Below, piece by piece: positions 1 to 64,000 of a DNA stretch of 64,000 nt. Both the position numbers and the translations under genes were made by a program. Each line of letters opens with the position of its first letter. Within the stretch, counting starts at the first letter, position 1. Location of the stretch: the IMG/VR virus record IMGVR_UViG_2703718815_000003. The stretch is one strand, 5' to 3'. A model generated the notes under the pieces. That model saw nothing but the letters and a program-made list of their open reading frames with translations, searched no databases and was not told where the DNA came from. The DNA is from a virus. Lineage: Duplodnaviria; Heunggongvirae; Uroviricota; Caudoviricetes.

Positions 1-174
1 AAGGATGGAGCGCCAGATGTCAGCCGCTCCATATCGTTCTTGCGACGCAATATCACACGGCTGAACTCAACCAGTTTCTCCGGGGATATATCCTCCTCCG
101 TAGCAAGCGCCTCTAATCGTTCGAGTATGTGGAAGGCTTTTTCCTGGGTAATTGCAGAATGCGATGTGGTCATC

Positions 175-777
175 TCACTCTCCTTTGATGCGAATGCCAG
201 CGGCGCGGGAATCATTCCATCGCTTTACTTCTTCACGAATTACGTCAATGCATTCTTTCGAATCCATTAGGTAATCTTCATCAAAAAGACGTTCCTGTTC
301 GTTTTCTATCGCAACAATGATTGCTTCAACTAACTTTTGTGCCTGAGAATCACTTTCTAACTCTGCTATGCGCTTACTCCCATCCGAGATAACACCTTCG
401 TAATATTCACGCTGTTCGTTGAGTTTTGATTTTGTCTCCTCAAGCTCAACACGCAGCTTCTCAAGCGTTAGGACCATCTCTACGTTCTCCTGCTCAAGAC
501 GTCGGATGTGTTGCTGTCTTTTATCCAGTTCGTCCAGCAGTGCAATCACATCGGGATCACTAGCATCAACTACTGTTACGCGTGATTTTTCATAATGTTC
601 GTCTGCAAAAGTACGCCCTATCTTAAAATATCCGTCATCACCCTCACCGGAACAGGCATAAACAACATGTGCTCCAGATATGCGCTGTATTGACATTTCC
701 TCGCCACAAACAGAGCATTTAGGCGCTGGTTTTGGTGAATAACGTTCACGTAACGTCAGGTAGTAAATCTCATTCAC
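175..777 (-). CDS. hypothetical protein, N-terminal Cys-rich (CxxC) segment and coiled-coil
   Basis: 200-aa ORF; CSVCGEE...YACSGEGDD cysteine pairs then heptad-like acidic region; no recognisable catalytic motif. Confidence 0.4.
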   Translation of the reverse strand: MNEIYYLTLRERYSPKPAPKCSVCGEEMSIQRISGAHVVYACSGEGDDGYFKIGRTFADEHYEKSRVTVVDASDPDVIALLDELDKRQQHIRRLEQENVEMVLTLEKLRVELEETKSKLNEQREYYEGVISDGSKRIAELESDSQAQKLVEAIIVAIENEQERLFDEDYLMDSKECIDVIREEVKRWNDSRAAGIRIKGE

Positions 778-1229
778 TGTTTATTTCCTTTGCGAAGCTC
801 AGCGGCGAAGGCTACTGCGTGATCATGATGTTCAAGTGTGTATGCGCACTCAGCAAACATCTCCACGCCCTGCGCACGTACTTCAGCCAGAAAAGCATCG
901 GTGGCTGGAGTCTCCGTTAATTCGCTAACCCAATTATCTCCGTGTTCCTCGGCACACATCGCATCGAATGCTCGCTCAGATTCTTTCAGGGCTGCATTCT
1001 CCGCCGCTAATGCGTCTCTTTGCGCCCGCAACTTCTCAATTTCGGCAGCCATGTAGTAACCAACCATAGCGAAGACGGCAAAAGAGTTGTCTGCCTCATC
1101 AGGCGACACTGAGGCCATTAGCAGGCCATCGTAAAAATCGTGACTCCCATTGGTGATCGCCACCGCATAGGAGTCGTGGTTCTCGCGCTTGTGAATGAGA
1201 ACTACGGGATTTTCGATTTTGTTACTCAT
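774..1229 (-). CDS. hypothetical protein
   Basis: 151-aa ORF tightly coupled (4-nt overlap) to downstream gene; coiled-coil-like central region. Confidence 0.4.
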   Translation of the reverse strand: MSNKIENPVVLIHKRENHDSYAVAITNGSHDFYDGLLMASVSPDEADNSFAVFAMVGYYMAAEIEKLRAQRDALAAENAALKESERAFDAMCAEEHGDNWVSELTETPATDAFLAEVRAQGVEMFAECAYTLEHHDHAVAFAAELRKGNKQ

Positions 1230-1367
1230 GTGTTTTTCTCTTCTTTGCTGTTACATAAGCACTACCAAGTGCTGGTTTATTTTCACAAATAAGAAAAGGT
1301 AGAAAACAATTTATTTAAGGCCATAAGTTATGGCCTTTATTTATTCATGCAGAAGGATTTGTAGCGC

Positions 1368-1748
1368 CTAATTGCCGGATAAAATGGGTTGAGGTGCTTG
1401 CCAGTAAGCTCCACCGTCCCATGTGAACCCCATGCGAATAAGAGTGTTTATTGCGGCTTTGGTAGACTCTGATTCGACACTGACTTTTCGAAACTCTTGA
1501 ACCTCTTTCGCCAACCTGTATGTAATTGTGCAGGGGACGATTGCAGCCCAGCCTTTCTCATGACTGTTAATGACCATCTGGATGTGACCATCCAGAATAG
1601 GTTGATTAGGCATGTTATTGAAAATGTCTGCCTGTTTTTGAATGTGAAGAAAAAGCCTTGCCAGTGCCATTTGCTCACTACGAGACAAGGGATTATCAAG
1701 AGGACTTTTTGCAAAAGCGGCTATACGCTGTGCATCAATGCCAAACAT
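1368..1748 (-). CDS. hypothetical protein
   Basis: 126-aa ORF, stop/start overlap with upstream gene at 1748. Confidence 0.35.
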   Translation of the reverse strand: MFGIDAQRIAAFAKSPLDNPLSRSEQMALARLFLHIQKQADIFNNMPNQPILDGHIQMVINSHEKGWAAIVPCTITYRLAKEVQEFRKVSVESESTKAAINTLIRMGFTWDGGAYWQAPQPILSGN

Positions 1749-2452
1749 CAGCGCACCTCACCATCTTTATGGCTGGAGTTAACTTCCGCCATTAAATGTC
1801 TGACGTAATCGACAAGAGAGCCACCTGGTGGAATCTGGCATTCCTCAACTAACTGGAAGTAGATATCCGCTGCATTACGTGTATTACTACCCTCGCATAT
1901 TCTTTCTTCCCGAAGTGCATGAAGCTCGCTGATCAAACGGTCACACTCTCCGTTACGCTGATCCACAACGGCCTCAAGCTCTGCGACGCGTTCACCTGGC
2001 GTCTTACCTTCTTTGCGTTGGATGGTAACGACGAAATCGCCAATTGCAGGGACGTTGTAATCCAGCTCAAGGTAGTTTTTGGCACCGCTGCGGACGAACT
2101 CACCCGCGAACATGGTGGCGAACATCGCAGAGGCCACTTCGCCGTTGAAAAGTGACTCCAGATCTAACGGAGTCCCGGCAGCAAGAGCCTCTTTTGCTGT
2201 ATCCATTGCATCCATGAACCGATCAAACTCACTAGCGCGCTTTTCCAGGTCTTTCCATTGCTCGCTCCAACGTTTGGCAACGAAGTCTATGAATGTTTTC
2301 GCGGATTCATCAAAATTCCCCTCAAACTTAACGATGCCTTTATCAATAATGATCTGGCCTACCGCATCCTCTGCATAACCTTTCAATGTAAACTTGAAAG
2401 GAAAATCAGAATGGCCTGTGACGTTAAAATGCTCTAACTGGAGGTTGTTCAT
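1748..2452 (-). CDS. hypothetical protein
   Basis: 234-aa ORF, start preceded by catgtgtttttc context shared by many genes in this window. Confidence 0.4.
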   Translation of the reverse strand: MNNLQLEHFNVTGHSDFPFKFTLKGYAEDAVGQIIIDKGIVKFEGNFDESAKTFIDFVAKRWSEQWKDLEKRASEFDRFMDAMDTAKEALAAGTPLDLESLFNGEVASAMFATMFAGEFVRSGAKNYLELDYNVPAIGDFVVTIQRKEGKTPGERVAELEAVVDQRNGECDRLISELHALREERICEGSNTRNAADIYFQLVEECQIPPGGSLVDYVRHLMAEVNSSHKDGEVR

Positions 2453-2513
2453 GTGTTTTTCTCTTATCGTTTAGTTACTACATTCTTACACAAATTAAGT
2501 AAGTATTTACCTA

Positions 2514-4199
2514 TCATTTAACGCATTTGAAAACGTATACGCTGACTGTGATCCCTGTGTCTTCAAACTCGTTGGTAAACGACTTCCCTCTGGCATAAAC
2601 GTAATTATCCATCGTCATCCAGTCCAGTATTGGCGCAGTGCCCGGCAATACTGCTACAAGACGCCCGCCGACTTTCAGATGCCCCAGCGCAGCCAGCGTG
2701 TGCTCTCTATGACGACCAAGCGAGTACGGCGGGTTCATAACGATTTTGTCGAACTGATAACCTGCGTTGTCCTCAGACCACTTTATGAAGTCGCAGCAAA
2801 TCGTGTTCGTATACCCTTTTCCAAGCAGGATATCAGCGAAGAGAGGTGCGATTTCTATGCAGGTAACATCTTCCAGATCGGCGTTAATATAGGCCAGAAG
2901 ATCCCCACGTCCGGCTTGAGGCTCCAGCAGCTTCTCACCAGGCTTCAATTCAGTGGCTCTGGCAACGTACTCAGCAATCAAGCGTGGGGTAGGGTAGAAC
3001 TGGTGTGATTTTGTATCCGGTATTAAACCGGTAGCCACAATCGTATTTAGCGTATGGCCGATGTCATACGGGAACTGCCAGTGCTTTTTCTCCTGCACGC
3101 CGCCAATGAAGCTCAGTGTGCGCTCAAGCTCTTCCACCTGCGACTTCTGGAGAGCTGAATCAGAGAAGTACCATACGCCTTTGTCTTTGCTCAATCGCCC
3201 GTCACGAAGCGCAGTGCGAACCGGCACGGAGATCGTCTTCTGGATTAACCCGAACTGCTTTGGTGCCCGTGTTTTTGGCGCAGTTCGGCATGGCGCGGGG
3301 ATTGCAGCAGGCATACTGTAAGCCAGCACCTCATTCAACTTCCAGGCCACGTCAGGATGTATTTCAAAGTGAACGTTGCCGTTCTTGAACATCTTCACGC
3401 GCATCAGATTTCCATCGACGTTCATCCAGTCACCGGTCTGGCAGTCGTTTGCTCGATACGCAGCTGATAGCACCTCAGCAGTGCGGTTGATGGTAATAAA
3501 TTCTTTGTGCGCGAAGAAATGAAGCAAGACACGCAGATCGTCGATGTAGTCCTCTTTGCGATAGTTCACGCTAACGCTGTCCCGCCAGAAATCAGAAATG
3601 CAGTCAGCGATTATCAGACGCTCGCTGAAACCGTTTGTCTTATTTGTCTTGTGCGCAGGACTCAGCGCCTTAAACAAGCCATACACGCGCTCAGAGAGAT
3701 ATTTGTGCCTGTCATTCAGCAAATTAAGCATCGTGGGTATGACCGTTTCTGCTTTGAACTCCGGTACACCAACGAACTCTTTAACCTTCATCTGGTAGCC
3801 GGTTCTGTCAGTTTTGATGACTTCCTGTTTGCCCTCTATAAACTGCTCGCGCCACTCATCTCGACGGGAAGCTGGCATGATCAGCAAAACGTTAGTCATG
3901 TCCGTGACCTTCCTCCAGTACTCGGCCCAAATATTCTGTTTCACCCATTCCAGATCGACTTTATCCAACCAACCTCGATTTAAACGCGAGCGATCTTCAT
4001 CTGGTCGATGGTTTAGTCTCAGCAGGCGATTAATCATGTTGTGGCGTTCGTCGCCATAAACGAAGTCGTGAACCTGATACATGAAGGCGATCTCTTTCTC
4101 GCACTCGGCCACAATTTCGTGGATGACGTTCATTTCCTGCCGATAGTCGATAGCAGTGTTTGAGTTGGCATCGTCGATGATGGAAAGGGCTGTATTCAT
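2514..4199 (-). CDS. DNA N6-adenine methyltransferase with large N-terminal domain of unknown function
   Basis: C-terminal ~190 aa carry FYPTP, LEPQAGRGDL (AdoMet-binding) and NPPY catalytic motifs; N-terminal ~370 aa unassigned. Confidence 0.6.
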   Translation of the reverse strand: MNTALSIIDDANSNTAIDYRQEMNVIHEIVAECEKEIAFMYQVHDFVYGDERHNMINRLLRLNHRPDEDRSRLNRGWLDKVDLEWVKQNIWAEYWRKVTDMTNVLLIMPASRRDEWREQFIEGKQEVIKTDRTGYQMKVKEFVGVPEFKAETVIPTMLNLLNDRHKYLSERVYGLFKALSPAHKTNKTNGFSERLIIADCISDFWRDSVSVNYRKEDYIDDLRVLLHFFAHKEFITINRTAEVLSAAYRANDCQTGDWMNVDGNLMRVKMFKNGNVHFEIHPDVAWKLNEVLAYSMPAAIPAPCRTAPKTRAPKQFGLIQKTISVPVRTALRDGRLSKDKGVWYFSDSALQKSQVEELERTLSFIGGVQEKKHWQFPYDIGHTLNTIVATGLIPDTKSHQFYPTPRLIAEYVARATELKPGEKLLEPQAGRGDLLAYINADLEDVTCIEIAPLFADILLGKGYTNTICCDFIKWSEDNAGYQFDKIVMNPPYSLGRHREHTLAALGHLKVGGRLVAVLPGTAPILDWMTMDNYVYARGKSFTNEFEDTGITVSVYVFKCVK

Positions 4200-4302
4200 A
4201 ATTGCACCATTAAGAAGTGATTTGTTTAATGGTGCAATTATTTCAAAAATGAAAAGGTACTAAATAGAAATAAACAGGCAATCCTTCAAATAAAGGCATT
4301 GG

Positions 4303-4974
4303 CTAATCATACTTGGAGGTATTTATCACCAGAATTTTGTTTGTATAAATCTTCTTAATATCCCATGTGACATTACCGGAATACCATTGACCGTTATATA
4401 CTTGGTTTCCAGTTGCACCTGTCATTGTTACATAGACAGGTCTGTCGTAATCGGTTCGTCTATAGTTATATACTCCAACCATAGCAGGCATTACCGCACA
4501 TGGATACCCCATATCTATTGTAAATTGAGGGTCAGAAATAGTGATAAGTTTCGCATCAAGGGGCATCATCTCACCGTGATACACCATTGCGCCTGCGCTG
4601 TTATACATGGCAATGCCATAGCCAGAATGTGGTAACACCATATCAGAAAAAGCATAAACTGTTATTGTTCCGGGGCTACCATTTACCTGATGCAATCTGA
4701 GAGCATTGTATCCGTTACTATGCTCATGAATAAACATCATGTTCGCCTTATTACTGCTTTTTATGAAAAAAAAACATGATTTGTTTGATGGGATTGATGT
4801 TTGAAAAACAGAACCTTTAGATGTAGACATTGTCCCTTTATTAATCAGATTTTGCGGAGTAAATTCTGGACTCATCCACAAACTTCCATCTGATTGAGTA
4901 ATTGACATCCCGAACATAATTATCCCCAGTATGTGTATATGTAAGAACCAAGCCCCGTATATAAATTTGACCAA
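4303..4974 (-). CDS. hypothetical protein (AT-rich gene; start uncertain, may begin at internal Met at 4917)
   Basis: 223-aa ORF, low GC, overlaps upstream ORF by 55 nt in another frame. Confidence 0.3.
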   Translation of the reverse strand: MVKFIYGAWFLHIHILGIIMFGMSITQSDGSLWMSPEFTPQNLINKGTMSTSKGSVFQTSIPSNKSCFFFIKSSNKANMMFIHEHSNGYNALRLHQVNGSPGTITVYAFSDMVLPHSGYGIAMYNSAGAMVYHGEMMPLDAKLITISDPQFTIDMGYPCAVMPAMVGVYNYRRTDYDRPVYVTMTGATGNQVYNGQWYSGNVTWDIKKIYTNKILVINTSKYD

Positions 4975-5201
4975 CTAACCGTATTTCCATTAATAGTAAC
5001 ATTTGGAACAGGTAAATTGATGTAGTTGTCGTTGTTAAGAGGCATTAATGACCACACGGCATGTAGTGATTTACCCGGTGGCGGATTAGAGTACGTCTTA
5101 GAGCCTGATGACGCCGTAAATCGATCAAGAAAAAAAATAGGTGTAAGGAAGCCAGTAACGTTAATTCCTTTATTGTTGTAAATCCCTGTACCGTATGACA
5201 T
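4920..5201 (-). CDS. hypothetical protein (AT-rich)
   Basis: 93-aa ORF; GGGTGA-like RBS upstream of ATG at 5201. Confidence 0.3.
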   Translation of the reverse strand: MSYGTGIYNNKGINVTGFLTPIFFLDRFTASSGSKTYSNPPPGKSLHAVWSLMPLNNDNYINLPVPNVTINGNTVSWSNLYTGLGSYIYTYWG

Positions 5202-5255
5202 TTTTCACCCTTGTTTTTATCAACACAATATGGCCGATCATGCGGCCATATCAGA

Positions 5256-5825
5256 TCAATTAGAGCTTTGAAAGACTTTGTGTGGTTGTGTTGCGAGGTT
5301 ATGTCGATGGCTTAACTCACGCATCATGTCTTCAAGCCGACTCTTTGTGTCGTCGAGTTGGTCGGCCATTGCTCCCAAAAGCTGACGAACGGCCATCGGA
5401 TCATCGCTGTTTAGTGATGGCATTTTATAACCCGCCTGAGAAGACATAAGATTGAACGCAGACATCAACATCGTTAGAGAGGATTTAAGCCCAGCAATTT
5501 CACGATCTTTGCTGGCAATAATCGCCTCACTCTTGTTAGTGTCATCAGTTCGTTGAGTCTCGCTCACCATATCCAAAGTCGCCTGCAACTTATCAGCGCG
5601 CTCTTTTTCAGCAAGATAATGAACACCGAAATGATGTGCTAAAGCTACAACCTGAGTTGGCTCTTCAAAGGTGGACTCAAAATTAAGTGCTGTAACCACT
5701 CTCTCAAATATGGAAACGTCTTCTATTCCTCGAAGAATGGCTAACATTTTGACCAGTTCATTAGCATCCATTTCTTCGAATAAGGCGTTTTGTTCATCAG
5801 CTATCGCTTTGCATTTCTTGCACAT
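5256..5825 (-). CDS. hypothetical protein
   Basis: 189-aa ORF; AAACAAGTTGTTT palindrome 20-30 nt upstream of start. Confidence 0.4.
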   Translation of the reverse strand: MCKKCKAIADEQNALFEEMDANELVKMLAILRGIEDVSIFERVVTALNFESTFEEPTQVVALAHHFGVHYLAEKERADKLQATLDMVSETQRTDDTNKSEAIIASKDREIAGLKSSLTMLMSAFNLMSSQAGYKMPSLNSDDPMAVRQLLGAMADQLDDTKSRLEDMMRELSHRHNLATQPHKVFQSSN

Positions 5826-6122
5826 GTGTTTTTCCTAATGCTTAAACAAGTTGTTTTCTTATTGGCTTTATTGTGATGTGGCATAAAAGGGGAGCAAGCT
5901 AAACGTAAAGGTGCAAACTCTCTATTTCGGTCAACGAAACACAAGGGCCATTTGGCCCTTGTCATTAACACGTTGCTTTACGGACTAGCGGATAAGCGAA
6001 GTAGATCGCCAGACCAATGAGGACGCCATCAGAAATGACAGACATCATCTTTCCCGTAAAATCCACCAACACCGCCATCACCAGAAGAGCAATGACGATC
6101 ACAAGCCGGAATCTCTCAAGCA

Positions 6123-6548
6123 TTAGAGATAAGCATCCAGTGACAACTGAAGCGCCTGGGCGATCTTTTTCAGTGCCTGCTCTTCTTGTTCACCAATGCC
6201 GTCCTGATCGGCAATATCAAGGCACAGACACAGAACATCGACCGCCTCTGGAGTACCCGCAATATCAGACAGCTCACGAATAGCCTGTGCATTAGCAGAA
6301 CGAGGGGACGCTTCGTAACGAGCACGGATATTGGCGCTCATTTGGGCAATTTCACCAGCAAACGGAGAAAACGCAGGCAGAGCTGCAATTGTCTTCTCAA
6401 GAATGGCAATTTCTTTTGCGTCACATGTGCCGTCGGCATAGGAGATCATGTACGCGCCCCACACGGTGGCCTCAACCGCATCACGGTTCTCCATTTTTTT
6501 GACTTCGATAACAGCTTTACGAGTTTTCTTTTTGAAGAAACCTAACAT
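6123..6548 (-). CDS. TerB-like domain protein
   Basis: 141-aa ORF; YADGTCDAKEIAILEK and C-terminal acidic helices resemble the TerB/DjlA-N fold; AGGAAA RBS. Confidence 0.45.
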   Translation of the reverse strand: MLGFFKKKTRKAVIEVKKMENRDAVEATVWGAYMISYADGTCDAKEIAILEKTIAALPAFSPFAGEIAQMSANIRARYEASPRSANAQAIRELSDIAGTPEAVDVLCLCLDIADQDGIGEQEEQALKKIAQALQLSLDAYL

Positions 6549-6641
6549 GTGCTTTCCTTTTATTATTTGTCAAAACAAGTTGTTTTCTAATTACATAAAT
6601 TGCTTACGCAGAGATGGTCAATGCATATGCACTAACAGCCG

Positions 6642-6830
6642 TCAGAAATAACCAAGTACCGAACCAACTGGAAAAACAAAAATCCCAACTACACGAGCCA
6701 AGGTCATGCCAGCCTGAAACTGGAGATCGCCAGAGCAAACAAGTTTTATAATGTTCGATACCCAACCGGCGGCCATAAGGGCAAGAATTGCCAGCCAAAT
6801 TTTTCCAAAGTGATTTGAAAACCAGTTCAT
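6642..6830 (-). CDS. small membrane protein
   Basis: 62-aa ORF with two hydrophobic helices. Confidence 0.3.
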   Translation of the reverse strand: MNWFSNHFGKIWLAILALMAAGWVSNIIKLVCSGDLQFQAGMTLARVVGIFVFPVGSVLGYF

Positions 6831-6839
6831 ACAACCGCC

Positions 6840-7334
6840 TTAGTCACAGCATGATCCTGAGTAACTGGATGAACTTGAGGTATCGCATCCACCGCCATCC
6901 CATCCAGAGTGACAGGACGCTCCACTGGAGTGGTGGTAATTGTCGTCGACGAAGGTGTGGTGATGGATGAATCCGGCATCAAAAGGCTCTGACCGGCTGG
7001 AACGGCTACCGTCGCCAGTGAAACTATAATGAGAACGTAGGCCATTGGTTTCAGCCTCTTTCTTTGAAAATTTTCCATTCGAACTGTCCTTGTTGTTTTT
7101 CTCCTTCACTAAAGGCCGTGCATTTTTCGCTTCGCGTGAAGAGCCAGAGGCAACAATCGCCCCCACGTTCGCAACAACTGACGCTTGATTATCTAAACGT
7201 TCATTCAGCAACCGAACGGTAGTCTCTAGTTCTTCAAGGCGTGACATAACACGACCGCTAAATAATTCGGCCAAAATTTGACGTAAAGAACGAGGGCGTT
7301 TAGTTACAGAAGTGAAATAGGTTTGACGTGCCAT
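6840..7334 (-). CDS. hypothetical protein (C-terminal half low-complexity; gene model uncertain)
   Basis: 164-aa ORF; N-terminal coiled-coil-like, C-terminal S/G/H/C-rich; overlapped by an alternative-frame ORF 6827..7078 that has a signal-peptide-like N-terminus. Confidence 0.3.
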   Translation of the reverse strand: MARQTYFTSVTKRPRSLRQILAELFSGRVMSRLEELETTVRLLNERLDNQASVVANVGAIVASGSSREAKNARPLVKEKNNKDSSNGKFSKKEAETNGLRSHYSFTGDGSRSSRSEPFDAGFIHHHTFVDDNYHHSSGASCHSGWDGGGCDTSSSSSYSGSCCD

Positions 7335-7354
7335 GTGGACTCCATCCAGTGTCA

Positions 7355-7385
7355 GAAAGAGTTGCGGCTGGCGATTGCCAGCCGC
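7355..7385 (-). terminator. stem-loop, candidate intrinsic terminator downstream of rnhA
   Basis: gcggctggc-gatt-gccagccgc 9-bp stem; flanked by T/A-rich sequence. Confidence 0.35.
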
Positions 7386-7482
7386 CTTTCTCGTTCCATC
7401 CTGGAACTGTGTCTTACCGACACATTGTCATCCTGACGCCGATAAGATACATGATTTAAAATGATAGGTAAACACTTACTTA

Positions 7483-8073
7483 CTATTTATTATAAACAAA
7501 ACCAATATCTTTCTTGTGAGGCATATCTGCTGCTGAAAAAGCTGCGATCTTCGCGAGTCGATCACATATTTCATTTTCACGATGCCCGGCGTGACCTTTA
7601 ACCCACTTCCAGCGAACATTATGTCGACTTGCGGCCTCATCCAGACGCTTCCACAGATCAACATTCTTTACCGGTTTTTTGTCAGAAGTCATCCATCCAT
7701 TGCGTTTCCACCATTTCATCCACTGTGTCATGCCGTTTTTCAGATACTGGCTATCAGAGTGCAAAATAACGTTGCATGGATATTTCAAACGCTCCAGCCC
7801 GATAAGTGCCCCCATCATCTCCATGCGGTTATTGGTGGTGCTATGAAAACCATCTGAGAACTCGCGTTCCTCACCACGATACTGGAGAACTATACCGTAA
7901 CCGCCCGGGCCACCCGGATTTTTAAGGCAAGAGCCATCACTGAAGATTTTCACGGTTTTAAGCTGGGGATTGAACTCTACGACAGGCGTTGTGGAATTGG
8001 TGCGGGGAGAATTTTTGTTTTTGGCTTTTTTGCGAGTTTTTTCTTGCGATCGGGCTGGTGTCTTCGTCGTCAT
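7483..8073 (-). CDS. rnhA: ribonuclease HI
   Basis: [47 protein letters not shown] motifs; start set at internal ATG 8073 with AGGAG RBS (ORF track extends to 8160). Confidence 0.85.
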
Positions 8074-8658
8074 ATAAACTCCTGAATCAAGCGCCGCGCC
8101 GATTTTTTTTCCTCGCGCGTGCGCACACGCGTGCGTGTTAATAATTATTAAAATAAACAAATTACTTCCCAGAACAGGTTTTTATAAACCTGAACTGAAC
8201 GAACGAAGTGAGTGAAGTTCACCTCGAACGAAGTGAGAGGTTGTCTTTTCAGGTAATACTCTCCCAGGGAGGTGAGTATAAAAATCCCTCACCAACCTGG
8301 TCGTTTCATAACCTGAAAAGTTATGGTCTAAGTCTACTGCCAGCTTAGACTTGGGAAGTTATGGATGACAGCACCCCAGAACCGAGATCTTCCCACACTT
8401 TATGAAGGGGAGTACTGGATTCAACCTCTCGAAACACCCCAGACTCGACAATCATAAAGTGACCCTTGTCTCCGCTCACTTTGGTTCCCCCTTCCCCGAC
8501 ACCTAAACGGCACCAGTTCTACGCTGGTAGTGAGCTTTTTTAAACCTGACGCCAGTGACGCTTACCCCCACCCATCAGGTCGAGTCTCCAGTCTACGACT
8601 GGAAACTATCAGATCTTAGCACTTACAATTCACTTTATGAATAGTTTGTACTTATCTA

Positions 8659-8913
8659 TCATTGTGATTGATTATTTTCTCTACCATGTAGTTGAACATT
8701 CAAGGCAAACACCTCATTGATCAACTCACCTAAAAGCTGTTCAACAAGTTCGCGATGCTCGCCAAGATGCAAGCACTTAATTGCCCATTCGTACAAGTTG
8801 AAAGCCTGCTCACGATCTTTCATCATTTCACGAGCCTGGGCCAGAAAATCGCTCTCTACGAGCGCAACGACATTAGTCGGGTATGACATGTTGGTTTCCT
8901 TAAAGTGGTTCAT
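8659..8913 (-). CDS. hypothetical protein
   Basis: 84-aa ORF. Confidence 0.35.
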   Translation of the reverse strand: MNHFKETNMSYPTNVVALVESDFLAQAREMMKDREQAFNLYEWAIKCLHLGEHRELVEQLLGELINEVFALNVQLHGRENNQSQ

Positions 8914-8994
8914 AAAATCGATTTTAAAGCGTCTGGGAAGGGGTTCTAGTGGATTCTGTAGTGATGTTCAGGTCTGGAGTCTCTGATACAAAAC

Positions 8995-9052
8995 AGCCTG
9001 CTTCCGTATATTAATAATTAATATGTAGTTATTTATATATACAGAAGCAGGC
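8995..9052. repeat. 57-bp palindromic element, copy 1 (cctgcttccgtatat / AT-rich spacer / atatacagaagcagg)
   Basis: 15-bp inverted repeat with one mismatch; near-identical element at 54318..54372. Confidence 0.6.
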
Positions 9053-9074
9053 TAATTACAGACGCCAGAACAAA

Positions 9075-9668
9075 CTAAGCAGCCTTCTTTGATGGTCTTT
9101 TTTTCCTGATCACATTCGCAGGATCATACCCTCCCAGACTTTTCATGACGTCCAAAGGGATCTTGCTTATAGAGTGCCCAGCGTCCTGACAGAATCCTCG
9201 AAAAACAACGAGCATACTGCCACCTGGGTTGATGTTTACTTCTACCTGACCCAGATTGACGTCAGGCTCGACAAACGCTACGCGGCCACCAGACAGAATA
9301 ATCGTCTCATTCGCACACTCTGTTGCACGCTCATACCACTTTGTATCTAGGGATTGAGGAATTAGCATCACTGTTGTAACTCCGCGAGCCTGCTCACGTA
9401 TAGCCGCATCAATCCAGGGGGAGATTTTGGAGTAGGGTGGATTGAGGAAGGCAATTGTACCTGGCTGTCCCCATTCAGATTTCAAAGCATCACGCTCAAC
9501 GCCTATGAAATTAGGCAGCTTTGCATTGTCCTTGTTGCAGGCAACGTCAACATCAAATGTCACTCCAAGATAACGTTGAATGGCAGAAAACAGCCAGTCA
9601 GGTGTTCTCCAGAGGTCACGAAGAGAGTTGTCGCGCTTTCGCTGTTTGATTTTTTCGGCTGCAATCAT
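9075..9668 (-). CDS. DNA N6-adenine methyltransferase, small phage type
   Basis: 197-aa ORF with NPPY catalytic tetrapeptide (AFLNPPYSK) in a small single-domain protein. Confidence 0.65.
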   Translation of the reverse strand: MIAAEKIKQRKRDNSLRDLWRTPDWLFSAIQRYLGVTFDVDVACNKDNAKLPNFIGVERDALKSEWGQPGTIAFLNPPYSKISPWIDAAIREQARGVTTVMLIPQSLDTKWYERATECANETIILSGGRVAFVEPDVNLGQVEVNINPGGSMLVVFRGFCQDAGHSISKIPLDVMKSLGGYDPANVIRKKRPSKKAA

Positions 9669-9733
9669 CTTCTTTCTCGATAGGTAAGTAAATACCTATT
9701 TTTGCATTTGATTTTATGTCTGGCAATCAAATA

Positions 9734-9778
9734 AAACGCGCCAGAAATGCAAACGAGAAGCTCTCTGGCGCGTTTTTG
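9734..9778. terminator. long hairpin with T-runs on both strands (candidate bidirectional terminator)
   Basis: aaacgcgccaga ... tctggcgcgttt 12-bp stem followed by TTTTT; second hairpin at about 9779..9812. Confidence 0.5.
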
Positions 9779-9851
9779 TGGTGCTGGGTATGTGATTGGC
9801 TTACCCAGCACTATAAAGCTCTCTATGGGCTTTATTTTCAGTAGGGGAACG

Positions 9852-10661
9852 TCATCCAATAGTGTACTCCGCGACAAACTTCTTAACGATCGGTGATTCT
9901 TCGTTCAATGTTAGATTTCCACCGTCTCTAACGGCAATTCCTGTCGCTGGAAATACAGCCATCATTTGCCCAGCCTGAGTTGACGCAGTGTTAAGCGGAT
10001 ACGGTTTTTCTGGATTGCTCATTAAAGCAATCTTAATACTATTACTTGTAGCCTTCTTTTCTGTGAGAAGGTGTCTCATGGAAATTACCGTGTAAACACT
10101 AATATCTGGACCTCCGCTAAACCAATTAAGAAGGTTTAATATCTTATCCTTTGCTTTGACAGGCGCGTTATCGTAAGCGTCTAAAAAAATATCTTTCTCT
10201 AAACCCGCTTTATTGAAAAACGCATCATCTTTATCACTTAGAGCAAAACGAGGACCTCTTGCAGTACGCGCTTTTTTATTTGTGTTGCTATCATTTGACT
10301 GTTGAACTTTTAATTCATCATTAATCTCAACACACCCTTCAACCTCGATGATCCCCAACTGTTCTGGTTCGTTTTCGGCAGCTTCACCACTTTCAGCGTT
10401 AATTACGTTTATAGGCTCATGCGCTAACTCCAACTCATTTAAAGCTGAGCTGAAATCACCTGCTTTTTCTTCATTGAACAGTTCTTCGGCAACATCATCA
10501 GAACTCATGGCTACGCCAGCATCTAGGCCGAGCAGCAGATCGTCAATATCATCAGTATTTTCAACCTGTGCAGCTTTTTTTACTGGTTCATCAAGTGATT
10601 GCAACATGGCTGCCAGCTCGTCCAGATCATCATTTGTCATTACATTTTCAACCGAACTCAT
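9852..10661 (-). CDS. acidic hypothetical protein
   Basis: 269-aa ORF, D/E-rich N-terminal half. Confidence 0.4.
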   Translation of the reverse strand: MSSVENVMTNDDLDELAAMLQSLDEPVKKAAQVENTDDIDDLLLGLDAGVAMSSDDVAEELFNEEKAGDFSSALNELELAHEPINVINAESGEAAENEPEQLGIIEVEGCVEINDELKVQQSNDSNTNKKARTARGPRFALSDKDDAFFNKAGLEKDIFLDAYDNAPVKAKDKILNLLNWFSGGPDISVYTVISMRHLLTEKKATSNSIKIALMSNPEKPYPLNTASTQAGQMMAVFPATGIAVRDGGNLTLNEESPIVKKFVAEYTIG

Positions 10662-10819
10662 GTAAGTCTCCTTCTGTTTGGTTACATTTGCGTTTCGATG
10701 GCTACATTTTGACTAAACCTATCAGGCGGAAAAGTATTAAATACAGGCAGGAAATGATTGAAAGGCGACTGTTCTTTAAAAGAAAGCCTACTTTAAACTT
10801 TTTAAAGTAGGCTTTTGTT

Positions 10820-11377
10820 TTACACAATTTCAGAGGGTAATTTAAAAAATCCGTACTTATTACGTGCCTTAAAGAAGCATTGCATCATTAAGTTTGTGTC
10901 ATATAAGGCACTATGTGCTTTGGCATGATCGTATATAAAGCCAAGAGAGAAGGCCAACTCTTCAAGGCGGGGACGTTTACCGTCTTCTGTGGCCCACAAT
11001 CCCGATAACATAGTATCTATAACAGGAACTTCTGGCAGTCTTACTCCATACCCTGAAAACTCGTGTCGAATAAATGGTATATCAAATGCTTCGCCGTTAT
11101 GAGCAACCCACACACTACATGCCCCCATATAAGCGCCAATTTCGCTGGCATGATTTGACAACAAAGGTTCAGCTGCGAGCTGTTCCAATGAAATGCCATG
11201 AACGGCTTGAGCTTTCGGATCTATGTTTCTGCGAGGGTTAAAACGCATCTCCAGACTATCAATATGTCTCTGTGTCTCCAGTTCATAGCGGGTAATTGCG
11301 ATTTCAATAATTTTATGACCAGCAAGGAAATCCAGTCCCGTAGACTCGATATCGATGCCTGCAACAATCGTTGTCAT
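10820..11377 (-). CDS. DnaQ-like DEDDh 3'-5' exonuclease
   Basis: GIDIESTGL (Exo I), HNGEAFDIPF (Exo II), HSALYDT (Exo III) motifs. Confidence 0.7.
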   Translation of the reverse strand: MTTIVAGIDIESTGLDFLAGHKIIEIAITRYELETQRHIDSLEMRFNPRRNIDPKAQAVHGISLEQLAAEPLLSNHASEIGAYMGACSVWVAHNGEAFDIPFIRHEFSGYGVRLPEVPVIDTMLSGLWATEDGKRPRLEELAFSLGFIYDHAKAHSALYDTNLMMQCFFKARNKYGFFKLPSEIV

Positions 11378-11386
11378 CAGAACTCC

Positions 11387-11806
11387 TTACAACTTCTTAG
11401 CGCCCTTAAGTAGTGCGCTACGTACAAATTGAGCCGCTTTTTTCAAAGTTTCTTCACTGGTTTCACAGACAATCGGATCTTTCCACTTACCTGACACAGT
11501 GTTGAGAATATTGATTTGGTTGCTATCCAGACAAACAGAGATATAAAGCACCGTGCCACCAGCCAGCATCAAATGCATAGGAAACAGAGGCTTTTTACTG
11601 CCTTCACTGAACTGAGACATGGCGATGTTAATGGCTTCACCCACTTGTGTACCAACAAGCCCCTGCGCAGTTTCGAATATGGCACGAATAGCCAGACGAG
11701 CCTCTCGATCGCTCATAAGCGACCGGGAATGTTCGTCCGCTACACGAATCAAAGCCTCTGTTGTTTTCCGATCCAGTTCATCTTCAAGCAACATTTCACT
11801 AAACAT
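11387..11806 (-). CDS. hypothetical protein
   Basis: 139-aa ORF. Confidence 0.4.
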   Translation of the reverse strand: MFSEMLLEDELDRKTTEALIRVADEHSRSLMSDREARLAIRAIFETAQGLVGTQVGEAINIAMSQFSEGSKKPLFPMHLMLAGGTVLYISVCLDSNQINILNTVSGKWKDPIVCETSEETLKKAAQFVRSALLKGAKKL

Positions 11807-11867
11807 TTTTTATCCTTAACCCATTTTGAGAGTTTTATTGTCGCAATGTCGAAGAGGCGAACAATTT

Positions 11868-12512
11868 CTAATGAACGGTCACTCGGCCACAGAACCGGTT
11901 TTCTATCTTTTCTACAGCGTTATCTAGCATTCTCATCACTGATCTGGCTCTTGCTTCAACCGTGCGATATCGGTTGGAAACGACGAAGGTTTGCAGATCT
12001 CCCCTTTGCGGATGCAGGTGAATTTTTGTCAGTTCCCCGCACATCAACGCATCAATACGAGCGACATACAGACGGTCTAATGATGCTCGTTGTGATCGCA
12101 AGTAATCTCGCTCTGAGAGAGCGACTCCCGGGCGTAAGCCAGCAATGGCGTTAAAGTTTGAAATAGCAGTTTTGTGGCAAAACTTTTCGATATCGAGGGC
12201 TAACTCAATACACCGATCTTCATTTGTATGGCCGACCAAATCCAACGTGTAGGCCATAACATCAGCAGGTGTGCGATCGATAACAAAGCCTTCAACACCA
12301 CGCGTAAGTAGCTCTATATGCTTTGCTATTTCCATTTGAATCTGAAGCCGCTCATATAGAGGCATAGAATCACCTACTCGAACACCGAGGCGGCTCATCA
12401 AACTTCCGACACCAGCATCCACGTAAGGGATTCCGTAATGTTTGTCGATATATTTAGCCAGGGTTGTTTTCCCACTGCCCTGAGCACCAGTGATCCCAAT
12501 CCGGTAATCCAT
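11868..12512 (-). CDS. P-loop nucleotide/nucleoside kinase-like protein
   Basis: Walker A GITGAQGSGKTT at N-terminus, small size typical of dNMP/nucleoside kinases. Confidence 0.5.
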   Translation of the reverse strand: MDYRIGITGAQGSGKTTLAKYIDKHYGIPYVDAGVGSLMSRLGVRVGDSMPLYERLQIQMEIAKHIELLTRGVEGFVIDRTPADVMAYTLDLVGHTNEDRCIELALDIEKFCHKTAISNFNAIAGLRPGVALSERDYLRSQRASLDRLYVARIDALMCGELTKIHLHPQRGDLQTFVVSNRYRTVEARARSVMRMLDNAVEKIENRFCGRVTVH

Positions 12513-12988
12513 TACGACCTTCTGTATACGATCTGCGAAAAGCCAGGCTCTTCCTCGCTGGCTCGTTGGGTATAAGCTGTTTCAACAGGCACAAAGCCTA
12601 AATTACGCATCATGCTTGCCGGGAAGAATGCATCGGCGTTTGGCACATCAACGCCGATGTGGGAGAGCCAAATCTCTTCAACATGCGGCATGAATAGCGA
12701 GTAAATTTGTTCCCCGCCAATCACCCACACAGGCTCTGGTAATCGCAACACATCATCCACACCAGCAGGGTAGAATCCATTTGGTACAAAGCCATGAGAG
12801 CGCGTCAAAACGAGGTTATGACGCTCTGGAAGAGGGCGTTTGAGACTTTCCATCGTTTTACGCCCCATAACGACAGTGGCGTTTTTGGTGAGTCTCTTAA
12901 ATAGCTTCAGATCGGTAGAACAACGCCAGGGGAGTTCATTCGCTATGCCGATCTCATAGTTACGGCCAACAGCAGCGATCATCTTCAT
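12512..12988 (-). CDS. folA: dihydrofolate reductase
   Basis: MIAAVGRNYEIG...LPW...VVMGRKT...PLPER...VIGGEQIY aligns with bacterial DHFR. Confidence 0.8.
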   Translation of the reverse strand: MKMIAAVGRNYEIGIANELPWRCSTDLKLFKRLTKNATVVMGRKTMESLKRPLPERHNLVLTRSHGFVPNGFYPAGVDDVLRLPEPVWVIGGEQIYSLFMPHVEEIWLSHIGVDVPNADAFFPASMMRNLGFVPVETAYTQRASEEEPGFSQIVYRRS

Positions 12989-13446
12989 TTGCTCACCTCA
13001 TAGATGACCGGTCGATGGTGAGAGTCGGCTAAAGCGGCACGGAGTCGAGGATCGTGCACCAGCGCAGCGATAAGCAGATCGCCTTTATGCTCCGCTAATG
13101 TGCGCTTAATATGCTTCTCATAACTGGTGCCATTCGGTACGAGATGAAGCCAGTCATAATCAACGCCAAAATCTTTCAGCCATCGTTTAGTTGGCGCTTC
13201 AAGAGTTTCAGAGCGGCTACTGATAAGCACCACTTCAGCCCCTGAGCGAGCAAAACCACGCAACATACGGCTGGTGGGGAAAATGAGTTCATCACCGGCA
13301 ATGAGCTGGCCTGCATCCGCGTCAGATACTGATTTACGATGGCTGGCATTTGCCAGCACACCTTCAATTTCGCATAAGACATACATACCTCTTGCCATAT
13401 CACACCGCCACTGGAACCTTGATCCACGATAGAGGGTCATAGCCAA
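12985..13446 (-). CDS. hypothetical protein
   Basis: 153-aa ORF overlapping thyA end by 46 nt. Confidence 0.35.
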   Translation of the reverse strand: MAMTLYRGSRFQWRCDMARGMYVLCEIEGVLANASHRKSVSDADAGQLIAGDELIFPTSRMLRGFARSGAEVVLISSRSETLEAPTKRWLKDFGVDYDWLHLVPNGTSYEKHIKRTLAEHKGDLLIAALVHDPRLRAALADSHHRPVIYEVSK

Positions 13447-14530
13447 GAATTAAAACCTCGTCCCATTTGAAATCATCCAACTCTGACCATTCATGAGGGA
13501 AAATAACGACCGGATCTGAATGCTCTGGAGCCTGTCGTTTCATTAGCTCACACACACCTTCCATGTGGTTGTTGTACAAATGCACGTCAAAGCCAAAATG
13601 CACAAATGCACCGGCCATGTGACCCGTAATCTTCGCGAGAAAATGAGTGAGAATGCCATAGCCAGCAATATTGAATGGCATACCAACAAAAGTGTCTACG
13701 CTACGCTGTACGAGGCAGGAGTTGAGGATGCGTTTGGGGATTCCAAGTTCATCCAGTTCAGCTTCAGTAACACTGCCGTCCATCTCCAGATCGTATAGCA
13801 TCTTGGTGTAGATAGACTCGTAACCGAGGCGACTGTGTTGAAGACCAATGTCAGTTGCCATCGTTAAACGGGTTTCAAAATCCAGCTCACGACTCCACAA
13901 AGAGAAGACAAAGTGGCAAGGTGGCAGTTTCATATCCTCAAGCTCGCCTACGTTCCATGCGTTAAGCATGATGCGACGATCGGTAGGGTTCGTGCGCAGT
14001 GTATCGACAATACGCTGTAGCTGATCGATTTCACGGGACAGCACTACGCGATCTTCACTGATACCCAGGTATCCCTCGACTTTGTACCCGCGTTCACGGA
14101 AAGTAGCGATCTTGCTCAGATATTCACTATGGCTCACGATGCGGGTATCTTCCCATCGACGCCACTGCTTACCGTAAACCGGCCCCAAATCGCCATTCTC
14201 ATCGGCCCATGCATCCCAAATCTTAACGCCGTTATCCTTGAGAAATTGGATGTTGCCCGTGCCTTTCAGATACCACTCAAGTTCGACAAGCAGTGGCTTA
14301 AGATTTACCGCCTTTCCAGAAATAAGCGGCACAGTCCCACCAGTAAGCATGTAGTAAGAGGGAACGTAGCAGGTGCTTAAAGTACCAGTGCCTGTGCGAT
14401 CATCAGCCTGCACGCCGCTTTTAAGCACCGTCTCAATAACTTTTGCATACGATGCGTTTGTTACCTGACCGTTCGTATGCTCACGATTCAAAAGGAGTGA
14501 CACAAAAACCTCACAAAGATAAGTAACCAC
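13400..14530 (-). CDS. thyA: thymidylate synthase (ThyA type, with insertion)
   Basis: DRTGTGT, WADENGDLGPVYGKQWR, RRIMLNAWNVGELEDMKLPPCH, HLYNNH, YDPLSWIKVPVAV match ThyA; ~45-aa insertion after catalytic Cys. Confidence 0.85.
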   Translation of the reverse strand: MVTYLCEVFVSLLLNREHTNGQVTNASYAKVIETVLKSGVQADDRTGTGTLSTCYVPSYYMLTGGTVPLISGKAVNLKPLLVELEWYLKGTGNIQFLKDNGVKIWDAWADENGDLGPVYGKQWRRWEDTRIVSHSEYLSKIATFRERGYKVEGYLGISEDRVVLSREIDQLQRIVDTLRTNPTDRRIMLNAWNVGELEDMKLPPCHFVFSLWSRELDFETRLTMATDIGLQHSRLGYESIYTKMLYDLEMDGSVTEAELDELGIPKRILNSCLVQRSVDTFVGMPFNIAGYGILTHFLAKITGHMAGAFVHFGFDVHLYNNHMEGVCELMKRQAPEHSDPVVIFPHEWSELDDFKWDEVLILGYDPLSWIKVPVAV

Positions 14531-14580
14531 TTATTAATTACGTGAGTTTACATTTATTGAGAGAACAAGACCAGACAGAT

Positions 14581-14606
14581 AAAAAAATGGTGGCCATAGG
14601 CCACCA
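14581..14606 (-). terminator. intrinsic terminator
   Basis: tggtggcc-ata-ggccacca hairpin preceded on plus strand by A7 (U-tract on minus strand). Confidence 0.6.
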
Positions 14607-14673
14607 AAACGAATAGTCATTCCAGAGTTTTATTACGCATGTTAAATATACACAGATAGATAACTACCTACAA

Positions 14674-15543
14674 TTATTTTTTGATCATTCCGTACATTGC
14701 TGAGGCTTTAGCTTGCTCAACAAAGGAGGATAAATCGACATCACTATAGGTTGGAGACTTCAGAATCTTTCCATCGGAAATTCGAAAACCGATCATCTTA
14801 TCGGTGCCATCAGCATGGCGGAATCCCAGATCTGAAGAGTCGTATTTGCAGTTGGCCACAGCCTGGCGACGTTCCTCAACATCAGCAGGCCATAATTTTG
14901 TCATGTTAGACCGATGAATTTCGCCAACCAGCTCGACGACATTGATACCGAGGAAATCAGCCAGTCGATAAGTCATCATGCACGCCACATAGATTTTGTT
15001 CATTACACGGCGCAGTTCCTGAATCAGCTCAGAATCCTTAACAGTCTTCTTCTCAAGTTTATCTGCCAGCTCTTCGAGCATACATGACGCCTCACGAGCT
15101 TCCTGAAATGGCATTGCCATATCATCGAAAACAGTGTTACCGGGCACAAAAATTGTCTGCATAAAGCGATCAATGCTCTGTTCCTGCGTGTAATAGGTCA
15201 TGCCGGTAGAAATACCACCTTTGATGGAGACCATCGTACCAACACCAACGTATAAAAAGTCGGCCATTGCATCCAGCAGTTGCTCAATATCCCCATTCAT
15301 TGCGGCTGGAATACCTTCCACTACAGCTTCTTCATGAATCAGGCTTGCACGGAGACGAAGCAGCTCTGGTGTCGGCATAACGCGTCTCGGATGCTGGAAG
15401 AGTTCATGAAACTGATCGACCATCTTGTAAATACTTTCAGTGGCTACACCATGGCCTTCATGCAACTCATATGGTTCTGGCTTAAATCCAATGAGTCGAT
15501 CGGTGGCAAGTTTCAGGTGGTCAGTCAGTTTGGTAAAGTTCAT
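14674..15543 (-). CDS. MazG-like nucleotide pyrophosphohydrolase (tentative)
   Basis: start moved to internal ATG 15543 to avoid overlap with nrdB; all-alpha sequence with EExxE / D-rich pairs (IHEEAVVEG...DIEQLLDAMAD). Confidence 0.4.
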   Translation of the reverse strand: MNFTKLTDHLKLATDRLIGFKPEPYELHEGHGVATESIYKMVDQFHELFQHPRRVMPTPELLRLRASLIHEEAVVEGIPAAMNGDIEQLLDAMADFLYVGVGTMVSIKGGISTGMTYYTQEQSIDRFMQTIFVPGNTVFDDMAMPFQEAREASCMLEELADKLEKKTVKDSELIQELRRVMNKIYVACMMTYRLADFLGINVVELVGEIHRSNMTKLWPADVEERRQAVANCKYDSSDLGFRHADGTDKMIGFRISDGKILKSPTYSDVDLSSFVEQAKASAMYGMIKK

Positions 15544-15620
15544 GCTAGTTTTGTTCCTTCTTAATTCTTGTGATCCATTGTGGCCCAGCGTTGCCAGGCC
15601 ACATAATGCTTTGTATCGGT

Positions 15621-16763
15621 TTACAGGTCTGCAAACTGGCTTAGAGAAGCCTTGTCCACGGTAGAATCGATCTGACCTACCAGATATGTGCTTTGCTCTG
15701 CCTCTTGTGGTGCAATTTGCAGTGTGTCGGTTAACAACCACTTGTTCATCCAGACCAGCGGATCTGTGGTAACTTCTGGAAATAAAGCCTTCAGGCCAAG
15801 ACGATTCATAGCCAGATTGGTGCGGTATTTTACATAGGTCTTCAGAATATCCGCGTTTAAACCAATCATCGAACCGTCTTTGAAGAGATAGTCTGCCCAG
15901 TTCATTTCTTGTTCGGCGACTGATTTCATGGTGTCGTAAATGACGTTTTCTTCATCAGCAGCAATCTCTTTCCACAATAAACCTTCGCGACCGGTACGCA
16001 TGAAGCGGATCATGCGTTCAGTTCCTTCGCAATGCAGAGCTTCATCACGGGCAATAAAGCGCATAATTTTGGTGTTACCCTCAAGCAACTTCCGTTCGCC
16101 AAAGGCAAACGTACATGCAAAACTTACATAGAAACGGATCGCCTCAAGCGCATTAATGGACACCAACGTGCGGAAAAGCTGACGGTGCAAAGGGTATGGC
16201 TCCCAGCCATATTCATTTACGTACAGACGTTCAAACTCTTTCTCACCTAACGACTGGCGCTCGCAGGTCATCCCATAAAGCCTGTCATATTCAGCAGAGA
16301 TACTGATCGCTCGGTTGATGATTTCTTCATCCGTAACAATACCGTCAAAAACAATGCTCGGATCGTCCACCATGCCACGAATAATGTGGGTGTAGCTGCG
16401 GCTATGGATAGTCTCAGAGAAAGACCATGTTTCAACCCACGTTTCCAGTTCAGGAATAGAGATAAGCGGCAGCAGCGTTGCATTTGGGCTACGTCCCTGA
16501 ACTGAATCGAGTAACGTTTGATAACGGAGATTGCTCAGAAAAATGTGACGTTCGTGGTCCCGCAGCTTCGTGTTGAAGTCGATACGATCGCTCGAAATAT
16601 CAACTTCTTCCGGCCGCCAGAAGAAAGACAATTGACGTTCAATCAACTTTTCAAAATCACGGTATTTTTGCTGATCGTAACGTGCCACGTTGACAGATTG
16701 TCCGAGGAACATAGGCTCTTTGGTTGCATCATTAGCACCCAAACGGAACGTTGAATATGACAT
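15621..16763 (-). CDS. nrdB: ribonucleotide reductase class Ia beta subunit
   Basis: 380-aa ferritin-like protein with diiron/tyrosyl-radical context (EALHCEG) directly downstream of nrdA. Confidence 0.8.
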
Positions 16764-16869
16764 GTGTTTTTCCTTTTTCTTTTTTGGTGCGTTTAAACAA
16801 GTTGTTATCTTATGTGTTTAAACAAGGCTTACAAATCAAAGAGAAGGTGGGGATATCCCCCACCATATG

Positions 16870-19185
16870 TCAGATTTTGCAGGCTCCGTCGCACTCATCT
16901 TCTGGCTCGACGGCTACAGCTTGCGTCAGTGGATTATGCGGTTCGTCGTCATCACGCTTTCCTGCCCCATCTCTGGTGTTGTGGTAGTAAAGCGTTTTAA
17001 CTCCCATCTTGTAGGCGAGAAGCAAATCTGACAGTAGCGTCATCATTGGGACTTTATCGCCTTCAAAGCGAGAAGGGTCATAGTTGGTATTGGCTGAAAT
17101 AGCCTGGTCAAAGAACTTCTGGATGATCGCCACCTTTGTCAGATAGCCGCGGTTGTCCGGCATATCCCACAGGTATTCATACTGTTCCTTCAGTTTTTCA
17201 AACTCAGGCACGACCATCTTAACGATGCCGTCCTTAGAAGATTTCACCGACACCAGGCCACGAGGCGGTTCGATGCCGTTGGTGGAATTAGTGATCTGGC
17301 TGGAAGTCTCGCATGGCATTTGTGCCGTCAGTGTGGAGTTGCGAAGGCCGTATTTTGCAATACGTTCACGCAGTTCTTCCCACGGCATCTTTAACTCAAA
17401 GTTGGTTTCGCCACTTTCGTCTAATGAAGAACGGTAATGGTCGATCGGCAACTGACCAATTGCGTACTTGGTCTGCTCAAACCAGTCACACTCACCTTTT
17501 GCTTCAGCAAGTCGGCAGCTGGCATCAAGAAGGTAATACTGGATAGCTTCGAACGTTTCATGCACCAGTTTATTGCCAGCGGTATCAGAATAACGAACGC
17601 CATTCTTTGCCAGGTAATAAGCAAAGTTGGTTACACCAATTCCCAAGCTACGACGAGCTTTGGCAGGCACTTCGGCTGCCTCCATCGGATAGTCTTGATA
17701 ATCCAGTAACGAATCCAGTGCAGCAACGGCATAGAACGCCACCTCTTTAAGAGACTCCAGTGAACGGATGGCTCCGAGGTTAAAAGCGGATAAAGTGCAT
17801 AGCGCGATCTCACCGTTCGGGTCGTCGGTAAATGCCAGTGGACGAGTGGGTAGAGTGATCTCCATGCACAGGTTTGACTGGCGAACAGGTGCAAGAGCAG
17901 GAATGAAAGCGCCATGCTCGTTAATATGATCTACGTTCGCAATATAAATTCGGCCCGTGGACGCTCGTTCCTGCATCAGAGATGAGAACAGCTCAATGGC
18001 AGGTACTGACTTCTTGCGAATTGAATCATCGGCTTCGTATTTATGGTACAGCTTTTCAAACAGCTCCTGGTCTGTGAAGAAGGCTTCGTACATATCAGGC
18101 ACATCATGCGGGCTGAACAGAGTGATGTTCTCGCTTCTGACGAGTCGACGGTACATTAGACGGTTACTCATGACGCCGTAATCAAGATGGCGAACGCGGT
18201 TTTCATCAATACCACGGTTATTTTTCACCACCAGCAGACTTTCAACTTCAAGATGCCAGATCGGGTAAAACGCTGTTGCTGCGCCACCACGAACACCACC
18301 TTGCGAACAAGATTTAACAGCCGTCTGGAAATGCTTCAGGAATGGAATAACTCCGGTATGGGTGGCTTCACCATTGCGGATCTCGCTGCCCAGCGCACGG
18401 ATACGGCCAAAACCAATACCAATTCCAGCACGACGTGAAACGTAGTCGATAATTGCGGCTGAAGCTGCACTAATCCCTTTCAGACTATCGCCAGACTCAA
18501 TCAGCACACAACTGGAGAACTGACGGGTTGGAGTACGGACGCCGGCCATGATTGGTGTGGGCAGAGACAGTTTGAACGTACTTGTAACGTCATAGAAACC
18601 TTTGACCATCTCCATACGTGTTTTGCCAGCGCAGTCGTCTTCCCAATTCTGGAACAGACACATGCCTACCAGCATATAGATATGTTGCGGCCCCTCATGA
18701 ATCTCACCAGTAACACGGTTTTGAACGAGGTATTTGCTTTGCAACTGCACCGTAGCTGCATAGCCAAAAAGATCGTCACGTTTCGGCTTAATGTAATTGC
18801 CGAGTTCTTCGATCTCTTCAAACGAATAATGTGTCAGCAAATCCTTGTCATAAACGCCCTTGTTAACGTTCTTGACAATGTGTTGGTAGAAGTTCGGATA
18901 GTCGTAACGACCGAAGGCATCTTTGCGGATTTTAAAAATGTTCAGGCGGGCAGCCACCTGTGAGTAATTTGGTGCTTCTGGTGAGATCAAATCAGCGGCA
19001 GATTTAACCAAAGCCTCATGCAACTGGCTGGTGGTAATCCCATCAAAAATGCTGGCCGCAGCTCCCATTGCTACAGCGGATGCGCTTACACCACGAATGC
19101 CTTCTACGCCATACATTACGACGCGGTTGTATTTTTCTTCGGATAACGGCTCTGTTTGGCCGTTACGTTTTACGATGCTTATCAT
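16870..19185 (-). CDS. nrdA: ribonucleotide reductase class Ia alpha subunit
   Basis: 771 aa; SNLCMEITLPT active-site loop, C-terminal DECDGACKI redox tail. Confidence 0.9.
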   Translation of the reverse strand: MISIVKRNGQTEPLSEEKYNRVVMYGVEGIRGVSASAVAMGAAASIFDGITTSQLHEALVKSAADLISPEAPNYSQVAARLNIFKIRKDAFGRYDYPNFYQHIVKNVNKGVYDKDLLTHYSFEEIEELGNYIKPKRDDLFGYAATVQLQSKYLVQNRVTGEIHEGPQHIYMLVGMCLFQNWEDDCAGKTRMEMVKGFYDVTSTFKLSLPTPIMAGVRTPTRQFSSCVLIESGDSLKGISAASAAIIDYVSRRAGIGIGFGRIRALGSEIRNGEATHTGVIPFLKHFQTAVKSCSQGGVRGGAATAFYPIWHLEVESLLVVKNNRGIDENRVRHLDYGVMSNRLMYRRLVRSENITLFSPHDVPDMYEAFFTDQELFEKLYHKYEADDSIRKKSVPAIELFSSLMQERASTGRIYIANVDHINEHGAFIPALAPVRQSNLCMEITLPTRPLAFTDDPNGEIALCTLSAFNLGAIRSLESLKEVAFYAVAALDSLLDYQDYPMEAAEVPAKARRSLGIGVTNFAYYLAKNGVRYSDTAGNKLVHETFEAIQYYLLDASCRLAEAKGECDWFEQTKYAIGQLPIDHYRSSLDESGETNFELKMPWEELRERIAKYGLRNSTLTAQMPCETSSQITNSTNGIEPPRGLVSVKSSKDGIVKMVVPEFEKLKEQYEYLWDMPDNRGYLTKVAIIQKFFDQAISANTNYDPSRFEGDKVPMMTLLSDLLLAYKMGVKTLYYHNTRDGAGKRDDDEPHNPLTQAVAVEPEDECDGACKI

Positions 19186-19191
19186 GTATCA

Positions 19192-19224
19192 CCAAATAAA
19201 GAGGGCCACTAAATATAGTGGCCC
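19192..19224 (-). terminator. intrinsic terminator
   Basis: gggccact-aaatat-agtggccc hairpin with T-rich tail on minus strand. Confidence 0.5.
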
Positions 19225-19258
19225 ATGTTAATAGATAAGCACTTACCTATCAATGAAA

Positions 19259-19828
19259 TCAAATGAGAGACTTAAGAACATCGCGCACCTGGCGGAACTG
19301 ATCTGTTTGCATACCGGTATGGATGGCAGCCACCGCATCAGCCAAATGTTCGTTTTTGTTCACGAGAACATCCTGTCCAGATTGCTTACGACGCAGCCAC
19401 GGTGCTTTAGGGTGTTTTTTCGTAGCCCACTGGATAATCTCTTCTTTCGATGTAGTAAGTTTATTGCCGACAAAATGCTTGATTTCGTTTGGAGTAACCT
19501 GGATCAATGGCTTATCCACACACGCAAGTACACCGATACAAATACCGTAAGACGTCTGCGAACGAGAGTTTTGGCTCCCAACCGGTAGCTCACAAAAAAC
19601 CATATTTGCCTTATCAATGATTGGCTTCGCAACACGCCATATTTCACTGGCGCGGCGCAGATCGTCACTGTTCACACGAACGGTCTTTTTGTTACTCCCC
19701 GCTTTAGTCTCAACAAGAGTAAGGCCGTGAATCTCAAGTTCGTCCGTCTCAAGGTCTAAAGTGCCCACAGCAAGCCCAAAGTTGCTCATTGAGGGATCAA
19801 CACCAACTACGCTGATTTTTTTACTCAT
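19259..19828 (-). CDS. RuvC-like Holliday junction resolvase (tentative)
   Basis: N-terminal VVGVDPSMSNFGLAV resembles the RuvC/YqgF first acidic motif. Confidence 0.45.
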   Translation of the reverse strand: MSKKISVVGVDPSMSNFGLAVGTLDLETDELEIHGLTLVETKAGSNKKTVRVNSDDLRRASEIWRVAKPIIDKANMVFCELPVGSQNSRSQTSYGICIGVLACVDKPLIQVTPNEIKHFVGNKLTTSKEEIIQWATKKHPKAPWLRRKQSGQDVLVNKNEHLADAVAAIHTGMQTDQFRQVRDVLKSLI

Positions 19829-19837
19829 ATAGTCTCC

Positions 19838-20581
19838 TTACCATGTTCCCCATATAGGGTTTTCCAATAATCTCGCCTCCAACGAATTGGCTACTATTGC
19901 CGTTTGCAACGTTGGTTGGGGATAGTTTGCAAAGTCTGAATACTCATTTTCCTGCGTGACACGTTTATCTGCGGCATGTTTAACACCACTTGCTATGAAA
20001 TGACGCATGATGCCCAATAGCCTCCGACTGTCTGCACTATCGTTTGCTAAAACATGAGGGAGCTGAAGTTCGATTTCTACCATTTCTCCATACTTACCAA
20101 CAAACTGTAGTTTGTCCGCACTGTACTTTTTATCCCTCCTTTGGATAAGGAAACCAGTAAAAGCATCACCTGGCGATGCCAAACTATCCACCCGCTTATT
20201 GGCAAGTCGAATAAGGTTCGTGAAAGCCATACAGTGATGCGCACCCATTCCCCCAAAGACCCCTTCGCTATTAATGTTAAGATCTTCAGTTTCATGGGAT
20301 GCAATAAACCCAGGCCCGACGTTGGGAAGATATCCCCCCTCAACAAAAGGATTAATCAGGATCGGCGCAATACATCCAGGTGGTAGTGATTTCAAACTTT
20401 GCATCAATGGCGTCTCGGATATTAGACCAAGCAACGCGGCGAATTGTACTCCGTCAATATTGTTGCTGCCCCACAGAATACGTGGAGCCGCACCATTGGA
20501 AGTATGCCCATTGATCAGTTTTATCGACTGCATCACTGCAAATACCTGCAAAAACTGCGAGCGGCTTAATTTAAACGACAT
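19838..20581 (-). CDS. hypothetical protein
   Basis: 247-aa ORF between resolvase-like gene and sbcC-like gene. Confidence 0.4.
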   Translation of the reverse strand: MSFKLSRSQFLQVFAVMQSIKLINGHTSNGAAPRILWGSNNIDGVQFAALLGLISETPLMQSLKSLPPGCIAPILINPFVEGGYLPNVGPGFIASHETEDLNINSEGVFGGMGAHHCMAFTNLIRLANKRVDSLASPGDAFTGFLIQRRDKKYSADKLQFVGKYGEMVEIELQLPHVLANDSADSRRLLGIMRHFIASGVKHAADKRVTQENEYSDFANYPQPTLQTAIVANSLEARLLENPIWGTW

Positions 20582-22487
20582 AGCTGCGCCCCTCTTTAAC
20601 TTCCAGCGTAATAGTTTCCCGGAACCATGACTTCATCTCTTTATGGGAGATAATCAGCACAGTACCTCGCTCGCGAGCTTTGGACTCCAGAATACCCATG
20701 AGGCGTTCAAGACCGGCTGTATCGAGTGCATCGTCAATTTCGTCGCCGATAAACAAATCGATGTTTTTACTCGCCCGGTTACTAACCAGATCCTGCAATG
20801 CCAAAGAACACGCAATGCGAACCTTCCGCTTCTCACCACCAGAGAGGGTCTGGAACGACTTACTTGAACCTTTCTTCTGCACACTAATGTTGAATTTGTC
20901 GCGATACTCACCTTTTTTAGTGACATCCATCGTCGACCACTCAGCAGTAATATTCCCGTCAGACAACGTATTGAGATACTCGGCAGTGCGTGTATTCAGG
21001 AAAGGCGTAACAGACGTCAAAATATGAGAACGCACCCCGGCAGGAGAGTAGACCTGACGAGCTTTTTCCAATAGCAACGTTTGTTCCTGAATAGCCTTCA
21101 ACTCATCTTTTAAGGACTTGAAGGTAGACTTACTGGATACCAAGTTATCTTCGTGTCTGGCGATAAGAGCAATAAACGGATTAATCTCTTTTGATATACG
21201 ATCGACCTCAGTACGAGCACGAGTCACAAGAGACTCAATAGCAACAACCTCCTTCTCACGATGACGCAAAGATGAGAGTTGTTTCGTAAGCTCTTCAATC
21301 CGGGCAATGATAGCCGTTACATCAGGTGTCGTTTTAACAAGGGCAGACTCAATGCTTAACGCTTTCTCAAGATTCGTTTTGTGTTTAGCCATTGCCTCTG
21401 CAAGTGTCTTCGCCTGACCAATTTCCTGACGTGCTTGTTCAATGAAATTCTCCTTCACCGTTGATAGATCTTCTTCGCAGTAGGCTTTGCCACAAGTAGG
21501 GCATGGTGATCCTACTTTAGTACCAACCTCTTCTGCTTTGGTCTTAAAATTGCGCGCGCGGCTCATTGCATCAGCCTGACTATTTTCTGTAGCTTTGATG
21601 CTTGCCCGAATATCAGTTATCGCACCACGAACTTTGAGCAACTTGGCGTCATGTTCTTCTTTTGAGGCTAACTTTTTGCGCTCACTTTCGATTGCCTTCT
21701 CGGTATCACGTATCTGTTCGGGAAGAGTGCGGATCTCAAGTTCAACTTCCGTTAACTCAACTTCGGCACTGGCCAGCCCAGCCAGGGCATCGTCATAACG
21801 TTTAGAACGCTCTTGCTCCCATGATTCAGAGGAGGCTTTCGCTGACTCAATTTCTGACTGTGTTGCCTCAATGGTCGAGATTGTCGACTCCAATTTGGTT
21901 TTAACCACATCCATACGTGCGGCAGCTGCATTAGCTCGCTCACGAGCAATAGCGTAGGCGCGTGTCAGTCTGTCAACGCCAGCGGCTTCTTCTACGATGG
22001 TTTTGAGGTTTTTGTCGGACATTCCAGGTAAATCTGGCATAGCTTCTTGGCTCGCATAGATGGAAGCCATGAAAACCTCTTTAGATGCACCGATCAGACG
22101 CTCGACGAACTCCTGCGTCAGCGCATCTTTGCCTTTCGTCATATCGCCATCTTCACCACGAACGATAAGACGATTTTTGAACTCTTTGTGTTTACGGTGA
22201 CGAATGATTGCGTATCTCTTGCCTTCATCCTCGATGGTTACTGCAACACGACAGTTCTTTTCATGGTCGGTAGACAACACATCGTCACCCTTCACACCAT
22301 GAGCTGTTTCGCCATAAAGACACCACATCAGGCTATTCATTAGAGTTGACTTTCCAGAGCCATTACTTGATGCGGAACTATCATCACTATTAACACCCTG
22401 AATAAGCACTAAACCACGCTGATCTAACTCGACCTCCGCGCTGGCGATAGCCATAAAATTCTCAACCTGGAGCTTTAAAAACTTCAT
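20571..22487 (-). CDS. SbcC/Rad50-like recombination ATPase
   Basis: N-terminal Walker A NGSGKST, long coiled-coil with central CPTCG zinc hook, C-terminal ABC signature region. Confidence 0.75.
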   Translation of the reverse strand: MKFLKLQVENFMAIASAEVELDQRGLVLIQGVNSDDSSASSNGSGKSTLMNSLMWCLYGETAHGVKGDDVLSTDHEKNCRVAVTIEDEGKRYAIIRHRKHKEFKNRLIVRGEDGDMTKGKDALTQEFVERLIGASKEVFMASIYASQEAMPDLPGMSDKNLKTIVEEAAGVDRLTRAYAIARERANAAAARMDVVKTKLESTISTIEATQSEIESAKASSESWEQERSKRYDDALAGLASAEVELTEVELEIRTLPEQIRDTEKAIESERKKLASKEEHDAKLLKVRGAITDIRASIKATENSQADAMSRARNFKTKAEEVGTKVGSPCPTCGKAYCEEDLSTVKENFIEQARQEIGQAKTLAEAMAKHKTNLEKALSIESALVKTTPDVTAIIARIEELTKQLSSLRHREKEVVAIESLVTRARTEVDRISKEINPFIALIARHEDNLVSSKSTFKSLKDELKAIQEQTLLLEKARQVYSPAGVRSHILTSVTPFLNTRTAEYLNTLSDGNITAEWSTMDVTKKGEYRDKFNISVQKKGSSKSFQTLSGGEKRKVRIACSLALQDLVSNRASKNIDLFIGDEIDDALDTAGLERLMGILESKARERGTVLIISHKEMKSWFRETITLEVKEGRSYVV

Positions 22488-22716
22488 ATAACACCTCTGA
22501 TACCGTGTGTTAGCTTTTGGCCTTCTTTCAATCTGAACTCCGTATGCGCCGGGAAGGATCTGCGCCTCAATACGCCTTTTCTTGTTAACCTTCCAAGATA
22601 AAACGCTACGGGATTTCCTTGTGGCGGGTAGGGCTTGTGAAACATCACCGTCTGGCCTCGTTCAAGTCTTTTCATCGTGATGGCAAAGTCTCGAAAGCTC
22701 CCATAACGACTTTGCT

Positions 22717-23802
22717 TCACACAGCCTCCGAACTCTCCGCTTCGGTGAGGATTTCCTGACACAAAATATCCAATTTGCTCAGATCAAATCCGCCGTCAGT
22801 ATCGTGGACAATCTTGCAATAAGCAGATACCGACTCTCCCAGGCTATCGATTTTGCTGGTTTCAGTTGTGCTGGCTGTCCCTTCCATCATTGATGACTTA
22901 CGGATGAAGTTGCACACGACACCTTTTGCACCCATTGTTTTGAGGATGTTCTGGTACTTAATGCCTTCTTCATCGTTCTCAATTACGGCGCGGAAACGCA
23001 CGTAGTTGCCGCGAATTTGGTCATCAGCAACATCATCTTCCAGGTTAATGAATTTAGGCGCACTGGTTTCGTAGTGACTGAAACTGCCGTCCGGGTTTAC
23101 GATCATGTAGCCAGCCAGAGATCCAACATCTCCCCAATTTTGATGAGTCAGTGCACCGACACTGATAACTCCAGGAATGACCTCTTTGTGGTTGTGGTAA
23201 TGCCCACTAAGCACGAGACGAAAGCCGATATCCTTTAACTCCTGCGCATCGATACCGACGTCAGGCATTGTTGGAATGGCTTTGTTAATGGATGTATGGA
23301 TAACAACGTCATGATTATCACCTTCTACGCTCTTACGTAATGCTTTCAGATCGCTGATAAGCTCCGCATGATTGTTACGCCAGCTAATCAGGTGGACAGT
23401 CACATCACCAATTTTTATTGAGTGTGGGCGCTTGCCACATACGATTACCACGCCGATAGAACTCAGCGATGCTGCTGCGTTGGCGCTATATACTGAATCG
23501 TTGGTTTCAAGATCGTGATTACCGGCCAGCATTACTACTGTCAGATCAAGCTCGTTGATAATCCACTTGTACGTTTCAGTTACGTAATGCAAAACAGAAG
23601 GGGACACAGTTCCTCGGACGTGAAATGTATCACCGGCAACCAACATGTACTTACAACCGGCCTTCTTCATGGCGATGGCTGCTTCTTTCGTTGCTTCCAA
23701 CTGTATTTCAAGTCTGGAGTTAAGCCCCTCAGCGTTCGTCGTGGAGAACGCATCCCATTTGTGGTAGTGGCAGTCAGAAATGACGCCGTATGGCAAAGTC
23801 AT
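22717..23802 (-). CDS. SbcD/Mre11-like nuclease
   Basis: calcineurin-like phosphoesterase motifs AGDTFH, GNHD, SGHYHNH. Confidence 0.8.
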   Translation of the reverse strand: MTLPYGVISDCHYHKWDAFSTTNAEGLNSRLEIQLEATKEAAIAMKKAGCKYMLVAGDTFHVRGTVSPSVLHYVTETYKWIINELDLTVVMLAGNHDLETNDSVYSANAAASLSSIGVVIVCGKRPHSIKIGDVTVHLISWRNNHAELISDLKALRKSVEGDNHDVVIHTSINKAIPTMPDVGIDAQELKDIGFRLVLSGHYHNHKEVIPGVISVGALTHQNWGDVGSLAGYMIVNPDGSFSHYETSAPKFINLEDDVADDQIRGNYVRFRAVIENDEEGIKYQNILKTMGAKGVVCNFIRKSSMMEGTASTTETSKIDSLGESVSAYCKIVHDTDGGFDLSKLDILCQEILTEAESSEAV

Positions 23803-24056
23803 GTATTTTTCCTTTGTGGTTATTTTGATACAAATTCTAAGAGCAATGAGGAGGTAAACAACTATGCATAACGGTATGTTAGGAATGAAACGAGCGCCTT
23901 AATATACAAAATTTATAAGTAAGTATATACCTATTTATCGTGGCGCAACTTTGCTTGTCTGTATGACTAAAAATAAGACAGGATCACTGTAGAACGCTAT
24001 GAGAGCTATTTTGAGGGGACGTAGATTCTATCTACGCCAATATACGATCTGGAGGG

Positions 24057-24701
24057 TTACAGCGCGTCAGTGGGCTTTTTACGCGCTGCGTTTATGCTTA
24101 TGACGCCAGCTTTTGGACGTGGGTCAACAAGGTTAAGCTCTTCTTCGCTGTGGTATTCGAGGTCGAACTCACGTTTTACATGTCTGATGTAGATTGCGGT
24201 GAGCAGGCTATCTTTGGTCAGAAAGTGTCCGTAGGATTTGCGGATCACTTCTTCTACTTTCTCGATTTTCTCACCACCCATACAGAGATGATTAAACCGG
24301 CTGTGTTTCCGCAACATTTCGTCTACTGGGCCTGAGTAAACCTTGTCTACTTTCCCAAAACGGATGATTTTCCCTGTGTCTGCGGATACGAGGCAAATCA
24401 GCTTGTCTGGTGATAAACGATCTCGCCACGTCACACCTGAACGGAGTGTGTTGAAGTAGGGAGCATCCAATCCGATGATCGGTTTACGAAATGCGAGTAA
24501 TGGAACGTACCTGATGCAACTGTTTAAATGAAAATTCACACCAGCCTTATCAAGTTTAATTCTGGTTTCGTAGATCGGGCACTTCGCCGCTATACCGCAG
24601 ATGTCACAAAGCAACTTCTGCTTATTCAGGTTGGAATTTGATTCGATAGTGTAGGAGCCGTCTTCAAGACGACGAACCCAGCGCGTGCGTTTTAGATCCA
24701 T
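24057..24701 (-). CDS. hypothetical protein
   Basis: 214-aa ORF. Confidence 0.4.
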   Translation of the reverse strand: MDLKRTRWVRRLEDGSYTIESNSNLNKQKLLCDICGIAAKCPIYETRIKLDKAGVNFHLNSCIRYVPLLAFRKPIIGLDAPYFNTLRSGVTWRDRLSPDKLICLVSADTGKIIRFGKVDKVYSGPVDEMLRKHSRFNHLCMGGEKIEKVEEVIRKSYGHFLTKDSLLTAIYIRHVKREFDLEYHSEEELNLVDPRPKAGVISINAARKKPTDAL

Positions 24702-24787
24702 ATGTCATTTTTCTGTGATTGTTAGCCGAGGCAACGATAACCCACCAGGTGCGCCGAAGGTAGTAAATGCCTGTTTTAATTATTCAC

Positions 24788-24861
24788 ATATCCACAGGAT
24801 AGATCCTAATAAAGAGATCCATAGATAGATCCTTGTATAGATCAAATAAGATCCCCGATCG
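24788..24861. promoter_or_regulatory. origin-like region: DnaA-box-like ATATCCACA followed by six GATC sites
   Basis: ATATCCACA at 24788..24796; GATC at 24802, 24817, 24829, 24841, 24851, 24858, five in AGATCC context at roughly helical spacing. Confidence 0.55.
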
Positions 24862-24900
24862 CTGTAAGCCGCGCCACGACTGGTCTGAAGCCATGTTCAT

Positions 24901-25002
24901 GTATGCTGTCAGCGGTAATTGATAGTCTGTCAGCGGTTCACCGTATGCTGCCAACTGTTTTTGGTATTCTGTCAGCGGCAAATCAAGTATGCTGTCAGCG
25001 GT
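24901..25002 (+). repeat. iteron array upstream of repA (5 direct repeats of GTATGCTGTCAGCGGT)
   Basis: copies at 24901, 24925, 24943, 24966, 24987, spaced 18-24 bp. Confidence 0.8.
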
Positions 25003-25022
25003 TGAATGACAAAGGTGTCCAC

Positions 25023-26117
25023 ATGTCCACAAAAAATAAAAAAGGTAAAAATAACAAAGAAGTAGAAGATAATCTCGACAACTTTGAAGAAGGTTCCCTT
25101 GAATTGTACACAGGGGAACTTGTCCCTAATAGCAACAATACAGTCCAACCAATTGCGTTGATGCGGCTGGGATTGTTCGTGCCCACGCTCAAGGGGACAA
25201 AATACAGCAAGCGTAACAAGCCAAATGAGATCGATGCTTCAAAGGAGCTTGTTCAGCTCGAAGTAGCCCGTTCTGAAGGCTATTCCGATATCAAGATAAC
25301 CGGTCCTCGTCTCGACATGGATCATGATTTCAAAACGTGGGTGGGCGTTGTGCGTTCGCTGGCAGAATACGGCGAACCTAACGGTCGTGTCGAGTTAAGC
25401 ATCACGAAATTTGCGAAGTTTTGTGGCTATCCATCGTCACAGATCCGCAAAACACTCCGCGACCGGCTTACAAACAGTCTTTTGAAGATCATGCGTACAA
25501 CTCTGTCTTTCCAGAGAACGTATGAAGAAAAGAACGTCGACGGCTCTAACAAGATCTCGCTTCTGATGGTGCACCTCATCAATAGCGTGGACTACAACGA
25601 GCAGAAAGATACGGTGGTGTTCTATGCAGAACCGAAGCTGGCCGAACTATATCGCTTTGACCATAAGGTTCTTTTGCAGTTAAAGGTTATCAATAAGCTA
25701 CCACGCAAAGAAACAGCACAGGCTCTGTACACCTTCATCGAAAGTCTTCCAACCAAGCCTGCGCCGGTATCGCTTGCTCGATTGCGTGCGCGACTCAATT
25801 TGAGTAGCAGGAATGTCAGCTCGCAGAATCAGACTATACGCAACGGCTTAAAAGCTCTCCAAGATTTGGGTTATCTCGAATACAGCGAGATTAAGCGAGG
25901 GCGGTCGATCTATATCCAGATTCACAGCCGCAATCCAAAACTCAAAGTCGCACCGCCAAAACCTGAAGACATCGAACCCAAAAAACTAGATGAGAAAGCT
26001 GGGGAAATTGATGCCAAACAGAACATTATCAACAAGATAACCGAACTTTCGCAGAATTTGACGCCTGAAAATATCAAGATGATTGAGATCCTTTCCAATA
26101 GTCTCAAACTGCTTTGA
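25023..26117 (+). CDS. repA: iteron-binding replication initiator RepA-like protein
   Basis: only long plus-strand ORF here; bracketed by direct-repeat arrays; start placed at ATG 25023 after last upstream iteron (ORF track starts at 24903 inside the iterons). Confidence 0.65.
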   Translation: MSTKNKKGKNNKEVEDNLDNFEEGSLELYTGELVPNSNNTVQPIALMRLGLFVPTLKGTKYSKRNKPNEIDASKELVQLEVARSEGYSDIKITGPRLDMDHDFKTWVGVVRSLAEYGEPNGRVELSITKFAKFCGYPSSQIRKTLRDRLTNSLLKIMRTTLSFQRTYEEKNVDGSNKISLLMVHLINSVDYNEQKDTVVFYAEPKLAELYRFDHKVLLQLKVINKLPRKETAQALYTFIESLPTKPAPVSLARLRARLNLSSRNVSSQNQTIRNGLKALQDLGYLEYSEIKRGRSIYIQIHSRNPKLKVAPPKPEDIEPKKLDEKAGEIDAKQNIINKITELSQNLTPENIKMIEILSNSLKLL

Positions 26118-26649
26118 TATGCTGTCAGCGGTGAAATGTATGCTATCAGCGGCTATTTTTCTGAAAAGTATGCTGTAAACGGTTAAATATATGCTACCAG
26201 CGGTATAGTGAGATGAACGTATGCTGTGGGCGGTAAATCATCTATCACCACTCAATGCTCTGTCATACCTCCCCAGTGGTTACTAACCTCGAAGAGTGCA
26301 TTCCATATAGGTTTGCGCTCACTAACATTCTATTGCTATTGCGCTGATTGCTTGTAGTGAAAGGCATTTATTGCCTGCTGCTCCCTGATAGAACGTATGC
26401 TGTCAGCGGTGTTTTATTGAGGAATTTTTGTTTGGATATGCTATCAGCGGTAATTAATGGTATATGTCAGACCTTCGTATGCTGCCAGCGGTAATTTTGT
26501 TCTGGTTATACCCATACCGGTACACATTATTCATGCAATGTCTTAAGTATGCTGTCAGCGGTAAAAAATCGAGTAAAGTATGCTGTGAGCGGTGAGATAG
26601 ACTCTCGATATGCTATCAGCGGTAGTTGATTGTGTATGCTGTCAGCGGT
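26118..26649 (+). repeat. iteron arrays downstream of repA (12 direct repeats in two clusters)
   Basis: copies at 26118, 26138, 26169, 26189, 26219 and 26395, 26436, 26477, 26547, 26578, 26608, 26634. Confidence 0.8.
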
Positions 26650-26696
26650 GACGACTATGAAATATGACTGCGGAACGTGCCGCAGTCAGTTTGCAT

Positions 26697-26909
26697 TTAG
26701 TGTATTTTCTTTAACAGACCCCAAAGTGTTCCGGCTTTTGTAGTCAGTTTTCCTGTTTCTGGATCGTACATACGCCATTCACGCCGCTGGTGGACGATAT
26801 ACCCATCTTCACGTTCCAGACGCTCAAGAATGCCAGGCTGCTTGAAACCCTTAGCACGCCAGTAGCCGCTTGTTTTCTCGATTTCCAGACCTGCCAGTGT
26901 TAATGCCAT
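26697..26909 (-). CDS. hypothetical protein
   Basis: 70-aa ORF. Confidence 0.3.
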   Translation of the reverse strand: MALTLAGLEIEKTSGYWRAKGFKQPGILERLEREDGYIVHQRREWRMYDPETGKLTTKAGTLWGLLKKIH

Positions 26910-27244
26910 TATCCAACCTCCTTGCAGTCATCGAAAAGGTAGCTTTGCTGAGAAGCGTGAACACCATAGAAGCCCTTGTATTTGTTGTATACGAAGTGGT
27001 CTTCTCCGACGCCGGTTAATTTGCCATTACGATTTGTGAGATATGGGGATGACAACACTCGATCGTCACGCACAACATAGAACTGGTCGCCGCTGTCTAC
27101 GACCATCGCTCCATATGGTGCTTTTATGACGTCGGTAAGAGCGCCATTCTTAACGTCGGCTACAGACATTTCACACTGATAAACAGTGGTGTCGGCCACA
27201 ACGATCGAAGAAAGGAACAACAGCGCGAATGGGATGGTCTTCAT
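26909..27244 (-). CDS. secreted protein (signal peptide)
   Basis: N-terminal MKTIPFALLFLSSIVVA signal-like sequence. Confidence 0.4.
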   Translation of the reverse strand: MKTIPFALLFLSSIVVADTTVYQCEMSVADVKNGALTDVIKAPYGAMVVDSGDQFYVVRDDRVLSSPYLTNRNGKLTGVGEDHFVYNKYKGFYGVHASQQSYLFDDCKEVG

Positions 27245-27459
27245 GCTGCCACCTCTTTGATTACATCAAATGCTGAATTAAATACGAGCACGATAGCCAA
27301 AGCGTTTATGACTACGTCGTGCACCGGGGAAAAGACTTTACGAATGACACCAGTGAAAATGCAGTCGATGACAAAAGCTATTGAAACGATGAGTAACAAG
27401 TATTCAATAAAAATCTTCATGATAGGTAGATACTAACTTATATAAATTTTACTGTAAAC

Positions 27460-27735
27460 TCACTCAAAAGTGCTGATGCTTAAAATACGCTCAAGATGTT
27501 CGGCATCTTCATCACTGATTTGTTGAGTCTCTTCTACGTACCAACAGTTGCCGTTATGCCAACAAACACCATCATCATCAACCATCACTGAATCAGCGTC
27601 ATGACCTGTATATTCAACGAGAATACGCTGGATCAGCGCGTCAGTTTCTTCGTCGTTAAGGCCATCGGCTTTGACCATAAAAAGCGGAAACACGTCATAG
27701 ACAGTGCTGGTAACGATTCGAACTAAAACTCTCAT
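27460..27735 (-). CDS. hypothetical protein
   Basis: 91-aa acidic ORF. Confidence 0.35.
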   Translation of the reverse strand: MRVLVRIVTSTVYDVFPLFMVKADGLNDEETDALIQRILVEYTGHDADSVMVDDDGVCWHNGNCWYVEETQQISDEDAEHLERILSISTFE

Positions 27736-27790
27736 GTGTTTTTCCTTTTGTGGTTAGTGTTTACTTATTTTGTTAGTTATGAATAGGCGA

Positions 27791-28216
27791 TCAATCTTCT
27801 TGTTTAGGGAAAAACTGTTCAATAACTCTGTCAACGGCTGTGTCTATATGGAGTAGATGCCACACAACCATATCTTTGCTTCCCATGCCTTGTGTGAATA
27901 TCACGTCATACTTACGCCATGCGCAGTGGAACCAATATGCTGAGTCATCAATTGGTAAATCCTCTCCCGCCTCTTTGAAGTATTTCAGCAGCATTGCCTG
28001 CTCTGCCGTTGGCGTTGGACCTATTTCCTGAGCGTACATACGGATGAATCGCTGCCAGTCTGTCTCCTCGGGGGTTGGATCTGGTGGGGTCATTTCTGCG
28101 ATAGCGTTTCGTAGTTGATGCGCCCAATCAGGTTCAGGAAAGCCTTTTGCTGCTTCATCATCAATAACATCCAGAGCCACGTTTGCGGCATCGTAGAGTT
28201 TCTTAATAGCTGTCAT
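27791..28216 (-). CDS. hypothetical protein
   Basis: 141-aa ORF; AAACAAATTATTT palindrome-like motif upstream. Confidence 0.4.
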   Translation of the reverse strand: MTAIKKLYDAANVALDVIDDEAAKGFPEPDWAHQLRNAIAEMTPPDPTPEETDWQRFIRMYAQEIGPTPTAEQAMLLKYFKEAGEDLPIDDSAYWFHCAWRKYDVIFTQGMGSKDMVVWHLLHIDTAVDRVIEQFFPKQED

Positions 28217-28265
28217 GTTTTCTTATCCTTTTAAACAAATTATTTTCTTAATAAGATAATTGCGA

Positions 28266-28291
28266 TAAAAAAGGCGTCCAACTGGACGCCT
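28266..28291 (-). terminator. intrinsic terminator
   Basis: aggcgtcc-aact-ggacgcct hairpin with A6 on plus strand (U6 on minus). Confidence 0.65.
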
Positions 28292-28307
28292 GAACTTTTT
28301 AGGGGAG

Positions 28308-29138
28308 TTATTTCACTGTAATGAAAGGAGTGTTAGCCCCTTGAGTCATGTACTGCGGTAACTGGCCATTCCATTTATTGATGGCTTCCAGTTCCATAAC
28401 GTTCGGGTTTTGACGCAGAGCTTCACCGCGCAGACGAATGGCGTCTGCTTCTGCTTGCGCACGAGCACGGATAGCATCAGCTTCACCATTAGCCTGTTCA
28501 CGTAGCATATTCGCCTCAGCTTTACGTTGTTCAACTTCCTGCTGACGTTGCAGAGTACGCTGGTTAGCCGTTACTTTGGCGTTAATAGATTCAATGACGG
28601 TTTTTGGGTAATCAGGCTTTCCAACCCATGACAGGCTCAGTACCTCAATACCAACCGGAGACATCTCTTTCTGAATATCTTTCAGTGCGTTGTCCAGCAA
28701 TTGTGCCTTACCACCGTCGATAAATGAGTCAGTGGTCATACGGCTGGCCAAACGGTTTAGAGAGTCGGCAATTTTCTGACGCAGATCTGATTCGGTGATA
28801 TCGTCTACGCCTTTGCGATAGGTCTGGAACACCGTCGTTACCTTGTCACGATTAACCAGATACGCAACGCCAATTTTGTGACCAATAGCAGTACCGTCAC
28901 TCATCTGGAATGTGAACGGCTCGTCGTAGGTCTTCATTTGTTTGAAGGTCGGGAATACGTAAAGTTCGGTGTTAAGACCTGTCCATTGGCGACCAACGCC
29001 AACTACTTCACCAATCCCTTTGTCTTCACCTAATTTGTTTACTTTGATGCCAACGTATCCAGGCTCCACGCGATCACAGCCAGTAAGACCCATTGTGCAA
29101 ACAGCGGCCACGATCACTGCCAGTAAACCTTTCTTCAT
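28308..29138 (-). CDS. SPFH/band-7 domain lipoprotein
   Basis: lipobox LTGC after signal peptide; SPFH-like core followed by Ala/Glu/Arg-rich coiled-coil. Confidence 0.6.
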   Translation of the reverse strand: MKKGLLAVIVAAVCTMGLTGCDRVEPGYVGIKVNKLGEDKGIGEVVGVGRQWTGLNTELYVFPTFKQMKTYDEPFTFQMSDGTAIGHKIGVAYLVNRDKVTTVFQTYRKGVDDITESDLRQKIADSLNRLASRMTTDSFIDGGKAQLLDNALKDIQKEMSPVGIEVLSLSWVGKPDYPKTVIESINAKVTANQRTLQRQQEVEQRKAEANMLREQANGEADAIRARAQAEADAIRLRGEALRQNPNVMELEAINKWNGQLPQYMTQGANTPFITVK

Positions 29139-29141
29139 TAC

Positions 29142-29342
29142 TTACTTCTCCTTCGAATTGATGAGTGACTTTAGAAACTTACGACCTGCAATAAACCCGA
29201 TCACAGGAGCGCCAAAAGCAACGATGATTCCAAGCATTACGGCAATGTCGCTTTTAGTAGAGATCAGCGACGGAACCAGCAAACAGTAGATGAAAACTAC
29301 AGATAGACCTGTAACTACTGCCATAAGATAGAGTTTGATCAT
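29142..29342 (-). CDS. small two-helix membrane protein (operon partner of SPFH gene)
   Basis: 66-aa ORF, two hydrophobic segments, 3-nt gap to SPFH gene. Confidence 0.4.
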   Translation of the reverse strand: MIKLYLMAVVTGLSVVFIYCLLVPSLISTKSDIAVMLGIIVAFGAPVIGFIAGRKFLKSLINSKEK

Positions 29343-29403
29343 GTGTTTTCCTATGTGGTTATTGTGTGCTAATGATAAGTAAGTGCTTATACATTTTCAA
29401 TAT

Positions 29404-29429
29404 ACAAAAAAGGCGTCCGTTTGGACGCC
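29404..29429 (-). terminator. intrinsic terminator
   Basis: ggcgtcc-gttt-ggacgcc hairpin preceded by A7 on plus strand. Confidence 0.65.
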
Positions 29430-29435
29430 TGATAA

Positions 29436-31775
29436 TTAATCTTCTAGTTCTTCTGTTGGTGATGTCTTCTCTCGTCGGTCATCTATCGTCTGTAAAGCCG
29501 CAATGATTTCAGCTAGTGGCTTCTCCCGATACATCTCGACGATCTGTGATTTGGTGTATTTCTTGTCACCAATTTCAACTCGCCCGCTGGCGTTCTTTGG
29601 CAGGTATCCTTCTTCCAGCATGTACTCGACGAGCGACTCGATAACGTCGAGGCCACGAGTAGGATCGAAGTAGAATTTCCAGGTGCATTTGCCATACGGT
29701 GGTGCAACTTTGTTTTTGATGCACTCTGCGCCTACGTCCTGACCGATCTTCTCTTTCCCATCCTTCATCACCGATGCACCGAGACGGATGCGCACAGAAG
29801 CGTAAAACTTCGGTGAATCGCCGCCTGGCGACGTAGTAGGGTCGCCAAACATTACACCGATTTTTGTGCGAACCTGATTCAAGAAGATGATGCAGGCGTT
29901 GTATTTGCGTGCCCACAAAGCCAGAGTAGGGAAGTTCGCACTCGTCGCACGAGCCAGTGCCGTATTGTCGTTCATGTTCAGCTGATCTTTGTCTTTGGCA
30001 GTGCCTTCAGCCATCTTTTCGAACTTCTCGGCTTTGGAGTTCGGAACCATAGACGCAAGTGAGTCAGCCACGATACAGATAGGTGCTGATTCAGGAATAA
30101 GCTCTTCATCACGTACCAATTTAAGAATTGTGCCGATCAACTCTACAGAGTCTTCGAAGGTATCAGGCTGCTTGTATACCCACTGACCGTCATCCTCATC
30201 TGCGTTCAGACCATTGGCGACAGCCAGGCCAACGTCAAAACTGTTTTCATGATCGAGGAATACCGCCAGACCATCTTGTTTTTGAGCGGAGATCATCGCT
30301 GCTGTTGCAAGGAATGTGTTGTGGCTGATAATCCCGTTAGACCAGAAAGAGTGTGTTTCCGGCATCGCTACGTCGAACGTTGGTGCTTCACCTTCCTCAA
30401 TAGCCACGACTTCGTCGTAGAACAAGTTAGAGCCAATTACCGCTGCCAGTTGTGCAAACAGATGCTCGTTAAAACGATTCTTTCTGCCAATGAAGGAGAC
30501 ATAGATTTCTCGCAGTTTGTCTATTCCGACACGATCGCCGCGGCCAATAACGTGGTCTACCAGAGCGTAGTCTTCACGGGTGGTCTTGGTGAGCGACTCG
30601 TAGAGTGATTTCACTAAGCCGCTGATGTGCGGAACATAGCCTGAGTAAGTGCGGTCAAAACCAATGTCCCGTTTGGTTGCCACTGATAAACGTGCCGGAG
30701 ATTCGAAACCAATCGTTGACAGAAAAAGGTCGTAATTAGAGCCACTGAATGACAGCCGGTAATATGTATTTTCATAACCCGCGACGTGTTTTTCAGAGAT
30801 AGTTGACGTAATCCCCAGATTCAGGAGCATGAGGCGAATTTGCTGTAGCAGCAGCCCACTCGCGCTCACAACCTCAATGCAGCGACCATCATTGACGTGG
30901 CATTCCAGCTCAAAGTAGCCGCGAAGGAATGCAATTTGAGCCTCGCTATTGGCGCGACGCACACTCAACGGAACCTGCTTGCCAGCAGCTTTCTCATACT
31001 CCAGACCATATTCTTTAAAAAGCAGCGAACGCACCTCTTTGCTAAACAGCACATGGTCTTCCGAGCCGTTATGTTTTCTCGTAACTGGCATCTTGTCTGA
31101 TACCAGCGAAATGAGGCGGTAGTACTCATCCTTGATGAAAGGATCTGTGTTAGAAAAATTCACTGAATTTTCAGAGGCCACGTATCCGTCAGCAATTAAA
31201 TAGCCCATCAGTTTTGCGATATTGGCATCCAGGTGCTGATCGCCGAATTGATGTGTGCCAACCATTGAAGGAATCGTGTCGCCTACACTGATTTTTTCAG
31301 CATGTCGCCAGACGACATTACCTAAGTCGTCAACCACACGGATTGGGTGACGGAACGTAGCCTCGATATAACCGCCTGATGCCAGCTTAATACGCTTGAA
31401 TTTGCGACGGTTGTTCCATGTCAGGTGTGAGGTCTTCTCTATCACGCCATTTTCATTGATGAGTCCAACGTTATGCTCTACATCGCGAGTAGTGCATGTC
31501 GCTTTGTACCCTTCAATCTCAAACAACTCTTTCACTGTTACCATTCCACGCTCCGTCAGCAGCATGGTGTCTGCGGTAACACATTTCCCTGCACTTGGAG
31601 GACCGAATACTTCGACGATACGACCACATGGGAAGCCGCCATCGTAACGACCGGAAATAGCTTTGTTTAACGGTGGAAAGCCTGTATCAATCCAATGAGT
31701 TACTTTCTGAATTTCGTCGTTGCTACCGATTTTCTTTTTCAGAGCAAGTGCCAGTGCGGATTTTCCTTTTGCCAT
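29436..31775 (-). CDS. RecA-like recombinase interrupted by an intein
   Basis: extein: Walker A GPPSAGK|T split by insert, plus NQVRTKIGVMFGDPTTSPGGDSPKFYASVR RecA core; extein about 357 aa. Confidence 0.8.
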   Translation of the reverse strand: MAKGKSALALALKKKIGSNDEIQKVTHWIDTGFPPLNKAISGRYDGGFPCGRIVEVFGPPSAGKCVTADTMLLTERGMVTVKELFEIEGYKATCTTRDVEHNVGLINENGVIEKTSHLTWNNRRKFKRIKLASGGYIEATFRHPIRVVDDLGNVVWRHAEKISVGDTIPSMVGTHQFGDQHLDANIAKLMGYLIADGYVASENSVNFSNTDPFIKDEYYRLISLVSDKMPVTRKHNGSEDHVLFSKEVRSLLFKEYGLEYEKAAGKQVPLSVRRANSEAQIAFLRGYFELECHVNDGRCIEVVSASGLLLQQIRLMLLNLGITSTISEKHVAGYENTYYRLSFSGSNYDLFLSTIGFESPARLSVATKRDIGFDRTYSGYVPHISGLVKSLYESLTKTTREDYALVDHVIGRGDRVGIDKLREIYVSFIGRKNRFNEHLFAQLAAVIGSNLFYDEVVAIEEGEAPTFDVAMPETHSFWSNGIISHNTFLATAAMISAQKQDGLAVFLDHENSFDVGLAVANGLNADEDDGQWVYKQPDTFEDSVELIGTILKLVRDEELIPESAPICIVADSLASMVPNSKAEKFEKMAEGTAKDKDQLNMNDNTALARATSANFPTLALWARKYNACIIFLNQVRTKIGVMFGDPTTSPGGDSPKFYASVRIRLGASVMKDGKEKIGQDVGAECIKNKVAPPYGKCTWKFYFDPTRGLDVIESLVEYMLEEGYLPKNASGRVEIGDKKYTKSQIVEMYREKPLAEIIAALQTIDDRREKTSPTEELED
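30318..31583 (-). mobile_element. intein with LAGLIDADG homing-endonuclease domain inside the recombinase P-loop
   Basis: begins with Cys after GPPSAGK, block B TFRHP, LAGLIDADG-like LMGYLIADGY and LRGYFELE, ends ...IISHN followed by Thr (+1 nucleophile). Confidence 0.7.
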
Positions 31776-31777
31776 GA

Positions 31778-32050
31778 TCAGGCTCCTTTTGTTTCGTTGA
31801 TTCGTTTTAAAGCGGCGGATTCATCGAATACAATCGCATCGTGGTTAAGGAGTCTGGATACACGAGCGAGGATTTTTACGACCTGCTCGCTGACTAATCC
31901 AAACTCGCGATCTGTCGCTTTCATTCCGGCAGCGCCTAGAATTGACGGCAGTGCGATGACAGCGTACTCACCGTGATAAAAGACAATCTCTTTTGCCAGT
32001 TGGGTGGGGGTGGTTGTAGCGCCATTAATAATCGATTTAAGCATTAGCAA
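31778..32050 (-). CDS. hypothetical protein
   Basis: 90-aa ORF. Confidence 0.3.
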   Translation of the reverse strand: MLMLKSIINGATTTPTQLAKEIVFYHGEYAVIALPSILGAAGMKATDREFGLVSEQVVKILARVSRLLNHDAIVFDESAALKRINETKGA

Positions 32051-32988
32051 TACCTTTCGAATGGAAGAACAAACACTTCAAGGTCTTCAAGGAACGAACG
32101 GAAATTCAGCTCGTAGCACAGTTGCTCGAATGCTTTCACGTCACGATTGCCTTTGATTGTTTCGATTTCGGTAGGCGGAAACTTCGTCTCAATCAGGTTC
32201 ATTAGCGTGATGTTTCTCTTGAACGCTTCGAGCATTCGACAGCCTGTTTTCTCGTTGAAGGCATTCTTCGCTAGTTTGTTGAAGGCGGTCTTATGACGTC
32301 CTTTGTCAACCACGATTGAGCCGTCGTTGATGCCGCGTACCATCGTTGCGACACTTCCCCATTCATGCAGCAGCTCTTTCGCACCGCCAGCACCAATGCC
32401 ACCAACACCGCTAATGTTGTCCGATTTATCGCCTTGTAATGCTTTTGCTTCCAAAAATGCGCGAGGAGTAGCGAATCCTGTCAGCTCCGCAAATTGCTCA
32501 AAATTAACCTGCTTGTTTTTGGCGTCTTCACGCAGGCTTACCCAGCTTACGTTTTCACGAACTAACTGAAGCCAGTCGCTATCGCCTGTTAACAGATAGA
32601 TGTGTTCAACGGTTGGCTGCGGTGCCATGCGGGATACCAGCAGCCCGGCCAGATCATCCGCTTCTGCATCTTTTGCAATGAGTTGGGTAACTCCAAGCGC
32701 GGTCATCATTTTGAGGATGTATGGCTTCTGGATAGCAAAGCCTTCCTTCATCTTTTTCATATCAGGATCGTCGTCGCGATTTGCTTTGTAGTCCGGGTAA
32801 AAGTCGCGACGCTTGTCACTAAATCCATCCCAAAGAATCATAGGCCGGGCATGGAGGATGGAGGCATAACGACGGACGTTCTTAACAAAGCCGAAAGCAG
32901 CCTGTACTTCCATTTCGCCGTTGTGCAATTTGTCAGATTGTTGGTGGTAATAGCCCAGGCTATTGCCATCTACGAAGAGATAATTCAC
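32044..32988 (-). CDS. 5'-3' exonuclease / flap endonuclease
   Basis: LFVDGNSLGYY, AKDAEADD, LLTGDSDWLQL, QGDKSDNISGVGGIG motifs; start moved to GTG 32988 with GGAAGGA RBS because the longer ORF would include the upstream terminator hairpin. Confidence 0.8.
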   Translation of the reverse strand: MNYLFVDGNSLGYYHQQSDKLHNGEMEVQAAFGFVKNVRRYASILHARPMILWDGFSDKRRDFYPDYKANRDDDPDMKKMKEGFAIQKPYILKMMTALGVTQLIAKDAEADDLAGLLVSRMAPQPTVEHIYLLTGDSDWLQLVRENVSWVSLREDAKNKQVNFEQFAELTGFATPRAFLEAKALQGDKSDNISGVGGIGAGGAKELLHEWGSVATMVRGINDGSIVVDKGRHKTAFNKLAKNAFNEKTGCRMLEAFKRNITLMNLIETKFPPTEIETIKGNRDVKAFEQLCYELNFRSFLEDLEVFVLPFERYC

Positions 32989-33004
32989 CGGTACATTCCT
33001 TCCA

Positions 33005-33035
33005 AAAAGTAAGGCGTCCGTAGACGCCTTACTGG
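33005..33035 (-). terminator. intrinsic terminator
   Basis: taaggcgtc-cgta-gacgcctta hairpin with T-run on minus strand. Confidence 0.55.
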
Positions 33036-33048
33036 TCACGTAATGGGA

Positions 33049-34077
33049 TTACAGAGAGTCCAGCTCTCTCAGTAGGTCATCCAGACCTTCATCTTCCGTC
33101 GCAGATGCGGTTGCTACAGATGTCGCTGCGACTGCTTCAGACTCTTTGACTGATACGGCAACGGCAGCGGAACTTGCCTCTGGTTTAAATTCAGTTTCAA
33201 CGGCACGGAGGATTTCTTCATCAACCAGACTGGTTGGTTCAGAAGCCGGTGTGTGCGCGGTTGCTACAGCCGTCGCTCCTTCTGTATGACCAGTGACAGA
33301 GCCAAATCCAGGTAGTGCCGCAGCCGATGTTTTCGCGGTTGAGGAAATTGCTGGTGCAGATGCTGCGGCAGTTGGTGCAGCGATGCCAATCAGACGACCC
33401 ATAGTGCGAACTGTCGACAGAAGACGAGTTTCATCAGCCTGATTTGCGTATGCGATCAGATCATGCTGGGTGTTCCAGAATTTATCTTCGATATCGCCTT
33501 TGTAGACTTTACGCTTAGGCGAGACGTCATATTTGGTATCGCGACCAGAGCCAGTACGTTTAATCAGGAATGCGTAGCCTTCCTCTTTGCTCAGTGGATT
33601 GCCGATATCATCAGCGATGTCTTCGGTGATTGCTTTGCAGATATCATCGAATACAGTAGACGGCAGCTCGATTAATTGGCATTTCTCAGCATCTGCGAAA
33701 TCCTCACGAGCTGAAAGAATGCCGTTGACCAGGTAGCGAGGAGTGGCACGCATTTGACCGATGCGTTCTTCCATTGCTTTGTTACCCTTGTGACGAGCGC
33801 GACCTTCCATCACCATTTCGCATAGCTGACAAGCGCGACCGTGAGTATGTTGCTCACAAATATAAGCGTTGGTTGCTTCTTTACCGTCCTCGTTCTGATA
33901 CTTAACGTAGTGCATACCGAAAGTCTGGAAGAACTTACCGTTTGGGTCGTCCTTATTCGGGAAGATACGGATATAGTTGACGCCATCTTTTAAGCGAGTC
34001 AGATCAACGTTGTTACCACGTTTGGCGGCAATGTCTTCACGAGTTTTGTTAAGCAAATCAAGTAATGTCTTAGACAT
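33049..34077 (-). CDS. single-stranded DNA-binding protein (tentative)
   Basis: Cys/His cluster (CEQHTHGRACQLC), Ala/Ser/Thr-rich linker and acidic C-terminal tail DEGLDDLLRELDSL. Confidence 0.5.
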   Translation of the reverse strand: MSKTLLDLLNKTREDIAAKRGNNVDLTRLKDGVNYIRIFPNKDDPNGKFFQTFGMHYVKYQNEDGKEATNAYICEQHTHGRACQLCEMVMEGRARHKGNKAMEERIGQMRATPRYLVNGILSAREDFADAEKCQLIELPSTVFDDICKAITEDIADDIGNPLSKEEGYAFLIKRTGSGRDTKYDVSPKRKVYKGDIEDKFWNTQHDLIAYANQADETRLLSTVRTMGRLIGIAAPTAAASAPAISSTAKTSAAALPGFGSVTGHTEGATAVATAHTPASEPTSLVDEEILRAVETEFKPEASSAAVAVSVKESEAVAATSVATASATEDEGLDDLLRELDSL

Positions 34078-34194
34078 GTGTTTCTCCTTGTTGTGATTTG
34101 GCCGATGGCGCTATGCGCGTTGGGCTTTCGTTCATTCGTGGCTCTTTCGAGCTGTTCAATGATAGATCAGTACTTACTTATTATCTATCAAAAA

Positions 34195-34626
34195 TCAACG
34201 GGGAGTAATAAAGCGTTCGGAGCCTAATCGCTCCAATTCAACAATGGCCATCTTCGACGCCTGAACGATCATGTCTCGGCGATGCGAAAAGGCGGCGACA
34301 GCATGTTTGTATATGTCTGCGATGTGCCGTGCTTCATCCAACTTCTGCCGTTTAGACAGATACTGTGGGTTTGTTTTAACCTTAGCGTCCAGTACAGATT
34401 CGTTGAACTTAATGCCGTTCATACTCAAGTTCTTACGCTCTGTGTCGTATAGCTTTGCTTCAACAGCTTCAAGGTTAAGTTTTGCCTCTGCGACACTTCT
34501 TTCTGCATGAGCGAGTTTTGAGCCATATTCCATCAACAGGCGGGGTTGTCTACGCCAGACTTCTTCCAGATTGTCTCGGTCAAACTCGAGATCAGACATT
34601 ATTTTCTCGTAAATATCGGTGATCAT
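34195..34626 (-). CDS. hypothetical protein
   Basis: 143-aa ORF. Confidence 0.4.
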   Translation of the reverse strand: MITDIYEKIMSDLEFDRDNLEEVWRRQPRLLMEYGSKLAHAERSVAEAKLNLEAVEAKLYDTERKNLSMNGIKFNESVLDAKVKTNPQYLSKRQKLDEARHIADIYKHAVAAFSHRRDMIVQASKMAIVELERLGSERFITPR

Positions 34627-34713
34627 GTGCTTTCCTTTTTACTTATCATCTTATATTGATTATATCATTGTGATGATAAGGCAAGGAGTTCGAGGATAGG
34701 GGATATGAGGGGA

Positions 34714-34743
34714 TAAGAGAAAACATGGCCATAGAGGCCATGT
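34714..34743 (-). terminator. intrinsic terminator
   Basis: acatggcc-ataga-ggccatgt hairpin followed on minus strand by TTTTCTCTTAT. Confidence 0.6.
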
Positions 34744-34751
34744 TTATTGGA

Positions 34752-37700
34752 TCACGACTTAATAGTTTCTGCTACGTCGGCTAATATCGCTTCTAGTCGT
34801 TCTCCCTCTTCAGGTCTGAAGTAAAGAATGTTGGGGTTAAACCCGTAAAAGACTGTAACGTCAAGGTCTGGAAGATACTCCTTCCTACCGACTAAATCGG
34901 ATGGCTTGTTTTTGTTGTTAAACAATGCCGTTGCCCGACTGCCACACGTCAGCACATAGGTCGGACGTACCAGATTGATCTCTTCACGCATAAAGTCGGT
35001 GAACTGGCCGATCTCGTCTTTGGTGTAGTCCTTTTCTTTGTCTTTCACCTTTTTGCAAACGCCTGTGACATAGAGATCGCCCATGCGCAAATCTCCAGCC
35101 GTCAACAGCTTGGCCTTAAAATCGTCGTATCCGTTCTCCATGAAGTAACCGGTTCGAGCATCATTGCCGTTTGCATTGTCCAGAATGATCATGATTTTCG
35201 GCTTAATACCAATGCTGGGGCGGATTAGTTCATCACCTAAGCCCATTTCAGCCGCCATCCGTGTCATGAGTGCGTTAATTTCAGCCGATCGTTTGGGGTT
35301 CATCTCAAACGGACGTGAGGCTTTAACTGCGTCTATGACAAGGTTTCCCATCAATTCTGCCTGGTCGCGGAGACGCTCTGGATCAGTTGCTGGCAGACTG
35401 CCAGGCTCGATGGCTGCAAATGCCCCTACTTTTTGCAGCGATTCGCGAACTCGACTATTACAGGCACGTTTCTCGACAGCTTCTTCGAATTGCGCAAGTG
35501 ACTCGAATTTGCCGCCAACCTTTTCTCGCGCTCTCATGATGGCCTGGCAGCCATTCTCAGAACACCCCTTCACAGCAGAGAAGGGCGCATACAGCACCTG
35601 GCTGCCATCTTCAAGCGTGCGGATCTCGATTCGGTTTGATGACACGTTAACGTCTGGTGGCAATACGCGAATACCATAGGTCAGCGCATCTTTAACCAGC
35701 CCCTGGTGTTTATCTTCGCCAAGAATAGTGAGAGCAGCAGCGAAAAACTCTGCGGGGTAATGAGTTTTCAACCACATAGATTGATAACTGATTAAGGAGT
35801 AAGCAACAGAGTGTGATTTGTTGAACTGGTAGGCACCATTTTTTTCGAATGCGGTCCAGATCTCCTTCGCTTTCATCTCTGATAGCCCTGGATGTGACGC
35901 TGTAACACGTACTGCGTTTATAGGTAGTGTTGCTCCGTGCTCAAGTGCCTCTTCGACAGTTTTCAGAGTTCCGTCTTCGCATTTAAAATGTTCCGCACGG
36001 TGAATGCGCTGCGTAGTGCCATCTTCCAGTTCAACGTCTATCCAGCCAGCTTGAGCCTGAACGATGAACTTCTCGCCCATGCTCTTCATTTTTTCCATGT
36101 CCTTTTTGCCGATCGCTTTACGAACACCGTCAGCTTCAGCCATTGTGAAGCCAGCAAGCAATCGAGTCGCGTTCATCGTCTGTTCCTGATAGAGAATCAC
36201 GCCATTTGTTTCTGCGGTAAGTTCATCAAGAACGGGGTGTAATGATTCCGGCGTCATAAAGCCTTTGGCGACAGAAACATAATCATCCAACATGCCTGAC
36301 TGAATTGGTCCCGGCCGGAAGAGCGCAGTCGTAGCAACAACCGTTTTAAAGCTCATTGGCTCAATTCCACCACCTAAATCTTTAAGCAGCTTGCGCATTG
36401 GGCCTGATTCAAGCTGGAAAACACCTTGAGTGTACCCAGCAGCAAAACCATCCAGCACCTTGCGATCTTCAAGAGAAATGGCATCAAGATTGATATCTTC
36501 ACCTGTGTTCTCTTTTATGTAGCGTTTTGCACTATCGAGCAAATCGAGAGTTGCCAGACCGAGTACGTCCAGCTTAATTAGGCCCATAGCCTCGCAGTAA
36601 CGCTTGTCAAATGCGATACAACGCGCGTCACCACGGCGTTCAACCGGTGTACGTTCTGTCAGAGGAACACCTGCTACGATCATCCCTGCCGCATGTCTAC
36701 CAAAGCCACGCATAAGGCTTTGTAACTTGCAGGCTGCATTGAATGCATCAGGATATTTTGTTGCGTATTTGTCGAGACTTGCCAGTTGTTCGCGCAGTTC
36801 TTCCAATGGAAGGCTATCATCCTCGACGTTCTTCAGTTCTTTTGATACCGCCATATCTGCGGACTCCACACCATAAATACGAGCGGTGTCACGTAGTGCA
36901 GAGGCTGCGCCCAGATATGTGAAGTTCGGAATACCCGCAACGTAATCTTCGCCGTAGCGTTCATTCAGATACTCGATCACTTCATGGCGACGTGCCTGGC
37001 TGAAGTCCAAATCCGCATCCGGCAAGTCGAGACGCTCAGGGTTGATGAAACGTTCAAACAGAAGACCGTGACGGATTGGGTCGACGTTGGTTATGCCTAT
37101 GCACCATGCCACCAAAGAGCCAGCAGAGGAACCACGACCAGGCCCAACGGGAATGCCAGTTTCACGACTATGATTCATCAGATCGCGCACCATCAGGAAG
37201 TAACCACAGAATCCCAGGCGAGTCAGCGTGTCCATTTCGTACTTTAGCCGCTCAACATAAACCCTGTTCTCAGAAGCCGGTGGTGTGTAGCCAAACTCTT
37301 TTGTGGTAAGACGTTTACGCAGCCCAGCAACGGCCAGTTTCATCAGAGTTGCAGGCTCGTCGTCTGCCATCTTTGGCAGTGCTGGTGGCAATTCATGCCA
37401 GCGCCATGTGCAGGCATCGATAATGGTATCCTGCGTTGTTGAGGCCATTGCAGCTGTTACCGGCACATCCATGCGAACGGAGAAGGCTTTAAGCGCCTCA
37501 AGGAGATGGCGGCGACCATTGACGGCGTTATCTCGCTGGTGGGGGATACGCAGACGATGCGGCTGGTCGATTTTGATGTTGTTCGTAACCATGTGCGCAA
37601 TGTCTTTAATGTCTGCATCGTCGATCGATTCGTAATAAGCGGGATAGAACGCCACTGGCTCTATTTTCAATGCGCTGGCGACTTTCATCGCCCGGACGTT

Positions 37701-38270
37701 AATCTGGTCGTAGAATGGGGTAGGATGCGGATAAACCACACTATAGAAGTTGTCTTTTCCACCCGCTGTAATCAGTGTGCTTATAATTTTTGCAAAATCG
37801 TTGCGTTGGAACACGCTACCGATGTCGGAAGTAAGCAGGATGATGTTGCCTTTGGCATATGTAGAAACCAACTGTTCGAGCGAGAGACGCGGTACAAAGT
37901 AGAACTGTTCTCGTGTGTTGGCCGCCGTCATTAGTTCGCAGATGTCGCGATATCCTTGCTCATTTTTAATTAGAGCGGTAAACGAGTAGTTACGTCCCCG
38001 CTCTAATGATTCCATACATCTCATAGATTCTTTAGCAAGTTTAGCCCGGTGCTCGTATGTGGGATCATCAACAATGTTTAGTTTCACACCACAAATAACC
38101 GCCATGTCGTCACCAGCGGCACGTTGTAGTGGAATAACACTTGCAATATTCATGCTATCTGCTGAAATTACAGCGGTGTAGCCAGCTTCTCTGGCAATCT
38201 TCACCGCGTTTTCTGCTTTTAGAGCCGACTCCCCAAGTGAGAAGTCAGTTCGAACCATCAGTGCCTTCAT
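34752..38270 (-). CDS. dnaE: DNA polymerase III alpha-type (DnaE-like) replicative polymerase
   Basis: 1172 aa; N-terminal PHP-like domain; GPGRGSSAGSLVAWCIGITNVDPIRHGLLFERFINPER core motif. Confidence 0.85.
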   Translation of the reverse strand: MKALMVRTDFSLGESALKAENAVKIAREAGYTAVISADSMNIASVIPLQRAAGDDMAVICGVKLNIVDDPTYEHRAKLAKESMRCMESLERGRNYSFTALIKNEQGYRDICELMTAANTREQFYFVPRLSLEQLVSTYAKGNIILLTSDIGSVFQRNDFAKIISTLITAGGKDNFYSVVYPHPTPFYDQINVRAMKVASALKIEPVAFYPAYYESIDDADIKDIAHMVTNNIKIDQPHRLRIPHQRDNAVNGRRHLLEALKAFSVRMDVPVTAAMASTTQDTIIDACTWRWHELPPALPKMADDEPATLMKLAVAGLRKRLTTKEFGYTPPASENRVYVERLKYEMDTLTRLGFCGYFLMVRDLMNHSRETGIPVGPGRGSSAGSLVAWCIGITNVDPIRHGLLFERFINPERLDLPDADLDFSQARRHEVIEYLNERYGEDYVAGIPNFTYLGAASALRDTARIYGVESADMAVSKELKNVEDDSLPLEELREQLASLDKYATKYPDAFNAACKLQSLMRGFGRHAAGMIVAGVPLTERTPVERRGDARCIAFDKRYCEAMGLIKLDVLGLATLDLLDSAKRYIKENTGEDINLDAISLEDRKVLDGFAAGYTQGVFQLESGPMRKLLKDLGGGIEPMSFKTVVATTALFRPGPIQSGMLDDYVSVAKGFMTPESLHPVLDELTAETNGVILYQEQTMNATRLLAGFTMAEADGVRKAIGKKDMEKMKSMGEKFIVQAQAGWIDVELEDGTTQRIHRAEHFKCEDGTLKTVEEALEHGATLPINAVRVTASHPGLSEMKAKEIWTAFEKNGAYQFNKSHSVAYSLISYQSMWLKTHYPAEFFAAALTILGEDKHQGLVKDALTYGIRVLPPDVNVSSNRIEIRTLEDGSQVLYAPFSAVKGCSENGCQAIMRAREKVGGKFESLAQFEEAVEKRACNSRVRESLQKVGAFAAIEPGSLPATDPERLRDQAELMGNLVIDAVKASRPFEMNPKRSAEINALMTRMAAEMGLGDELIRPSIGIKPKIMIILDNANGNDARTGYFMENGYDDFKAKLLTAGDLRMGDLYVTGVCKKVKDKEKDYTKDEIGQFTDFMREEINLVRPTYVLTCGSRATALFNNKNKPSDLVGRKEYLPDLDVTVFYGFNPNILYFRPEEGERLEAILADVAETIKS

Positions 38271-38450
38271 GTGTTTTTACCTTTCTGGTTTTTTTGATTT
38301 TGTCATTGGGGAAGCCTACGAACTTCCCATACATCGAAATCGCAACTTCTTTTGCTGATTGGTGACAATCGGGCTTGTCTGGACACCCCAGACAAGTCTT
38401 GCCAGTTTCAGAAGCAGCGATAAGAGAGCCGAAACATCCTTTACGCACGA

Positions 38451-39686
38451 TTAACCAAATATTTTTTGAACAACTTCACGAGCCGCTTGCGCAGAAGCTG
38501 AAGGGAGTTTGTTAATGAAAGAACGCTCAATACCTGTCACAAAGTCGCCTCGCATCATTCCAATCTTGGCCGACAACAAAAGCTCACGAGGCCCAATTGG
38601 CTGGCTGATAAGGTGTTCTTCATATCCATCGCGAACGATACCGGCAAACTTAACCATCTTTTCAGCGTATTCATCCACGATGCCGGCATTTATCAACATG
38701 TTGATCTCTGCCTCTTTGCTCATGTATTTCACATTCGAAACGATGCCAAAACGTGAAAAGTTCGCGGCGTTCTGGATGTTTGTACCCTGGTACAAGCCGG
38801 TTTCATCACCAGAACCGTTTGTGTTGCCAGTGCCAATGAAAGCAAACCGTTCATGCGGAGTAATGCGACGCCATTCTGGAGTCGCCTCTTTGATGACCAA
38901 CGCTTCACCTTCCAGCACTGGCTGATACACGCCAAGAATCTGTGGAAACGCAAAGTCGTATTCATCCGCGAGGTAAACCCAGCCATGCTTCATTGCGAGC
39001 GCAAGCAAGCCAGGCTCGAAATACGTAGAGCCATCACGCGCCAGAATTTGTCCCGTAACATGAGCCTCTTCCATTGATGCTGTATGTTGGGCACGGATTA
39101 ACGGACGATTGAGCAAAGCACATAGTTGTGTAGGCAATGAAGATTTGCCTGTTCCTGCATGACCCCACAAATAGCCAGGTATGCCAAGTTCAAGCATCAT
39201 GAAAATGTCTTTGATCAGTTCGAAGTCGCCATATACGTATCCCTTCTTCACTTCTGGAACGAACTCTGGAAACGGCGTATTGACGTTGACGCTAACCATG
39301 AGCGGCGTCCCACGTTTTGTTCCGAGTTCTTTCACCGTTACATTTAGCAGTTCGTGAGCTGCGACCAGATCTGTCTTGTACTCAACTGTGCCTGTGTAGC
39401 CTGGGCTACTGGTCACGCCAGATGATTTGGCCATTTCGCTTTTTTGCTCGGCACGTTTAGCTTGAATTGCATCAAGTGCCTTTTTCGATAGCGTTGGCTC
39501 ATCTGGAAACTGTGTTGTGTACATTTTCAGTACGGTGTCAGGATCGGCATCTTTTACTGACTCAGGAATGCCCTCGCAATTACCATTGGCTACATGGGAC
39601 TTAAAATAGTGAAATGATTTTCCGCACCACTTGCAAACAAGGTAATCAGAAGGATTTTTTTCATTTTGCAGTGCAGTAGTAGTCAT
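38451..39686 (-). CDS. AAA+ ATPase, CobS/MoxR-like
   Basis: Walker A GHAGTGKSS, Walker B VYLADEYDF. Confidence 0.7.
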   Translation of the reverse strand: MTTTALQNEKNPSDYLVCKWCGKSFHYFKSHVANGNCEGIPESVKDADPDTVLKMYTTQFPDEPTLSKKALDAIQAKRAEQKSEMAKSSGVTSSPGYTGTVEYKTDLVAAHELLNVTVKELGTKRGTPLMVSVNVNTPFPEFVPEVKKGYVYGDFELIKDIFMMLELGIPGYLWGHAGTGKSSLPTQLCALLNRPLIRAQHTASMEEAHVTGQILARDGSTYFEPGLLALAMKHGWVYLADEYDFAFPQILGVYQPVLEGEALVIKEATPEWRRITPHERFAFIGTGNTNGSGDETGLYQGTNIQNAANFSRFGIVSNVKYMSKEAEINMLINAGIVDEYAEKMVKFAGIVRDGYEEHLISQPIGPRELLLSAKIGMMRGDFVTGIERSFINKLPSASAQAAREVVQKIFG

Positions 39687-39781
39687 GCGTTTTTCCTTTG
39701 TTTTCTAATGAGCGTTCAACTTCTTATATAAATATATCATTATCTATCGTAAGTGGTTACTTATCGTTAAGGCTGTTTTGT

Positions 39782-41890
39782 TCACTTTAAAATGATACGA
39801 GATAGTTCAGTAACTACAGATGAACCAAGACTATCAACGCTCGTTACCAGGGCATGATTTGAGTAAAATCTCTCCGGTGCATCAGTCATGATGCCAATTG
39901 CCATCAAATCAATGTCAGTCTGCGTTTCAATTTGCTTCGCAACTGAACGCAAATGAGCGTCAAAACCTCTCCCAACAGCCCACGGCGCGCCATCACTCAG
40001 AACAAGCATGATCTTCCTGTCCTCCAAGCGACCGGAAAATAACGATGCAAGGCTGGCTATGCTTTCACCATCCACGTTATTAAGAAGTGGGAATGTGTAG
40101 CCTACGCACCCCATACGTGAGCGAACTTCGCGAGAATTTGCTTTTTCATTCCAATTTTTGATGATAGGTAGCATTAAAGATTCAAAGCGAGAGAACTCAT
40201 ATTTGATAGCCTTAAGTTCTCCTGCTGCCATATGACTGCCAAATGTAGTGAAGCCGGTGATAATGTTGGGAACATTTATTCGATCAAGTGCATCGGCGAT
40301 GGTATATGCACTTGCAAGAGCTAGTTTTATCGTTTCGCCACTCATTGAACCCGATAAATCAATCACTTGTTGAACACAGGCGTTAACGGCTTTAGATTCT
40401 TCTTTTTTACGAAACACGCGATCATCATTCATTGTTAATCTGTAGATACTTGAACCATGAATGCGCCCCCGACGCTGGCCAGGTATAAACTGAACTCTGT
40501 TTCTGCTTGCTATTGCACGTTCCAGGTCTTTTGCCAGCGTCGACGAAACACCTGACGAAAGGTGCTTTTCAATATATTTGTCGAAGAGTTGGTTGCCTTC
40601 AGGAACGATGCGATAACGGCTGATTGGATATCCACCTAAATCAATATCGGAGAATGTTTTAATAAGCCGTTTGATATGGGCTTCTGCCTGATCAATCGAG
40701 CCGATGAAGTCGTATGAGCGATTGTATGGCCTGTATTCGCTTTTCGAGCTTTCTGTTAACTCGCTTTTAATCGTTTCGGATAGCGCATCTTCTGTCATGC
40801 CTCCGACTTCATCTTCCATGCTATCCAACTCCTCTAAAGCCTCTTCCAGACTCATTTTTGACGGAGTTGGAATGTCTGAAGAGCCGTCTTCTGTCGTTTT
40901 TCTTTTTTCGTGGTCAGCGGTTAATGATTCTGACGCCGCGTTATCAGAAGCATCAGAATCTGATACCGCTTTATCATTTTCTGTATCATCGAATATTGTT
41001 TCTGATGATTCAGGATTATCTGAATCATCACTGTCGTTATTATCATTTTTGTGCTTACTATGTGACTCTGATTTAATAGATTTGTGATTATCTAACGATG
41101 AGGGTGTCTCATGATCTTCGTTGTCTTCATTGTTTTCTCCAGAGGCATCCGTCTGGTCAGCGTCTGAAGGATCGGAAGTTTTTCCCGGAGCTGACTCCTT
41201 ACCTTTGCTTTCACTTTCAGTGTCTTTGAGGATCTTAGCTATGGTCGCAGCCACCTTTACACAATCCTCGGTGCAAGACATGTTACGCACGGCCACATCG
41301 ATACCATGTTCTTTTAATAATGAAATTGGTTTCTCAATGACAGGCCAATATTCATCCATGAAATCTACGAACGGTGCTTGGCCATCCCAGGCTCTTACAA
41401 CCGGACAGAGAAAGAAGTTTAGAACAAGCGCGCGCTGATCTTTGCCACAATAAGCAATAGCCTCTGAAGCCTTTGGTTTAAAGACTTTTTCGATTATAAG
41501 GCGCTGAGTTGCCATCAGATTACGTCCTGTTCCGTTAAAGACCTGACCCATTTTTCGCTCGATGAACACGTCTTCTAAGGCATTCCATAGCGACCAGGAA
41601 GGAACGCGTCCTTTTTCTCTCATTTTGTTGGACACACGAATATCGGTAAACAAAATGTGAGCAACCTCATGATCGAGAAATCCGCGCACAGCATTCATCA
41701 ATGCCGGTGTTGCGTTATCCGGGATTGATGGGATGTTTACGAGAATTGGCTCTCCATCATCGTTATAGCGTACATAAGCGTCGTCCCCTCGTTCTGCAAC
41801 AGGGATGTTTTTACCTGAAAGGAGAGCGACTACTCGTTTTACACTGTCACGGAAGTCCTGAACCTCTTTGATGGAACGTTTTTTAGACAT
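39782..41890 (-). CDS. von Willebrand factor A domain protein, CobT-like
   Basis: central acidic low-complexity region; C-terminal vWA with MIDAS motif DLSGSMSGE. Confidence 0.65.
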   Translation of the reverse strand: MSKKRSIKEVQDFRDSVKRVVALLSGKNIPVAERGDDAYVRYNDDGEPILVNIPSIPDNATPALMNAVRGFLDHEVAHILFTDIRVSNKMREKGRVPSWSLWNALEDVFIERKMGQVFNGTGRNLMATQRLIIEKVFKPKASEAIAYCGKDQRALVLNFFLCPVVRAWDGQAPFVDFMDEYWPVIEKPISLLKEHGIDVAVRNMSCTEDCVKVAATIAKILKDTESESKGKESAPGKTSDPSDADQTDASGENNEDNEDHETPSSLDNHKSIKSESHSKHKNDNNDSDDSDNPESSETIFDDTENDKAVSDSDASDNAASESLTADHEKRKTTEDGSSDIPTPSKMSLEEALEELDSMEDEVGGMTEDALSETIKSELTESSKSEYRPYNRSYDFIGSIDQAEAHIKRLIKTFSDIDLGGYPISRYRIVPEGNQLFDKYIEKHLSSGVSSTLAKDLERAIASRNRVQFIPGQRRGRIHGSSIYRLTMNDDRVFRKKEESKAVNACVQQVIDLSGSMSGETIKLALASAYTIADALDRINVPNIITGFTTFGSHMAAGELKAIKYEFSRFESLMLPIIKNWNEKANSREVRSRMGCVGYTFPLLNNVDGESIASLASLFSGRLEDRKIMLVLSDGAPWAVGRGFDAHLRSVAKQIETQTDIDLMAIGIMTDAPERFYSNHALVTSVDSLGSSVVTELSRIILK

Positions 41891-41988
41891 GGCTAATCCT
41901 TTGTTATGAAAACAAATTATTTACTAGTGTGTTTAATGTAGCACTGCGCGAACAGGGAACTAAGCCATTCGCGCAGGGAGAAGAGGGG

Positions 41989-42201
41989 TTAACAGATTCT
42001 GACGGCTAAAGACCCGGAGCCGGTATTGAGAAGCGTGAAGCGTTTGTTGTTAAGTTCGAATATAAATCCAGTTGTGTCATTCACACCAACCTGAATCTGC
42101 TCATTCGGTAGATCGGTGAGGATGTCAGCTACACACTCATCAGCTAATTTCTGTACGTGTCCGATCTCAAGAGCGATTAGGCTGGAAATAGTGGTGTTCA
42201 T
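41989..42201 (-). CDS. hypothetical protein
   Basis: 70-aa ORF. Confidence 0.3.
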   Translation of the reverse strand: MNTTISSLIALEIGHVQKLADECVADILTDLPNEQIQVGVNDTTGFIFELNNKRFTLLNTGSGSLAVRIC

Positions 42202-42377
42202 TCAATCAATCCATTCTAACTTATACTATGGTAAGGAATACTACTAAAATTTGTATCAATACTGAATACATTCATATCATATGCAAGTTGATTTTCTTAC
42301 CTGTTTTGGGCTAATTTTTCTCCGTGCAATGGCCTTTAAACGGTCTTTTAAGTGCCTATCGAAAAAATGATAATAGC

Positions 42378-42405
42378 TTTACAACCCTAACCTTTGATGT
42401 AATAT
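42378..42405 (+). promoter_or_regulatory. candidate sigma70 promoter for the XRE regulator gene
   Basis: TTTACA - 16 nt - TAATAT, followed by palindrome GGTAAGCACTTACC before the start codon. Confidence 0.4.
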
Positions 42406-42451
42406 CGGTAAGCACTTACCAGAGAGAATTGAACGCGCAAAGGTTGTAACC

Positions 42452-42838
42452 ATGTCTGATAACAAGATTGAATTTATAGAAAGTCGCTACGCTGCTTTTA
42501 TCGCAGGGTTGATTGAATCCTCACCTATGAGCCAGGCCCAGATAGCCAAAACAATTGGGTATAAAAACGCCAACAACCTTTCTTTAATTAAAAGCGGCAA
42601 AATTCCTTTGCCTATCGATAAGGTTCGTCCGCTGGCGCTGGCACTGGGCATTGAGCCAAGTCGTCTTATGATGATGGTGCTGGAAGAACGCCAACCCGAA
42701 CTCGCAGCATTTTTATACAAAGAAGGCACTGCTCCTCTTAACGAGGACGAAAAACAGGTTCTTGCTGCATATAACGAGCGATTCGGTAAAGAGAAAGGCG
42801 CATCACAAAAGGTTGTTGAGGCCATAAAGTCTCTATGA
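42452..42838 (+). CDS. XRE-family helix-turn-helix transcriptional regulator
   Basis: HTH SQAQIAKTIGYKNANNLSLIKSGK; plus-strand gene convergent with recombinase. Confidence 0.65.
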   Translation: MSDNKIEFIESRYAAFIAGLIESSPMSQAQIAKTIGYKNANNLSLIKSGKIPLPIDKVRPLALALGIEPSRLMMMVLEERQPELAAFLYKEGTAPLNEDEKQVLAAYNERFGKEKGASQKVVEAIKSL

Positions 42839-43936
42839 AAAATTTACACGAATAAGCTCTGTTGATAGACGATCTCCCTTAAATTTGTGGTCAATTTCGT
42901 CTAAATCCGGTTGCTCTACGATTGATGCGATGTACGTCGAGAAACTTTCTAAGGCGTCTCGCATCTCGTCCATATAATCGTGACGGTCGTAGACCCGATC
43001 TATCCCCTCAAGACTGTGGTTCATGATTTTACGTGATACCTCCTGGCTTATGCCTAATGCTGGGAAGTAACTACGCGCAGTACGGCGCAAATCTCGGGGT
43101 GTAAATGGCTCAAGCTCCATCAGTTCTGGTCGTTCCAGAATACGACGTAATGCCTGGGCTATTGCCACTTTAGACATAGGAAGGTCTTTCCCGATTTTTT
43201 TATTCGAAGGCACGAGCCACTGGCTGTCTTTACCATATTCGAACAACTCTTCAATACAAGTGCGCATTAATGAGCTTAAAGGCAGAGAATGCTCACGGGC
43301 AGATTTGTTCCTCTTGCCTTGATTCCAAACCCCACGCTTAAGATTGAACTCACTTTTTTTAGCCCGCAGTACTTCGTCAGGTCGTCTTGCTGATACAAGA
43401 CACAGTCTGGCCGCCCATTTTGTACCAGCGCACACATTGAAGTAGTCCCATATATTCCAGAACACCCATACCTCTGCGTCAGTCAGCTTCCGCTCGCGGG
43501 GCGTGGGCTTTGCGCCACCGGCAACTTTGTTAAGTGACATATCGTTTAACGGTGACACGTCTATCATCCCCTGGAAGGCGCACCAGCTAAGGAACTGCTT
43601 CATCAGAGAGAAAACGCGGCGGCCCATAACAATTTTGCCATCCAGTATTAGTGGGTTGACCAGTTGGTTCACCATGAACCTATTAATATCACTTACTTTT
43701 ACATCGGCAATGTGCGGCAAAACATGTATCAAAATACAATGAACAGCGATCTCTGGCCGACGTCTGGTTATCAGCAGAGATAAGCGAGTGAATAACATGA
43801 ATGCGTCCGAGAATCTCATGTCATTGCTAACCTGGGAGATCATAACGGCCTGCATTTGAGATGCTCTTTCGAGATACTCAATCGCCTCTTTTGAGGTGTT
43901 CTCCGCAGCGCGTGCTCTGTCAAAGCTATTTTTCAT
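42833..43936 (-). CDS. tyrosine recombinase / integrase
   Basis: C-terminal catalytic region with ...RRPDEV..., TPRDLRRTARSY and HSLEGIDRVYDRHDY (R-K-H-R-H-Y-type arrangement). Confidence 0.75.
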   Translation of the reverse strand: MKNSFDRARAAENTSKEAIEYLERASQMQAVMISQVSNDMRFSDAFMLFTRLSLLITRRRPEIAVHCILIHVLPHIADVKVSDINRFMVNQLVNPLILDGKIVMGRRVFSLMKQFLSWCAFQGMIDVSPLNDMSLNKVAGGAKPTPRERKLTDAEVWVFWNIWDYFNVCAGTKWAARLCLVSARRPDEVLRAKKSEFNLKRGVWNQGKRNKSAREHSLPLSSLMRTCIEELFEYGKDSQWLVPSNKKIGKDLPMSKVAIAQALRRILERPELMELEPFTPRDLRRTARSYFPALGISQEVSRKIMNHSLEGIDRVYDRHDYMDEMRDALESFSTYIASIVEQPDLDEIDHKFKGDRLSTELIRVNFS

Positions 43937-44032
43937 ATGACAATCACCGAGTTACGCCGATGTACTGTATAAGTAAACAGTATATTAGGCATAGATTCTT
44001 ATAGGATCAAGAGTAAAAGTAACTCATTTTTA

Positions 44033-44071
44033 CTAATGATTCCATACATAGTAGGTATGGAATCATTTAGA
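44033..44071. promoter_or_regulatory. palindromic operator-like site upstream of recombinase gene
   Basis: AATGATTCCATAC-ATAGTAG-GTATGGAATCATT perfect 13-bp inverted repeat. Confidence 0.5.
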
Positions 44072-44148
44072 CGTCGTTTTTTAAATTTTAAGGTAAACAG
44101 GAGTGAGTTTGGTGGGGAATAAAAAACGGCTCCTGTGAGCCGTTAAAA

Positions 44149-44397
44149 TCAGAGGGTGCTGACGTATGCAGCCAGTTCTGTGTATCCGCCAATCGGCTGG
44201 CCATCGATCAGCACCTGGGGGATAGTCTCTACCGGTTTATCAACAATTTCACTTAGTTTTTCCTTGTCGATACCGGCAGTGGTGATGTCGATGTACTCAT
44301 AATCACCGTAGCCATGTCCCTTTAGTTGCTTCGCCAGCTCAACCGCACGTTTGCAGTATGAGCAGTTATCTCGTCCGTAGATAACGACTTTCATCAC
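44149..44397 (-). CDS. glutaredoxin
   Basis: 82 aa; CSYC active site, TIPQVLIDGQPIGGYTEL glutathione-site motif. Confidence 0.8.
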   Translation of the reverse strand: MMKVVIYGRDNCSYCKRAVELAKQLKGHGYGDYEYIDITTAGIDKEKLSEIVDKPVETIPQVLIDGQPIGGYTELAAYVSTL

Positions 44398-44668
44398 TTC
44401 ACCTCGTGCAACTGCTGTTCATTAACGATGATTGTGTCAATTTCGTAGCCGTGGATGCGTGGCTTTGGCTTCACTGCCTGACGAGCTGCGCGACGCGCCT
44501 GTTTACGTTTGTTTCCCATATAGAGTCCTTTCAAGTGAGTAAGTGTCGTGACTATAGCTAAAATGAATAGGTGAGTCATTACCTATTTAATGTGTTTGGT
44601 TACTAAGCAGAAATGGCTTTGTGAGGTTGACACATTAGAAACGGCAAGACAGCTTTAAACTAGCTGAA

Positions 44669-45790
44669 ATGGTATGGTCGATTAGGTATCATTCAGTTTC
44701 AAAATTAACCAAAGACACTGATAAAATGCCTGTTTTGTTAATCCTCATACTTGGGACAGTGATGATTATTTTCTGGGATACCGTCAAGGAAAACGTAGAG
44801 GTCATAGGTACACTTGCCACTTCACTTGCATTTTTCGCCACAGCATGGGCCGCTTACGAGGCAAGGCATAGTGCAAAGGCAGCAATGAGGGCCACTAGGC
44901 TGACGGCAGCTTCACTCCTTGAAATGAAAAAAGCCTCTTTTAAGGAATGGTACGGCATATTACTTGAACAGCATAATAGATTACTTGAGGATGTTAACAA
45001 GACCTTGCAGGATGATAGGGAACTTAATGCAAAACTGGGAACGAATCTCATCAAGGCTATTTATTACCATGTAACCAAAAACTCCGTTTACATTAAATAT
45101 ATTAACCACATAGTTTTAATTCTTGATTATTTAGATAAAGACTTCTATTCGCCGTCATCAGCCGATTATGAAAAGAGAGCTTACATAGAACAGCTGCGCA
45201 ACAGCATTAGTCCTAATGTAAGCCTGCTGATAGCTACATTCGGCCTTAATATTGACACTAATAAAACCTATGACGCAAAGAGGCTTTACAGCCTGCTAAG
45301 CAAGTATAACTTCTTCGAAGGCCAACTTTTTTTTGAAGAAGCAATATCGAAAGTTCATTATTTGGACTCTTATGCTGCTGTGATATTTGATAACGAATAC
45401 CGAAAAGATGTAGAGTTTTATGTTGAAGAAATGGTTCGAGGTCGTGAGACCCCTAAAATCGATTCAAGATATCGTCATTTAAGGGCTACGTTCGCAATTC
45501 TGTGGTCTTACAACAACCCCTGCCGACAACATTTGCTTCAAAGATTTAATGACCTACCTATGCATATGCGAAACAGCATTGAGCTGAGGATGGAAAATGC
45601 AGCCGATAAAGTAGCTGAGTTCAACTCTTTGTTACTTGGTTTTATAGGCTGGGAGCTTAGAATCGCAGGTAATAAAGTGAGGGTGATCAAGGATGAAAAA
45701 CATTTAAAGAGGCTAATAAAACTCAACGATAAGTATCCTATTCCCCCCCCGAGAGAAAGGTATTCTGTTAACCAATGGTTTCACCAATAG
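44669..45790 (+). CDS. membrane-anchored hypothetical protein (plus-strand moron; 3' end may be frameshifted at a C8 tract)
   Basis: 373-aa ORF, N-terminal hydrophobic helices; C8 run at 45743..45750; +1 frame stays open to 45957. Confidence 0.45.
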   Translation: MVWSIRYHSVSKLTKDTDKMPVLLILILGTVMIIFWDTVKENVEVIGTLATSLAFFATAWAAYEARHSAKAAMRATRLTAASLLEMKKASFKEWYGILLEQHNRLLEDVNKTLQDDRELNAKLGTNLIKAIYYHVTKNSVYIKYINHIVLILDYLDKDFYSPSSADYEKRAYIEQLRNSISPNVSLLIATFGLNIDTNKTYDAKRLYSLLSKYNFFEGQLFFEEAISKVHYLDSYAAVIFDNEYRKDVEFYVEEMVRGRETPKIDSRYRHLRATFAILWSYNNPCRQHLLQRFNDLPMHMRNSIELRMENAADKVAEFNSLLLGFIGWELRIAGNKVRVIKDEKHLKRLIKLNDKYPIPPPRERYSVNQWFHQ

Positions 45791-45961
45791 ATTCGCTGAT
45801 GAGATTAAAAATAGTCTGTCTATGTATAAGTTAGAAAATGCCTATTTAGCACTCAACTCTAATCAACACAAAGAAAAGGTGATTGATGAAATTGTTGTTG
45901 AAGTTGAGAAAATTGTCGATAAATTTAAAGCAGAACTTGATTCTTTGGATTTCAACTAAGC

Positions 45962-45990
45962 AAAAAGGGGCCGAAGCCCCTTTAATTATT
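45962..45990. terminator. bidirectional intrinsic terminator
   Basis: aggggc-cgaa-gcccct hairpin with TTAATTATTT on plus strand and TTTTT on minus strand. Confidence 0.65.
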
Positions 45991-46069
45991 TGCGCTGAAA
46001 AAAGTGTTGCTAGGATGTTAGCAAGCTATGGTTAAGAACGTCTGCCGCAATTGTCTATCACAGCGTTGA

Positions 46070-46135
46070 GCGGTCTGGTTTATGTTAGCGGAGTCTTAAT
46101 CTGGGTGATTAAAAGGCCAAACCGCTCAACGCTGT
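46070..46135. repeat. perfect 16-bp inverted repeat (long stem-loop) downstream of tRNA cluster
   Basis: cacagcgttgagcggt ... accgctcaacgctgtg with a ~34-nt loop. Confidence 0.6.
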
Positions 46136-46138
46136 GTC

Positions 46139-46225
46139 TGGCGGAGAGTAATGGAATCGAACCATCATCGCTTGCGCAATGGGACGGTTTTCAAGACCGC
46201 TTGAGCACCATGCTCCCTACTCTCC
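46139..46225 (-). tRNA. tRNA-Ser (anticodon UGA), CCA encoded
   Basis: manual fold: acceptor GGAGAGT/ACTCTCC, anticodon loop CTTGAAA, long variable arm, T-loop TTCGATT. Confidence 0.75.
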
Positions 46226-46438
46226 AGTTGTTGTGGTGCCGGGGGCTTCCCGGTGTCCTTTGGCTGGTTATCCACCGTGGACGGAGCCAATAGTCATCAC
46301 AAAGGATCAATATAACCATTTCCCCGCGTGCGCTTAGCCGCATTCACCACAACGAAAAGAGCACTGTATGACGTTTGCACGGACTTACGCTTAAAACAGG
46401 GCAGTCTCGGCGGTTCTCAATGCTCTTTCCTGTTGTGT

Positions 46439-46514
46439 TGGTGCCGGTTAACGGATTCGAACCGCCGACCATTCGCTTACAAGGCGACTGCTCTACCAAC
46501 TGAGCTAAACCGGC
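46439..46514 (-). tRNA. tRNA-Thr (anticodon UGU), CCA encoded
   Basis: manual fold: acceptor GCCGGTT/AACCGGC, D-arm GCTCAGTTGGTAGAGC, anticodon loop CTTGTAA, T-loop TTCGAAT. Confidence 0.75.
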
Positions 46515-46518
46515 AATT

Positions 46519-46605
46519 TGGTGGGGAGTGATGGAGTCGAACCACCCGAGTCGCAATGACAGTAGATTTACAGTCTACACCGCTACCTCTACGGACTAAC
46601 TCCCC
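46519..46605 (-). tRNA. tRNA-Tyr (anticodon GUA), CCA encoded
   Basis: manual fold: acceptor GGGGAGT/ACTCCCC, anticodon stem GTAGA/TCTAC with loop CTGTAAA, long variable arm. Confidence 0.75.
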
Positions 46606-46610
46606 TAAAT

Positions 46611-46685
46611 TGGCGATGGTGGGTGGATTCGAACCACCGACCAGTTGGTTAACAGCCAACTGCTCTACCGCTGAGCTACACCATC
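46611..46685 (-). tRNA. tRNA-Asn (anticodon GUU), CCA encoded
   Basis: manual fold: acceptor GATGGTG/CACCATC, anticodon stem GTTGG/CCAAC with loop CTGTTAA, T-loop TTCGAAT. Confidence 0.75.
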
Positions 46686-47463
46686 AATTCGGCACTGCCA
46701 GTATTTATTACTCAACAGTGCCAATCGCGACGGTTTAGTTTCTGCCAGGAAACGCACCGCTACTTGCACTTTTCGTTAGTGCCAGACGCTTTCGACTTCG
46801 CTCAATAGTAGAAGGCAAAATCTTTAAGTAGATGATGTTTCTGAGGACAGCACCTACTTTGTAATTTATACAATGTGATGTATGGAATCATTTGTTGTGA
46901 AAACAGGCACCAATGGCAACAGTGGTTAAACCTACACAACAATCCTGTCTTCACAACGTTGAGGCCACTACTCCGATTGAATGTTTGCCCAACATGTTAC
47001 ATATCAACGCTCGCCGGTATCTCTGTGAATAGAACCTTAGAATTGATAAAAATGTAATGGCCTCAACGTTGTGTGCTGGCTAACCATACCAGCCGGGCTA
47101 CGTCGCCGCTTTTTAACCCAGTATAAACGACATAATTGAACAAAATGACGTAACAGGATGGGCGGTCAGAGGCTAAGAATCCGGGAGTCATATGGAGTTG
47201 AAAATATACCGACCGCCCATTCTGTTACTTCATCGGAGGGAACACTCATGTTCCCTCCTGCGTTCTGCAATCACACTCGCTCAGTGTGTCCCATTTCGGT
47301 AACGAGGCTGGAAACTGACCTCGCTGGTGTTTGGCTTATTAGGCTACTGCCAGATAGACTTCTTCGTTTGCACTTGTATTTAAGTTCAAACAGTCGCGTC
47401 TCAACGAAAACAAAGTCATCTTATACATAAAAGATAAGTAAGTAAATACTTATTATTGTGTTT

Positions 47464-47754
47464 TTATTCGGTTGTGACTTTTTTGATCAAGGCCACTCTA
47501 CGACTAGGTGTTCTTGTGATGGTGGCAGTGAATCGTTTCGCTTGGATAGTAATGGTTTCGTTCTCCTTAAGTTGCCCGTAGCGAGTTTCCACCAGGGTGC
47601 CAAGACGCCACAGACCATCATCGATACGTTTATGACTAGCAAATTTAATCAGCAACAGTTTTACGACTAACTGACCTACGTAAAAGGCGAATGCGACTCC
47701 GGCCGCTAAGCAATAGGTGGCCAACCACCAGTCCCAAGAAGTTAAATTGCTCAT
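47464..47754 (-). CDS. small membrane protein
   Basis: 96-aa ORF with N-terminal hydrophobic helix. Confidence 0.35.
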   Translation of the reverse strand: MSNLTSWDWWLATYCLAAGVAFAFYVGQLVVKLLLIKFASHKRIDDGLWRLGTLVETRYGQLKENETITIQAKRFTATITRTPSRRVALIKKVTTE

Positions 47755-47899
47755 TTTCTAACCTTTGTTTCATGAACTACCCGATACACACGCTTTCCGA
47801 TGCACAGTGTTTTGGTTTTAAGTTCCTGCTTAATTAAATCACGACAGATGCCGAAGCCGATAAGGAAGCCACCCATAAAAGCTAATGAGATGTATGGAA

Positions 47900-48115
47900 T
47901 CATTTTAACGCTCCTGATTCTACTAATTGCTGTAGCAATAATTTCCCTTTATCAGTTAACTGGTAGTTGGCCGAGCACCACGTTTCAGAAACGTTTGCAA
48001 CCAACCCTAAACGCTCTAACTTAGCTCGCGTTTTAGGCTTCCAGTACTCAGGGAACTCCGGCCACTTACTGATTTCATGAAGCGTTTCTTTCTCCCTTTT
48101 ACTTAATACGATCAT
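47900..48115 (-). CDS. hypothetical protein
   Basis: 71-aa ORF overlapping ligase gene end by 4 nt. Confidence 0.3.
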   Translation of the reverse strand: MIVLSKREKETLHEISKWPEFPEYWKPKTRAKLERLGLVANVSETWCSANYQLTDKGKLLLQQLVESGALK

Positions 48116-49434
48116 TCTTTATCTCCGATTCGATCTTCGGTATCGCGTAAGCAACGCGGCCATTTCAGTCGTGGGTGGCGTAAGCTGCCATCAGGTGTTT
48201 TCTCGTGACAATGAACCTCGACAATACGACCACGGTACTTCTCTTTGTTGTTCCAGATCTCGTCCAGATATTTATGCTTAATGCCACTCGCACGAACGAT
48301 GACGCCGTTTTCAAGACGAATAACAATTTTTCCAAGCGTGTTGGCAAAACCAGAGTCCGGGTCGCCCGGCTCAAAATCGATAATTTCACCATCTTCTGAA
48401 TCTTCGTCTTTTAACTTCCACCAGCTGCGGGTACGTTTAAACTCGTAAACAGAGTTCGGATCTTTGCCCATCTCCCCTTCTTCGTTATCGTCCAGGCGTT
48501 TCATGAAGCGTTCGATGAAGTCTTCGTGGCTATGGATGATGTAGAACGGATGTAGGTGAATGTCTTGCGCGTAGTCTTCACTGCGATCGTTTTTGAACAA
48601 CGCCACGAGAATAGCCAGGCGCTCTTTCAGCTTCATACCTGTCTTTGCATACTCTTTGGATTTAGCCTGTGCCCGCCATTCCGGTAGGAAGAAGTCGAAA
48701 ACATGATAAATAGCGCCAATTGCCTGCACGTTCTTTTTGCGCAATGCAGATACGGACTGGTTAAATGAACCGGCTGTTCCTTCACCATCGAAGAAGATGT
48801 GTTTGTGGCCTGAAAGTTTGCCTAATTCGAGCATGGCTGGCTTTAGGTGATCGAGAGACGTGATTGGATTACCAGTACGAGAAAGGAAGTTCACCTCTTC
48901 CTCGTCAACAATAACCTCGCAAATTACTCGCAAACCATCGAGCTTAAGGCTGCCAATCATCGGCCATTTTGCTTTAGGATTTGGCTTGAAGGGGTATTTG
49001 TCGCCTTTTTCTTTATACGGTGACGCCAGCTGCACCTCAAATTTCGGAATGGGATTTTCAAAAACCTTGTTGCATAGGCTAATCCCAACACCCGCTTTCG
49101 GGTCTTTTAAGAGGAAACGACGGAACACGTCCTGCCCATCGGCGCACATTGACGCCACGATAGACTCAACAGCAGCTATTGCTGCGTTCCCCGTCAGCTC
49201 GCGAGAGGCCAGCTTATTCAGTATATCAATGGCTTTTTCGTCACTTGGGACGGACTCACTAAGCGGCTCTGCCACTTTGTATTTCTTTACCCCAAAACGG
49301 ATGAAAGGGTTGAGCATCAATGAAACCATGCTTTGCTCGAAGTCATCCATGTTGGCCAATGCCTCTTTTTTTGCATTGGTTCCCATAGCTTTCATTTCGT
49401 CCAGCTTATGCTTAAGTGCGATCAACTTTTTCAT
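48112..49434 (-). CDS. ATP-dependent DNA ligase
   Basis: nucleotidyltransferase motif I KLDGLR, later FFDGEGTAG, EGEMGKD and WWKLK motifs. Confidence 0.7.
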   Translation of the reverse strand: MKKLIALKHKLDEMKAMGTNAKKEALANMDDFEQSMVSLMLNPFIRFGVKKYKVAEPLSESVPSDEKAIDILNKLASRELTGNAAIAAVESIVASMCADGQDVFRRFLLKDPKAGVGISLCNKVFENPIPKFEVQLASPYKEKGDKYPFKPNPKAKWPMIGSLKLDGLRVICEVIVDEEEVNFLSRTGNPITSLDHLKPAMLELGKLSGHKHIFFDGEGTAGSFNQSVSALRKKNVQAIGAIYHVFDFFLPEWRAQAKSKEYAKTGMKLKERLAILVALFKNDRSEDYAQDIHLHPFYIIHSHEDFIERFMKRLDDNEEGEMGKDPNSVYEFKRTRSWWKLKDEDSEDGEIIDFEPGDPDSGFANTLGKIVIRLENGVIVRASGIKHKYLDEIWNNKEKYRGRIVEVHCHEKTPDGSLRHPRLKWPRCLRDTEDRIGDKE

Positions 49435-49913
49435 TGTTGTTTTGCCTCCATATGTTGATCGATTTGCTCATGTGTTTCTTTTGTTGTTTCTTCAAGCAAC
49501 GCCGCATACACGTCAGTGATCGCTGTTTGTGATGTGGTGCTCTTCTTAACCATGCTATTAATCGTTACACTGTCACGTTTTCGTTTTATAGTTCTGGCTT
49601 GTTTATTCCGTTCTTCAACCTCCTTAATGAGCGCGGTCATATCTTCGAAATACAGAGATTCTCCTTTACGAATCTCTTCAACCATCATTTTTAACGCCTT
49701 GCATTTGCCTGCTTTGATAGCGGTTGCGCACGACTGGAATGAAGTTCGAGGAAGACGATTTTCTTTGAAGGCAAGAATGGTGTGCTGGCAAACGGAGTAG
49801 CTGCAATATGCCGACTCACCGTTTATCTTTACTTCCTCACAACGAAGTGAATAACCATTATTTCCTGAAATAGAAGGGATTTTTGACAAATCAGCTTTCA
49901 CAACTACCGCCAT
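49431..49913 (-). CDS. hypothetical protein
   Basis: 160-aa ORF, Cys-containing N-terminal half and basic C-terminal half. Confidence 0.4.
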   Translation of the reverse strand: MAVVVKADLSKIPSISGNNGYSLRCEEVKINGESAYCSYSVCQHTILAFKENRLPRTSFQSCATAIKAGKCKALKMMVEEIRKGESLYFEDMTALIKEVEERNKQARTIKRKRDSVTINSMVKKSTTSQTAITDVYAALLEETTKETHEQIDQHMEAKQQ

Positions 49914-49968
49914 AAATAATCTTGTACTTACCTATCGTTATTTGCGTAAAAAACGACGCGCGGAGAGA

Positions 49969-50745
49969 TTACCAACTTCCCCAGCTAACCATCTTGCGCT
50001 GATTGCTTTCTAAGCGATAGGGGACAAGAAGCTCTGTGACATGATTGGTGGCGTATGATTTGGCCTCTTGCTCTATCATCGGTAATTCGTTAGCAATCCT
50101 GACCACCTTCCAAGCAAATTCCGCCATTACGCCATCACATGCCTTCCCAGCATCAATAACGATATGCACCAGATCCAACTGGCTTTTGCACATGTCGCAA
50201 AGAGACGCATACTCACTCTCTCTGATTACATTTACGGCATCATTAGCCCCTTTATTAAGCAAGACTTCCAACAGGTTTTTCGGGGTAACGAAATCTGCTT
50301 TCAGAGATAATGTCTTTTCACCACTTATCGAACGCAAGTACTCTTCGTAGTTATTCTTCATCAAACCGCTGCTGCGCATTGCTAGAACTGCTTCTTGAAT
50401 GGCCGCTTCAATAGTTTCGTCGTTTGAAAGACAAAAAACGGTATTTGTGTAGATCACTTTGCCATCCATCCATGCACCAACCTGCACTTTAAGACTGAGC
50501 GGGTTTTCTTTGCTAATAAAAACAACTAATGCAGAACGCCGTGCACAAGAAGGTTCACCCCATACGTGTAACTCAACTTTCAGATAAGGTAGCCCTGGTA
50601 GCGGGATCTCAACCAAACGAGTGGCGATATGATCCATTGCTGTTTTTACCGCTTTTTCAATGATGTCTAGTCGATTGCTCTCGCTGATTTCTAAACCAGT
50701 TTTATCAATGATGTCGCAGGCTAATTTCTGAATTTCGTCTTTCAT
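49969..50745 (-). CDS. hypothetical protein
   Basis: 258-aa ORF. Confidence 0.4.
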   Translation of the reverse strand: MKDEIQKLACDIIDKTGLEISESNRLDIIEKAVKTAMDHIATRLVEIPLPGLPYLKVELHVWGEPSCARRSALVVFISKENPLSLKVQVGAWMDGKVIYTNTVFCLSNDETIEAAIQEAVLAMRSSGLMKNNYEEYLRSISGEKTLSLKADFVTPKNLLEVLLNKGANDAVNVIRESEYASLCDMCKSQLDLVHIVIDAGKACDGVMAEFAWKVVRIANELPMIEQEAKSYATNHVTELLVPYRLESNQRKMVSWGSW

Positions 50746-50820
50746 ACCAACTCCTAGCTAACAGATGAAAGTATTCTTACAGAAAGATAAGTAATCATCT
50801 ACTTATTTTAGCGGCACTTG

Positions 50821-52074
50821 TTACGATAGCGCCTTAATGCCCAAAACCTTGCTTTGCAACTCCAACTGTTTGGTATACGGTTTTGCCCGATAATAGGCTT
50901 TGATAATTTGTTCTGGCGTTGCATCGCCTGGGTCGAGTCCTTCCTCGCCCAAACATGCTACTTTGACATTAAGACCAATACTGGTCAGTCGCCTGGCTGC
51001 GGCCATAGTGTTGCGTATAGCTTGCTTTTCACTATCCCACATCATGATCACATTACGTAATCCACGCGCCTTGAGCGTCAGGAACGCGCCCAACTGATCT
51101 TCTGCATCCTGAGTGGTGTTACCAGATAGATGCATCCCGAACGTTCCTATCGGTTCCACGTAATCACGTAATGTTTCTTCATCAAAAATAGCTCGTTTAA
51201 CTCCCATAACATCGAACGCCCCCTCACAGACAACTACAGTCTGTTTGCCGACCGCATTATGGCCGTTGTAGAGAAACTTACCTGAAGCTGGAAGCTGCAT
51301 AGGAAAGAGGTAGCGACGTTCAGCTGTACCGGTAATGTCTCGCCCCTGAAATGTCTTCATTACCCCATCCAGATCGTAAACCGGTATCAGTATTCGCATA
51401 TCGAATATCTGTCCTTTAACCTGATCTGTATACGGATCTACATAAGCGTGCTTGCCTTCGACGCAGTATCGTAGGTCAAAATACTTTGCCATTTCAGGTG
51501 ATATGTTTCGTTCAACCAGATAGTCTGGAAGACGGCCATCTATAGGAAGCTCGTAATGACGAGGGAGTGCAACTGGCCCCTCTAACTCGACTGTGCTTGC
51601 AAGCACTAGCTCTTCTTTCTTTGGTGCCCACCCCTGGGAAAGAAGGGCGTTCTGCACATATTCCTCGAACTGTCGTCGTGATTTGCCGCTGTAGTGCTTG
51701 AGGAAGACCAGCTTATTGAACTGAATCTCTTCGGGATGATCACCAGCGAAGCATTTACCGACGCCACTGGTCAGATTGAAATATACCTTCCAGTTGGAGC
51801 TGCCGCATACCGGACACTCTTTGATATTCACTTCACGACCGCGAGCACTCACGCCTCCACGTCGATAAACGATACCTTCAGTATCCAACCATTGTTCAAA
51901 ATCTAATTCGGCAATTAGCTCTTTCAGCTCGCTCACGATAATTCCACTTTTAACAGGCAATATTGTGACCAACCTAAATGTTGATATAACATAAAGGCTC
52001 ATGTGTTTTTCTTTTGTGGTTTGGCAAAAGAAAAGTTGTTTCACCAATGAATCAAGCGTGGAGGTGTTCTCCAC
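50821..52074 (-). CDS. DNA primase (zinc-ribbon + TOPRIM)
   Basis: CPVCGSS...GKCFAGDH zinc-binding segment; TOPRIM VVVCEGAFDVMGV and later IMMWDSE. Confidence 0.7.
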   Translation of the reverse strand: MENTSTLDSLVKQLFFCQTTKEKHMSLYVISTFRLVTILPVKSGIIVSELKELIAELDFEQWLDTEGIVYRRGGVSARGREVNIKECPVCGSSNWKVYFNLTSGVGKCFAGDHPEEIQFNKLVFLKHYSGKSRRQFEEYVQNALLSQGWAPKKEELVLASTVELEGPVALPRHYELPIDGRLPDYLVERNISPEMAKYFDLRYCVEGKHAYVDPYTDQVKGQIFDMRILIPVYDLDGVMKTFQGRDITGTAERRYLFPMQLPASGKFLYNGHNAVGKQTVVVCEGAFDVMGVKRAIFDEETLRDYVEPIGTFGMHLSGNTTQDAEDQLGAFLTLKARGLRNVIMMWDSEKQAIRNTMAAARRLTSIGLNVKVACLGEEGLDPGDATPEQIIKAYYRAKPYTKQLELQSKVLGIKALS

Positions 52075-52083
52075 GCTTATTTT

Positions 52084-53424
52084 TTAGGTAACGTCTAAGA
52101 TTCGCTCAATGAAGCGCATTTGTTCGAGGTTTTGTTTAACGCGAATGCTGATCCCTCCCTGCTGGTTACGCGAACCAGCAAAGTAGAGACGAGCCTCTCC
52201 TTTCGCTTCTTCTTCTTCGGTTTTGTTGATCGTTATTACCAGGTCAGCAATACGTACTTTTTCGATGTTGTCGGCAGCGTGCATCATTGTGGCAACTTCT
52301 GACGCGCCACCTTCACGGTTTGTTTGCGATGCTGTGATACCAGCAACGTTGTGTTTGTCATAAAGAGCACGTAAATCGGTGTAGATACTACGAATGTTGG
52401 CGCGATCATCACGAAGGTCATAACTGGCACGCATCAAATCTGCGTAGTCGACAACAAGCATGTCAGGCACCATGCCATTGGCTTTCATGCTGTTAAGCAT
52501 ACGGTCCAGATCTGCCGGTGACATACTTCCTGACGGACGCTCAACAACCCACAAACTACCAATCCCCTTAGTGGCTCCCAACTCTGCCAACTTACGATGA
52601 ACTTCATCGCGCCGTTCCACCAGCTTGGACATTTCCGTCTCCGACAATCTTGCATCAAAGCGGTCGGACAAAATGTTGGTGTGAACCTCCAGCGAGAGAT
52701 ACAGAACATTGTAGCCAGCAAGCGTTGCGTTTATGGAAAACTCACCCATTGCGGTCGATTTACCGGATTTAGCGAACCCCATGAAAAGCACCATTTCGCG
52801 CTTTGCCCAGCCTTTTTGGTACAGCAACCTATCGAGAAGAGGGAGTCCTGTTGTAATACTGTTTGGTACATACTCCTCTGAAGCCTCATATTCACGCGCT
52901 TTCAATCGCTCACTTGCGGAGGTGTAGTAGTCATAGATTCCGGTCGCTTCGTTCGATCCAATCTGCTGAACCTTGGCCATGATTGCCATCGCCCCCTGAA
53001 AGTCGCCTTTCTCTTTCAGTTCAGCAGCCTTAATCAGAGCATCATCAAACGCTACGCTTTTTGCGAAGGTTGATACCTGGTCAACCATGTACGAGGTATC
53101 GGACAATTTTTCTGCAAGGATGCGCTTAAACGCAGCAACAACATCGGCGAATAGTTCCTCACGGATAGTCTTATCGCGTTTCGCACGCTTAAGCATATCC
53201 AGAATTGCAGATGAAGAGGGCGCGCTCTTGTACATACGGTAATAGCCCGAAACCATATTAACCAATATGGCATTGGCCGCATTGGCAAATTGGCTAGGCA
53301 CAACCAGATCTCCCGCACGAGTAAGAAACTCGTGATCACGACAAAAATATGCCGTCAGTCTGTTCTGGAAATCTTCATCAAACTCTTCGGACAGCCCGCG
53401 TCCTGTATGGCAAAGTTCGGTCAT
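52084..53424 (-). CDS. replicative DNA helicase, DnaB family
   Basis: Walker A GFAKSGKST in C-terminal RecA-like domain, N-terminal helical domain; adjacent to primase. Confidence 0.7.
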   Translation of the reverse strand: MTELCHTGRGLSEEFDEDFQNRLTAYFCRDHEFLTRAGDLVVPSQFANAANAILVNMVSGYYRMYKSAPSSSAILDMLKRAKRDKTIREELFADVVAAFKRILAEKLSDTSYMVDQVSTFAKSVAFDDALIKAAELKEKGDFQGAMAIMAKVQQIGSNEATGIYDYYTSASERLKAREYEASEEYVPNSITTGLPLLDRLLYQKGWAKREMVLFMGFAKSGKSTAMGEFSINATLAGYNVLYLSLEVHTNILSDRFDARLSETEMSKLVERRDEVHRKLAELGATKGIGSLWVVERPSGSMSPADLDRMLNSMKANGMVPDMLVVDYADLMRASYDLRDDRANIRSIYTDLRALYDKHNVAGITASQTNREGGASEVATMMHAADNIEKVRIADLVITINKTEEEEAKGEARLYFAGSRNQQGGISIRVKQNLEQMRFIERILDVT

Positions 53425-53467
53425 GTGCTTTCCTTTGTTTTTTAAACAAATTGTTTTCTAGTATTAG

Positions 53468-54217
53468 TTAATTAGATAGGGGATCAATAAACCGCCGTGC
53501 TTCTTCCAGTTCTTCTGGAAAGTGGGCGGAAATAAGGCGCTCTGGAACGATTTCCATTAGCCAGATAGCGGAGAAAATTGCGCGTATGCGCTTGCTGCGG
53601 GGGATGGTGCGTAAACGCTCCAGAATCCACTCAAAATAGCTTTCCTGGATCGGGTTGAACTGCATGTCTCCTATATGCTTAAAGCTAACCAGAGAGTCAT
53701 CCAGACGGGTTGTTGCGCGTCTGGCTAATTTCTCTTCAAATATCTCAATCAGTTCTGGCTGCCACAAATGCTGTGGGCGAGGCAGCTTGTCCCACAGACG
53801 TCGTGCAGCTGCGGAAAGAACGGTGGAGATAAAGTAGTCGTATGAGCAGCAATAGCGGTCAGCAAACTGGCGTGCTTTCCATAGCGACGTTTTATTGGCA
53901 GTCGACAACTCCTGATAAGGCAGGCGTTTTAACCCGGTGGTGAACGGAGCTGTTTCAAAGTGTTCGCGACCGTGCGTCAGCATGATATTTGAGTACTGAC
54001 GTTTGTATGCCTCCGTAAACAGACAGGTGGCCATAAGAGGATGCATGTCGCGGTAATCAAACCACTTCGTATCGAAGAGTTCAGCCTCGTCTTTGCAGCG
54101 CGACAAACCAATGTTTTCAGCAACCCACTTATCCATAACAGCGGTATTCCACTCTGTCATGAAGTCGTACTGGTCGTTGTCGATGGTGTCGAAAAAGATT
54201 TGGCTCATGTGGCTCAC
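53468..54217 (-). CDS. hypothetical protein (position suggests helicase-associated function)
   Basis: 249-aa ORF immediately upstream of the helicase gene. Confidence 0.35.
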   Translation of the reverse strand: MSHMSQIFFDTIDNDQYDFMTEWNTAVMDKWVAENIGLSRCKDEAELFDTKWFDYRDMHPLMATCLFTEAYKRQYSNIMLTHGREHFETAPFTTGLKRLPYQELSTANKTSLWKARQFADRYCCSYDYFISTVLSAAARRLWDKLPRPQHLWQPELIEIFEEKLARRATTRLDDSLVSFKHIGDMQFNPIQESYFEWILERLRTIPRSKRIRAIFSAIWLMEIVPERLISAHFPEELEEARRFIDPLSN

Positions 54218-54317
54218 CTGGTAGGTAGTTACTTACTTATCACAATGAGCTGATGATAGCGATTGGTGGCAGTTTTTGGAAGTGGAAACGGAAGGGAGTT
54301 GTTCTGGTGGGTATCTT

Positions 54318-54372
54318 TTGAAAGACCTGCTTCCGTATATTTAATAAGTTACTTATTATTTATATACAGAAA
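54318..54372. repeat. 57-bp palindromic element, copy 2
   Basis: cctgcttccgtatat ... atatacagaaacagg; near-identical to 8995..9052. Confidence 0.6.
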
Positions 54373-54386
54373 CAGGTCATGAATAC

Positions 54387-56090
54387 TTAATTATTAAGCA
54401 ATCTGCTCACACGTAGTTTGTTAAGACTTGATCTAGAGGCCAGTTTCGTTAATGCACCTATTGCTTTATTCGTGATTTTTTGCTGTTCTTCTGTTAGTTC
54501 TTGCATACTTTTGAATCTGAGCAACCCCTTTCTCACTAAATCCAAAGCATCCTGATTGCGGGATAATATCCACTTTAAATAATCATCTTCAGAGAAACTG
54601 TTAAGATATGCTATGTCACTATGATTAAATTTGCCTTCAATTATTTTGTATAAAACATTCTCTAAATTAGTCTCTTCAGGCTTCTTATTCATCAATTTTT
54701 TTTGAATTAGCAGACCTAACTTTTCGTTACCAAATATCTCTACATACAAATTCCGAAAAGCAGTATAAGCATCATCTTGGCTAACAAAGGCATCTGCATA
54801 TGCCTCTATATAACTATCACAATCAATCTCCAATCTATTTAAGATATCAATCAAGCCTATGAAGTGAGCAACAGGTATGTGTGAAAGATTGTCGTTAATT
54901 ACACATTTTATCTTAGAAATAAACTCAGATTCATTGTCCTTGAATGAGTCACTAAAAATATCCCAAACATTGTTAACCTCACATAAAGCCTTGTGTTCTT
55001 TATATTGTTTATTTTTTTCTTCTATTATACCTCGAATATTGCTTTCAGTAGAAAGATAACCATTCTTGAGATAAAAATCTATGTCATCATCGAAAGCAAT
55101 TTCCGCTCGTTCATAAATAATATCAAGACTATTAATAAATGAATATACAGAATCATCCTTTTTATCATCTAACATGTAATCAAATACATGTATGTTTTTA
55201 ATTGATTCTTTAAACAAGGCATAATCAACACCTGGAACACCAGAATAGTAAACCACTGAAAACAGAACCAATCTATTGATAAAACTTTCTCTAACCTTAT
55301 CCTCTGCCAAGCTTAGCTCATTCCTAAGATTAACCAGAGATGTTTTTATTTTATTTAATATACGGATATTTTTAATGCCTAAGTCATTTGCTAAGACTTT
55401 TAACAAAAGAAAATCAGAATCAGTTTCATAAAAAACTTTACGTAAGTTCTTCTCAGGCGTAGGATCGTATTTTATTTCGACATCAATTACTTTTTCTCTG
55501 TACTCTAAAAACTGTTTTTTTGCAGTTTCATCATGTAAATTATCTTCATTTAAAATTAGAACAACTTTGCAGCCTTTTCTTCTTGCCAATTCATCAATTA
55601 CCCCCATAATTTCTTTAACTTCTAGCGAATTACCTTTTCTTTCAACATCATCAATACAAACCAAATAATTATTAACAAATTTATACTCAAGAGATGACAG
55701 CAGGTTATCTGTTTTGAACCCAAAAAAATCGTTCTTTCCGAAATGTATTAAAAATTTTGACAAGGAGTTGTATTTCAACCATCCCAAAAACCCATTTCTA
55801 TAACGAATCATAGTTCGATCCGTTTCAGATAAAATTAGTTCTTTATATTTCTTTTCATTAATTGGTGTGGCACAATGATAAAGAGCTTTTTTAATATCAC
55901 CAATAGAGTTAACCCCAAACAAAGAAACATACGAATATGCATTAAAATCTAATCCTTCAGAATGCTTAGTATAAAAACTATTCCAATAATGAGTTTTACC
56001 AACGCCCCAATCTCCTTTTATGACGGCAACCCGATGATCTGAAACTAGAAAATTTTTTAGAAATGATTCTATCGATTCCATTAGTATCAA
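54387..56090 (-). CDS. KAP-family P-loop NTPase
   Basis: KAP-type Walker A GDWGVGKT and Walker B-like LVCIDDVER; gene markedly more AT-rich than neighbours. Confidence 0.6.
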   Translation of the reverse strand: MILMESIESFLKNFLVSDHRVAVIKGDWGVGKTHYWNSFYTKHSEGLDFNAYSYVSLFGVNSIGDIKKALYHCATPINEKKYKELILSETDRTMIRYRNGFLGWLKYNSLSKFLIHFGKNDFFGFKTDNLLSSLEYKFVNNYLVCIDDVERKGNSLEVKEIMGVIDELARRKGCKVVLILNEDNLHDETAKKQFLEYREKVIDVEIKYDPTPEKNLRKVFYETDSDFLLLKVLANDLGIKNIRILNKIKTSLVNLRNELSLAEDKVRESFINRLVLFSVVYYSGVPGVDYALFKESIKNIHVFDYMLDDKKDDSVYSFINSLDIIYERAEIAFDDDIDFYLKNGYLSTESNIRGIIEEKNKQYKEHKALCEVNNVWDIFSDSFKDNESEFISKIKCVINDNLSHIPVAHFIGLIDILNRLEIDCDSYIEAYADAFVSQDDAYTAFRNLYVEIFGNEKLGLLIQKKLMNKKPEETNLENVLYKIIEGKFNHSDIAYLNSFSEDDYLKWILSRNQDALDLVRKGLLRFKSMQELTEEQQKITNKAIGALTKLASRSSLNKLRVSRLLNN

Positions 56091-56102
56091 TCCTTTAATT
56101 CA

Positions 56103-56129
56103 TATATTGGGCGTAACAAACGCCCAATA
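56103..56129. repeat. hairpin/palindrome between parG-like gene and KAP NTPase gene
   Basis: atattgggcg-taacaaa-cgcccaatat 10-bp inverted repeat. Confidence 0.5.
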
Positions 56130-56132
56130 TAA

Positions 56133-56492
56133 TCAACCTTTCTTCATCAACTCTCGTTTAATTTCATCGGTACGCATCGTAACGTCGGCAGCTGTGATCG
56201 CCTCGTTAAGCTTCACGATGTCCTCGATTTCCTGCGGTGACTTCTCTGCCAGATGGAAAATGGCTGCTCGAATCACGTCAGAACGAGTGAACTTCTCGAA
56301 GCGAGGGATGAACTTCATCATCTCCAGCAGTTCGAAGTATTCGTCCTCCAGTGACATTGTGCGGCTTTTAATTTTCTCTTTGCCACGAGTCGGGCGTCCC
56401 TGTGGTCTGACTGGTTGGCGCAAAGGAGTTGTGTTCTTAGCCGGTGCATCAGGCTCTTTGCGCTTTGCTAGGTCACCCATTTTCATGGACAT
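56133..56492 (-). CDS. ParG/ParB-like small partition protein (RHH-type, tentative)
   Basis: 119 aa; basic disordered N-terminus, C-terminal strand-helix-helix-like segment; start overlaps parA stop. Confidence 0.45.
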   Translation of the reverse strand: MSMKMGDLAKRKEPDAPAKNTTPLRQPVRPQGRPTRGKEKIKSRTMSLEDEYFELLEMMKFIPRFEKFTRSDVIRAAIFHLAEKSPQEIEDIVKLNEAITAADVTMRTDEIKRELMKKG

Positions 56493-57160
56493 TATTCTTC
56501 TTCCTCCAGACTCAACAGATAATCTACAAATTCTTCAAACTCGGCTTCCGCCTTTTTGTCGCGCTCGCTACCGGTCATTTCAAAGATAGAACGACCAGAC
56601 TCTTCCGCATCATCATAGACGTTGCGGTTATATAGATTGACTGGCGCAGACTCGATTCCAAACGTCTCAACAATCTCTTTAGCCGCCAGAATGCGAGACA
56701 CTTGTGATGGCAAAGCCGGGCACTGGTTCATGACCGCGCGGACCTTCACTTTATCGTTTACATTGCGAACATTGTCGATAATAGGATCGATGTCACGTAA
56801 AGATTTCAAATCACGACGCTTAGGACGCAGCGGGATAATGATAACGTCAGCCATCAGCATCGCTTGTCGCTGAATTTCGGAGTCGAAGCCACCAGCATCT
56901 ACCACTACAAACTCAGCTCTACCCTGAAGCGATTTTAGGTGCTTAATGATGTCATCCTGAACGTATGCAAAAGGAATCAGCTCAAGGTCTTCGTTCTGTC
57001 GACGGTCTTCACACCAGCTCGTTGTCGTGCGCTGAATATCTATATCGGTAATATAAACCTTCTTCTTCTTTTTGACTTTCAGGCAAACGGCAATTTGCTG
57101 GGCAACGGTGGATTTGCCAGGCCCGCCCTTTGTGCCGCCAACCACAAAGATCTTGGTCAT
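56492..57160 (-). CDS. parA: ParA-family partition ATPase (small type Ib)
   Basis: deviant Walker A VVGGTKGGPGKST, Walker B FVVVDAGG. Confidence 0.8.
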   Translation of the reverse strand: MTKIFVVGGTKGGPGKSTVAQQIAVCLKVKKKKKVYITDIDIQRTTTSWCEDRRQNEDLELIPFAYVQDDIIKHLKSLQGRAEFVVVDAGGFDSEIQRQAMLMADVIIIPLRPKRRDLKSLRDIDPIIDNVRNVNDKVKVRAVMNQCPALPSQVSRILAAKEIVETFGIESAPVNLYNRNVYDDAEESGRSIFEMTGSERDKKAEAEFEEFVDYLLSLEEEE

Positions 57161-57478
57161 TGGAGAGTTCCCTTTGCGTATATAATTATCGTCTGAAACA
57201 ACTTGTTTTCTTATATGTGATATAGCCTAAATGCCTACGGCTGCGGTGTAAAGGTTAAATGGTAGGTTGTGATTAACAATTGGCAATCATAGCTTGTATT
57301 TGTCTGTTGAAAAAAGTAACAATGACCTCTATATTACAAGTACGGTGATATGCCGTACACAATTTGATAATGCACACGTAATGGGCTATAGCCTTTTAAA
57401 GTAATTTTTGAGTCGAAAACTCAGTTTGAACAGAGGAGATTGATGGCCTTCCTACATCACGGCCATCAGGAGGAATAC

Positions 57479-57748
57479 ATGTCAGCACTAAAAAAGCAGC
57501 GCATCGATTTGAGATTAACCGATGACGATAAAAGCATCATCGAGGAAGCTGCCGCAATGTCTAACCAGAGCATTACTCAGTTTATGGTTAGCAGTGCATC
57601 TGAACGTGCCGTGAAAGTTATAGAGCAACACCGTAGACTAGTTCTGAATGAAGAATCCTGGAATCTGGTTATGGACGCTATAAGCAATCCTCCGGCACCG
57701 AACGACAAGCTGAAACGAGCTGCTGATCGTCTGAAAAGCATGGAGTAG
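57479..57748 (+). CDS. TacA-like RHH antitoxin
   Basis: 89 aa from internal ATG 57479 with AGGAGG RBS; MSALKKQRIDLRLTDDDKSIIEEAA... matches GNAT-associated antitoxins. Confidence 0.65.
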   Translation: MSALKKQRIDLRLTDDDKSIIEEAAAMSNQSITQFMVSSASERAVKVIEQHRRLVLNEESWNLVMDAISNPPAPNDKLKRAADRLKSME

Positions 57749-57755
57749 TTTACTC

Positions 57756-58277
57756 GTGAGCAATACAACGATAGAGATTTTCTCTGGAGAGAAAGATTAT
57801 GATCTAAACGGTTTTGATTGCGGCGAAGAGTCACTAAACGCCTTTTTAGCCAACCACTTAAAAAGGCAGCATGAGGGAAAAATTCTTCGTGCTTATGTGC
57901 TTTGCACTCAAGAAGAAAGGCCAAAAGTGTTAGGATATTACACTTTGTCAGGTAGTTGTTTTGAAAAGGAGTCCTTACCTTCAAGAAGCAAACAAAAGAA
58001 GGTTCCTTATCGGAATGTTCCAAGTGTTACTTTGGGTAGGCTGGCTTTGGACAAGTCCCTTCAAGGTCAAGGATTTGGCTCAATGCTTGTAACACATGCA
58101 ATGCGCGTTGTGTACAATGCATCTCTTGCTGTAGGCATTCATGGACTTTTCGTTGAGGCGTTAAATGACAAAGCCAAGGCGTTTTATAAAAGTTTAGGCT
58201 TTATCCAGCTGGTTGGTAACAACGAGCGTTCTTTGTTCTATCCTACAAAATCTATCGAAAAATTGTTCGAAGAATAA
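57756..58277 (+). CDS. GNAT-family acetyltransferase toxin (TacT-like)
   Basis: 173 aa, GTG start 8 nt after antitoxin stop; acetyl-CoA motif QGQGFGSMLV. Confidence 0.7.
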   Translation: MSNTTIEIFSGEKDYDLNGFDCGEESLNAFLANHLKRQHEGKILRAYVLCTQEERPKVLGYYTLSGSCFEKESLPSRSKQKKVPYRNVPSVTLGRLALDKSLQGQGFGSMLVTHAMRVVYNASLAVGIHGLFVEALNDKAKAFYKSLGFIQLVGNNERSLFYPTKSIEKLFEE

Positions 58278-58445
58278 TGTGTTCCCCTCATTTGAGGGGA
58301 ACTTCGACATCACCAACCACAAACCCTCTCTCCCATCGTATTGTGAAAAAGGATTTGGCGTTCGGTTTCTTCAGTCATTACATCATTATTGCTGATATAG
58401 ATAGGCTCAGCCCCATCGCAGAACAACACGCTGGCTGTTTGTGGT

Positions 58446-58697
58446 TTAATGACGCACCCACTTATCATACAACTCACGATGAACGGCAGAAGCATCTTTC
58501 TGACGTATTTTACTGCTCGTCTCATTCACCACTTTCACTGTGTTTTGAAGTCGTTTTCTGTCTTCCTGTTTTGCCTTCTCTTCCATTGCTCGTCGCGCCG
58601 CATTCCCGCCCATCGTGTAAGCGCCGACAAGAACGAAAAGAACGGCAGCCAGCGTAATCAAAGCAACTTTTAGCTTTGTCATCAGGCTGCCTAGCAT
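58446..58697 (-). CDS. small membrane protein with coiled-coil (spanin- or holin-associated candidate)
   Basis: 83 aa, N-terminal TM helix then charged helix. Confidence 0.3.
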   Translation of the reverse strand: MLGSLMTKLKVALITLAAVLFVLVGAYTMGGNAARRAMEEKAKQEDRKRLQNTVKVVNETSSKIRQKDASAVHRELYDKWVRH

Positions 58698-58698
58698 A

Positions 58699-59418
58699 TT
58701 AGACCATCCCTTTCTGGTGTTTTCTTACCTGCGACCAGGCAATGAATCCTGCCACAACAATAGTGGCAATACCGAAGATGATGCGTACTGTATCCCCGCT
58801 AGAGATATGACCTTGTGCTTTATCCATAGCAGCGGAAACCTGCGGCATAACATCGGCCAGCTGCGCCAGACCAATACCTGCTGTAACAGTTGCGCCTGCG
58901 GTTTCTTTAGTTACAGGAACAGCCTTCACGGTTTTCACCGGCTTAACAACGCCAGCTCGACGCAGACCTTCCTCAATAACTTCTGCCGCATACCAGGTGT
59001 TCAGCGTTTTTAGCGGGCCTCGGCCATTCTCGTGGCGAATGATTGCCTCAACCAAAGGTCGAAGGATGTCGTAATCATGCAGATCGATGATCATGTCTGC
59101 GGTTACACCAACGGCTTTAGACACCTCATTAATGTAGGCGTCAGTATTGTTTTCATTCGGCGGTGCCCAGCGTTCAATAACTTCACGAATGGTATCGATA
59201 CTTGTGCCGTCTTTTGCGCGACGTTTATCGTGGTAGGTAATTAGAGTCACCGCCAGCGCACGAATCCCCCAAACAGGGTCTTTAAACGTGCAAAAGCGCG
59301 GTTCGTCTGGATTCGCAACCAGACCTTGCCACGGTGATCCTTTATCAAGATTACCGGGGTTATTATTACGAATGCCTCTCGGAGTCTTCATCCTTGATCT
59401 CCTGTTATTGCAGTCCAC
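58699..59418 (-). CDS. hypothetical protein with C-terminal transmembrane anchor (possible cell-wall-acting protein)
   Basis: 239 aa; conserved-looking GIRNNNPGNL motif; C-terminal hydrophobic helix. Confidence 0.3.
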   Translation of the reverse strand: MDCNNRRSRMKTPRGIRNNNPGNLDKGSPWQGLVANPDEPRFCTFKDPVWGIRALAVTLITYHDKRRAKDGTSIDTIREVIERWAPPNENNTDAYINEVSKAVGVTADMIIDLHDYDILRPLVEAIIRHENGRGPLKTLNTWYAAEVIEEGLRRAGVVKPVKTVKAVPVTKETAGATVTAGIGLAQLADVMPQVSAAMDKAQGHISSGDTVRIIFGIATIVVAGFIAWSQVRKHQKGMV

Positions 59419-59740
59419 TTTTTACGCCATACGCGGCTAACCCCAAAAGCAGTGCGGTAATAATGAACGACGTTATTTTAGAAACAATGCCGCCAAAGAA
59501 CCCACTTGAGATGGAATCTAACCGGTTAAGGAGTTTGTCCAGATTGGAGTGTTGAATACTATGTTGCGCCGGGGTCATATCACCAAAGTAGGTTTTCAGC
59601 TGATCATTGACCTCCTGGCCAATTTCTTCACGTAGCTCTTTACCTAATTTGCCGACAACTTCACGCGCAACGATAGCGGCAATGCGCTCTACCTGCTCTG
59701 GCGTTACGCCTGCCATCTCGTTCGACATTATTTCCTCCAT
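59405..59740 (-). CDS. tail-anchored small membrane protein
   Basis: 111 aa, single C-terminal TM helix. Confidence 0.3.
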   Translation of the reverse strand: MEEIMSNEMAGVTPEQVERIAAIVAREVVGKLGKELREEIGQEVNDQLKTYFGDMTPAQHSIQHSNLDKLLNRLDSISSGFFGGIVSKITSFIITALLLGLAAYGVKSGLQ

Positions 59741-59802
59741 GAATCGTCAAATCGGGATGGCGGTTTTATATCATAAAACGCCCACACTTGGTAGGTAAGT
59801 AC

Positions 59803-60642
59803 TTACACATGAGCGCCGTAAATTGCCCCAACTTTAGTCCAAGTTGGAGCATTACCAGTAACAGCTTTACCAGCTGCTCCGCCGTTATATTCTGTACCGT
59901 TACCTTGAGTATTACATCTTCCTCCAGCAGCACCGACATTACCACCCGAACCGCCTGTATATGCACTAAGAGACCCCTCACCAACAGATCCTTTACCAGG
60001 AGCGGAAATAGTACCAGCAGTTGCACCGGAACTCATATGAGAGGAAGACCCACCAGCACCGAATGGGCGACCACCGCCACCACCAAATATTAGTTTACCC
60101 CTGTTACCGCCGCCACCGCCGCCGCCACCTCCAGCGATTGCACCATTATTCGTAATACGCAAGCGTGTACCGATGCCATTATTAATTGCGTTACCACCAG
60201 CAGCACCGGCAGCGTTACTACCACCATTGCCACCGCGTCCATAGACAGTCACACCTGCGTTGATTACAAGGCTGATATAAGAGTTGGTAAGTGAACTCGG
60301 GAAATCTAAACATGGCACGCCGCTACTGGACGACACCAGATCCCCTGTAATGGTAACAACGACTGGCGTCGCCCCCTGGGATTTTAAATAGTTGATCAGT
60401 GTGTCTTTGTTGTAGTTATGATTCGCACCGATGCTGTACTGAACTTCTTTAGATCGCCCGGCCATTTGAGACATTGAACCAGCCGCTGGCAGTTGCACCG
60501 CCGTTCGAGCCGCACTCATCCATCTCTGGCCTGTCACACTGACAGCCGAAGACCCAATCCAACCGGGAACACCGACAATTGGCACATCTAATCTCCTTTT
60601 TGATGTGAATATCCTGAATTGGTGAGGGTGGCCCCTCACCAT
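59803..60642 (-). CDS. glycine-rich protein, possible tail-fibre adhesin/accessory protein
   Basis: 279 aa with poly-Gly stretches (GGGGGGGGGN, GGGGGRPFGAGG) immediately downstream of tail fibre gene. Confidence 0.4.
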   Translation of the reverse strand: MVRGHPHQFRIFTSKRRLDVPIVGVPGWIGSSAVSVTGQRWMSAARTAVQLPAAGSMSQMAGRSKEVQYSIGANHNYNKDTLINYLKSQGATPVVVTITGDLVSSSSGVPCLDFPSSLTNSYISLVINAGVTVYGRGGNGGSNAAGAAGGNAINNGIGTRLRITNNGAIAGGGGGGGGGNRGKLIFGGGGGRPFGAGGSSSHMSSGATAGTISAPGKGSVGEGSLSAYTGGSGGNVGAAGGRCNTQGNGTEYNGGAAGKAVTGNAPTWTKVGAIYGAHV

Positions 60643-60651
60643 TCACCTTGA

Positions 60652-63600
60652 TTACATTTTTGCCTTCAGTTCGCGCACTTCCTCGCGCAGCTCTTTGACA
60701 GCCTCGACCAACATGCCGATAACGCCGTTGTAGTTAAGACGCAGACGAGGCTCTCCTGACTGATCGTTATGGTCAACCGTTACCAGTTCAGGCTGAACAT
60801 TCTGGACGTCCTGAGCGATGAGGCCGCCAGACTGCTCATACCGGTCACAGACCTGAATCTCGTACAGAACACCTTCGATCCGATCCAGCTTGTCGAGCGC
60901 TCGTTCAATCTTGCGAATATTGCGTTTGCTACGACGGTCAGAGCGGATATAAACGTCATTAAAGCTGCCATTACCGCCACAAACCCAAGTACCATCATTC
61001 TGGAGGTATGCGTTCGCATCCGTGCCGTTTGCGGTACGTGAGTTGTTGATCATGTAAAAACCAAACTGACTGTTTCCCAAGCCACCCAAGAAGAATTTGC
61101 GATCCGCGTGGTCTTGTCTCAACAACGCTTGTGCAGAGCTTGTACTTACAGCGTTCCTCCCGAAGATGACGTTCTGGTTACGCATATCTATCCACGCGCC
61201 AGAGCCGCTGTTGATGGAAAAACGGTTGGCGTAAACCCACGCACTTGACGTGATGTCACCCGTTACACTCAACGGCTTAAGGCTTTGCAGCGTGCTATTA
61301 ACGAACCTAAAAACATGGGCGCTATTGGCGTAAACATCCAGAATGCCATCTCCGTTCTGTTTAAAGCCGGTGTCATTGTCACCCAGAACAATGGAATTAC
61401 CGCCAAGACCATTGACCACACCCAGCCCAAGACCACCGTTAACAACAGCACCATTGCCCATTGTTACTCTGCCATTAGTGAGATCTACATAAAATGGACG
61501 AAGCGAACCTATATCACCATTTTCTCCCTGGTCTTTTGCTGTCGGGATAAGGTAAAAATTATTTTCGGAACGGCGAAAAATCATCCCGTATGCCGCATCG
61601 TAAATGCGTAACCCATCCGTAGAGCGGATCTTAAGCTGTCCGGACATCGTACCGCCGCTGTTTTTCATAAATAGCGCATCAATCCAGCCTGCAAATCCCG
61701 ACTTATTAATGTATAAATTTCCATCATTTGCCAGAATGCCTCCACCTTGCGTCTTGAGGGGCTGACTCACATTTTGCAGCGTCAGCACACCAGTCATTGT
61801 TCCGCCAGAAATCGGTAACGCACCGACATCAGCCGCAGTGGGTTTGAGAGCAGTGTTGTAATCTCTGCGCCAGGCAGGGGCATACGCGCTACCGTGATTA
61901 ATATAGGTGAACTGAGCACTGGCAATACCACCTCCGGTTGTCGTTGTAGGCGTAGTAACTCGGATGGTCATTGCGCCTTCGTGACCTAAAACCTCGATAA
62001 CCGCACCAGCAAGACAAATATTGCCGACACCTGTATCAGTGATAATTTTATTGTCGGCATATGACCAAGAGCCTTTCATCATCCAATACGGTACGGCGAA
62101 AGCACCACGCTCCTTCAGCCATGCGATAAATTCAGCGGTAGTCCAGTTGCCAGCCCCAGTACTGTATGACGCGCTAAACGTCTGTGCAGCCCCAACATCT
62201 TTCGCTGTGGGTTTATGAGCAGTGGTATAGACCTGCGCCCAACCAGACCAATTCGCTGTCGAAGTATCACGGCGTGAACGAACATAAACCGGTGCATGAG
62301 CACCATCCGTTCCGCTCCAGCCAACAAGCATCTCGCCCTCACCAGAAGCACTCGCACCTTTCATGTGCAATACGTTGCCATACATGGTCGGGTAGCTATT
62401 GTTGTACGCCTCATACATTTGAATGCCAGCAGTGCCTTGAGTAGAGCCGCTTAACGCCGTAACTCGGCCACGAGATACCAATGTATTAATATTGATATCG
62501 CCTGAACCATCAAACTTAACACCATTGATGTTTCTCGCTGTTTGCAACTTCGTAGCCGTTGAAGCATTGCCATTCAAGCTACCATTTACGCCACCAGTAA
62601 CATTGAGTCCATTAGCGATCGTAACAGCACCATTGGCATTGTTAATGATAAGCGGCCTTAAACTATTATAGGTTCCCAGGCTGTTACCCGAATTGGTCAA
62701 CATGAAATATGTGTTTGAACCATCGTTTCGGATAAAGAATCCGTAGCTTCCGTAGGCAATGCGCAGACCATTCGCCGATTTTGAAATGATCTCACCAGTA
62801 GCCGTTAAACCGCCGTTGAGATTTCCTCCGGTTATTGGTAATGCGCCGACATCCGTGGCGGTCGGTTTAATGTGCGAACTGTAAATGACATATACCGTTC
62901 CATCAGTAAGACCAGTTGGTTTATTCGCTGTATAAGTTGGTGATGTATGAATCGTTACGCTGGCGTTACTGGTATAATCCCACTGAATATTAACACCTGT
63001 GGCGTAATTACCTATTTCAACATAAACATCATAGGTATCACCGGATGTATTCACCCATGCAAAATTAGTAAATCCAACCGATGTCCGTCGCCATAATGCA
63101 CCAGTAATACCCTTTGGATTTCCATTTCCGGCACGCAGAACCAGCTCAGAGATGCCTGCTTGATGCGGGGAGCCAACGTTATACCCTGCACCACCAATCA
63201 GGCTTATGTAAACCACGGAACTGGCCTGTGGCATGGTTACAGTTGCCAGCTTGAACCATCCGGCACCACCACTAAAAGATATTGTTGCTGAGTTGATCGT
63301 GCCTATAGACCTTGGAGTTAGCTCAATGTTTTTAGAACCGTCAAACGACACCCCATTAATAGTACGCGCAGTCTGCAACTTCGTAGCAGTAGCCGCATTA
63401 CCTGTTGTATTCTGATTACCAGTCGTATTAACACCTGGCAAATTAATATTTGCAGTACCATCAAAGCTCACGCCGCCGATAGTTCTTGCCGTCTGTAGTT
63501 TTGTAGCAGTTGCGGCATTACCAGTGGTGTTCTGATTACCCGTAGTATTTACACCTGGAAGGTTGATATTTGCAGAACCGTCGAAACCAACTCCACCGAT

Positions 63601-63966
63601 AGATCTTGCCGTCTGCAATTTCGTTGCTGTACTTGCATTACCATTTAATGTTCCGGTGATACCACCAGTAACAGACAACGGACCTGAAACTGTTCCTCCG
63701 GTTGTTGGCAGTGCTCCAATATCTAACGGCGTCGGTTTCTGATGTGTGCTATACATCGTATAAACAACACCATAGGTAACGCTGGAAGGCTTACTCGCTG
63801 AATATGTTGGCGATGTATAAATAGAAACTGACGCATTTGCAGTACAATCCCAATGGATATTTACACTCGTCGCATAATTGCCAATTTCAACGTAAATATC
63901 ATATGTATCGCCGGATGTGTTGATCCAGGCGAAATTCGCTAATCCGACAGCTGTACGCTTCCACAA
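60652..63966 (-). CDS. tail fibre protein with C-terminal intramolecular chaperone domain (5' end beyond window)
   Basis: repeated NINLPGVNTTGNQNTTGNAATATKLQTARTIGGVSFDG modules; C-terminal ...YIRSDRRSKRNI... Ser-Lys motif; ORF open to the window edge. Confidence 0.75.
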   Translation of the reverse strand: MWKRTAVGLANFAWINTSGDTYDIYVEIGNYATSVNIHWDCTANASVSIYTSPTYSASKPSSVTYGVVYTMYSTHQKPTPLDIGALPTTGGTVSGPLSVTGGITGTLNGNASTATKLQTARSIGGVGFDGSANINLPGVNTTGNQNTTGNAATATKLQTARTIGGVSFDGTANINLPGVNTTGNQNTTGNAATATKLQTARTINGVSFDGSKNIELTPRSIGTINSATISFSGGAGWFKLATVTMPQASSVVYISLIGGAGYNVGSPHQAGISELVLRAGNGNPKGITGALWRRTSVGFTNFAWVNTSGDTYDVYVEIGNYATGVNIQWDYTSNASVTIHTSPTYTANKPTGLTDGTVYVIYSSHIKPTATDVGALPITGGNLNGGLTATGEIISKSANGLRIAYGSYGFFIRNDGSNTYFMLTNSGNSLGTYNSLRPLIINNANGAVTIANGLNVTGGVNGSLNGNASTATKLQTARNINGVKFDGSGDININTLVSRGRVTALSGSTQGTAGIQMYEAYNNSYPTMYGNVLHMKGASASGEGEMLVGWSGTDGAHAPVYVRSRRDTSTANWSGWAQVYTTAHKPTAKDVGAAQTFSASYSTGAGNWTTAEFIAWLKERGAFAVPYWMMKGSWSYADNKIITDTGVGNICLAGAVIEVLGHEGAMTIRVTTPTTTTGGGIASAQFTYINHGSAYAPAWRRDYNTALKPTAADVGALPISGGTMTGVLTLQNVSQPLKTQGGGILANDGNLYINKSGFAGWIDALFMKNSGGTMSGQLKIRSTDGLRIYDAAYGMIFRRSENNFYLIPTAKDQGENGDIGSLRPFYVDLTNGRVTMGNGAVVNGGLGLGVVNGLGGNSIVLGDNDTGFKQNGDGILDVYANSAHVFRFVNSTLQSLKPLSVTGDITSSAWVYANRFSINSGSGAWIDMRNQNVIFGRNAVSTSSAQALLRQDHADRKFFLGGLGNSQFGFYMINNSRTANGTDANAYLQNDGTWVCGGNGSFNDVYIRSDRRSKRNIRKIERALDKLDRIEGVLYEIQVCDRYEQSGGLIAQDVQNVQPELVTVDHNDQSGEPRLRLNYNGVIGMLVEAVKELREEVRELKAKM

Positions 63967-64000
63967 AGCACCTGTAATTCCTTTGGGGTTTCCATTGCCT

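Follow-up and report, generated by a model that had tools for sequence, protein, structure and literature searches.

Anatomy and relatives of a P1-type iteron replicon in an SSU5-like phage-plasmid of Escherichia coli

Results

Organization of the replicon locus

The window analyzed here is the whole 64,000-nucleotide stretch of the viral record IMGVR_UViG_2703718815_000003. Within a segment of about 2 kb, a single gene, repA, is bracketed by direct repeats (iterons) and preceded by sites for host factors, with the following features.

24780..24796, + strand: two abutting DnaA boxes, TTATTCACA at 24780-24788 (strict TTWTNCACA) and ATATCCACA at 24788-24796 (8/9 to TTATCCACA)
24798..24862, no strand: AT-rich GATC (Dam) region of (A/T)AGATCC-like repeats with six GATC sites, presumed to serve unwinding and SeqA sequestration
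24863..24900, no strand: GC-rich spacer from the GATC repeats to the iterons, with GCCGCGCCACGACTGG at 24868-24883
24890..26679, + strand: specificity cassette (origin iterons, repA and control iterons), a block replaced relative to pLF82/Cyrano
24901..25003, + strand: five origin iterons (incC-like), cores at 24902, 24923, 24944, 24965 and 24988, spacing 21, 21, 21 and 23 bp
24961..24990, + strand: candidate repA promoter, TTGGTA-18 nt-AAGTAT, within iterons 4 and 5 (weak; 7/12 to consensus in a looser scan)
25015..25023, + strand: possible right-end DnaA box, GTGTCCACA (7/9, weak), overlapping the ribosome-binding site and start codon
25023..26117, + strand: repA, a predicted 364-aa iteron-binding initiator of the P1 RepA/RepFIB (Rep3) family (Pfam, PHROG, tblastn)
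26117..26235, + strand: downstream iteron cluster 1, putative incA-like control array, five copies at 26118, 26139, 26169, 26190 and 26220, spacing 21, 30, 21 and 30
26236..26394, no strand: iteron-free spacer of 159 bp between the downstream clusters (weight-matrix scan)
26395..26650, + strand: downstream iteron cluster 2, putative incA-like control array, seven copies at 26396, 26437, 26478, 26548, 26579, 26609 and 26635, spacing 41, 41, 70, 31, 30 and 26
26665..26688, no strand: GC-rich hairpin (stem of 9 bp) resembling a terminator on either strand and separating the control array from a converging gene (26697-26909, - strand)

The repeats reported in the initial annotation, five upstream of the gene and twelve downstream in two clusters, were located as 17 copies of TATGCTGTCAGCGGT, all on the + strand, and are far beyond chance. 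A search of the 64-kb window allowing up to three mismatches to TATGCTGTCAGCGGT returned 19 matches, 17 of which are the + strand copies at the replicon, compared with 1.35 expected from shuffled sequences (shuffle maximum 6). In a weight-matrix scan of both strands of the window, scores ranged from 18.8 to 32.2 bits for the 17 iterons and reached 11.6 at most elsewhere, and no reverse-strand iteron copies were found. Two further sites in cluster 2, at ~26458 and ~26508 within its 41-bp and 70-bp gaps, resemble degenerate iterons by eye but fall below the weight-matrix threshold, and an inverted iteron-like match within repA (25357-25371, 11/15) is at chance level. Cluster 1 begins at the repA stop codon, and none of the 17 iterons lies within the coding sequence (25023-26117), the position that iterons occupy in a lambda O-type origin. 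The 159-bp spacer between the clusters contains no iteron above threshold, no Rfam family and just short mechanical ORFs.

The DnaA-box-like site previously noticed at 24788-24796 (ATATCCACA) is present and is abutted by a strict box (TTATTCACA) that had been missed; only five strict TTWTNCACA boxes exist on both strands of the window. The six GATC sites described 5' of the iterons (starting at 24802, 24816, 24828, 24840, 24850 and 24857, i.e., six in 60 bp) form a cluster that is unique in the window, since none of the other 70-bp stretches contains four or more of the 267 GATC sites found overall. The GC content of positions 24750-24849 is 0.34. A stricter standard promoter scan of the origin found no promoter on the + strand. 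No Rfam family reached its gathering score between 24 and 27 kb, and tRNAs were the only matches in the whole window; a regulatory RNA of the kind that controls antisense-RNA-controlled replicons (IncFII/ColE1) was thus not found by Rfam.

The repA gene is the sole + strand gene between ~0 and ~42.4 kb of the window according to the gene table of a near-identical plasmid, and over that range it is indeed the only long plus-strand gene, as originally described. Its ORF is intact. A profile search of the 25023..26117 protein against initiator families, the check proposed for it at the outset, placed Pfam Rep3_N (WH1) above its gathering score (37.5 bits, cutoff 22.4; 3.9e-9), while Rep3_C (WH2) fell below its own (13 bits, cutoff 21.1). 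The protein matches PHROG 775 (4.6e-133), and tblastn aligned residues 32-309 with P1/P7 repA at 43.5% identity (E 2e-64). By the same method, RepA is 48% identical to the RepA of SSU5/Cyrano and 85-87% identical to that of Klebsiella phage-plasmids. A full-length alignment revealed the invariant blocks NNTVQP-ALMRLG-FVP, GPRLDMD-DFKTW and AQA-YTFIESLP. No match was obtained from an NCBIfam search with RepA, and nothing relevant from a sequence search of solved structures (PDB) using either the single RepA or a 4-sequence profile; a single-sequence AlphaFold2 model of RepA was unusable (pLDDT 38). In plasmid records, the protein is annotated as 'RepB family plasmid replication initiator', and many of these records start at the repA ATG.

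Comparison with the P1 replicon

The resemblance of this locus to the plasmid replicon of phage P1 (oriR/incC-repA-incA; IncY, with P7 and RepFIB relatives) is, as judged from sequence comparison, one of homology. The layout attributed to the locus at first sight, that of the P1 R-replicon (oriR, repA, incA), was borne out by identical part order, a homologous RepA and an aligned half of the origin. Both replicons consist of tandem DnaA boxes, a GATC-rich AT region, a GC spacer, five iterons, repA and an iteron array. The origin iterons lie ~21 bp, or roughly two turns of the helix, apart in both (21, 21, 21, 22 in P1 versus 21, 21, 21, 23 here), and the incA array of P1 also begins at the repA stop codon. 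The DnaA-box/GATC/spacer half aligns base-for-base with P1 oriR: the boxes at 24780-24796 match its annotated DnaA site (TTATCCACATTATCCACT), the six-GATC region matches its five annotated Dam sites, and the GC-rich spacer is almost base-for-base kept both in P1 oriR and in Klebsiella pJN2-26. The candidate repA promoter sits at the same site within the iterons as the annotated P1 PrepA (TTGCTA-18-TAGGAT). At the position of the possible right-end DnaA box, the pJN2-26 homologue has GTATCCACA (8/9), and P1 has CTATCCACA 3' of its iterons.

The two replicons differ in several respects. The iteron is GTATGCTGTCAGCGGT here and GATGTGTGCTGGAGGGAAA in P1, and there are six GATC sites here versus five in P1 oriR. 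The control array consists here of 12 copies, all direct, in two clusters 176 bp apart, whereas the nine copies of the P1 incA array are of mixed orientation (three direct, six inverted). Because the downstream array differs from P1 incA in this way (all direct, two clusters), the incA-like control role proposed for it is an extrapolation. RepA is 364 aa long compared with 286 aa in P1; it is extended at the N terminus by a lysine-rich stretch and at the C terminus by ~55 aa, and contains an 8-aa insertion. The par genes are adjacent to the replicon in P1 but 30 kb from it here.

Related phage-plasmids and a swapped specificity cassette

The window represents a pECOH89/p09EL50-type SSU5-like phage-plasmid of E. 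coli; SSU5-like phage-plasmids are a known group (PMC3999498, PMC7969092). A total of 122 records, deposited as circular plasmids of ~107-115 kb, contain the 2-kb replicon segment at 95-100% identity, and the replicon is present at 97.5% identity or higher in more than 120 sequenced plasmids of Escherichia and Shigella. Across five Escherichia/Shigella species, ~120 plasmids have the whole 2-kb unit without indels, and the segment is present in the isolated phages PhiR41_1 and CMS-2020a as well. The segment is 98.9% identical to p09EL50 over the whole 2 kb, 98.9% identical to MW590712 and CP124485, and 100% identical to NZ_CP027358, whose coordinates serve as a guide only because the window is not collinear with it base-for-base. 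The replicon of p09EL50 (pECOH89-type) is the same, with the same 5 + 12 iterons and no difference of substance, and pECOH89 and p09EL50 have been reported to share an identical RepA (PMC3999498). MW590712 and CP124485 have been named as relatives, and the plasmid type is typed by PlasmidFinder as IncFIB(H89-PhagePlasmid) (PMC12838234). In the records inspected, MOB-suite identified rep_cluster_488 as the only replicon, and this is equally the only typed replicon in E. albertii plasmids of 62-64 kb, in which dnaE is truncated and the gene table lists no phage structural genes. The replicon is an already catalogued type (rep_cluster_488, IncFIB(H89-PhagePlasmid)). Some members of the family carry blaCTX-M-15.

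The accessible portions of the published notes on the pECOH89/p09EL50 type name the RepA gene alone and leave the origin anatomy undescribed. A literature search returned no published replication or incompatibility experiment on the present repA allele and, for PhiR41_1, no relevant paper.

The Klebsiella pKPHS1-type elements (IncpKPHS1; e.g., pJN2-26) are close relatives, with a RepA 85-87% identical, the same iteron consensus and five origin iterons spaced 21, 21, 21 and 23; the downstream copies number eight, in blocks of four and four, versus twelve here. Iterons 3' of repA have been reported in the pKPHS1 group, although only four copies were given and RepA was said to be without known domain (PMC6735626). 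The number and spacing of the origin iterons are constant among the relatives compared (p09EL50, PhiR41_1 and pJN2-26), while the control array varies between 12, 9 and 8 copies; PhiR41_1 has lost the last three copies of cluster 2 through an 87-bp iteron-to-iteron deletion.

The SSU5/pLF82 replicon (Cyrano; IncFIB(pLF82-PhagePlasmid)) occupies the same genomic position between flanks that are 96-99% identical and that include the half of the origin with the DnaA boxes and GATC sites. Its RepA belongs to the same family (48% identical) and has the same C-terminal extension. Its iterons (~AACCACTGTAGAGAG) differ, and those downstream occur in either orientation; 5' of its repA lie two origin-like copies in tandem. 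It belongs to a different typing group. In a blastn comparison of the window with Cyrano, identity was 95.9% up to 24889 and 98.8% from 26680, with no alignment between; near-identity resumes within the hairpin (26665..26688). The iteron changes along with RepA, being the same in the 86%-identical Klebsiella replicons and different in SSU5/Cyrano (48%) and P1 (43.5%). A speculative reading is that the iteron-repA-iteron block (24890-26679) might be an exchangeable incompatibility cartridge. Recombination would then take place in the conserved host-factor half of the origin on one side and in the terminator hairpin on the other, and copy number would be tuned by the length of the control array (12, 9 or 8 copies).

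Discussion

A probable maintenance replicon among phage replication genes

The sequence anatomy, the homology to P1 and the occurrence in plasmids as well as phages are matters of direct observation. The locus is very probably the (theta-type) maintenance replicon of the plasmid prophage of a pECOH89/p09EL50-type SSU5-like phage-plasmid, homologous to P1 oriR-repA-incA; we infer that it would replicate and exert incompatibility, and that it would depend on DnaA and Dam. A replicon of the P1 RepA/RepFIB type would be expected to require SeqA and DnaK/DnaJ/GrpE as well. The low-copy plasmid maintenance first suggested for the element is likewise favored by the homology of its initiator to P1 RepA and by the 122 circular-plasmid records containing the segment. 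Other genes in the window bear on this reading.

9075-9668: Dam-family methylase, the element's own
56492-57160, - strand: ParA-type ATPase
57440-58277, + strand: TacA-like antitoxin and GNAT toxin pair (TacAT-type)

The initial annotation had listed parA/parG and a toxin-antitoxin pair as further support; the ParA-type ATPase and the TacA-like/GNAT pair stand, but the 119-aa ORF called parG has no Pfam match. A 411-aa 'AAA ATPase' (38451-39686), considered as another possible ParA, is CobS/MoxR-like and lies beside a CobT homologue.

By homology with P1, RepA monomers would bind the five phased iterons (24901-25003) and, together with host DnaA bound at 24780-24796 and possibly at 25015-25023, would open the AT-rich GATC region (24798-24862), after which the host helicase would be loaded. 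As a helicase, a primase and DnaE are encoded on the element itself, it may not rely on host DnaB/DnaC. Through the six GATC sites, firing would require Dam methylation, and once initiation has occurred the hemimethylated origin could be sequestered by SeqA; the Dam-family methylase of the element could contribute to this control. With its candidate promoter inside iterons 4 and 5, repA may be autorepressed. The twelve iterons downstream of the gene (26117-26650) may constitute a copy-control and incompatibility locus, acting through RepA titration and through RepA-mediated pairing ('handcuffing') with the origin iterons. The resulting low-copy plasmid would presumably be stabilized by the ParA-type partition function and the TacAT-type toxin-antitoxin pair.

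The replicon is surrounded by phage genes for replication and recombination (SbcCD-like, RecA, 5'-3' exonuclease, DnaE, ligase, primase and helicase), and this setting raises the question of whether lytic replication also, or instead, starts at the repA origin, with RepA recruiting the element's DnaB-like helicase, primase and Pol III alpha. In addition to the location of the locus, the annotation examined contains no lytic replicon of the P1 repL type, and the RepA of the SSU5 group has a ~55-aa C-terminal extension that P1 RepA lacks. However, P1 RepA, the closest characterised homologue, is annotated for plasmid maintenance only, a multi-iteron control array limits copies when lytic amplification would call for the reverse, and the replicon is retained in E. 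albertii plasmids whose dnaE is truncated and whose gene table is devoid of structural genes. A lytic role is accordingly regarded as improbable. An equally doubtful extension of the same idea is that the C-terminal extension and basic N-terminal tail of SSU5-group RepA dock the element's DnaB-like helicase and primase, so that one origin would serve both lifestyles; if true, replication would be of the host-controlled, iteron-limited theta type in the prophage and driven by the phage replisome after induction.

Repeat arrays beside replication genes are centromeres in some plasmids, and the twelve downstream repeats might accordingly be a partition centromere (sites for a Par adaptor) or recombination/attachment sites rather than elements of replication control, particularly as the record of the related phage pJN2-26 labels two repeats attL and attR. 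Those labels, however, fall on ordinary iteron copies (L006 1335 and 2605, pJN2-26), the ParA gene is 30 kb away, and the array occupying the homologous position in P1, incA, carries a RepA-binding annotation. The downstream copies, moreover, share their consensus with the origin iterons and therefore should bind the same protein, RepA, all of which leaves this alternative very unlikely. Least probable of all is that the locus is the remnant of a replicon that has decayed and lost its function, with maintenance of the plasmid left to another replicon elsewhere on the element: the window covers 64 kb of ~110 kb, leaving room for a second replicon outside it, but the repA ORF is undamaged, the 2-kb unit is conserved at 97.5% identity or more and without indels in ~120 plasmids of five species, and rep_cluster_488 is the sole MOB-suite replicon of the inspected records.

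Implications for the phage-plasmid family

The maintenance replicon described here is a textbook P1-type iteron replicon that already figures in plasmid-typing schemes, and it involves no new mechanism; it is real but ordinary, because it is a true relative of the P1 replicon that plasmid-typing databases already contain. The additions made here are modest: the anatomy is resolved precisely, the swapped specificity cassette is given exact borders, and several annotations are corrected. They are of use for annotation and typing, and the base-level map of the origin offers clean targets for curing, incompatibility and copy-number work. For the biology of the group, the replicon would set the persistence, the copy number and the coexistence with other plasmids of a widespread family of E. 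coli/Shigella phage-plasmids.

Organization of the replicon

Both a repeat finder and a reading of 24500-27000 identify a family of direct repeats flanking one long plus-strand ORF, an arrangement that the initial annotation had likened to the R-replicon of phage P1 (oriR, repA, incA). The sequence TATGCTGTCAGCGGT, allowing up to 3 mismatches, has 19 matches in the 64-kb window compared with a mean of 1.35 (maximum 6) in shuffled sequences, and 17 of these 19 lie on the plus strand at the reported place. When scanned with a weight matrix built from the 17 copies themselves, these copies score 18.8-32.2 bits and the rest of the window, on either strand, at most 11.6 bits; because of this gap, the iteron count can be set at exactly 17, all in one orientation. 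The replicon comprises:

24780-24788: DnaA box with the strict consensus, TTATTCACA
24788-24796: DnaA-box-like site, ATATCCACA
24802, 24816, 24828, 24840, 24850 and 24857: starts of six GATC sites
24902-25002: five iterons (spacing 21, 21, 21 and 23 bp)
25023-26117, plus strand: repA, 364 aa, Pfam Rep3_N above the gathering score
26118-26649: twelve iterons (groups of five and seven with a 176-bp step between them)

Every element described from the sequence is thus present around repA (five upstream iterons at ~21 bp, twelve downstream in two clusters, six GATC sites, and the DnaA-box-like site), together with the strict-consensus DnaA box, which abuts the reported one and had been overlooked. 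The GATC stretch is the local GC minimum (0.34) and the sole spot in the window, among 267 GATC in total, with at least 4 sites within 70 bp. A possible right-hand DnaA box lies across the repA start codon (GTGTCCACA here, GTATCCACA in Klebsiella phage pJN2-26). The module at 24769-24889 (DnaA box, GATC, GC spacer) on its own matches hundreds of other ~100-kb enterobacterial plasmids at 77-83% identity; these differ in their iterons and RepA, and include P1-like and Yersinia pMT1-type plasmids.

RepA and the comparison with P1

A profile search of the 25023-26117 product bore out its proposed membership of an initiator family: Rep3_N, the WH1 domain of iteron-binding initiators, is matched at 37.5 bits (Pfam gathering score 22.4), Rep3_C below the Pfam threshold, and PHROG 775 at 4.6e-133. 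By tblastn, the protein is 43.5% identical to P1 and P7 RepA (residues 32-309, E 2e-64), 48% to RepA of phages SSU5 and Cyrano (pLF82 type), and 85-87% to Klebsiella phage-plasmid RepA. A four-way alignment spans all of P1 RepA, relative to which the window and SSU5-group proteins have extra N-terminal residues, an 8-residue insertion, and a C-terminal extension of ~55 residues. No relative was found by sequence search of the solved structures with RepA. Judged by these alignments, the 364-aa product is a homologue of P1 RepA.

RefSeq/PGAP records place the initiator start at an ATG at 24903 (404 aa), giving an ORF that crosses all five origin iterons, each of which contains an ATG. Three observations favor the start at 25023: how RepA of P1 and SSU5 aligns with the product, a ribosome-binding site (AAAGGTG), and the large number of plasmid records set to start precisely at this ATG.

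The curated P1 record has the same kind of order (DnaA site, five Dam sites, five RepA-binding iterons (incC), repA, nine RepA-binding iterons (incA)), with the repA promoter inside the incC iterons and incA starting at the repA stop codon. Side by side, the non-iteron halves of the two origins are near-identical (TTATCCACATTATCCACTGGATAGATCC...GATCGTTGCAGGCCGCGCCACGTCTGG in P1, TTATTCACATATCCACAGGATAGATCC...GATCGCTGTAAGCCGCGCCACGACTGG in the window), whereas the iterons differ (GATGTGTGCTGGAGGGAAA in P1, GTATGCTGTCAGCGGT in the window). The P1 promoter (TTGCTA-18-TAGGAT) occupies the same position, in iterons 4-5, as a candidate repA promoter in the window (TTGGTA-18-AAGTAT, 24961-24990), which is weak and absent from the standard scan output. 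At the level of sequence, the window origin is homologous to P1 oriR, beyond mere similarity.

Distribution of the replicon

Over the 2-kb segment, identity is 100% to E. coli plasmid NZ_CP027358 (110 kb), 98.9% to p09EL50, and 98.6-98.8% to phages PhiR41_1 and CMS-2020a; at ≥95% identity, 122 Escherichia and Shigella plasmid records contain it, and ~120 plasmids carry the whole downstream array at ≥97.5% identity without indels. Plasmid records with the segment call the gene 'RepB family plasmid replication initiator' and the type rep_cluster_488. pECOH89 and p09EL50 share one and the same RepA sequence, which is 48% identical to the pLF82 protein, and plasmids of this kind have been grouped with pHCM2 and phage SSU5 (PMC3999498). 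Such plasmids are typed as IncFIB(H89-PhagePlasmid) (PMC12838234), the comparison plasmids of that study (MW590712 and CP124485) being 98.9% matches here, and SSU5 replication genes have been entered in typing tools as IncFIB (10.1101/2025.09.12.675607). SSU5-like elements form an established phage-plasmid supergroup (PMC7969092), and iterons 3' of repA have been reported in the Klebsiella sister group (PMC6735626). Given these typing groups and published relatives, the replicon type is already known and catalogued. A base-level description of its origin was not found in the accessible literature, and what the analysis still adds is a precise map, the borders of the cassette, and corrected annotations.

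At least seven E. albertii plasmids of 62-64 kb (e.g., NZ_CP034165, 63.8 kb) have the replicon at 99% identity, and it is their only typed replicon. The gene table, which is incomplete, lists insertion sequences, chromosomal-type genes (hdeAB, metG, apbC), and a shortened dnaE with an HNH endonuclease gene after it; phage structural genes are absent from the table. These plasmids resemble phage-plasmids that have degraded and now persist as ordinary plasmids; given the incomplete gene table, they only suggest that the unit can sustain a plasmid on its own.

Iteron variation and cassette exchange

In the pJN2-26 record (MZ779062; RepA 85-87% identical), the iteron consensus is unchanged, as are the number (five) and spacing (21, 21, 21 and 23 bp) of the origin copies, but only eight iterons lie downstream; p09EL50 has 5 + 12, as in the window, and the isolated phage PhiR41_1 has 5 + 9. 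SSU5 and Cyrano, with RepA 48% identical, have a different iteron (~AACCACTGTAGAGAG), so that iteron sequence appears to go with its initiator across these replicons. In PhiR41_1, an 87-bp deletion running from one perfect iteron copy to another (~4061-4146 in the phage, corresponding to 26548-26650 in the window) removed the final three control iterons, a loss that could raise copy number by analogy with P1 incA deletions. These counts indicate a fixed origin set and a more variable downstream set, a pattern consistent with an essential origin accompanied by a regulatory array.

In a blastn comparison of 22500-29000 with Cyrano, identity is 95.9% up to 24889 and 98.8% from 26680, with no alignment between. 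Alignment breaks off on the left between the GC spacer and iteron 1 and resumes on the right within a terminator-like hairpin (26665-26688); the exchanged block is therefore exactly the origin iterons, repA, and the control iterons, and it carries initiator specificity and, presumably, incompatibility. Both types share the half of the origin that contains the DnaA boxes and GATC sites. In P1-like elements, replicases have been described as exchanged in a comparable way at one position (PMC7969092). On the 5' side of repA, replicons of the SSU5/pLF82 type carry an origin-like unit (DnaA box, GATC-type repeats, five iterons) twice in tandem, compared with once in the window, and in the repA-proximal copy most GATC have decayed to AGAACC or AGACCC:

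Cyrano, 2269-2500 and 2655-2900: tandem origin-like copies
SSU5, 780-1000 and 1155-1400: tandem origin-like copies

Genomic context

The genes neighboring repA all lie on the opposite strand and belong to phage replication and recombination (SbcCD-like, intein-containing RecA, 5'-3' exonuclease, DnaE, ligase, primase, DnaB-like helicase). Features elsewhere in the window include:

9075-9668, minus: Dam-family N6-adenine methyltransferase (PF05869, 2.5e-38)
29436-31775, minus: RecA homologue with intein (Pfam RecA 3.4e-36; Intein_splicing 2e-11)
38451-41890, minus: adjacent CobS/MoxR-like AAA ATPase (411 aa) and CobT-like VWA protein (702 aa)
44669-45790, plus: 373-aa ORF between the glutaredoxin gene and the tRNA cluster
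46139-46685, minus: four tRNA genes (Ser-TGA, Thr-TGT, Tyr-GTA, Asn-GTT)
56133-56492, minus: 119-aa ORF after the ParA-type ATPase gene
56492-57160, minus: ParA-type ATPase (maintenance cluster 56133-58277)
57440-57748, plus: TacA-like antitoxin, divergent from and adjoining the ParA genes
57756-58277, plus: GNAT toxin, paired with the TacA-like antitoxin

The predicted parA and toxin-antitoxin pair are both found here (56492-57160 and 57440-58277). Pfam searches gave no match for the 119-aa ORF, initially called parG, or for the 373-aa ORF, which occupies a variable spot where the near-identical plasmid NZ_CP027358 has a Gp49-family gene. The RecA intein contains a LAGLIDADG homing endonuclease (LAGLIDADG_3 2.4e-17), and the CobS/MoxR-like ATPase is labelled just 'AAA family ATPase' in the record. 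For pECOH89, only the Thr and Asn tRNAs were reported (PMC3999498).

Proposed function

A role of repA and its origin in lytic replication, for which the C-terminal extension of RepA leaves room, is possible but unlikely; a design that limits copy number and the example of P1 both speak against it as the main role. The downstream repeats are most unlikely to be centromere or attachment sites, because they share the consensus of the origin iterons, and the strong conservation of the replicon rejects a decayed remnant. In the pJN2-26 record, a pair of 20-bp sequences on the two sides of repA is annotated as attR (1333-1352) and attL (2603-2622); these coincide with ordinary iterons at 1335 and 2605, and the labels are probably automatic mis-annotation.

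The homology of RepA and oriR to those of P1 supports the reading as a P1-like R-replicon. P1 oriR, incA handcuffing, and Dam/SeqA control are reportedly established through work of the Chattoraj, Abeles/Austin, and Wickner laboratories. Extrapolating from the P1 record annotation and this P1 work, RepA monomers on the five phased iterons and host DnaA on the flanking boxes would open the methylated AT-rich GATC region, and the element's own Dam-family methyltransferase may bear on methylation of its six GATC sites. RepA would repress its own promoter inside the iterons, and the twelve downstream iterons would limit copy number through titration and origin pairing and would set incompatibility, with inheritance probably stabilized by ParA, its partner protein, and the toxin-antitoxin pair.

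Follow-up and report, generated by a model that had tools for sequence, protein, structure and literature searches.

We have identified, on the minus strand of a phage-plasmid, a two-gene cassette in which the gene for a small membrane protein comes first and that for an SPFH/band-7 lipoprotein second. The window, that is, the whole stretch of DNA analysed, comprises 64,000 nucleotides; within it, about 2.2 kb separate the cassette from repA and about 1.7 kb from the closer of the two repA iteron arrays. By computation, the larger product is an SPFH protein, the small gene is tightly linked to it and in some lineages fused with it, and the pair makes up a self-contained transcription unit. We propose, with a probability of roughly 35%, that both products belong to one membrane complex, in which a periplasmic SPFH cage and its partner would control a client in the inner membrane.

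Organization and transcription signals of the cassette

Both open reading frames described in the earlier note are real and lie on the minus strand at the coordinates given there (Table 1). The two-helix partner of 66 amino acids and the two-gene operon with a 3-nt gap, which it had also described, were read from the sequence: the TAA stop codon of the small gene (29144-29142) is separated from the ATG of the SPFH gene (29138) by the bases 29141-29139. The Shine-Dalgarno AAGGAG of the SPFH gene is contained in the terminal codons of the small gene and precedes the ATG by 9 nt, a position that suggests translational coupling. The terminator reported behind the pair was found as a hairpin (28291-28272), 16 nt past the SPFH stop codon, and reads as a terminator on either strand.

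Upstream of the pair lie a sigma-70-like promoter and the terminator of the preceding RecA gene, two features absent from the earlier note. In SSU5-like elements from E. coli, Salmonella, Kluyvera, and Yersinia, the sequence around the promoter varies, but both hexamers and their spacer are conserved. Both terminators are kept in all SSU5-like loci compared, and the stem of the RecA-side terminator shows a compensatory change in L037, L039, and L093; this terminator is predicted to insulate the cassette against read-through. A promoter and a terminator separate from those of the neighbours, as expected of a moron, are thus present, with all three elements conserved, and the own promoter and bracketing terminators make the pair a self-contained unit. 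On the opposite strand of the cassette a check for antisense ORFs found nothing, nor did an Rfam search of the cassette region.

The promoter spacer contains a palindromic motif with the core consensus AAGTACTT, which occurs 6 times within the 64-kb window against 0.18 matches expected from shuffled sequences. We regard it as a candidate operator. As a marker of a co-induced regulon the motif is doubtful: the other five sites, for example that between uvsY and the SSB gene, do not consistently precede genes that rise with the cassette. Inspection of the cassette promoter by eye showed no LexA, PhoP, or CpxR box.

Table 1. Coordinates of the cassette features within the 64,000-nucleotide window
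Feature	Position	Strand	Basis
Small partner gene, 66 aa, phrog_1130	29142..29342	-	ORF list, PHROG profile, dN/dS
SPFH/band-7 lipoprotein gene, 276 aa, phrog_200	28308..29138	-	ORF list, Pfam, PHROG, AlphaFold model
Predicted lipoprotein signal peptide (residues 1-20) and Cys21 (codon 29078-29076), then Asp22	29076..29138	-	sequence
Ribosome-binding region AGGAAAACAC before the small gene	29343..29352	-	sequence; conserved in relatives
Shine-Dalgarno AAGGAG of the SPFH gene	29148..29153	-	sequence
Sigma-70-like promoter, TTGAAA, 17-nt spacer, TATCAT	29372..29400	-	10/12 matches
Spacer motif TATAAGCACTTACTTAT, candidate operator	29375..29391	-	motif count vs shuffles
Intrinsic terminator closing the upstream RecA(intein) gene	29411..29430	-	8-bp stem, 6 G-C pairs, T-run
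Intrinsic terminator of the cassette	28272..28291	-	8-bp stem, 6 G-C pairs, T-run

The larger product belongs to the SPFH family

The SPFH/band-7 assignment made earlier was borne out by a Pfam Band_7 (PF01145) match of 106.2 bits (cut-off 23.6; E 2.6e-30) over residues 23-209, which spans positions 2-176 of the 176 in the profile. The protein also matched phrog_200 (lipoprotein; E 2.6e-107). A profile search of the PDB returned prohibitin-1, HflK, HflC, and QmcA, the best sequence match being PHB1 (E 2.8e-5, residues 20-233). The conserved C-terminal motif reads AINKWNGxLP...PF, and the protein shares 93% identity with its SSU5 counterpart, with a dN/dS of about 0.03. Cellular, non-phage relatives exist as well.

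An AlphaFold model with a pLDDT of 78, a monomer prediction whose last 24 residues are of low confidence, contains strands at residues 20-95, helices at 97-162, and a single 65-residue helix at 179-243, preceded by a helix at 3-17 that corresponds to the signal-peptide region. The model therefore has the alpha/beta SPFH fold followed by a long helix of the coiled-coil type that is typical of the cage-forming members. Foldseek gave full-length matches to HflC, prohibitin, erlin, HflK, stomatin, and flotillin with E values from 1e-14 to 1e-8, that to HflC (7vhq_G) having an E value of 1.5e-14. The PDB entries behind these matches are titled as SPFH complexes, and we take the matched structures to be cage assemblies. 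Orthology to HflK or HflC was rejected: the protein scored 30.2 bits against a cut-off of 134.4 for the HflC equivalog (TIGR01932) and 18.7 against 159.4 for that of HflK (TIGR01933), and both matches were partial, covering residues 115-240 only. With scores so far below the cut-offs, a link to FtsH is not transferable by orthology.

Predicted anchoring and topology

The lipobox claimed in the earlier note is present as LTGC at residues 18-21. The N-terminus (MKKGLLAVIVAAVCTMGLTG followed by C) is composed of MKK, a hydrophobic core, and the lipobox ending at Cys21. The pattern [LVI][ASTVI][GAS]C is detectable in 102 of 119 close homologues, of which 95 have Asp-Arg-Val after the Cys. An Asp at position +2 after the lipobox Cys is the inner-membrane retention signal of E. 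coli and other Enterobacteriaceae; the window protein reads Cys-Asp-Arg-Val, with Arg at +3. The remaining 17 close homologues have no detectable lipobox, at least 10 of them through a C21Y replacement (GIIGYDRV), and distant relatives in Sutterella and Hallella contigs are likewise without one. For such Cys-less forms, the only anchor left would be a helix that is not cleaved off and stays in the inner membrane. Furthermore, three independent in-frame fusions (L122, L115, and P0041) run from the partner through a basic linker and the signal peptide to SPFH, an order that implies a cytoplasmic C-terminus of the partner and an exported SPFH domain.

Taken together, the Asp at +2, the Cys-less variants, and the fusions point to an SPFH domain that sits at the inner membrane on its periplasmic side, and we infer that the protein is lipidated and retained there. 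What counts against this placement is that outer-membrane vesicles yielded a probable relative from Pasteurella (PMC9872710). Homologues from beyond the enterobacterial temperate group have no Asp after the Cys, the sequence being Ser-Lys in Pseudomonas and Xanthomonadales, Tyr in Erwinia phage S6, and Glu in Mydo.

The small partner represents a separate protein family

The 66-aa partner has a basic C-terminal tail behind two hydrophobic helices, which span about residues 5-23 and 33-51. The short, conserved loop between the helices reads VPSLISTKSD in the window, and the loop motif P-x-(L/M)-(I/V)-S-x-x-(S/D)-T is conserved in enterobacteria, Xanthomonadales, Dependentiae, and Actinobacteria. 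The partner matched phrog_1130 (membrane protein; E 3.3e-25), as did 15 of 22 divergent partners. It shares 56% identity with its SSU5 counterpart (93% for the SPFH protein), and its dN/dS is 0.16-0.25 among SSU5-like relatives. A profile built for the family was run on the 15,915 six-frame ORFs of related loci totalling 1.57 Mb; it matched 125 of them, every one of which adjoins an SPFH gene or is fused with one. These dN/dS values, together with the location of every profile match, argue that the small ORF is a genuine gene and did not arise by chance.

The assignment of the partner as NfeD-like, proposed in the earlier note, did not hold. Pfam gave no match for the window partner at E<=0.01, and NfeD (PF01957) is not among the families listed at E<=10 for 22 partners (that of the window and 21 divergent ones). 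Helix 2 is followed by only about 15 residues, too short a stretch to hold the OB-fold domain of NfeD. Judged by these comparisons, the partner is a separate family without annotation (phrog_1130). No match of the partners to holin or toxin families rose above noise.

Linkage and spread among phages

The partner gene lies directly upstream of the SPFH gene in 61 of 62 non-redundant loci. Pseudomonas phage Ab22 has an SPFH locus without the canonical partner, and one prophage has the partner and no SPFH gene, so that the partnership is strong and yet not absolute. When the search started from the partner, a Band_7 gene was found directly downstream in three of the four lineages sampled. With the small protein alone, tblastn retrieved only 6 phage records, and a single-sequence protein search retrieved only close relatives. 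The broad family became visible by scanning the ORFs beside SPFH homologues and building a profile from them, which overturned the narrow distribution first obtained. In annotations, the SPFH gene is widely mislabelled as 'serine protease', and the small gene has been left out of several records, those of phiP27 and RCS47 among them.

The SPFH protein has relatives in 425 phage records, from temperate and virulent phages alike, and the gene often adjoins replication or early genes; the earlier view that an SPFH protein with a small partner is unusual in a phage replication region has to be given up. Strictly virulent carriers include N4-like phages, Vequintavirinae, Bruynoghevirus, and phiCbK-like phages, and integrated-prophage carriers include phiP27, P88, and Pseudomonas prophages. 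The module is conserved and present in about 0.8% of sequenced phage genomes, which belong to unrelated families and differ in lifestyle. The 'band 7' of a phiCbK paper was discarded, as it refers to gel bands and not to the protein family.

Conditional expression of the pair in a near-identical prophage

Published RNA-seq on Cyrano, a 98%-identical prophage of adherent-invasive E. coli, shows that the pair is expressed conditionally. In LB, the cassette genes CYRAN_56 and CYRAN_57 gave 0 and about 8 FPKM and were not among the genes at least 5-fold over background. Inside macrophages at 6 h they reached about 150-200 FPKM, a joint rise of about 20-fold or more, during which the flanking RecA gene and CYRAN_58 stayed at background. 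Other Cyrano genes, some of them structural, were also up at 6 h in macrophages, and the rise of the cassette could therefore reflect partial derepression and not a dedicated stress response. The holin, endolysin, and spanins of Cyrano are encoded by CYRAN_22-25, away from the cassette.

Discussion

How the two proteins might act can be outlined as follows. The 276-aa protein would be exported, lipid-anchored at Cys21, and kept in the inner membrane, so that its SPFH domain and long helix would face the periplasm. Like the nearest structural relatives, its subunits probably form a ring or cage that covers part of the inner membrane. The partner is predicted to be a hairpin with both ends in the cytoplasm, whose periplasmic loop, short and conserved, is probably in contact with the SPFH subunits; it would supply the transmembrane part that HflK and HflC hold in the same polypeptide. 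Such a cage may fence in or shield a client in the inner membrane. As to the client, homology makes the FtsH protease the best, though speculative, candidate, and the benefit to the phage, altered turnover of membrane proteins or altered robustness of the membrane in early development or in the stressed lysogen, is equally a matter of speculation.

Several other explanations deserve weighing. The complex could serve superinfection exclusion, stopping DNA entry or envelope penetration by later phages from the periplasmic side of the inner membrane, in the manner of T4 Imm and Sp, P22 SieA, and HK97 gp15. Its predicted location is the barrier crossed by incoming DNA; the module occurs in virulent and temperate phages and mostly among early genes, as exclusion genes do; a Pseudomonas prophage cassette lies downstream of an S24-type repressor gene in the same orientation, resembling lambda cI-rexAB; and the PHROGs category of the partner is 'moron, auxiliary metabolic gene and host takeover'. 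We nevertheless consider exclusion unlikely, given that the Cyrano lysogen shows essentially no expression of the cassette in LB, where a standing prophage exclusion predicts otherwise, that cellular relatives exist, and that we know of no exclusion protein with the SPFH fold. Neither protein matched any PADLOC-DB 2.0 model at E<=0.1, by which a known anti-phage defence system was dismissed as well. The rise in macrophages with neighbouring lytic genes off would suit a conditional lysogenic-conversion cassette, acting in envelope robustness or host interaction under stress, with any lytic role secondary, and so would the cassette's own promoter and terminators. TLR1/2 is the receptor for triacylated lipoproteins. 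PM0222, an SPFH protein from a Pasteurella multocida prophage, affects virulence and signals via TLR1/2 (PMC9872710), and the Yersinia pestis pMT1 homologue YPMT1.49c, a homology taken from a phiE125 annotation note, is among the genes with potential virulence roles (PMC3521224). Conversion is unlikely all the same: strictly virulent phages carry the same module with no lysogen to profit, PM0222 is a candidate relative by its description, and other Cyrano genes rise at the same time point.

It is less probable still, and in our view improbable, that the small protein is the active agent, viroporin-, holin-, or toxin-like, and that the SPFH cage restrains or times it in a lysis-timing, abortive-infection, or addiction module. 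In its favour, the partner resembles class II holins and small membrane toxins in size and in topology, with two helices, both ends inside, and a basic tail; channels are known to be gated by SPFH proteins of the stomatin type; and sequence evolution is much faster in the partner than in the SPFH protein (dN/dS about 0.2 against 0.03). Against this stand the position of the cassette outside the lysis region, the lack of a holin or toxin family match above noise, the prophage with the partner alone, which a toxin and restrainer pair could not tolerate, and the fusions, which fix the two parts at a 1:1 ratio. The two remaining readings deserve very little credence. A canonical SPFH-NfeD operon, in which a short NfeD partner binds the SPFH C-terminus via its OB-fold as in QmcA-YbbJ, does have this layout of a small membrane-protein gene beside the SPFH gene in one operon; the partner, however, has no OB-fold, its soluble tail would lie in the cytoplasm, across the membrane from a periplasmic SPFH domain, and NfeD identity is refuted at the level of sequence. 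The membrane anchoring of the plasmid form that the earlier note had considered, by which the complex would tether or partition the replicon, accords with the short distance to repA and the iterons. An SPFH domain on the periplasmic side makes tethering of plasmid DNA unlikely, because the cytoplasm would see only the partner tail of about 15 residues; moreover, the module is carried by integrated prophages and by virulent phages without a plasmid stage, and in LB, with the plasmid stable at about 5.5 copies per cell, the cassette is silent. We keep to the periplasmic cage with its partner as the most likely reading.

A literature search found no functional study of a phage SPFH lipoprotein or its partner. 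Beyond passing annotations, speculations have linked the phage SPFH gene to lysogeny (PMC8540360) or to adsorption and DNA entry (PMC13239085), and the latter paper, from 2026, states that the reason for the SPFH module in phages 'remains unclear'. A wider claim, which we offer tentatively as less probable than the complex itself, is that of a hitherto unrecognised phage-borne SPFH system, a periplasmic, lipid-anchored prohibitin/HflK-like cage with a dedicated two-helix family, by which hundreds of temperate and virulent phages may take over an inner-membrane function of the host, for example by capturing FtsH from HflK/C or by blocking DNA entry. The cages of SPFH proteins (HflK/C, prohibitin, stomatin, flotillin, and erlin) have been resolved only recently, and their roles in bacteria are poorly understood. 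The phage version is compact (276 and 66 aa), with the membrane and scaffold parts split over two small genes that are fused in some lineages, and could thus be a tractable minimal system for studying how a cage assembles and what it contains. Identification of the client would reveal a common phage route to manipulation of the inner membrane, and induction in macrophages, with the possible Pasteurella and Yersinia links, adds an angle of host interaction.

Comparison with known systems

Among phage proteins, the superinfection-exclusion proteins T4 Imm and Sp, P22 SieA, and HK97 gp15 offer a plausible functional analogy, being small proteins of the inner membrane or periplasm made early or by the prophage. 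They have no kinship in sequence or fold with the cassette proteins, and to our knowledge none of them is an SPFH protein. PM0222 (Pmorf0222), a prophage-borne 'HflK/C-like' SPFH protein of 25-35 kDa in Pasteurella multocida that acts via TLR1/2 (PMC9872710), is, by its description, the only experimentally studied candidate relative that we found. It differs in being reported from outer-membrane vesicles and in that a partner gene was not described.

Two host systems pair an SPFH protein with small membrane proteins. QmcA faces the cytoplasm, in contrast to the predicted export of the phage SPFH protein. The two-gene SPFH-NfeD operons of the QmcA-YbbJ type, whose SPFH protein and small membrane partner assemble together (PDB 8z5g), are the nearest functional analogy for a scaffold joined with a membrane-embedded partner, although the phage partner lacks the NfeD OB-fold and is unrelated in sequence. 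In Bacillus subtilis, two reports describe how small membrane proteins of the same operon recruit the SPFH protein in PspA-YdjG/YdjH-YdjI (SamGHI), with a link to membrane stress (PMC8581546, bioRxiv 10.64898/2026.02.06.704340). There, the SPFH protein is cytosolic, the partners are unrelated, and the system belongs to the host rather than to a phage.

The SPFH domain of prohibitin faces the compartment equivalent to the periplasm, and we know of no comparable small dedicated partner in that system. The mitochondrial PHB1/PHB2 ring (PDB 8rrh, 9o9z) is built of subunits in the same length class (272-299 aa) with the same layout, and differs in being eukaryotic, hetero-oligomeric, and anchored by a TM helix. 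The nearest bacterial relatives, by profile and by full-length fold, are HflK and HflC in complex with FtsH in E. coli (PDB 7vhp, 7wi3, 9cz2). There are two paralogues in that complex and a single SPFH gene in the phage; HflC and HflK, with 334 and 419 aa, are longer than the 276-aa phage protein; and they carry a TM helix, whereas the phage protein has a predicted lipid anchor and its helices would come from the separate 66-aa protein. The shared features, predicted in the case of the phage protein, are a membrane anchor N-terminal to an SPFH domain on the periplasmic side of the inner membrane and a long helix after that domain.

Organization of the two-gene unit

An earlier note had described a 66-aa two-helix protein and an SPFH gene, separated by 3 nt and followed by a strong terminator, and this arrangement was found as described on the minus strand at 28308-29342. 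A consensus scan placed a terminator and then a promoter ahead of the two genes, of which the small one comes first, and another terminator behind them. In 35 SSU5-like loci (E. coli, Salmonella, Kluyvera, Buttiauxella, and Yersinia pestis), both hairpins and the promoter with its spacer are kept while the flanks drift, and the stem of the upstream terminator carries a compensatory change in one lineage. The region is 98% identical across 1.8 kb to Escherichia phage Cyrano, the SSU5-like phage-plasmid of E. coli LF82, and 78% identical to Salmonella phage SSU5. In Cyrano, the pair is annotated as 'membrane protein' (CYRAN_56) and 'Stomatin-like integral membrane protein' (CYRAN_57), and has a RecA-like recombinase gene on one side and, on the other, a series of small hypothetical genes that extends to repA.

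Features of the cassette and its surroundings in the window
Feature	Position	Strand	Remarks
Small gene	29342-29142	-	66 aa; first of the pair
SPFH gene	29138-28308	-	276 aa; ATG 3 bases past small-gene stop
Shine-Dalgarno AAGGAG of SPFH gene	within 3' end of small gene	-	
Cassette terminator	28291-28272	-	consensus scan; 16 nt past SPFH stop
Second terminator	29430-29411	-	consensus scan; directly after upstream RecA gene
Promoter TTGAAA-17-TATCAT	29400-29372	-	consensus scan
17-nt motif TATAAGYACTTACTTAT, palindromic core AAGTACTT	14519-14535(-), 19234-19250(+), 29375-29391(-), 34165-34181(+), 47438-47454(-), 59791-59807(-)		
DUF7238 gene	27791-28216	-	downstream of cassette
RecA-like recombinase gene	29436-31775	-	779 aa; upstream of cassette
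repA ORF	24903-26117		404 aa
Iteron arrays, unit (G/A)TATGCTGTCAGCGGT	24899-25007 and 26115-26654		both sides of repA

Some relatives differ in layout. About 770 bp without a convincing ORF lie between the partner and SPFH genes in chromosomal prophages of Shigella flexneri and E. coli (L094 and L095, about 5230-5997). In Proteus phage Mydo, a 54-aa soluble charged ORF, gp155 (L007, 2344-2508), which may be an extra part of the module, separates partner gp156 from SPFH lipoprotein gp154. Synonymous divergence of two related loci (L011 and L017) from the window cassette is about 0.04 in the SPFH gene and about 0.7 in the small gene, a contrast indicating a recombination breakpoint between them. 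The downstream gene encodes a DUF7238 protein (Pfam E 2.3e-37). In a 303-aa database protein (P0038), presumably a deletion variant, the first ~225 SPFH residues run directly into the C-terminal portion of this DUF7238 protein.

The upstream recombinase contains an intein with a LAGLIDADG homing-endonuclease domain (Pfam matches to RecA, LAGLIDADG_3, and Intein_splicing). Its SSU5 orthologue is 1077 nt long (~358 aa), so the intein is presumably missing there. repA has at least five iterons on its upstream side and at least 12 on its downstream side. Because the upstream array overlaps the first ~40 codons of the repA ORF, the true start is probably further in; the Cyrano annotation gives a RepA of 351 aa.

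The large protein is an SPFH protein

The SPFH assignment of the earlier note held on profile search, where Pfam Band_7 matched the 276-aa protein at E 2.6e-30 with the whole profile covered. In PHROGs the protein falls in phrog_200 'lipoprotein' (E 2.6e-107), and the NCBIfam HflC and HflK models gave weak partial matches with scores far under their cut-offs. A profile of nine family members, searched against the PDB, detected prohibitin-1, HflK, HflC, and QmcA at E 3e-5 to 1e-3. The AlphaFold model (pLDDT 78) comprises a signal-peptide helix, a beta-rich SPFH domain, helices including a single continuous one at 179-243, and a tail of low confidence. Foldseek aligned it over its full length with HflC, prohibitin-2, erlin-1/2, HflK, stomatin, flotillin, and QmcA, in entries titled as SPFH complexes; such proteins are known to form rings or cages. 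The database label 'serine protease', frequent on this gene, probably derives from the old group name 'membrane protease subunit'. The protein has no protease domain, and the presence of the label in many records is an annotation gap.

The small partner and the topology of the pair

The small protein, a member of phrog_1130 'membrane protein', has two hydrophobic helices at about 5-23 and 33-51; it carries a basic residue close to its N-terminus and ends in a basic tail. It had been proposed to be NfeD-like, but a Pfam search matched no family, NfeD included. Its dN/dS among SSU5-like relatives, 0.16-0.25 compared with about 0.03 for the SPFH gene, marks it as a real, fast-evolving gene. Between the helices lies a motif, P-x-(L/M)-(I/V)-S-x-x-(S/D)-T, common to enterobacteria, Xanthomonadales, Dependentiae, and an actinobacterial genome. 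In phages phiP27 (L004, 2316-2504) and RCS47 (L005, 2284-2520) the partner gene exists, unannotated in the phage record.

Three independent one-frame fusions, in an Iamiaceae genome (L122), in locus L115, and in an enterobacterial RCS47-type variant (P0041, eight member sequences), share the order partner, basic linker, signal peptide with lipobox, SPFH. Such an order would work only with a cytoplasmic partner C-terminus and with export of the SPFH domain by the next hydrophobic segment. In the window protein, Asp comes directly after the lipobox Cys; this is the classical E. coli signal for inner-membrane retention, and Cys-Asp-Arg-Val is found in 95 of the 102 close homologues bearing a lipobox. 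A scan of 119 close homologues detected no lipobox in 17, and in at least 10 of these Tyr replaces the Cys. A common E. coli sublineage (P0022-P0031, 93-95% identical), one member of which, P0025, was seen on 175 contigs, has GIIGYDRV in place of GLTGCDRV and must be anchored differently. More distant relatives in Sutterella and Hallella contigs likewise have no lipobox. For all these lipobox-less forms, an uncleaved inner-membrane helix is left as the only anchor. Together, these sequence features point to a probable working site at the inner membrane, on its periplasmic face, which is also the location of HflK/C.

Distribution of the module

The earlier note had considered such pairs unusual in a phage replication region. 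On the contrary, tblastn found SPFH relatives in 425 of 50,697 phage records, 417 of them spanning at least 80% of the query, in temperate as well as virulent phages. Temperate carriers include phiP27, Stx2 phages, P2-like P88, P1-like RCS47, and Burkholderia phiE125; among the virulent ones are N4-like Erwinia, Klebsiella, and Escherichia phages, Vequintavirinae, ~145-kb Klebsiella, Salmonella, and Cronobacter phages, Pseudomonas Bruynoghevirus, Caulobacter phiCbK-like phages, and Lak phages. Simple sequence searches miss much of the partner family, which diverges rapidly. The ORF immediately upstream of the SPFH homologue is a two-helix partner in phiP27 and RCS47, and P88, Erwinia phage S6, and Mydo have the partner as well.

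We fetched 80 viral and 80 genomic loci and scanned every six-frame ORF with profiles. The partner lay directly upstream on the same strand in 61 of 62 non-redundant loci of the SPFH subfamily, about one third of the loci having supplied sequences to the partner profile and the others, such as phiE125 gp44 and loci of Cupriavidus, Luteibacter, and Methylumidiphilus, being independent detections. All 125 partner matches, among 15,915 ORFs, adjoin or are fused to an SPFH gene. Sampling from the partner side found a Band_7 gene directly downstream in three of four lineages. One prophage-like contig (L173 and L174, 2501-2722) lacks an SPFH gene and has an Arc-like gene directly after its 73-aa partner homologue (P0211); the order in a Pseudomonas prophage is partner, SPFH, Arc, and the locus looks like loss of the SPFH gene by deletion. 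Distant members occur mainly in prophage settings, near integrase, DnaB-type helicase, or primase genes, and a few in cellular contexts.

Expression and a putative regulatory site

RNA-seq of LF82 provides direct data on the 98%-identical copy (PMC9928086, S1 Table). In overnight LB culture, CYRAN_56 had zero reads and CYRAN_57 about 8 FPKM, compared with about 96 for the Cyrano repressor and about 133 for repA, and the pair is not among the 13 Cyrano morons listed by the authors (PMC9928086). After 6 h in macrophages, both genes reached about 150-200 FPKM, while the flanking RecA and CYRAN_58 genes, as well as the exonuclease, SSB, and polymerase genes, were at background (PMC9928086). This pattern is consistent with co-regulation of an insulated unit, repressed in standard culture and turned on under particular conditions. 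CYRAN_44, 46, and 60-62, several structural genes, and toxin-antitoxin loci also rose at 6 h (PMC9928086), and the increase of the pair may reflect either a specific stress response or partial derepression.

A near-palindrome within the promoter spacer, consensus TATAAGTACTTACTTAT, has six occurrences in the window, where 0.18 would be expected. The mapped sites are intergenic, and one of them, like that of the cassette, directly follows a terminator hairpin. Such recurrence suggests a phage-wide regulatory site, perhaps an operator or a promoter element specific to the phage.

Possible function of the pair

We found no functional study of the phage SPFH family or its partner in the literature. 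Authors noticing the gene have speculated on lysogeny (PMC8540360) or proposed a role in adsorption and DNA entry, its presence in phages being said to remain 'unclear' (PMC13239085). A Pasteurella prophage protein that may be a relative, PM0222, has been linked to a virulence phenotype (PMC9872710).

Anchoring of the plasmid form to the membrane, as the earlier note had envisaged, is very unlikely, because the SPFH domain is predicted to be exported and phages without any plasmid stage also carry the module. Superinfection exclusion acting at the inner membrane is improbable but a serious rival, as is a stress or host-interaction role in lysogens, which we rate slightly lower; both are compatible with a cage.

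The architecture and the closest relatives suggest, as the most likely mechanism, that SPFH lipoprotein subunits assemble through the long helix to form a ring or cage at the inner membrane, on its periplasmic side, and that the two-helix partner would be the membrane-embedded part, touching the scaffold through its conserved loop. To this complex-and-cage part we assign a probability of about 0.6. SPFH cages confine or shield membrane clients, and this one may do so with an inner-membrane client; including client control, the whole explanation is tentative (about 0.35). The pair is a conserved, mobile two-gene module, widespread among phages, that combines a distinctive predicted topology with a partner family of its own. 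It would represent an HflK/C-like unit divided over two genes, and since its nearest relatives, HflK/C and the prohibitins, both partner with FtsH-type proteases, FtsH is the first candidate client.

Follow-up and report, generated by a model that had tools for sequence, protein, structure and literature searches.

A probable class 1 P-loop intein with a nested LAGLIDADG homing endonuclease in the UvsX/RecA-like recombinase of an SSU5-like phage-plasmid

In the 64,000-nucleotide stretch of DNA analyzed here (the window), an SSU5-like phage-plasmid encodes a UvsX/RecA-like recombinase that very probably carries a class 1 intein in its P-loop, with a LAGLIDADG homing endonuclease nested inside it, and this intein would be RecA c2 (65-486). 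The intein is already known, being listed in the tabulated inteins of a 2015 survey (PMC4513877). What we add is that its host is a phage-plasmid UvsX-like gene and never chromosomal recA.

Results

The precursor gene (29436..31775, stop codon included) lies on the minus strand, as do all features described below. It encodes a 779-aa intein-containing RecA/UvsX-like recombinase, assigned from the open reading frame list, from Pfam and from 98.5% nucleotide identity to a gene of Escherichia phage Cyrano (= pLF82) that is annotated 'RecA'. A Shine-Dalgarno sequence read from the DNA, AAGGAG (31783..31788), stands 7 nt before the ATG at 31775. The initial annotation of this DNA described the ORF as RecA-like at both ends, with joined exteins of 357 aa, and both statements hold. 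Pfam models for RecA, Intein_splicing and LAGLIDADG_3 all match the ORF, and the RecA match (PF00154), 125.5 bits split over two stretches in the precursor, becomes a single stretch of 145.7 bits when the insert is removed. The N-extein (aa 1-64; 31584..31775) ends in the Walker A residues GPPSAGK (31584..31604). The C-extein (aa 487-779; 29439..30317) begins with Thr+1 (Thr487; 30315..30317), a nucleophile that doubles as the Walker A Thr, and the RecA match resumes at precursor residue 484.

The description of the host as a RecA-like recombinase stands as far as the family is concerned (PF00154), but not as cellular RecA. The protein matches PHROG 97, 'UvsX-like recombinase' (E 1e-91), and reaches 132.5 bits with the bacterial RecA equivalog TIGR02012, below the cut-off of 325.3. 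Judged by these profiles, the host protein is a UvsX-like recombinase of the RecA family, from an SSU5-like enterobacterial phage-plasmid, and not cellular RecA. Upstream of the gene and outside the intein is a recombination module (32044..34626) with a FEN-like 5'-3' exonuclease (32044..33039; PHROG 107; 'Exonuclease' in Cyrano), a gp32-like SSB (33049..34077; PHROG 1192; 'SSB T4 gp32-like' in Cyrano) and a UvsY-like mediator (34195..34626; 'UvsY recombination mediator' in Cyrano). As for the names given to the recombinase in databases, some PGAP records call the gene 'intein-containing recombinase RecA', most RefSeq records call the whole protein 'LAGLIDADG family homing endonuclease', and PHROGs gives 'unknown function'. 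The RefSeq and PHROGs labels obscure what is a core gene for recombination in SSU5-like phage-plasmids.

The intein comprises 422 aa (precursor residues 65-486; 30318..31583), a HINT domain with the endonuclease nested in it, and is inserted between the Lys and Thr of Walker A, GPPSAGK/T. Its first codon, Cys65, is at 31581..31583 and its last, Asn486, at 30318..30320. The initial annotation had placed these boundaries correctly to the base, and its list of motifs (a Cys start, TxxH, two LAGLIDADG motifs, and HN followed by Thr) was recovered in full. Block A, CVTADTMLLTERG (intein residues 1-13; 31545..31583), contains the Cys1 nucleophile, and block B, GGYIEATFRHPIRV (residues 70-83; 31335..31376), has the TxxH sequence T76-F-R-H79. 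LAGLIDADG motif 1, AKLMGYLIADGYV (residues 123-135; 31179..31217), holds candidate catalytic residue D132 (LIAD132G), and motif 2, IAFLRGYFELECHV (residues 217-230; 30894..30935), holds candidate E227 (FELE227C). Block F, PTFDVAMPETHSFWSNG (residues 401-417; 30333..30383), includes D404 and H411. Block G, IISHN (residues 418-422; 30318..30332), ends in penultimate His421 and terminal Asn422, followed by Thr. Cys1, the TxxH motif, the His-Asn of blocks F/G with Thr+1, the profile matches and the in-frame insertion are those of a class 1 intein, and two motifs, each with an acidic residue (D132 and E227), are those of a double-motif LAGLIDADG endonuclease. None of the class 1 catalytic residues is missing or altered in any of the 18 alleles that were compared. 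In an alignment with inteins of Herelleviridae phages, C1, L9, T10 and G13 are invariant, as are T76, H79, E227, D404, H411, H421 and N422.

Intein models score above their cut-offs throughout, with 46.6 bits for Intein_splicing (PF14890; cut-off 35.8), 65.8 for LAGLIDADG_3 (PF14528; cut-off 22.5), which covers intein residues 215-292, 35.3 for the N-terminal region model TIGR01445 (cut-off 24.5), which matches residues 1-83, and 17.8 for the C-terminal region model TIGR01443 (cut-off 15.6), scored on the precursor. Every one of the 18 PDB sequences matched by the intein profile is an intein, including the V-ATPase intein, Mxe GyrA, PI-PkoII, PI-PfuI, Pho RadA, DnaB and CDC21. In alignments with the V-ATPase intein (7qsu) and PI-PkoII (2cw7), motif 1 falls on the first motif of each, and E227 on the Asp of their second motif. 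For the Mxe GyrA, Ssp DnaB and CDC21 inteins, the profile match takes in the C-terminal region. The HINT fold is a prediction from these sequence profiles; an AlphaFold2 model of the intein from single-sequence input had a mean pLDDT of 38. The set of intein motifs is far beyond chance.

Natural alleles that lack the intein provide an exact counterpart of the predicted spliced product. In phages CMS-2020a and SSU5 the recombinase reads GPPSAGKTFLATAAM, which is exactly the product predicted here, and the 357/358-aa proteins run GPPSAGK-TFLATAAM with zero gaps and zero extra residues. Aligning the extein halves with insert-less homologues had been proposed as a check on the initial annotation, and the gapless result bears it out. 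Relative to these two alleles the intein is a clean in-frame insertion of 1266 nt, and in CMS-2020a, SSU5 and 61 IMG/VR alleles exactly 1266 nt are absent and GPPSAGKT is restored. Within 45 nt to either side of the junction, CMS-2020a and the window differ in their DNA by a single synonymous base. The intein-less target is GGGAAA/ACGTTCCTT in the CMS-2020a type and GGTAAA/ACCTTTTTG in the SSU5 type, and nine intein-less IMG/VR alleles carry a GGTAAA/ACCTTCCTG type. The composite target reconstituted from the flanks of the intein is GGGAAA/ACATTCCTT. No second uninterrupted copy of the target occurs within the window, with up to 3 mismatches allowed.

Among public plasmids from E. coli, Klebsiella and Enterobacter the intein is frequent. 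It is present in 248 of the 562 PLSDB plasmids that have the recombinase gene and in 114 of 250 complete E. coli genomes that have it, and 425 contigs encode exactly the 779-aa protein of the window. Complete E. coli genomes contain 252 copies, every one of them plasmid-borne. Invasion of chromosomal recA is ruled out by the absence of any chromosomal match in 5,426 E. coli genomes.

A population signature of homing was found among these alleles. Between the window and Klebsiella and Enterobacter alleles, the intein keeps 97% nucleotide identity (dS 0.09), whereas the exteins have 79-85% identity and dS >1. Over 153 pairs of intein-bearing alleles, the identity of the inteins never drops below 0.965, even where the exteins are as little as 84-86% identical (lowest extein identity 0.84), and every intein-bearing extein has an intein-less neighbor at 96-99% identity. 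The junction GGGAAA/ACATTCCT occurs in 18/18 intein-bearing alleles and 0/61 intein-less alleles. The uninterrupted composite site has no match in IMG/VR or in JGI metagenomes; a control pattern one base off (ACG for ACA, the Thr codon) is found in 22 IMG/VR contigs. Differences between an intein-bearing allele and its nearest intein-less relative cluster from -7 to +8 nt around the insertion point, and in one such pair 6 of 11 differences fall inside 16 of 1032 nt (binomial p 6e-9). These junction-linked synonymous differences may be co-conversion tracts, or may mark surviving alleles that resist cleavage. The intein is under purifying selection (dN/dS 0.15; 0.18 for the endonuclease part), as are the exteins at 0.01-0.03. 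Taken together, an element younger than its flanks, its sporadic spread and the junction-linked tract point to homing. Alleles with and without the intein occur side by side in about equal numbers, and thus homing is not sweeping to fixation.

Discussion

We propose a model where the split P-loop would keep the 779-aa precursor from binding ATP, and where splicing would rebuild the site. We infer the splicing steps from the established intein pathway, and the enzymatic steps of spread are inferred too. Cys1, aided by Thr76 and His79 of block B, would carry out an N-S acyl shift at the Lys64-Cys65 bond, and the resulting thioester would be attacked by the Thr+1 hydroxyl to give a branched ester. 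Cys and Ser are stronger nucleophiles than Thr, and extein context is reported to be able to block the splicing of a RadA intein in the P-loop (PMC4513877), so splicing here may be inefficient. Cyclization of Asn422, aided by His421 and by Asp404 and His411 of block F, would then free the intein, and an O-N shift would leave an ordinary Lys-Thr peptide bond. The products would be a 357-aa recombinase with a whole GPPSAGKT and a free 422-aa intein. We found no report of experimental splicing or DNA cleavage by this intein in the searchable literature.

For its spread, the free intein or the precursor would act as a site-specific endonuclease and cut intein-less alleles of the gene in a cell where two related phage-plasmids meet. 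With the intein-bearing copy as repair template, the intein would then be copied into the break, together with about 7-8 nt of flank per side. The comparison of alleles presented here is, at the sequence level, the signature of homing-type spread.

Several other readings deserve consideration. The intein could be competent for splicing and its endonuclease dead, passed on only by vertical inheritance or by passive recombination between phage-plasmids. Both kinds of allele do coexist at similar frequency, even in near-identical extein backgrounds, the commonest intein-less E. coli allele is one synonymous base from the occupied site and still empty, and decayed copies occur, one broken by an IS1-like element and one within a truncated gene. 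However, D132 and E227 are both kept, the dN/dS of 0.18 in the endonuclease part is not that of a neutral sequence, and intein dS is more than 10-fold below extein dS across genera. The intein-linked tract, moreover, spans only ~16 nt, and such a tract is more in line with gene conversion initiated by a break at that point than with general recombination, whose end points would be random. We therefore regard a dead endonuclease as improbable.

It is far less plausible still that the insert does not splice at all, as a degenerate or bacterial-intein-like domain that is retained or only cleaves, leaving the 779-aa protein as the final or an inactive form. The spliced product is a predicted one, and PHROGs (phrog_9666, 'unknown function') and PGAP mostly treat the 779-aa protein as one entity. 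Against this, the residues of the class 1 pathway are complete and unvarying in 18/18 alleles, and an unspliced protein with a split Walker A should not bind ATP. Purifying selection on the exteins is also very strong (dN/dS 0.01-0.03), which, despite the split P-loop, indicates production of a functional recombinase. Group I introns and free-standing genes, too, encode LAGLIDADG endonucleases. Instead of an intein acting on the protein, the insert might be such an element at the DNA or RNA level, or an artefact of assembly. This is scarcely credible. The frame is open across both junctions through 779 codons and HINT splicing blocks flank the endonuclease on both sides, which rules out a group I intron or a free-standing endonuclease gene; an artefact is ruled out by recurrence of the structure in 248 independent plasmid records and 425 contigs. 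The reading that we favor is thus a splicing intein that homes.

Whether this homing intein is more than a passenger is a separate matter, and we think it unlikely that it is. By analogy with the P-loop RadA intein of Pyrococcus horikoshii, its splicing may be conditional, so that the UvsX-like recombinase would be active only in certain states, such as lytic induction or DNA damage. Alternatively, the intein may serve as a weapon between phage-plasmids, its endonuclease cutting the recombinase gene of an entering intein-less competitor among related, incompatible phage-plasmids. If that were true, the ~50:50 coexistence of alleles and the synonymous variants at the junction would be the mark of an arms race still under way between target and nuclease.

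As a discovery the intein carries little weight, since it is published, has well over a thousand proteins in databases, and combines the best-known intein site with the best-known architecture. Our literature searches found no description of it in an SSU5, phage-plasmid or UvsX context (UvsX judged by titles and abstracts), and the Cyrano/LF82 paper makes no mention of an intein. Its practical worth lies in being a natural intein polymorphism on a phage-plasmid that replicates in E. coli (Cyrano/pLF82 and relatives), with allele pairs with and without the intein as little as one flanking base apart. The UvsX/UvsY/gp32/exonuclease module adjoining the intein is one reason why it would make a convenient model. 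In a standard host, it offers a system for studying homing, the length of co-conversion tracts, target-site resistance and possibly conditional splicing.

Among known systems, the nearest is c2 itself. Table 1 of Topilina, Novikova, Stanger, Banavali and Belfort (2015, NAR 43:6631; PMC4513877) lists, for E. coli, Enterobacter and Salmonella, a RecA intein at insertion point c2 (65-486). The coordinates 65-486, the P-loop insertion point and the host taxa are all the same as for the window intein, and by these the window intein is the element published there as c2. Where that survey deals with c2, it treats the host as bacterial RecA and mentions neither plasmid nor phage, whereas the window host is an SSU5-like phage-plasmid.

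The Pyrococcus horikoshii RadA intein (c1; 4e2t, 4e2u, 2lqm) occupies the homologous site of a RecA-superfamily recombinase, between Lys and Thr of the P-loop, and its +1 nucleophile is likewise Thr. It differs in being a 172-aa mini-intein without an endonuclease and unrelated in sequence to the window intein, whose profile detects it weakly (E 1.7e-8), and conditional splicing has been shown for Pho RadA only. The passages of the 2015 survey on these two sites hold their invasions to be independent (PMC4513877). The RecA inteins of Mycobacterium tuberculosis and M. leprae (PI-MtuI) likewise contain LAGLIDADG motifs and reside in a RecA-family host, but lie at points a and b (residues 252 and 206) of chromosomal recA, according to the survey's entries for them (PMC4513877). 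Membership in that family is ruled out by the different site and by a score far below cut-off for the model of mycobacterial intein-containing RecA (NF007072; 100.8 bits against 1024). Mycobacteriophage TerL1-a inteins, inserted between an invariant Lys and a nucleophilic Thr, have been described as occupying the 'classic' P-loop site of a phage ATPase (Kelley et al. 2016, PMC5050341). Their host is a terminase and they belong to another intein lineage than the window intein.

The closest relatives outside the SSU5 group are P-loop inteins of Herelleviridae, with 31-34% identity over the full 422 aa. They reside in RecA of Bacillus phage fHSPT3 and in UvsW-like helicases of Staphylococcus phages Twort and Twillingate, of Listeria phages and of Enterococcus phage iF6. 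Architecture and type of site are as here, with GKPGGGK/C...HN/S in the phage RecA and TNGGK/C...HN/T in the helicases, but the host proteins are others and the phages infect Gram-positive bacteria. At about 33% sequence identity, these inteins are members of the same family as the window intein and not the same allele.

Results

The initial annotation had placed an intein with a LAGLIDADG endonuclease in the Walker A loop of a RecA-like recombinase, and both this finding and its interpretation are borne out by the splicing blocks, the family models and exact intein-less alleles. The precursor is a 779-aa ORF on the minus strand (29436..31775), with a Shine-Dalgarno AAGGAG 7 nt from its ATG. 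Precursor residues 58-64 are GPPSAGK, followed by Cys65, and His-Asn at 485-486 precedes Thr487; the ORF reproduces exactly the proposed 422-aa insert (30318..31583, minus strand) and the 357 aa of the exteins joined without it. The insert contains a complete set of standard intein blocks: block A (CVTADTMLLTERG, intein residues 1-13, with Cys1), block B (GGYIEATFRHPIRV, 70-83, with T76 and H79), the two LAGLIDADG motifs (AKLMGYLIADGYV, 123-135, with D132; IAFLRGYFELECHV, 217-230, with E227), block F (PTFDVAMPETHSFWSNG, 401-417, with D404 and H411) and block G (IISHN, 418-422, with H421 and N422). In single-sequence alignments, D132 and E227 align with the catalytic acidic residues of both motifs in 7qsu and 2cw7.

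Against Pfam, the full protein matched RecA in two stretches (125.5 bits), LAGLIDADG_3 (63.4 bits) and Intein_splicing (44.4 bits). Removing the insert in silico merged RecA into one stretch (145.7 bits), and the insert by itself scored 65.8 bits for LAGLIDADG_3 and 46.6 bits for Intein_splicing, all of these matches exceeding gathering scores. The NCBIfam models of the N-terminal and C-terminal intein splicing regions both passed cut-off, and partial NCBIfam matches included, among many, the intein portions of archaeal/bacterial RFC, IF-2, GyrA, RNR, DnaB and V-ATPase A subunit. A single-sequence search of solved structures found the V-ATPase intein (7qsu, 7qss), PI-PkoII (2cw7), a DnaB intein and PI-PfuI, while a four-sequence profile returned 18 distinct PDB sequences, every one an intein, including Mxe GyrA, Pho RadA, Ssp DnaB and CDC21.

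In the extein alignment suggested by the initial annotation, the insert-lacking homologues of phages CMS-2020a (357 aa) and SSU5 (358 aa) both read VFGPPSAGKTFLATAAM. Without its 1266-nt insert, the window gene is collinear with CMS-2020a DNA; over the 45 nt on either side of the junction the two differ only at the last position of the Thr codon (ACA versus ACG), and no target-site duplication accompanies the insert in this comparison. Given such clean collinearity, the insert coincides exactly with the segment that the predicted protein splicing would take out. The anatomy and the exact match to empty alleles are thus directly supported here.

In Escherichia phage Cyrano (plasmid pLF82), which has been described as the SSU5-like phage-plasmid from E. 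coli LF82 (PMC9928086), the 'RecA' gene shares 98.5% identity with the window gene; the figure is 97.9% for phage PhiR41_1 and 90% for Klebsiella phage vB_KpnS_p4727, and the exteins of the window gene match Salmonella phage SSU5. Its neighbours on one side encode a FEN-like exonuclease, a gp32-like SSB, a UvsY-like mediator and a Pol III alpha subunit, and those on the other encode a RepA-type replication initiator and additional plasmid functions. The spliced protein matches PHROG 97, 'UvsX-like recombinase' (E 1e-91), the host protein scores 132.5 bits with the bacterial RecA equivalog model, well under its 325.3 cut-off, and the gene occurs in 250 of 5,426 complete E. coli genomes, each time on a plasmid and never on a chromosome. 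The host gene is therefore a phage-plasmid recombinase, distinct from cellular recA.

Other genes of the window deserve mention. Between the exonuclease and recombinase genes sits a conserved ORF of 90 aa, function unknown (31778..32050, minus strand; phrog_2207, E 2e-54). It overlaps the stop codon of the exonuclease, and 2 nt separate its end from the ATG of the recombinase; its counterpart is labelled hypothetical in SSU5 and in Klebsiella and Enterobacter plasmids. A Rep3-type initiator (24903..26117) and a tyrosine integrase (42833..43936) are present, as are CobS-like (AAA_5), CobT-like (CobT/VWA), class I ribonucleotide reductase large subunit and SbcC/Rad50-like ATPase genes (38451..41890 and 16870..22487, minus strand). 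Ribonucleotide reductases are frequent intein hosts; the large subunit in the window (771 aa) contains none. A 567-aa ORF (54387..56090, minus strand) lies in a 2-kb GC trough (0.33 versus about 0.46 for the window); it falls in phrog_4740, of unknown function, and its match to the KAP-family P-loop NTPases is only marginal (22.1 bits). It has the look of an accessory gene gained recently, perhaps one for defence.

Of the 562 PLSDB plasmids having the gene, 248 contain the intein (Escherichia 123, Klebsiella 71, Enterobacter 41, Citrobacter 6, and small numbers from other genera), as do 114 of the 250 gene-carrying complete E. coli genomes. Yersinia is absent from the PLSDB intein matches, although 63 Yersinia plasmids have the gene. 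The exact window protein is found on 425 contigs of a public protein collection, where clustering at 90% identity groups it into a set of 1,496 members. Database names are inconsistent: RefSeq/PGAP mostly calls the whole protein 'LAGLIDADG family homing endonuclease', some records use 'recombinase RecA', only a few Enterobacter records use 'intein-containing recombinase RecA', and PHROGs files the precursor as phrog_9666, 'unknown function'.

Two copies are damaged. In E. coli plasmid p2 (CP059946.1, 1932..2702), the endonuclease domain is broken by an insertion of 771 bp that has terminal inverted repeats GGTAATGACTCCAACTTATTGAT / GGTGATGTTGCCAACTTACTGAT and is accompanied by an 8-bp target duplication, and the interrupted gene has no annotation. 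We take these repeats to resemble IS1. In a 62-kb Escherichia albertii plasmid (CP043243.1, 1306..3076), the C-extein of a decaying copy gives way to unrelated sequence after 313 nt; the intein of this copy is the most divergent seen (94% nucleotide identity). Because it is only 62 kb, this plasmid is probably a degraded phage-plasmid.

Between the window allele and those of Klebsiella pneumoniae and Enterobacter hormaechei, the intein is 97% identical in nucleotides (dS 0.09; dN/dS 0.15, or 0.18 in the endonuclease part), whereas the exteins are 79-85% identical, with dS above 1 and dN/dS of 0.01. Strong purifying selection on exteins and intein, and horizontal spread of the intein relative to its flanks, are directly supported here. 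An IMG/VR scan with the extein as query gave 80 loci; the usable alleles among them numbered 17 with the intein and 61 without it. Across 153 pairs of intein-bearing alleles, extein identity ranged from 0.84 to 1.00 and intein identity was always at least 0.965; for every one of these exteins, a neighbour 96-99% identical exists among the intein-less alleles.

The junction GGGAAA/ACATTCCT is found in 18 of 18 intein-bearing alleles and, as a 14-mer, in none of the 61 intein-less ones. Neither IMG/VR nor the JGI metagenome collection contained a match to a degenerate 32-nt pattern representing the composite site in uninterrupted form; the control pattern, with ACG for ACA, matched 22 IMG/VR contigs. 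Differences between an intein-bearing allele and its closest intein-less relative cluster from -7 to +8 nt about the insertion point, and in one such pair (L087 and L035) 6 of 11 differences fall within 16 of 1032 positions (binomial p 6e-9). Such junction-linked sequence tracts are observed directly, and combined with the other population data they are the footprint to be expected when an endonuclease initiates gene conversion and the co-conversion tracts are very short. The junction differences may alternatively be read as selection for cleavage-resistant synonymous variants among still-empty alleles. The population data as a whole are evidence that the intein is, or recently was, mobile.

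Discussion

We propose a model that follows the established class 1 pathway, where an N-S acyl shift at Cys1 would be followed by trans-esterification onto Thr+1, cyclisation of Asn422 and an O-N shift restoring GPPSAGKT. As in the LAGLIDADG family, the empty site would be cut to leave 4-nt 3' overhangs, and, in a cell shared by two related phage-plasmids, the occupied allele would serve as the template for repair. That splicing is conditional, or that the intein takes part in competition among phage-plasmids, is quite unlikely.

The intein itself is already known, being published, widespread and of a textbook kind. Our literature search found no paper testing its splicing or cleavage and none assigning it to a phage-plasmid. 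What remains of value is this phage-plasmid context, a clean natural polymorphism of intein presence and absence on a replicon tractable in E. coli, and the fact that database names of the recombinase are misleading.

The survey of RadA/RecA inteins by Topilina et al. 2015 (PMC4513877) lists 'c2 (65-486)' in Table 1 for eight E. coli strains, Enterobacter cloacae BWH 29, Enterobacter sp. MGH 26 and Salmonella enterica 557928, and its coordinates, taxa and site agree exactly with the window intein. The survey places c2 at precisely the point of the archaeal RadA intein (c1), to which it is unrelated in sequence, and thus points to independent invasion. [quoted passage not shown] 2016, PMC5050341). 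The closest inteins beyond the SSU5 group belong to Herelleviridae phages of Gram-positive hosts, with 31-34% identity over the full length. Bacillus phage fHSPT3 carries its intein in RecA at the same P-loop point (GKPGGGK/C...HN/S), while Twort-like Staphylococcus phages, Listeria phages and Enterococcus phage iF6 carry theirs in the P-loop of a UvsW-like helicase (TNGGK/C...HN/T). Together, the window intein and those of Herelleviridae form a phage-borne intein family targeting GK/[ST] P-loops.
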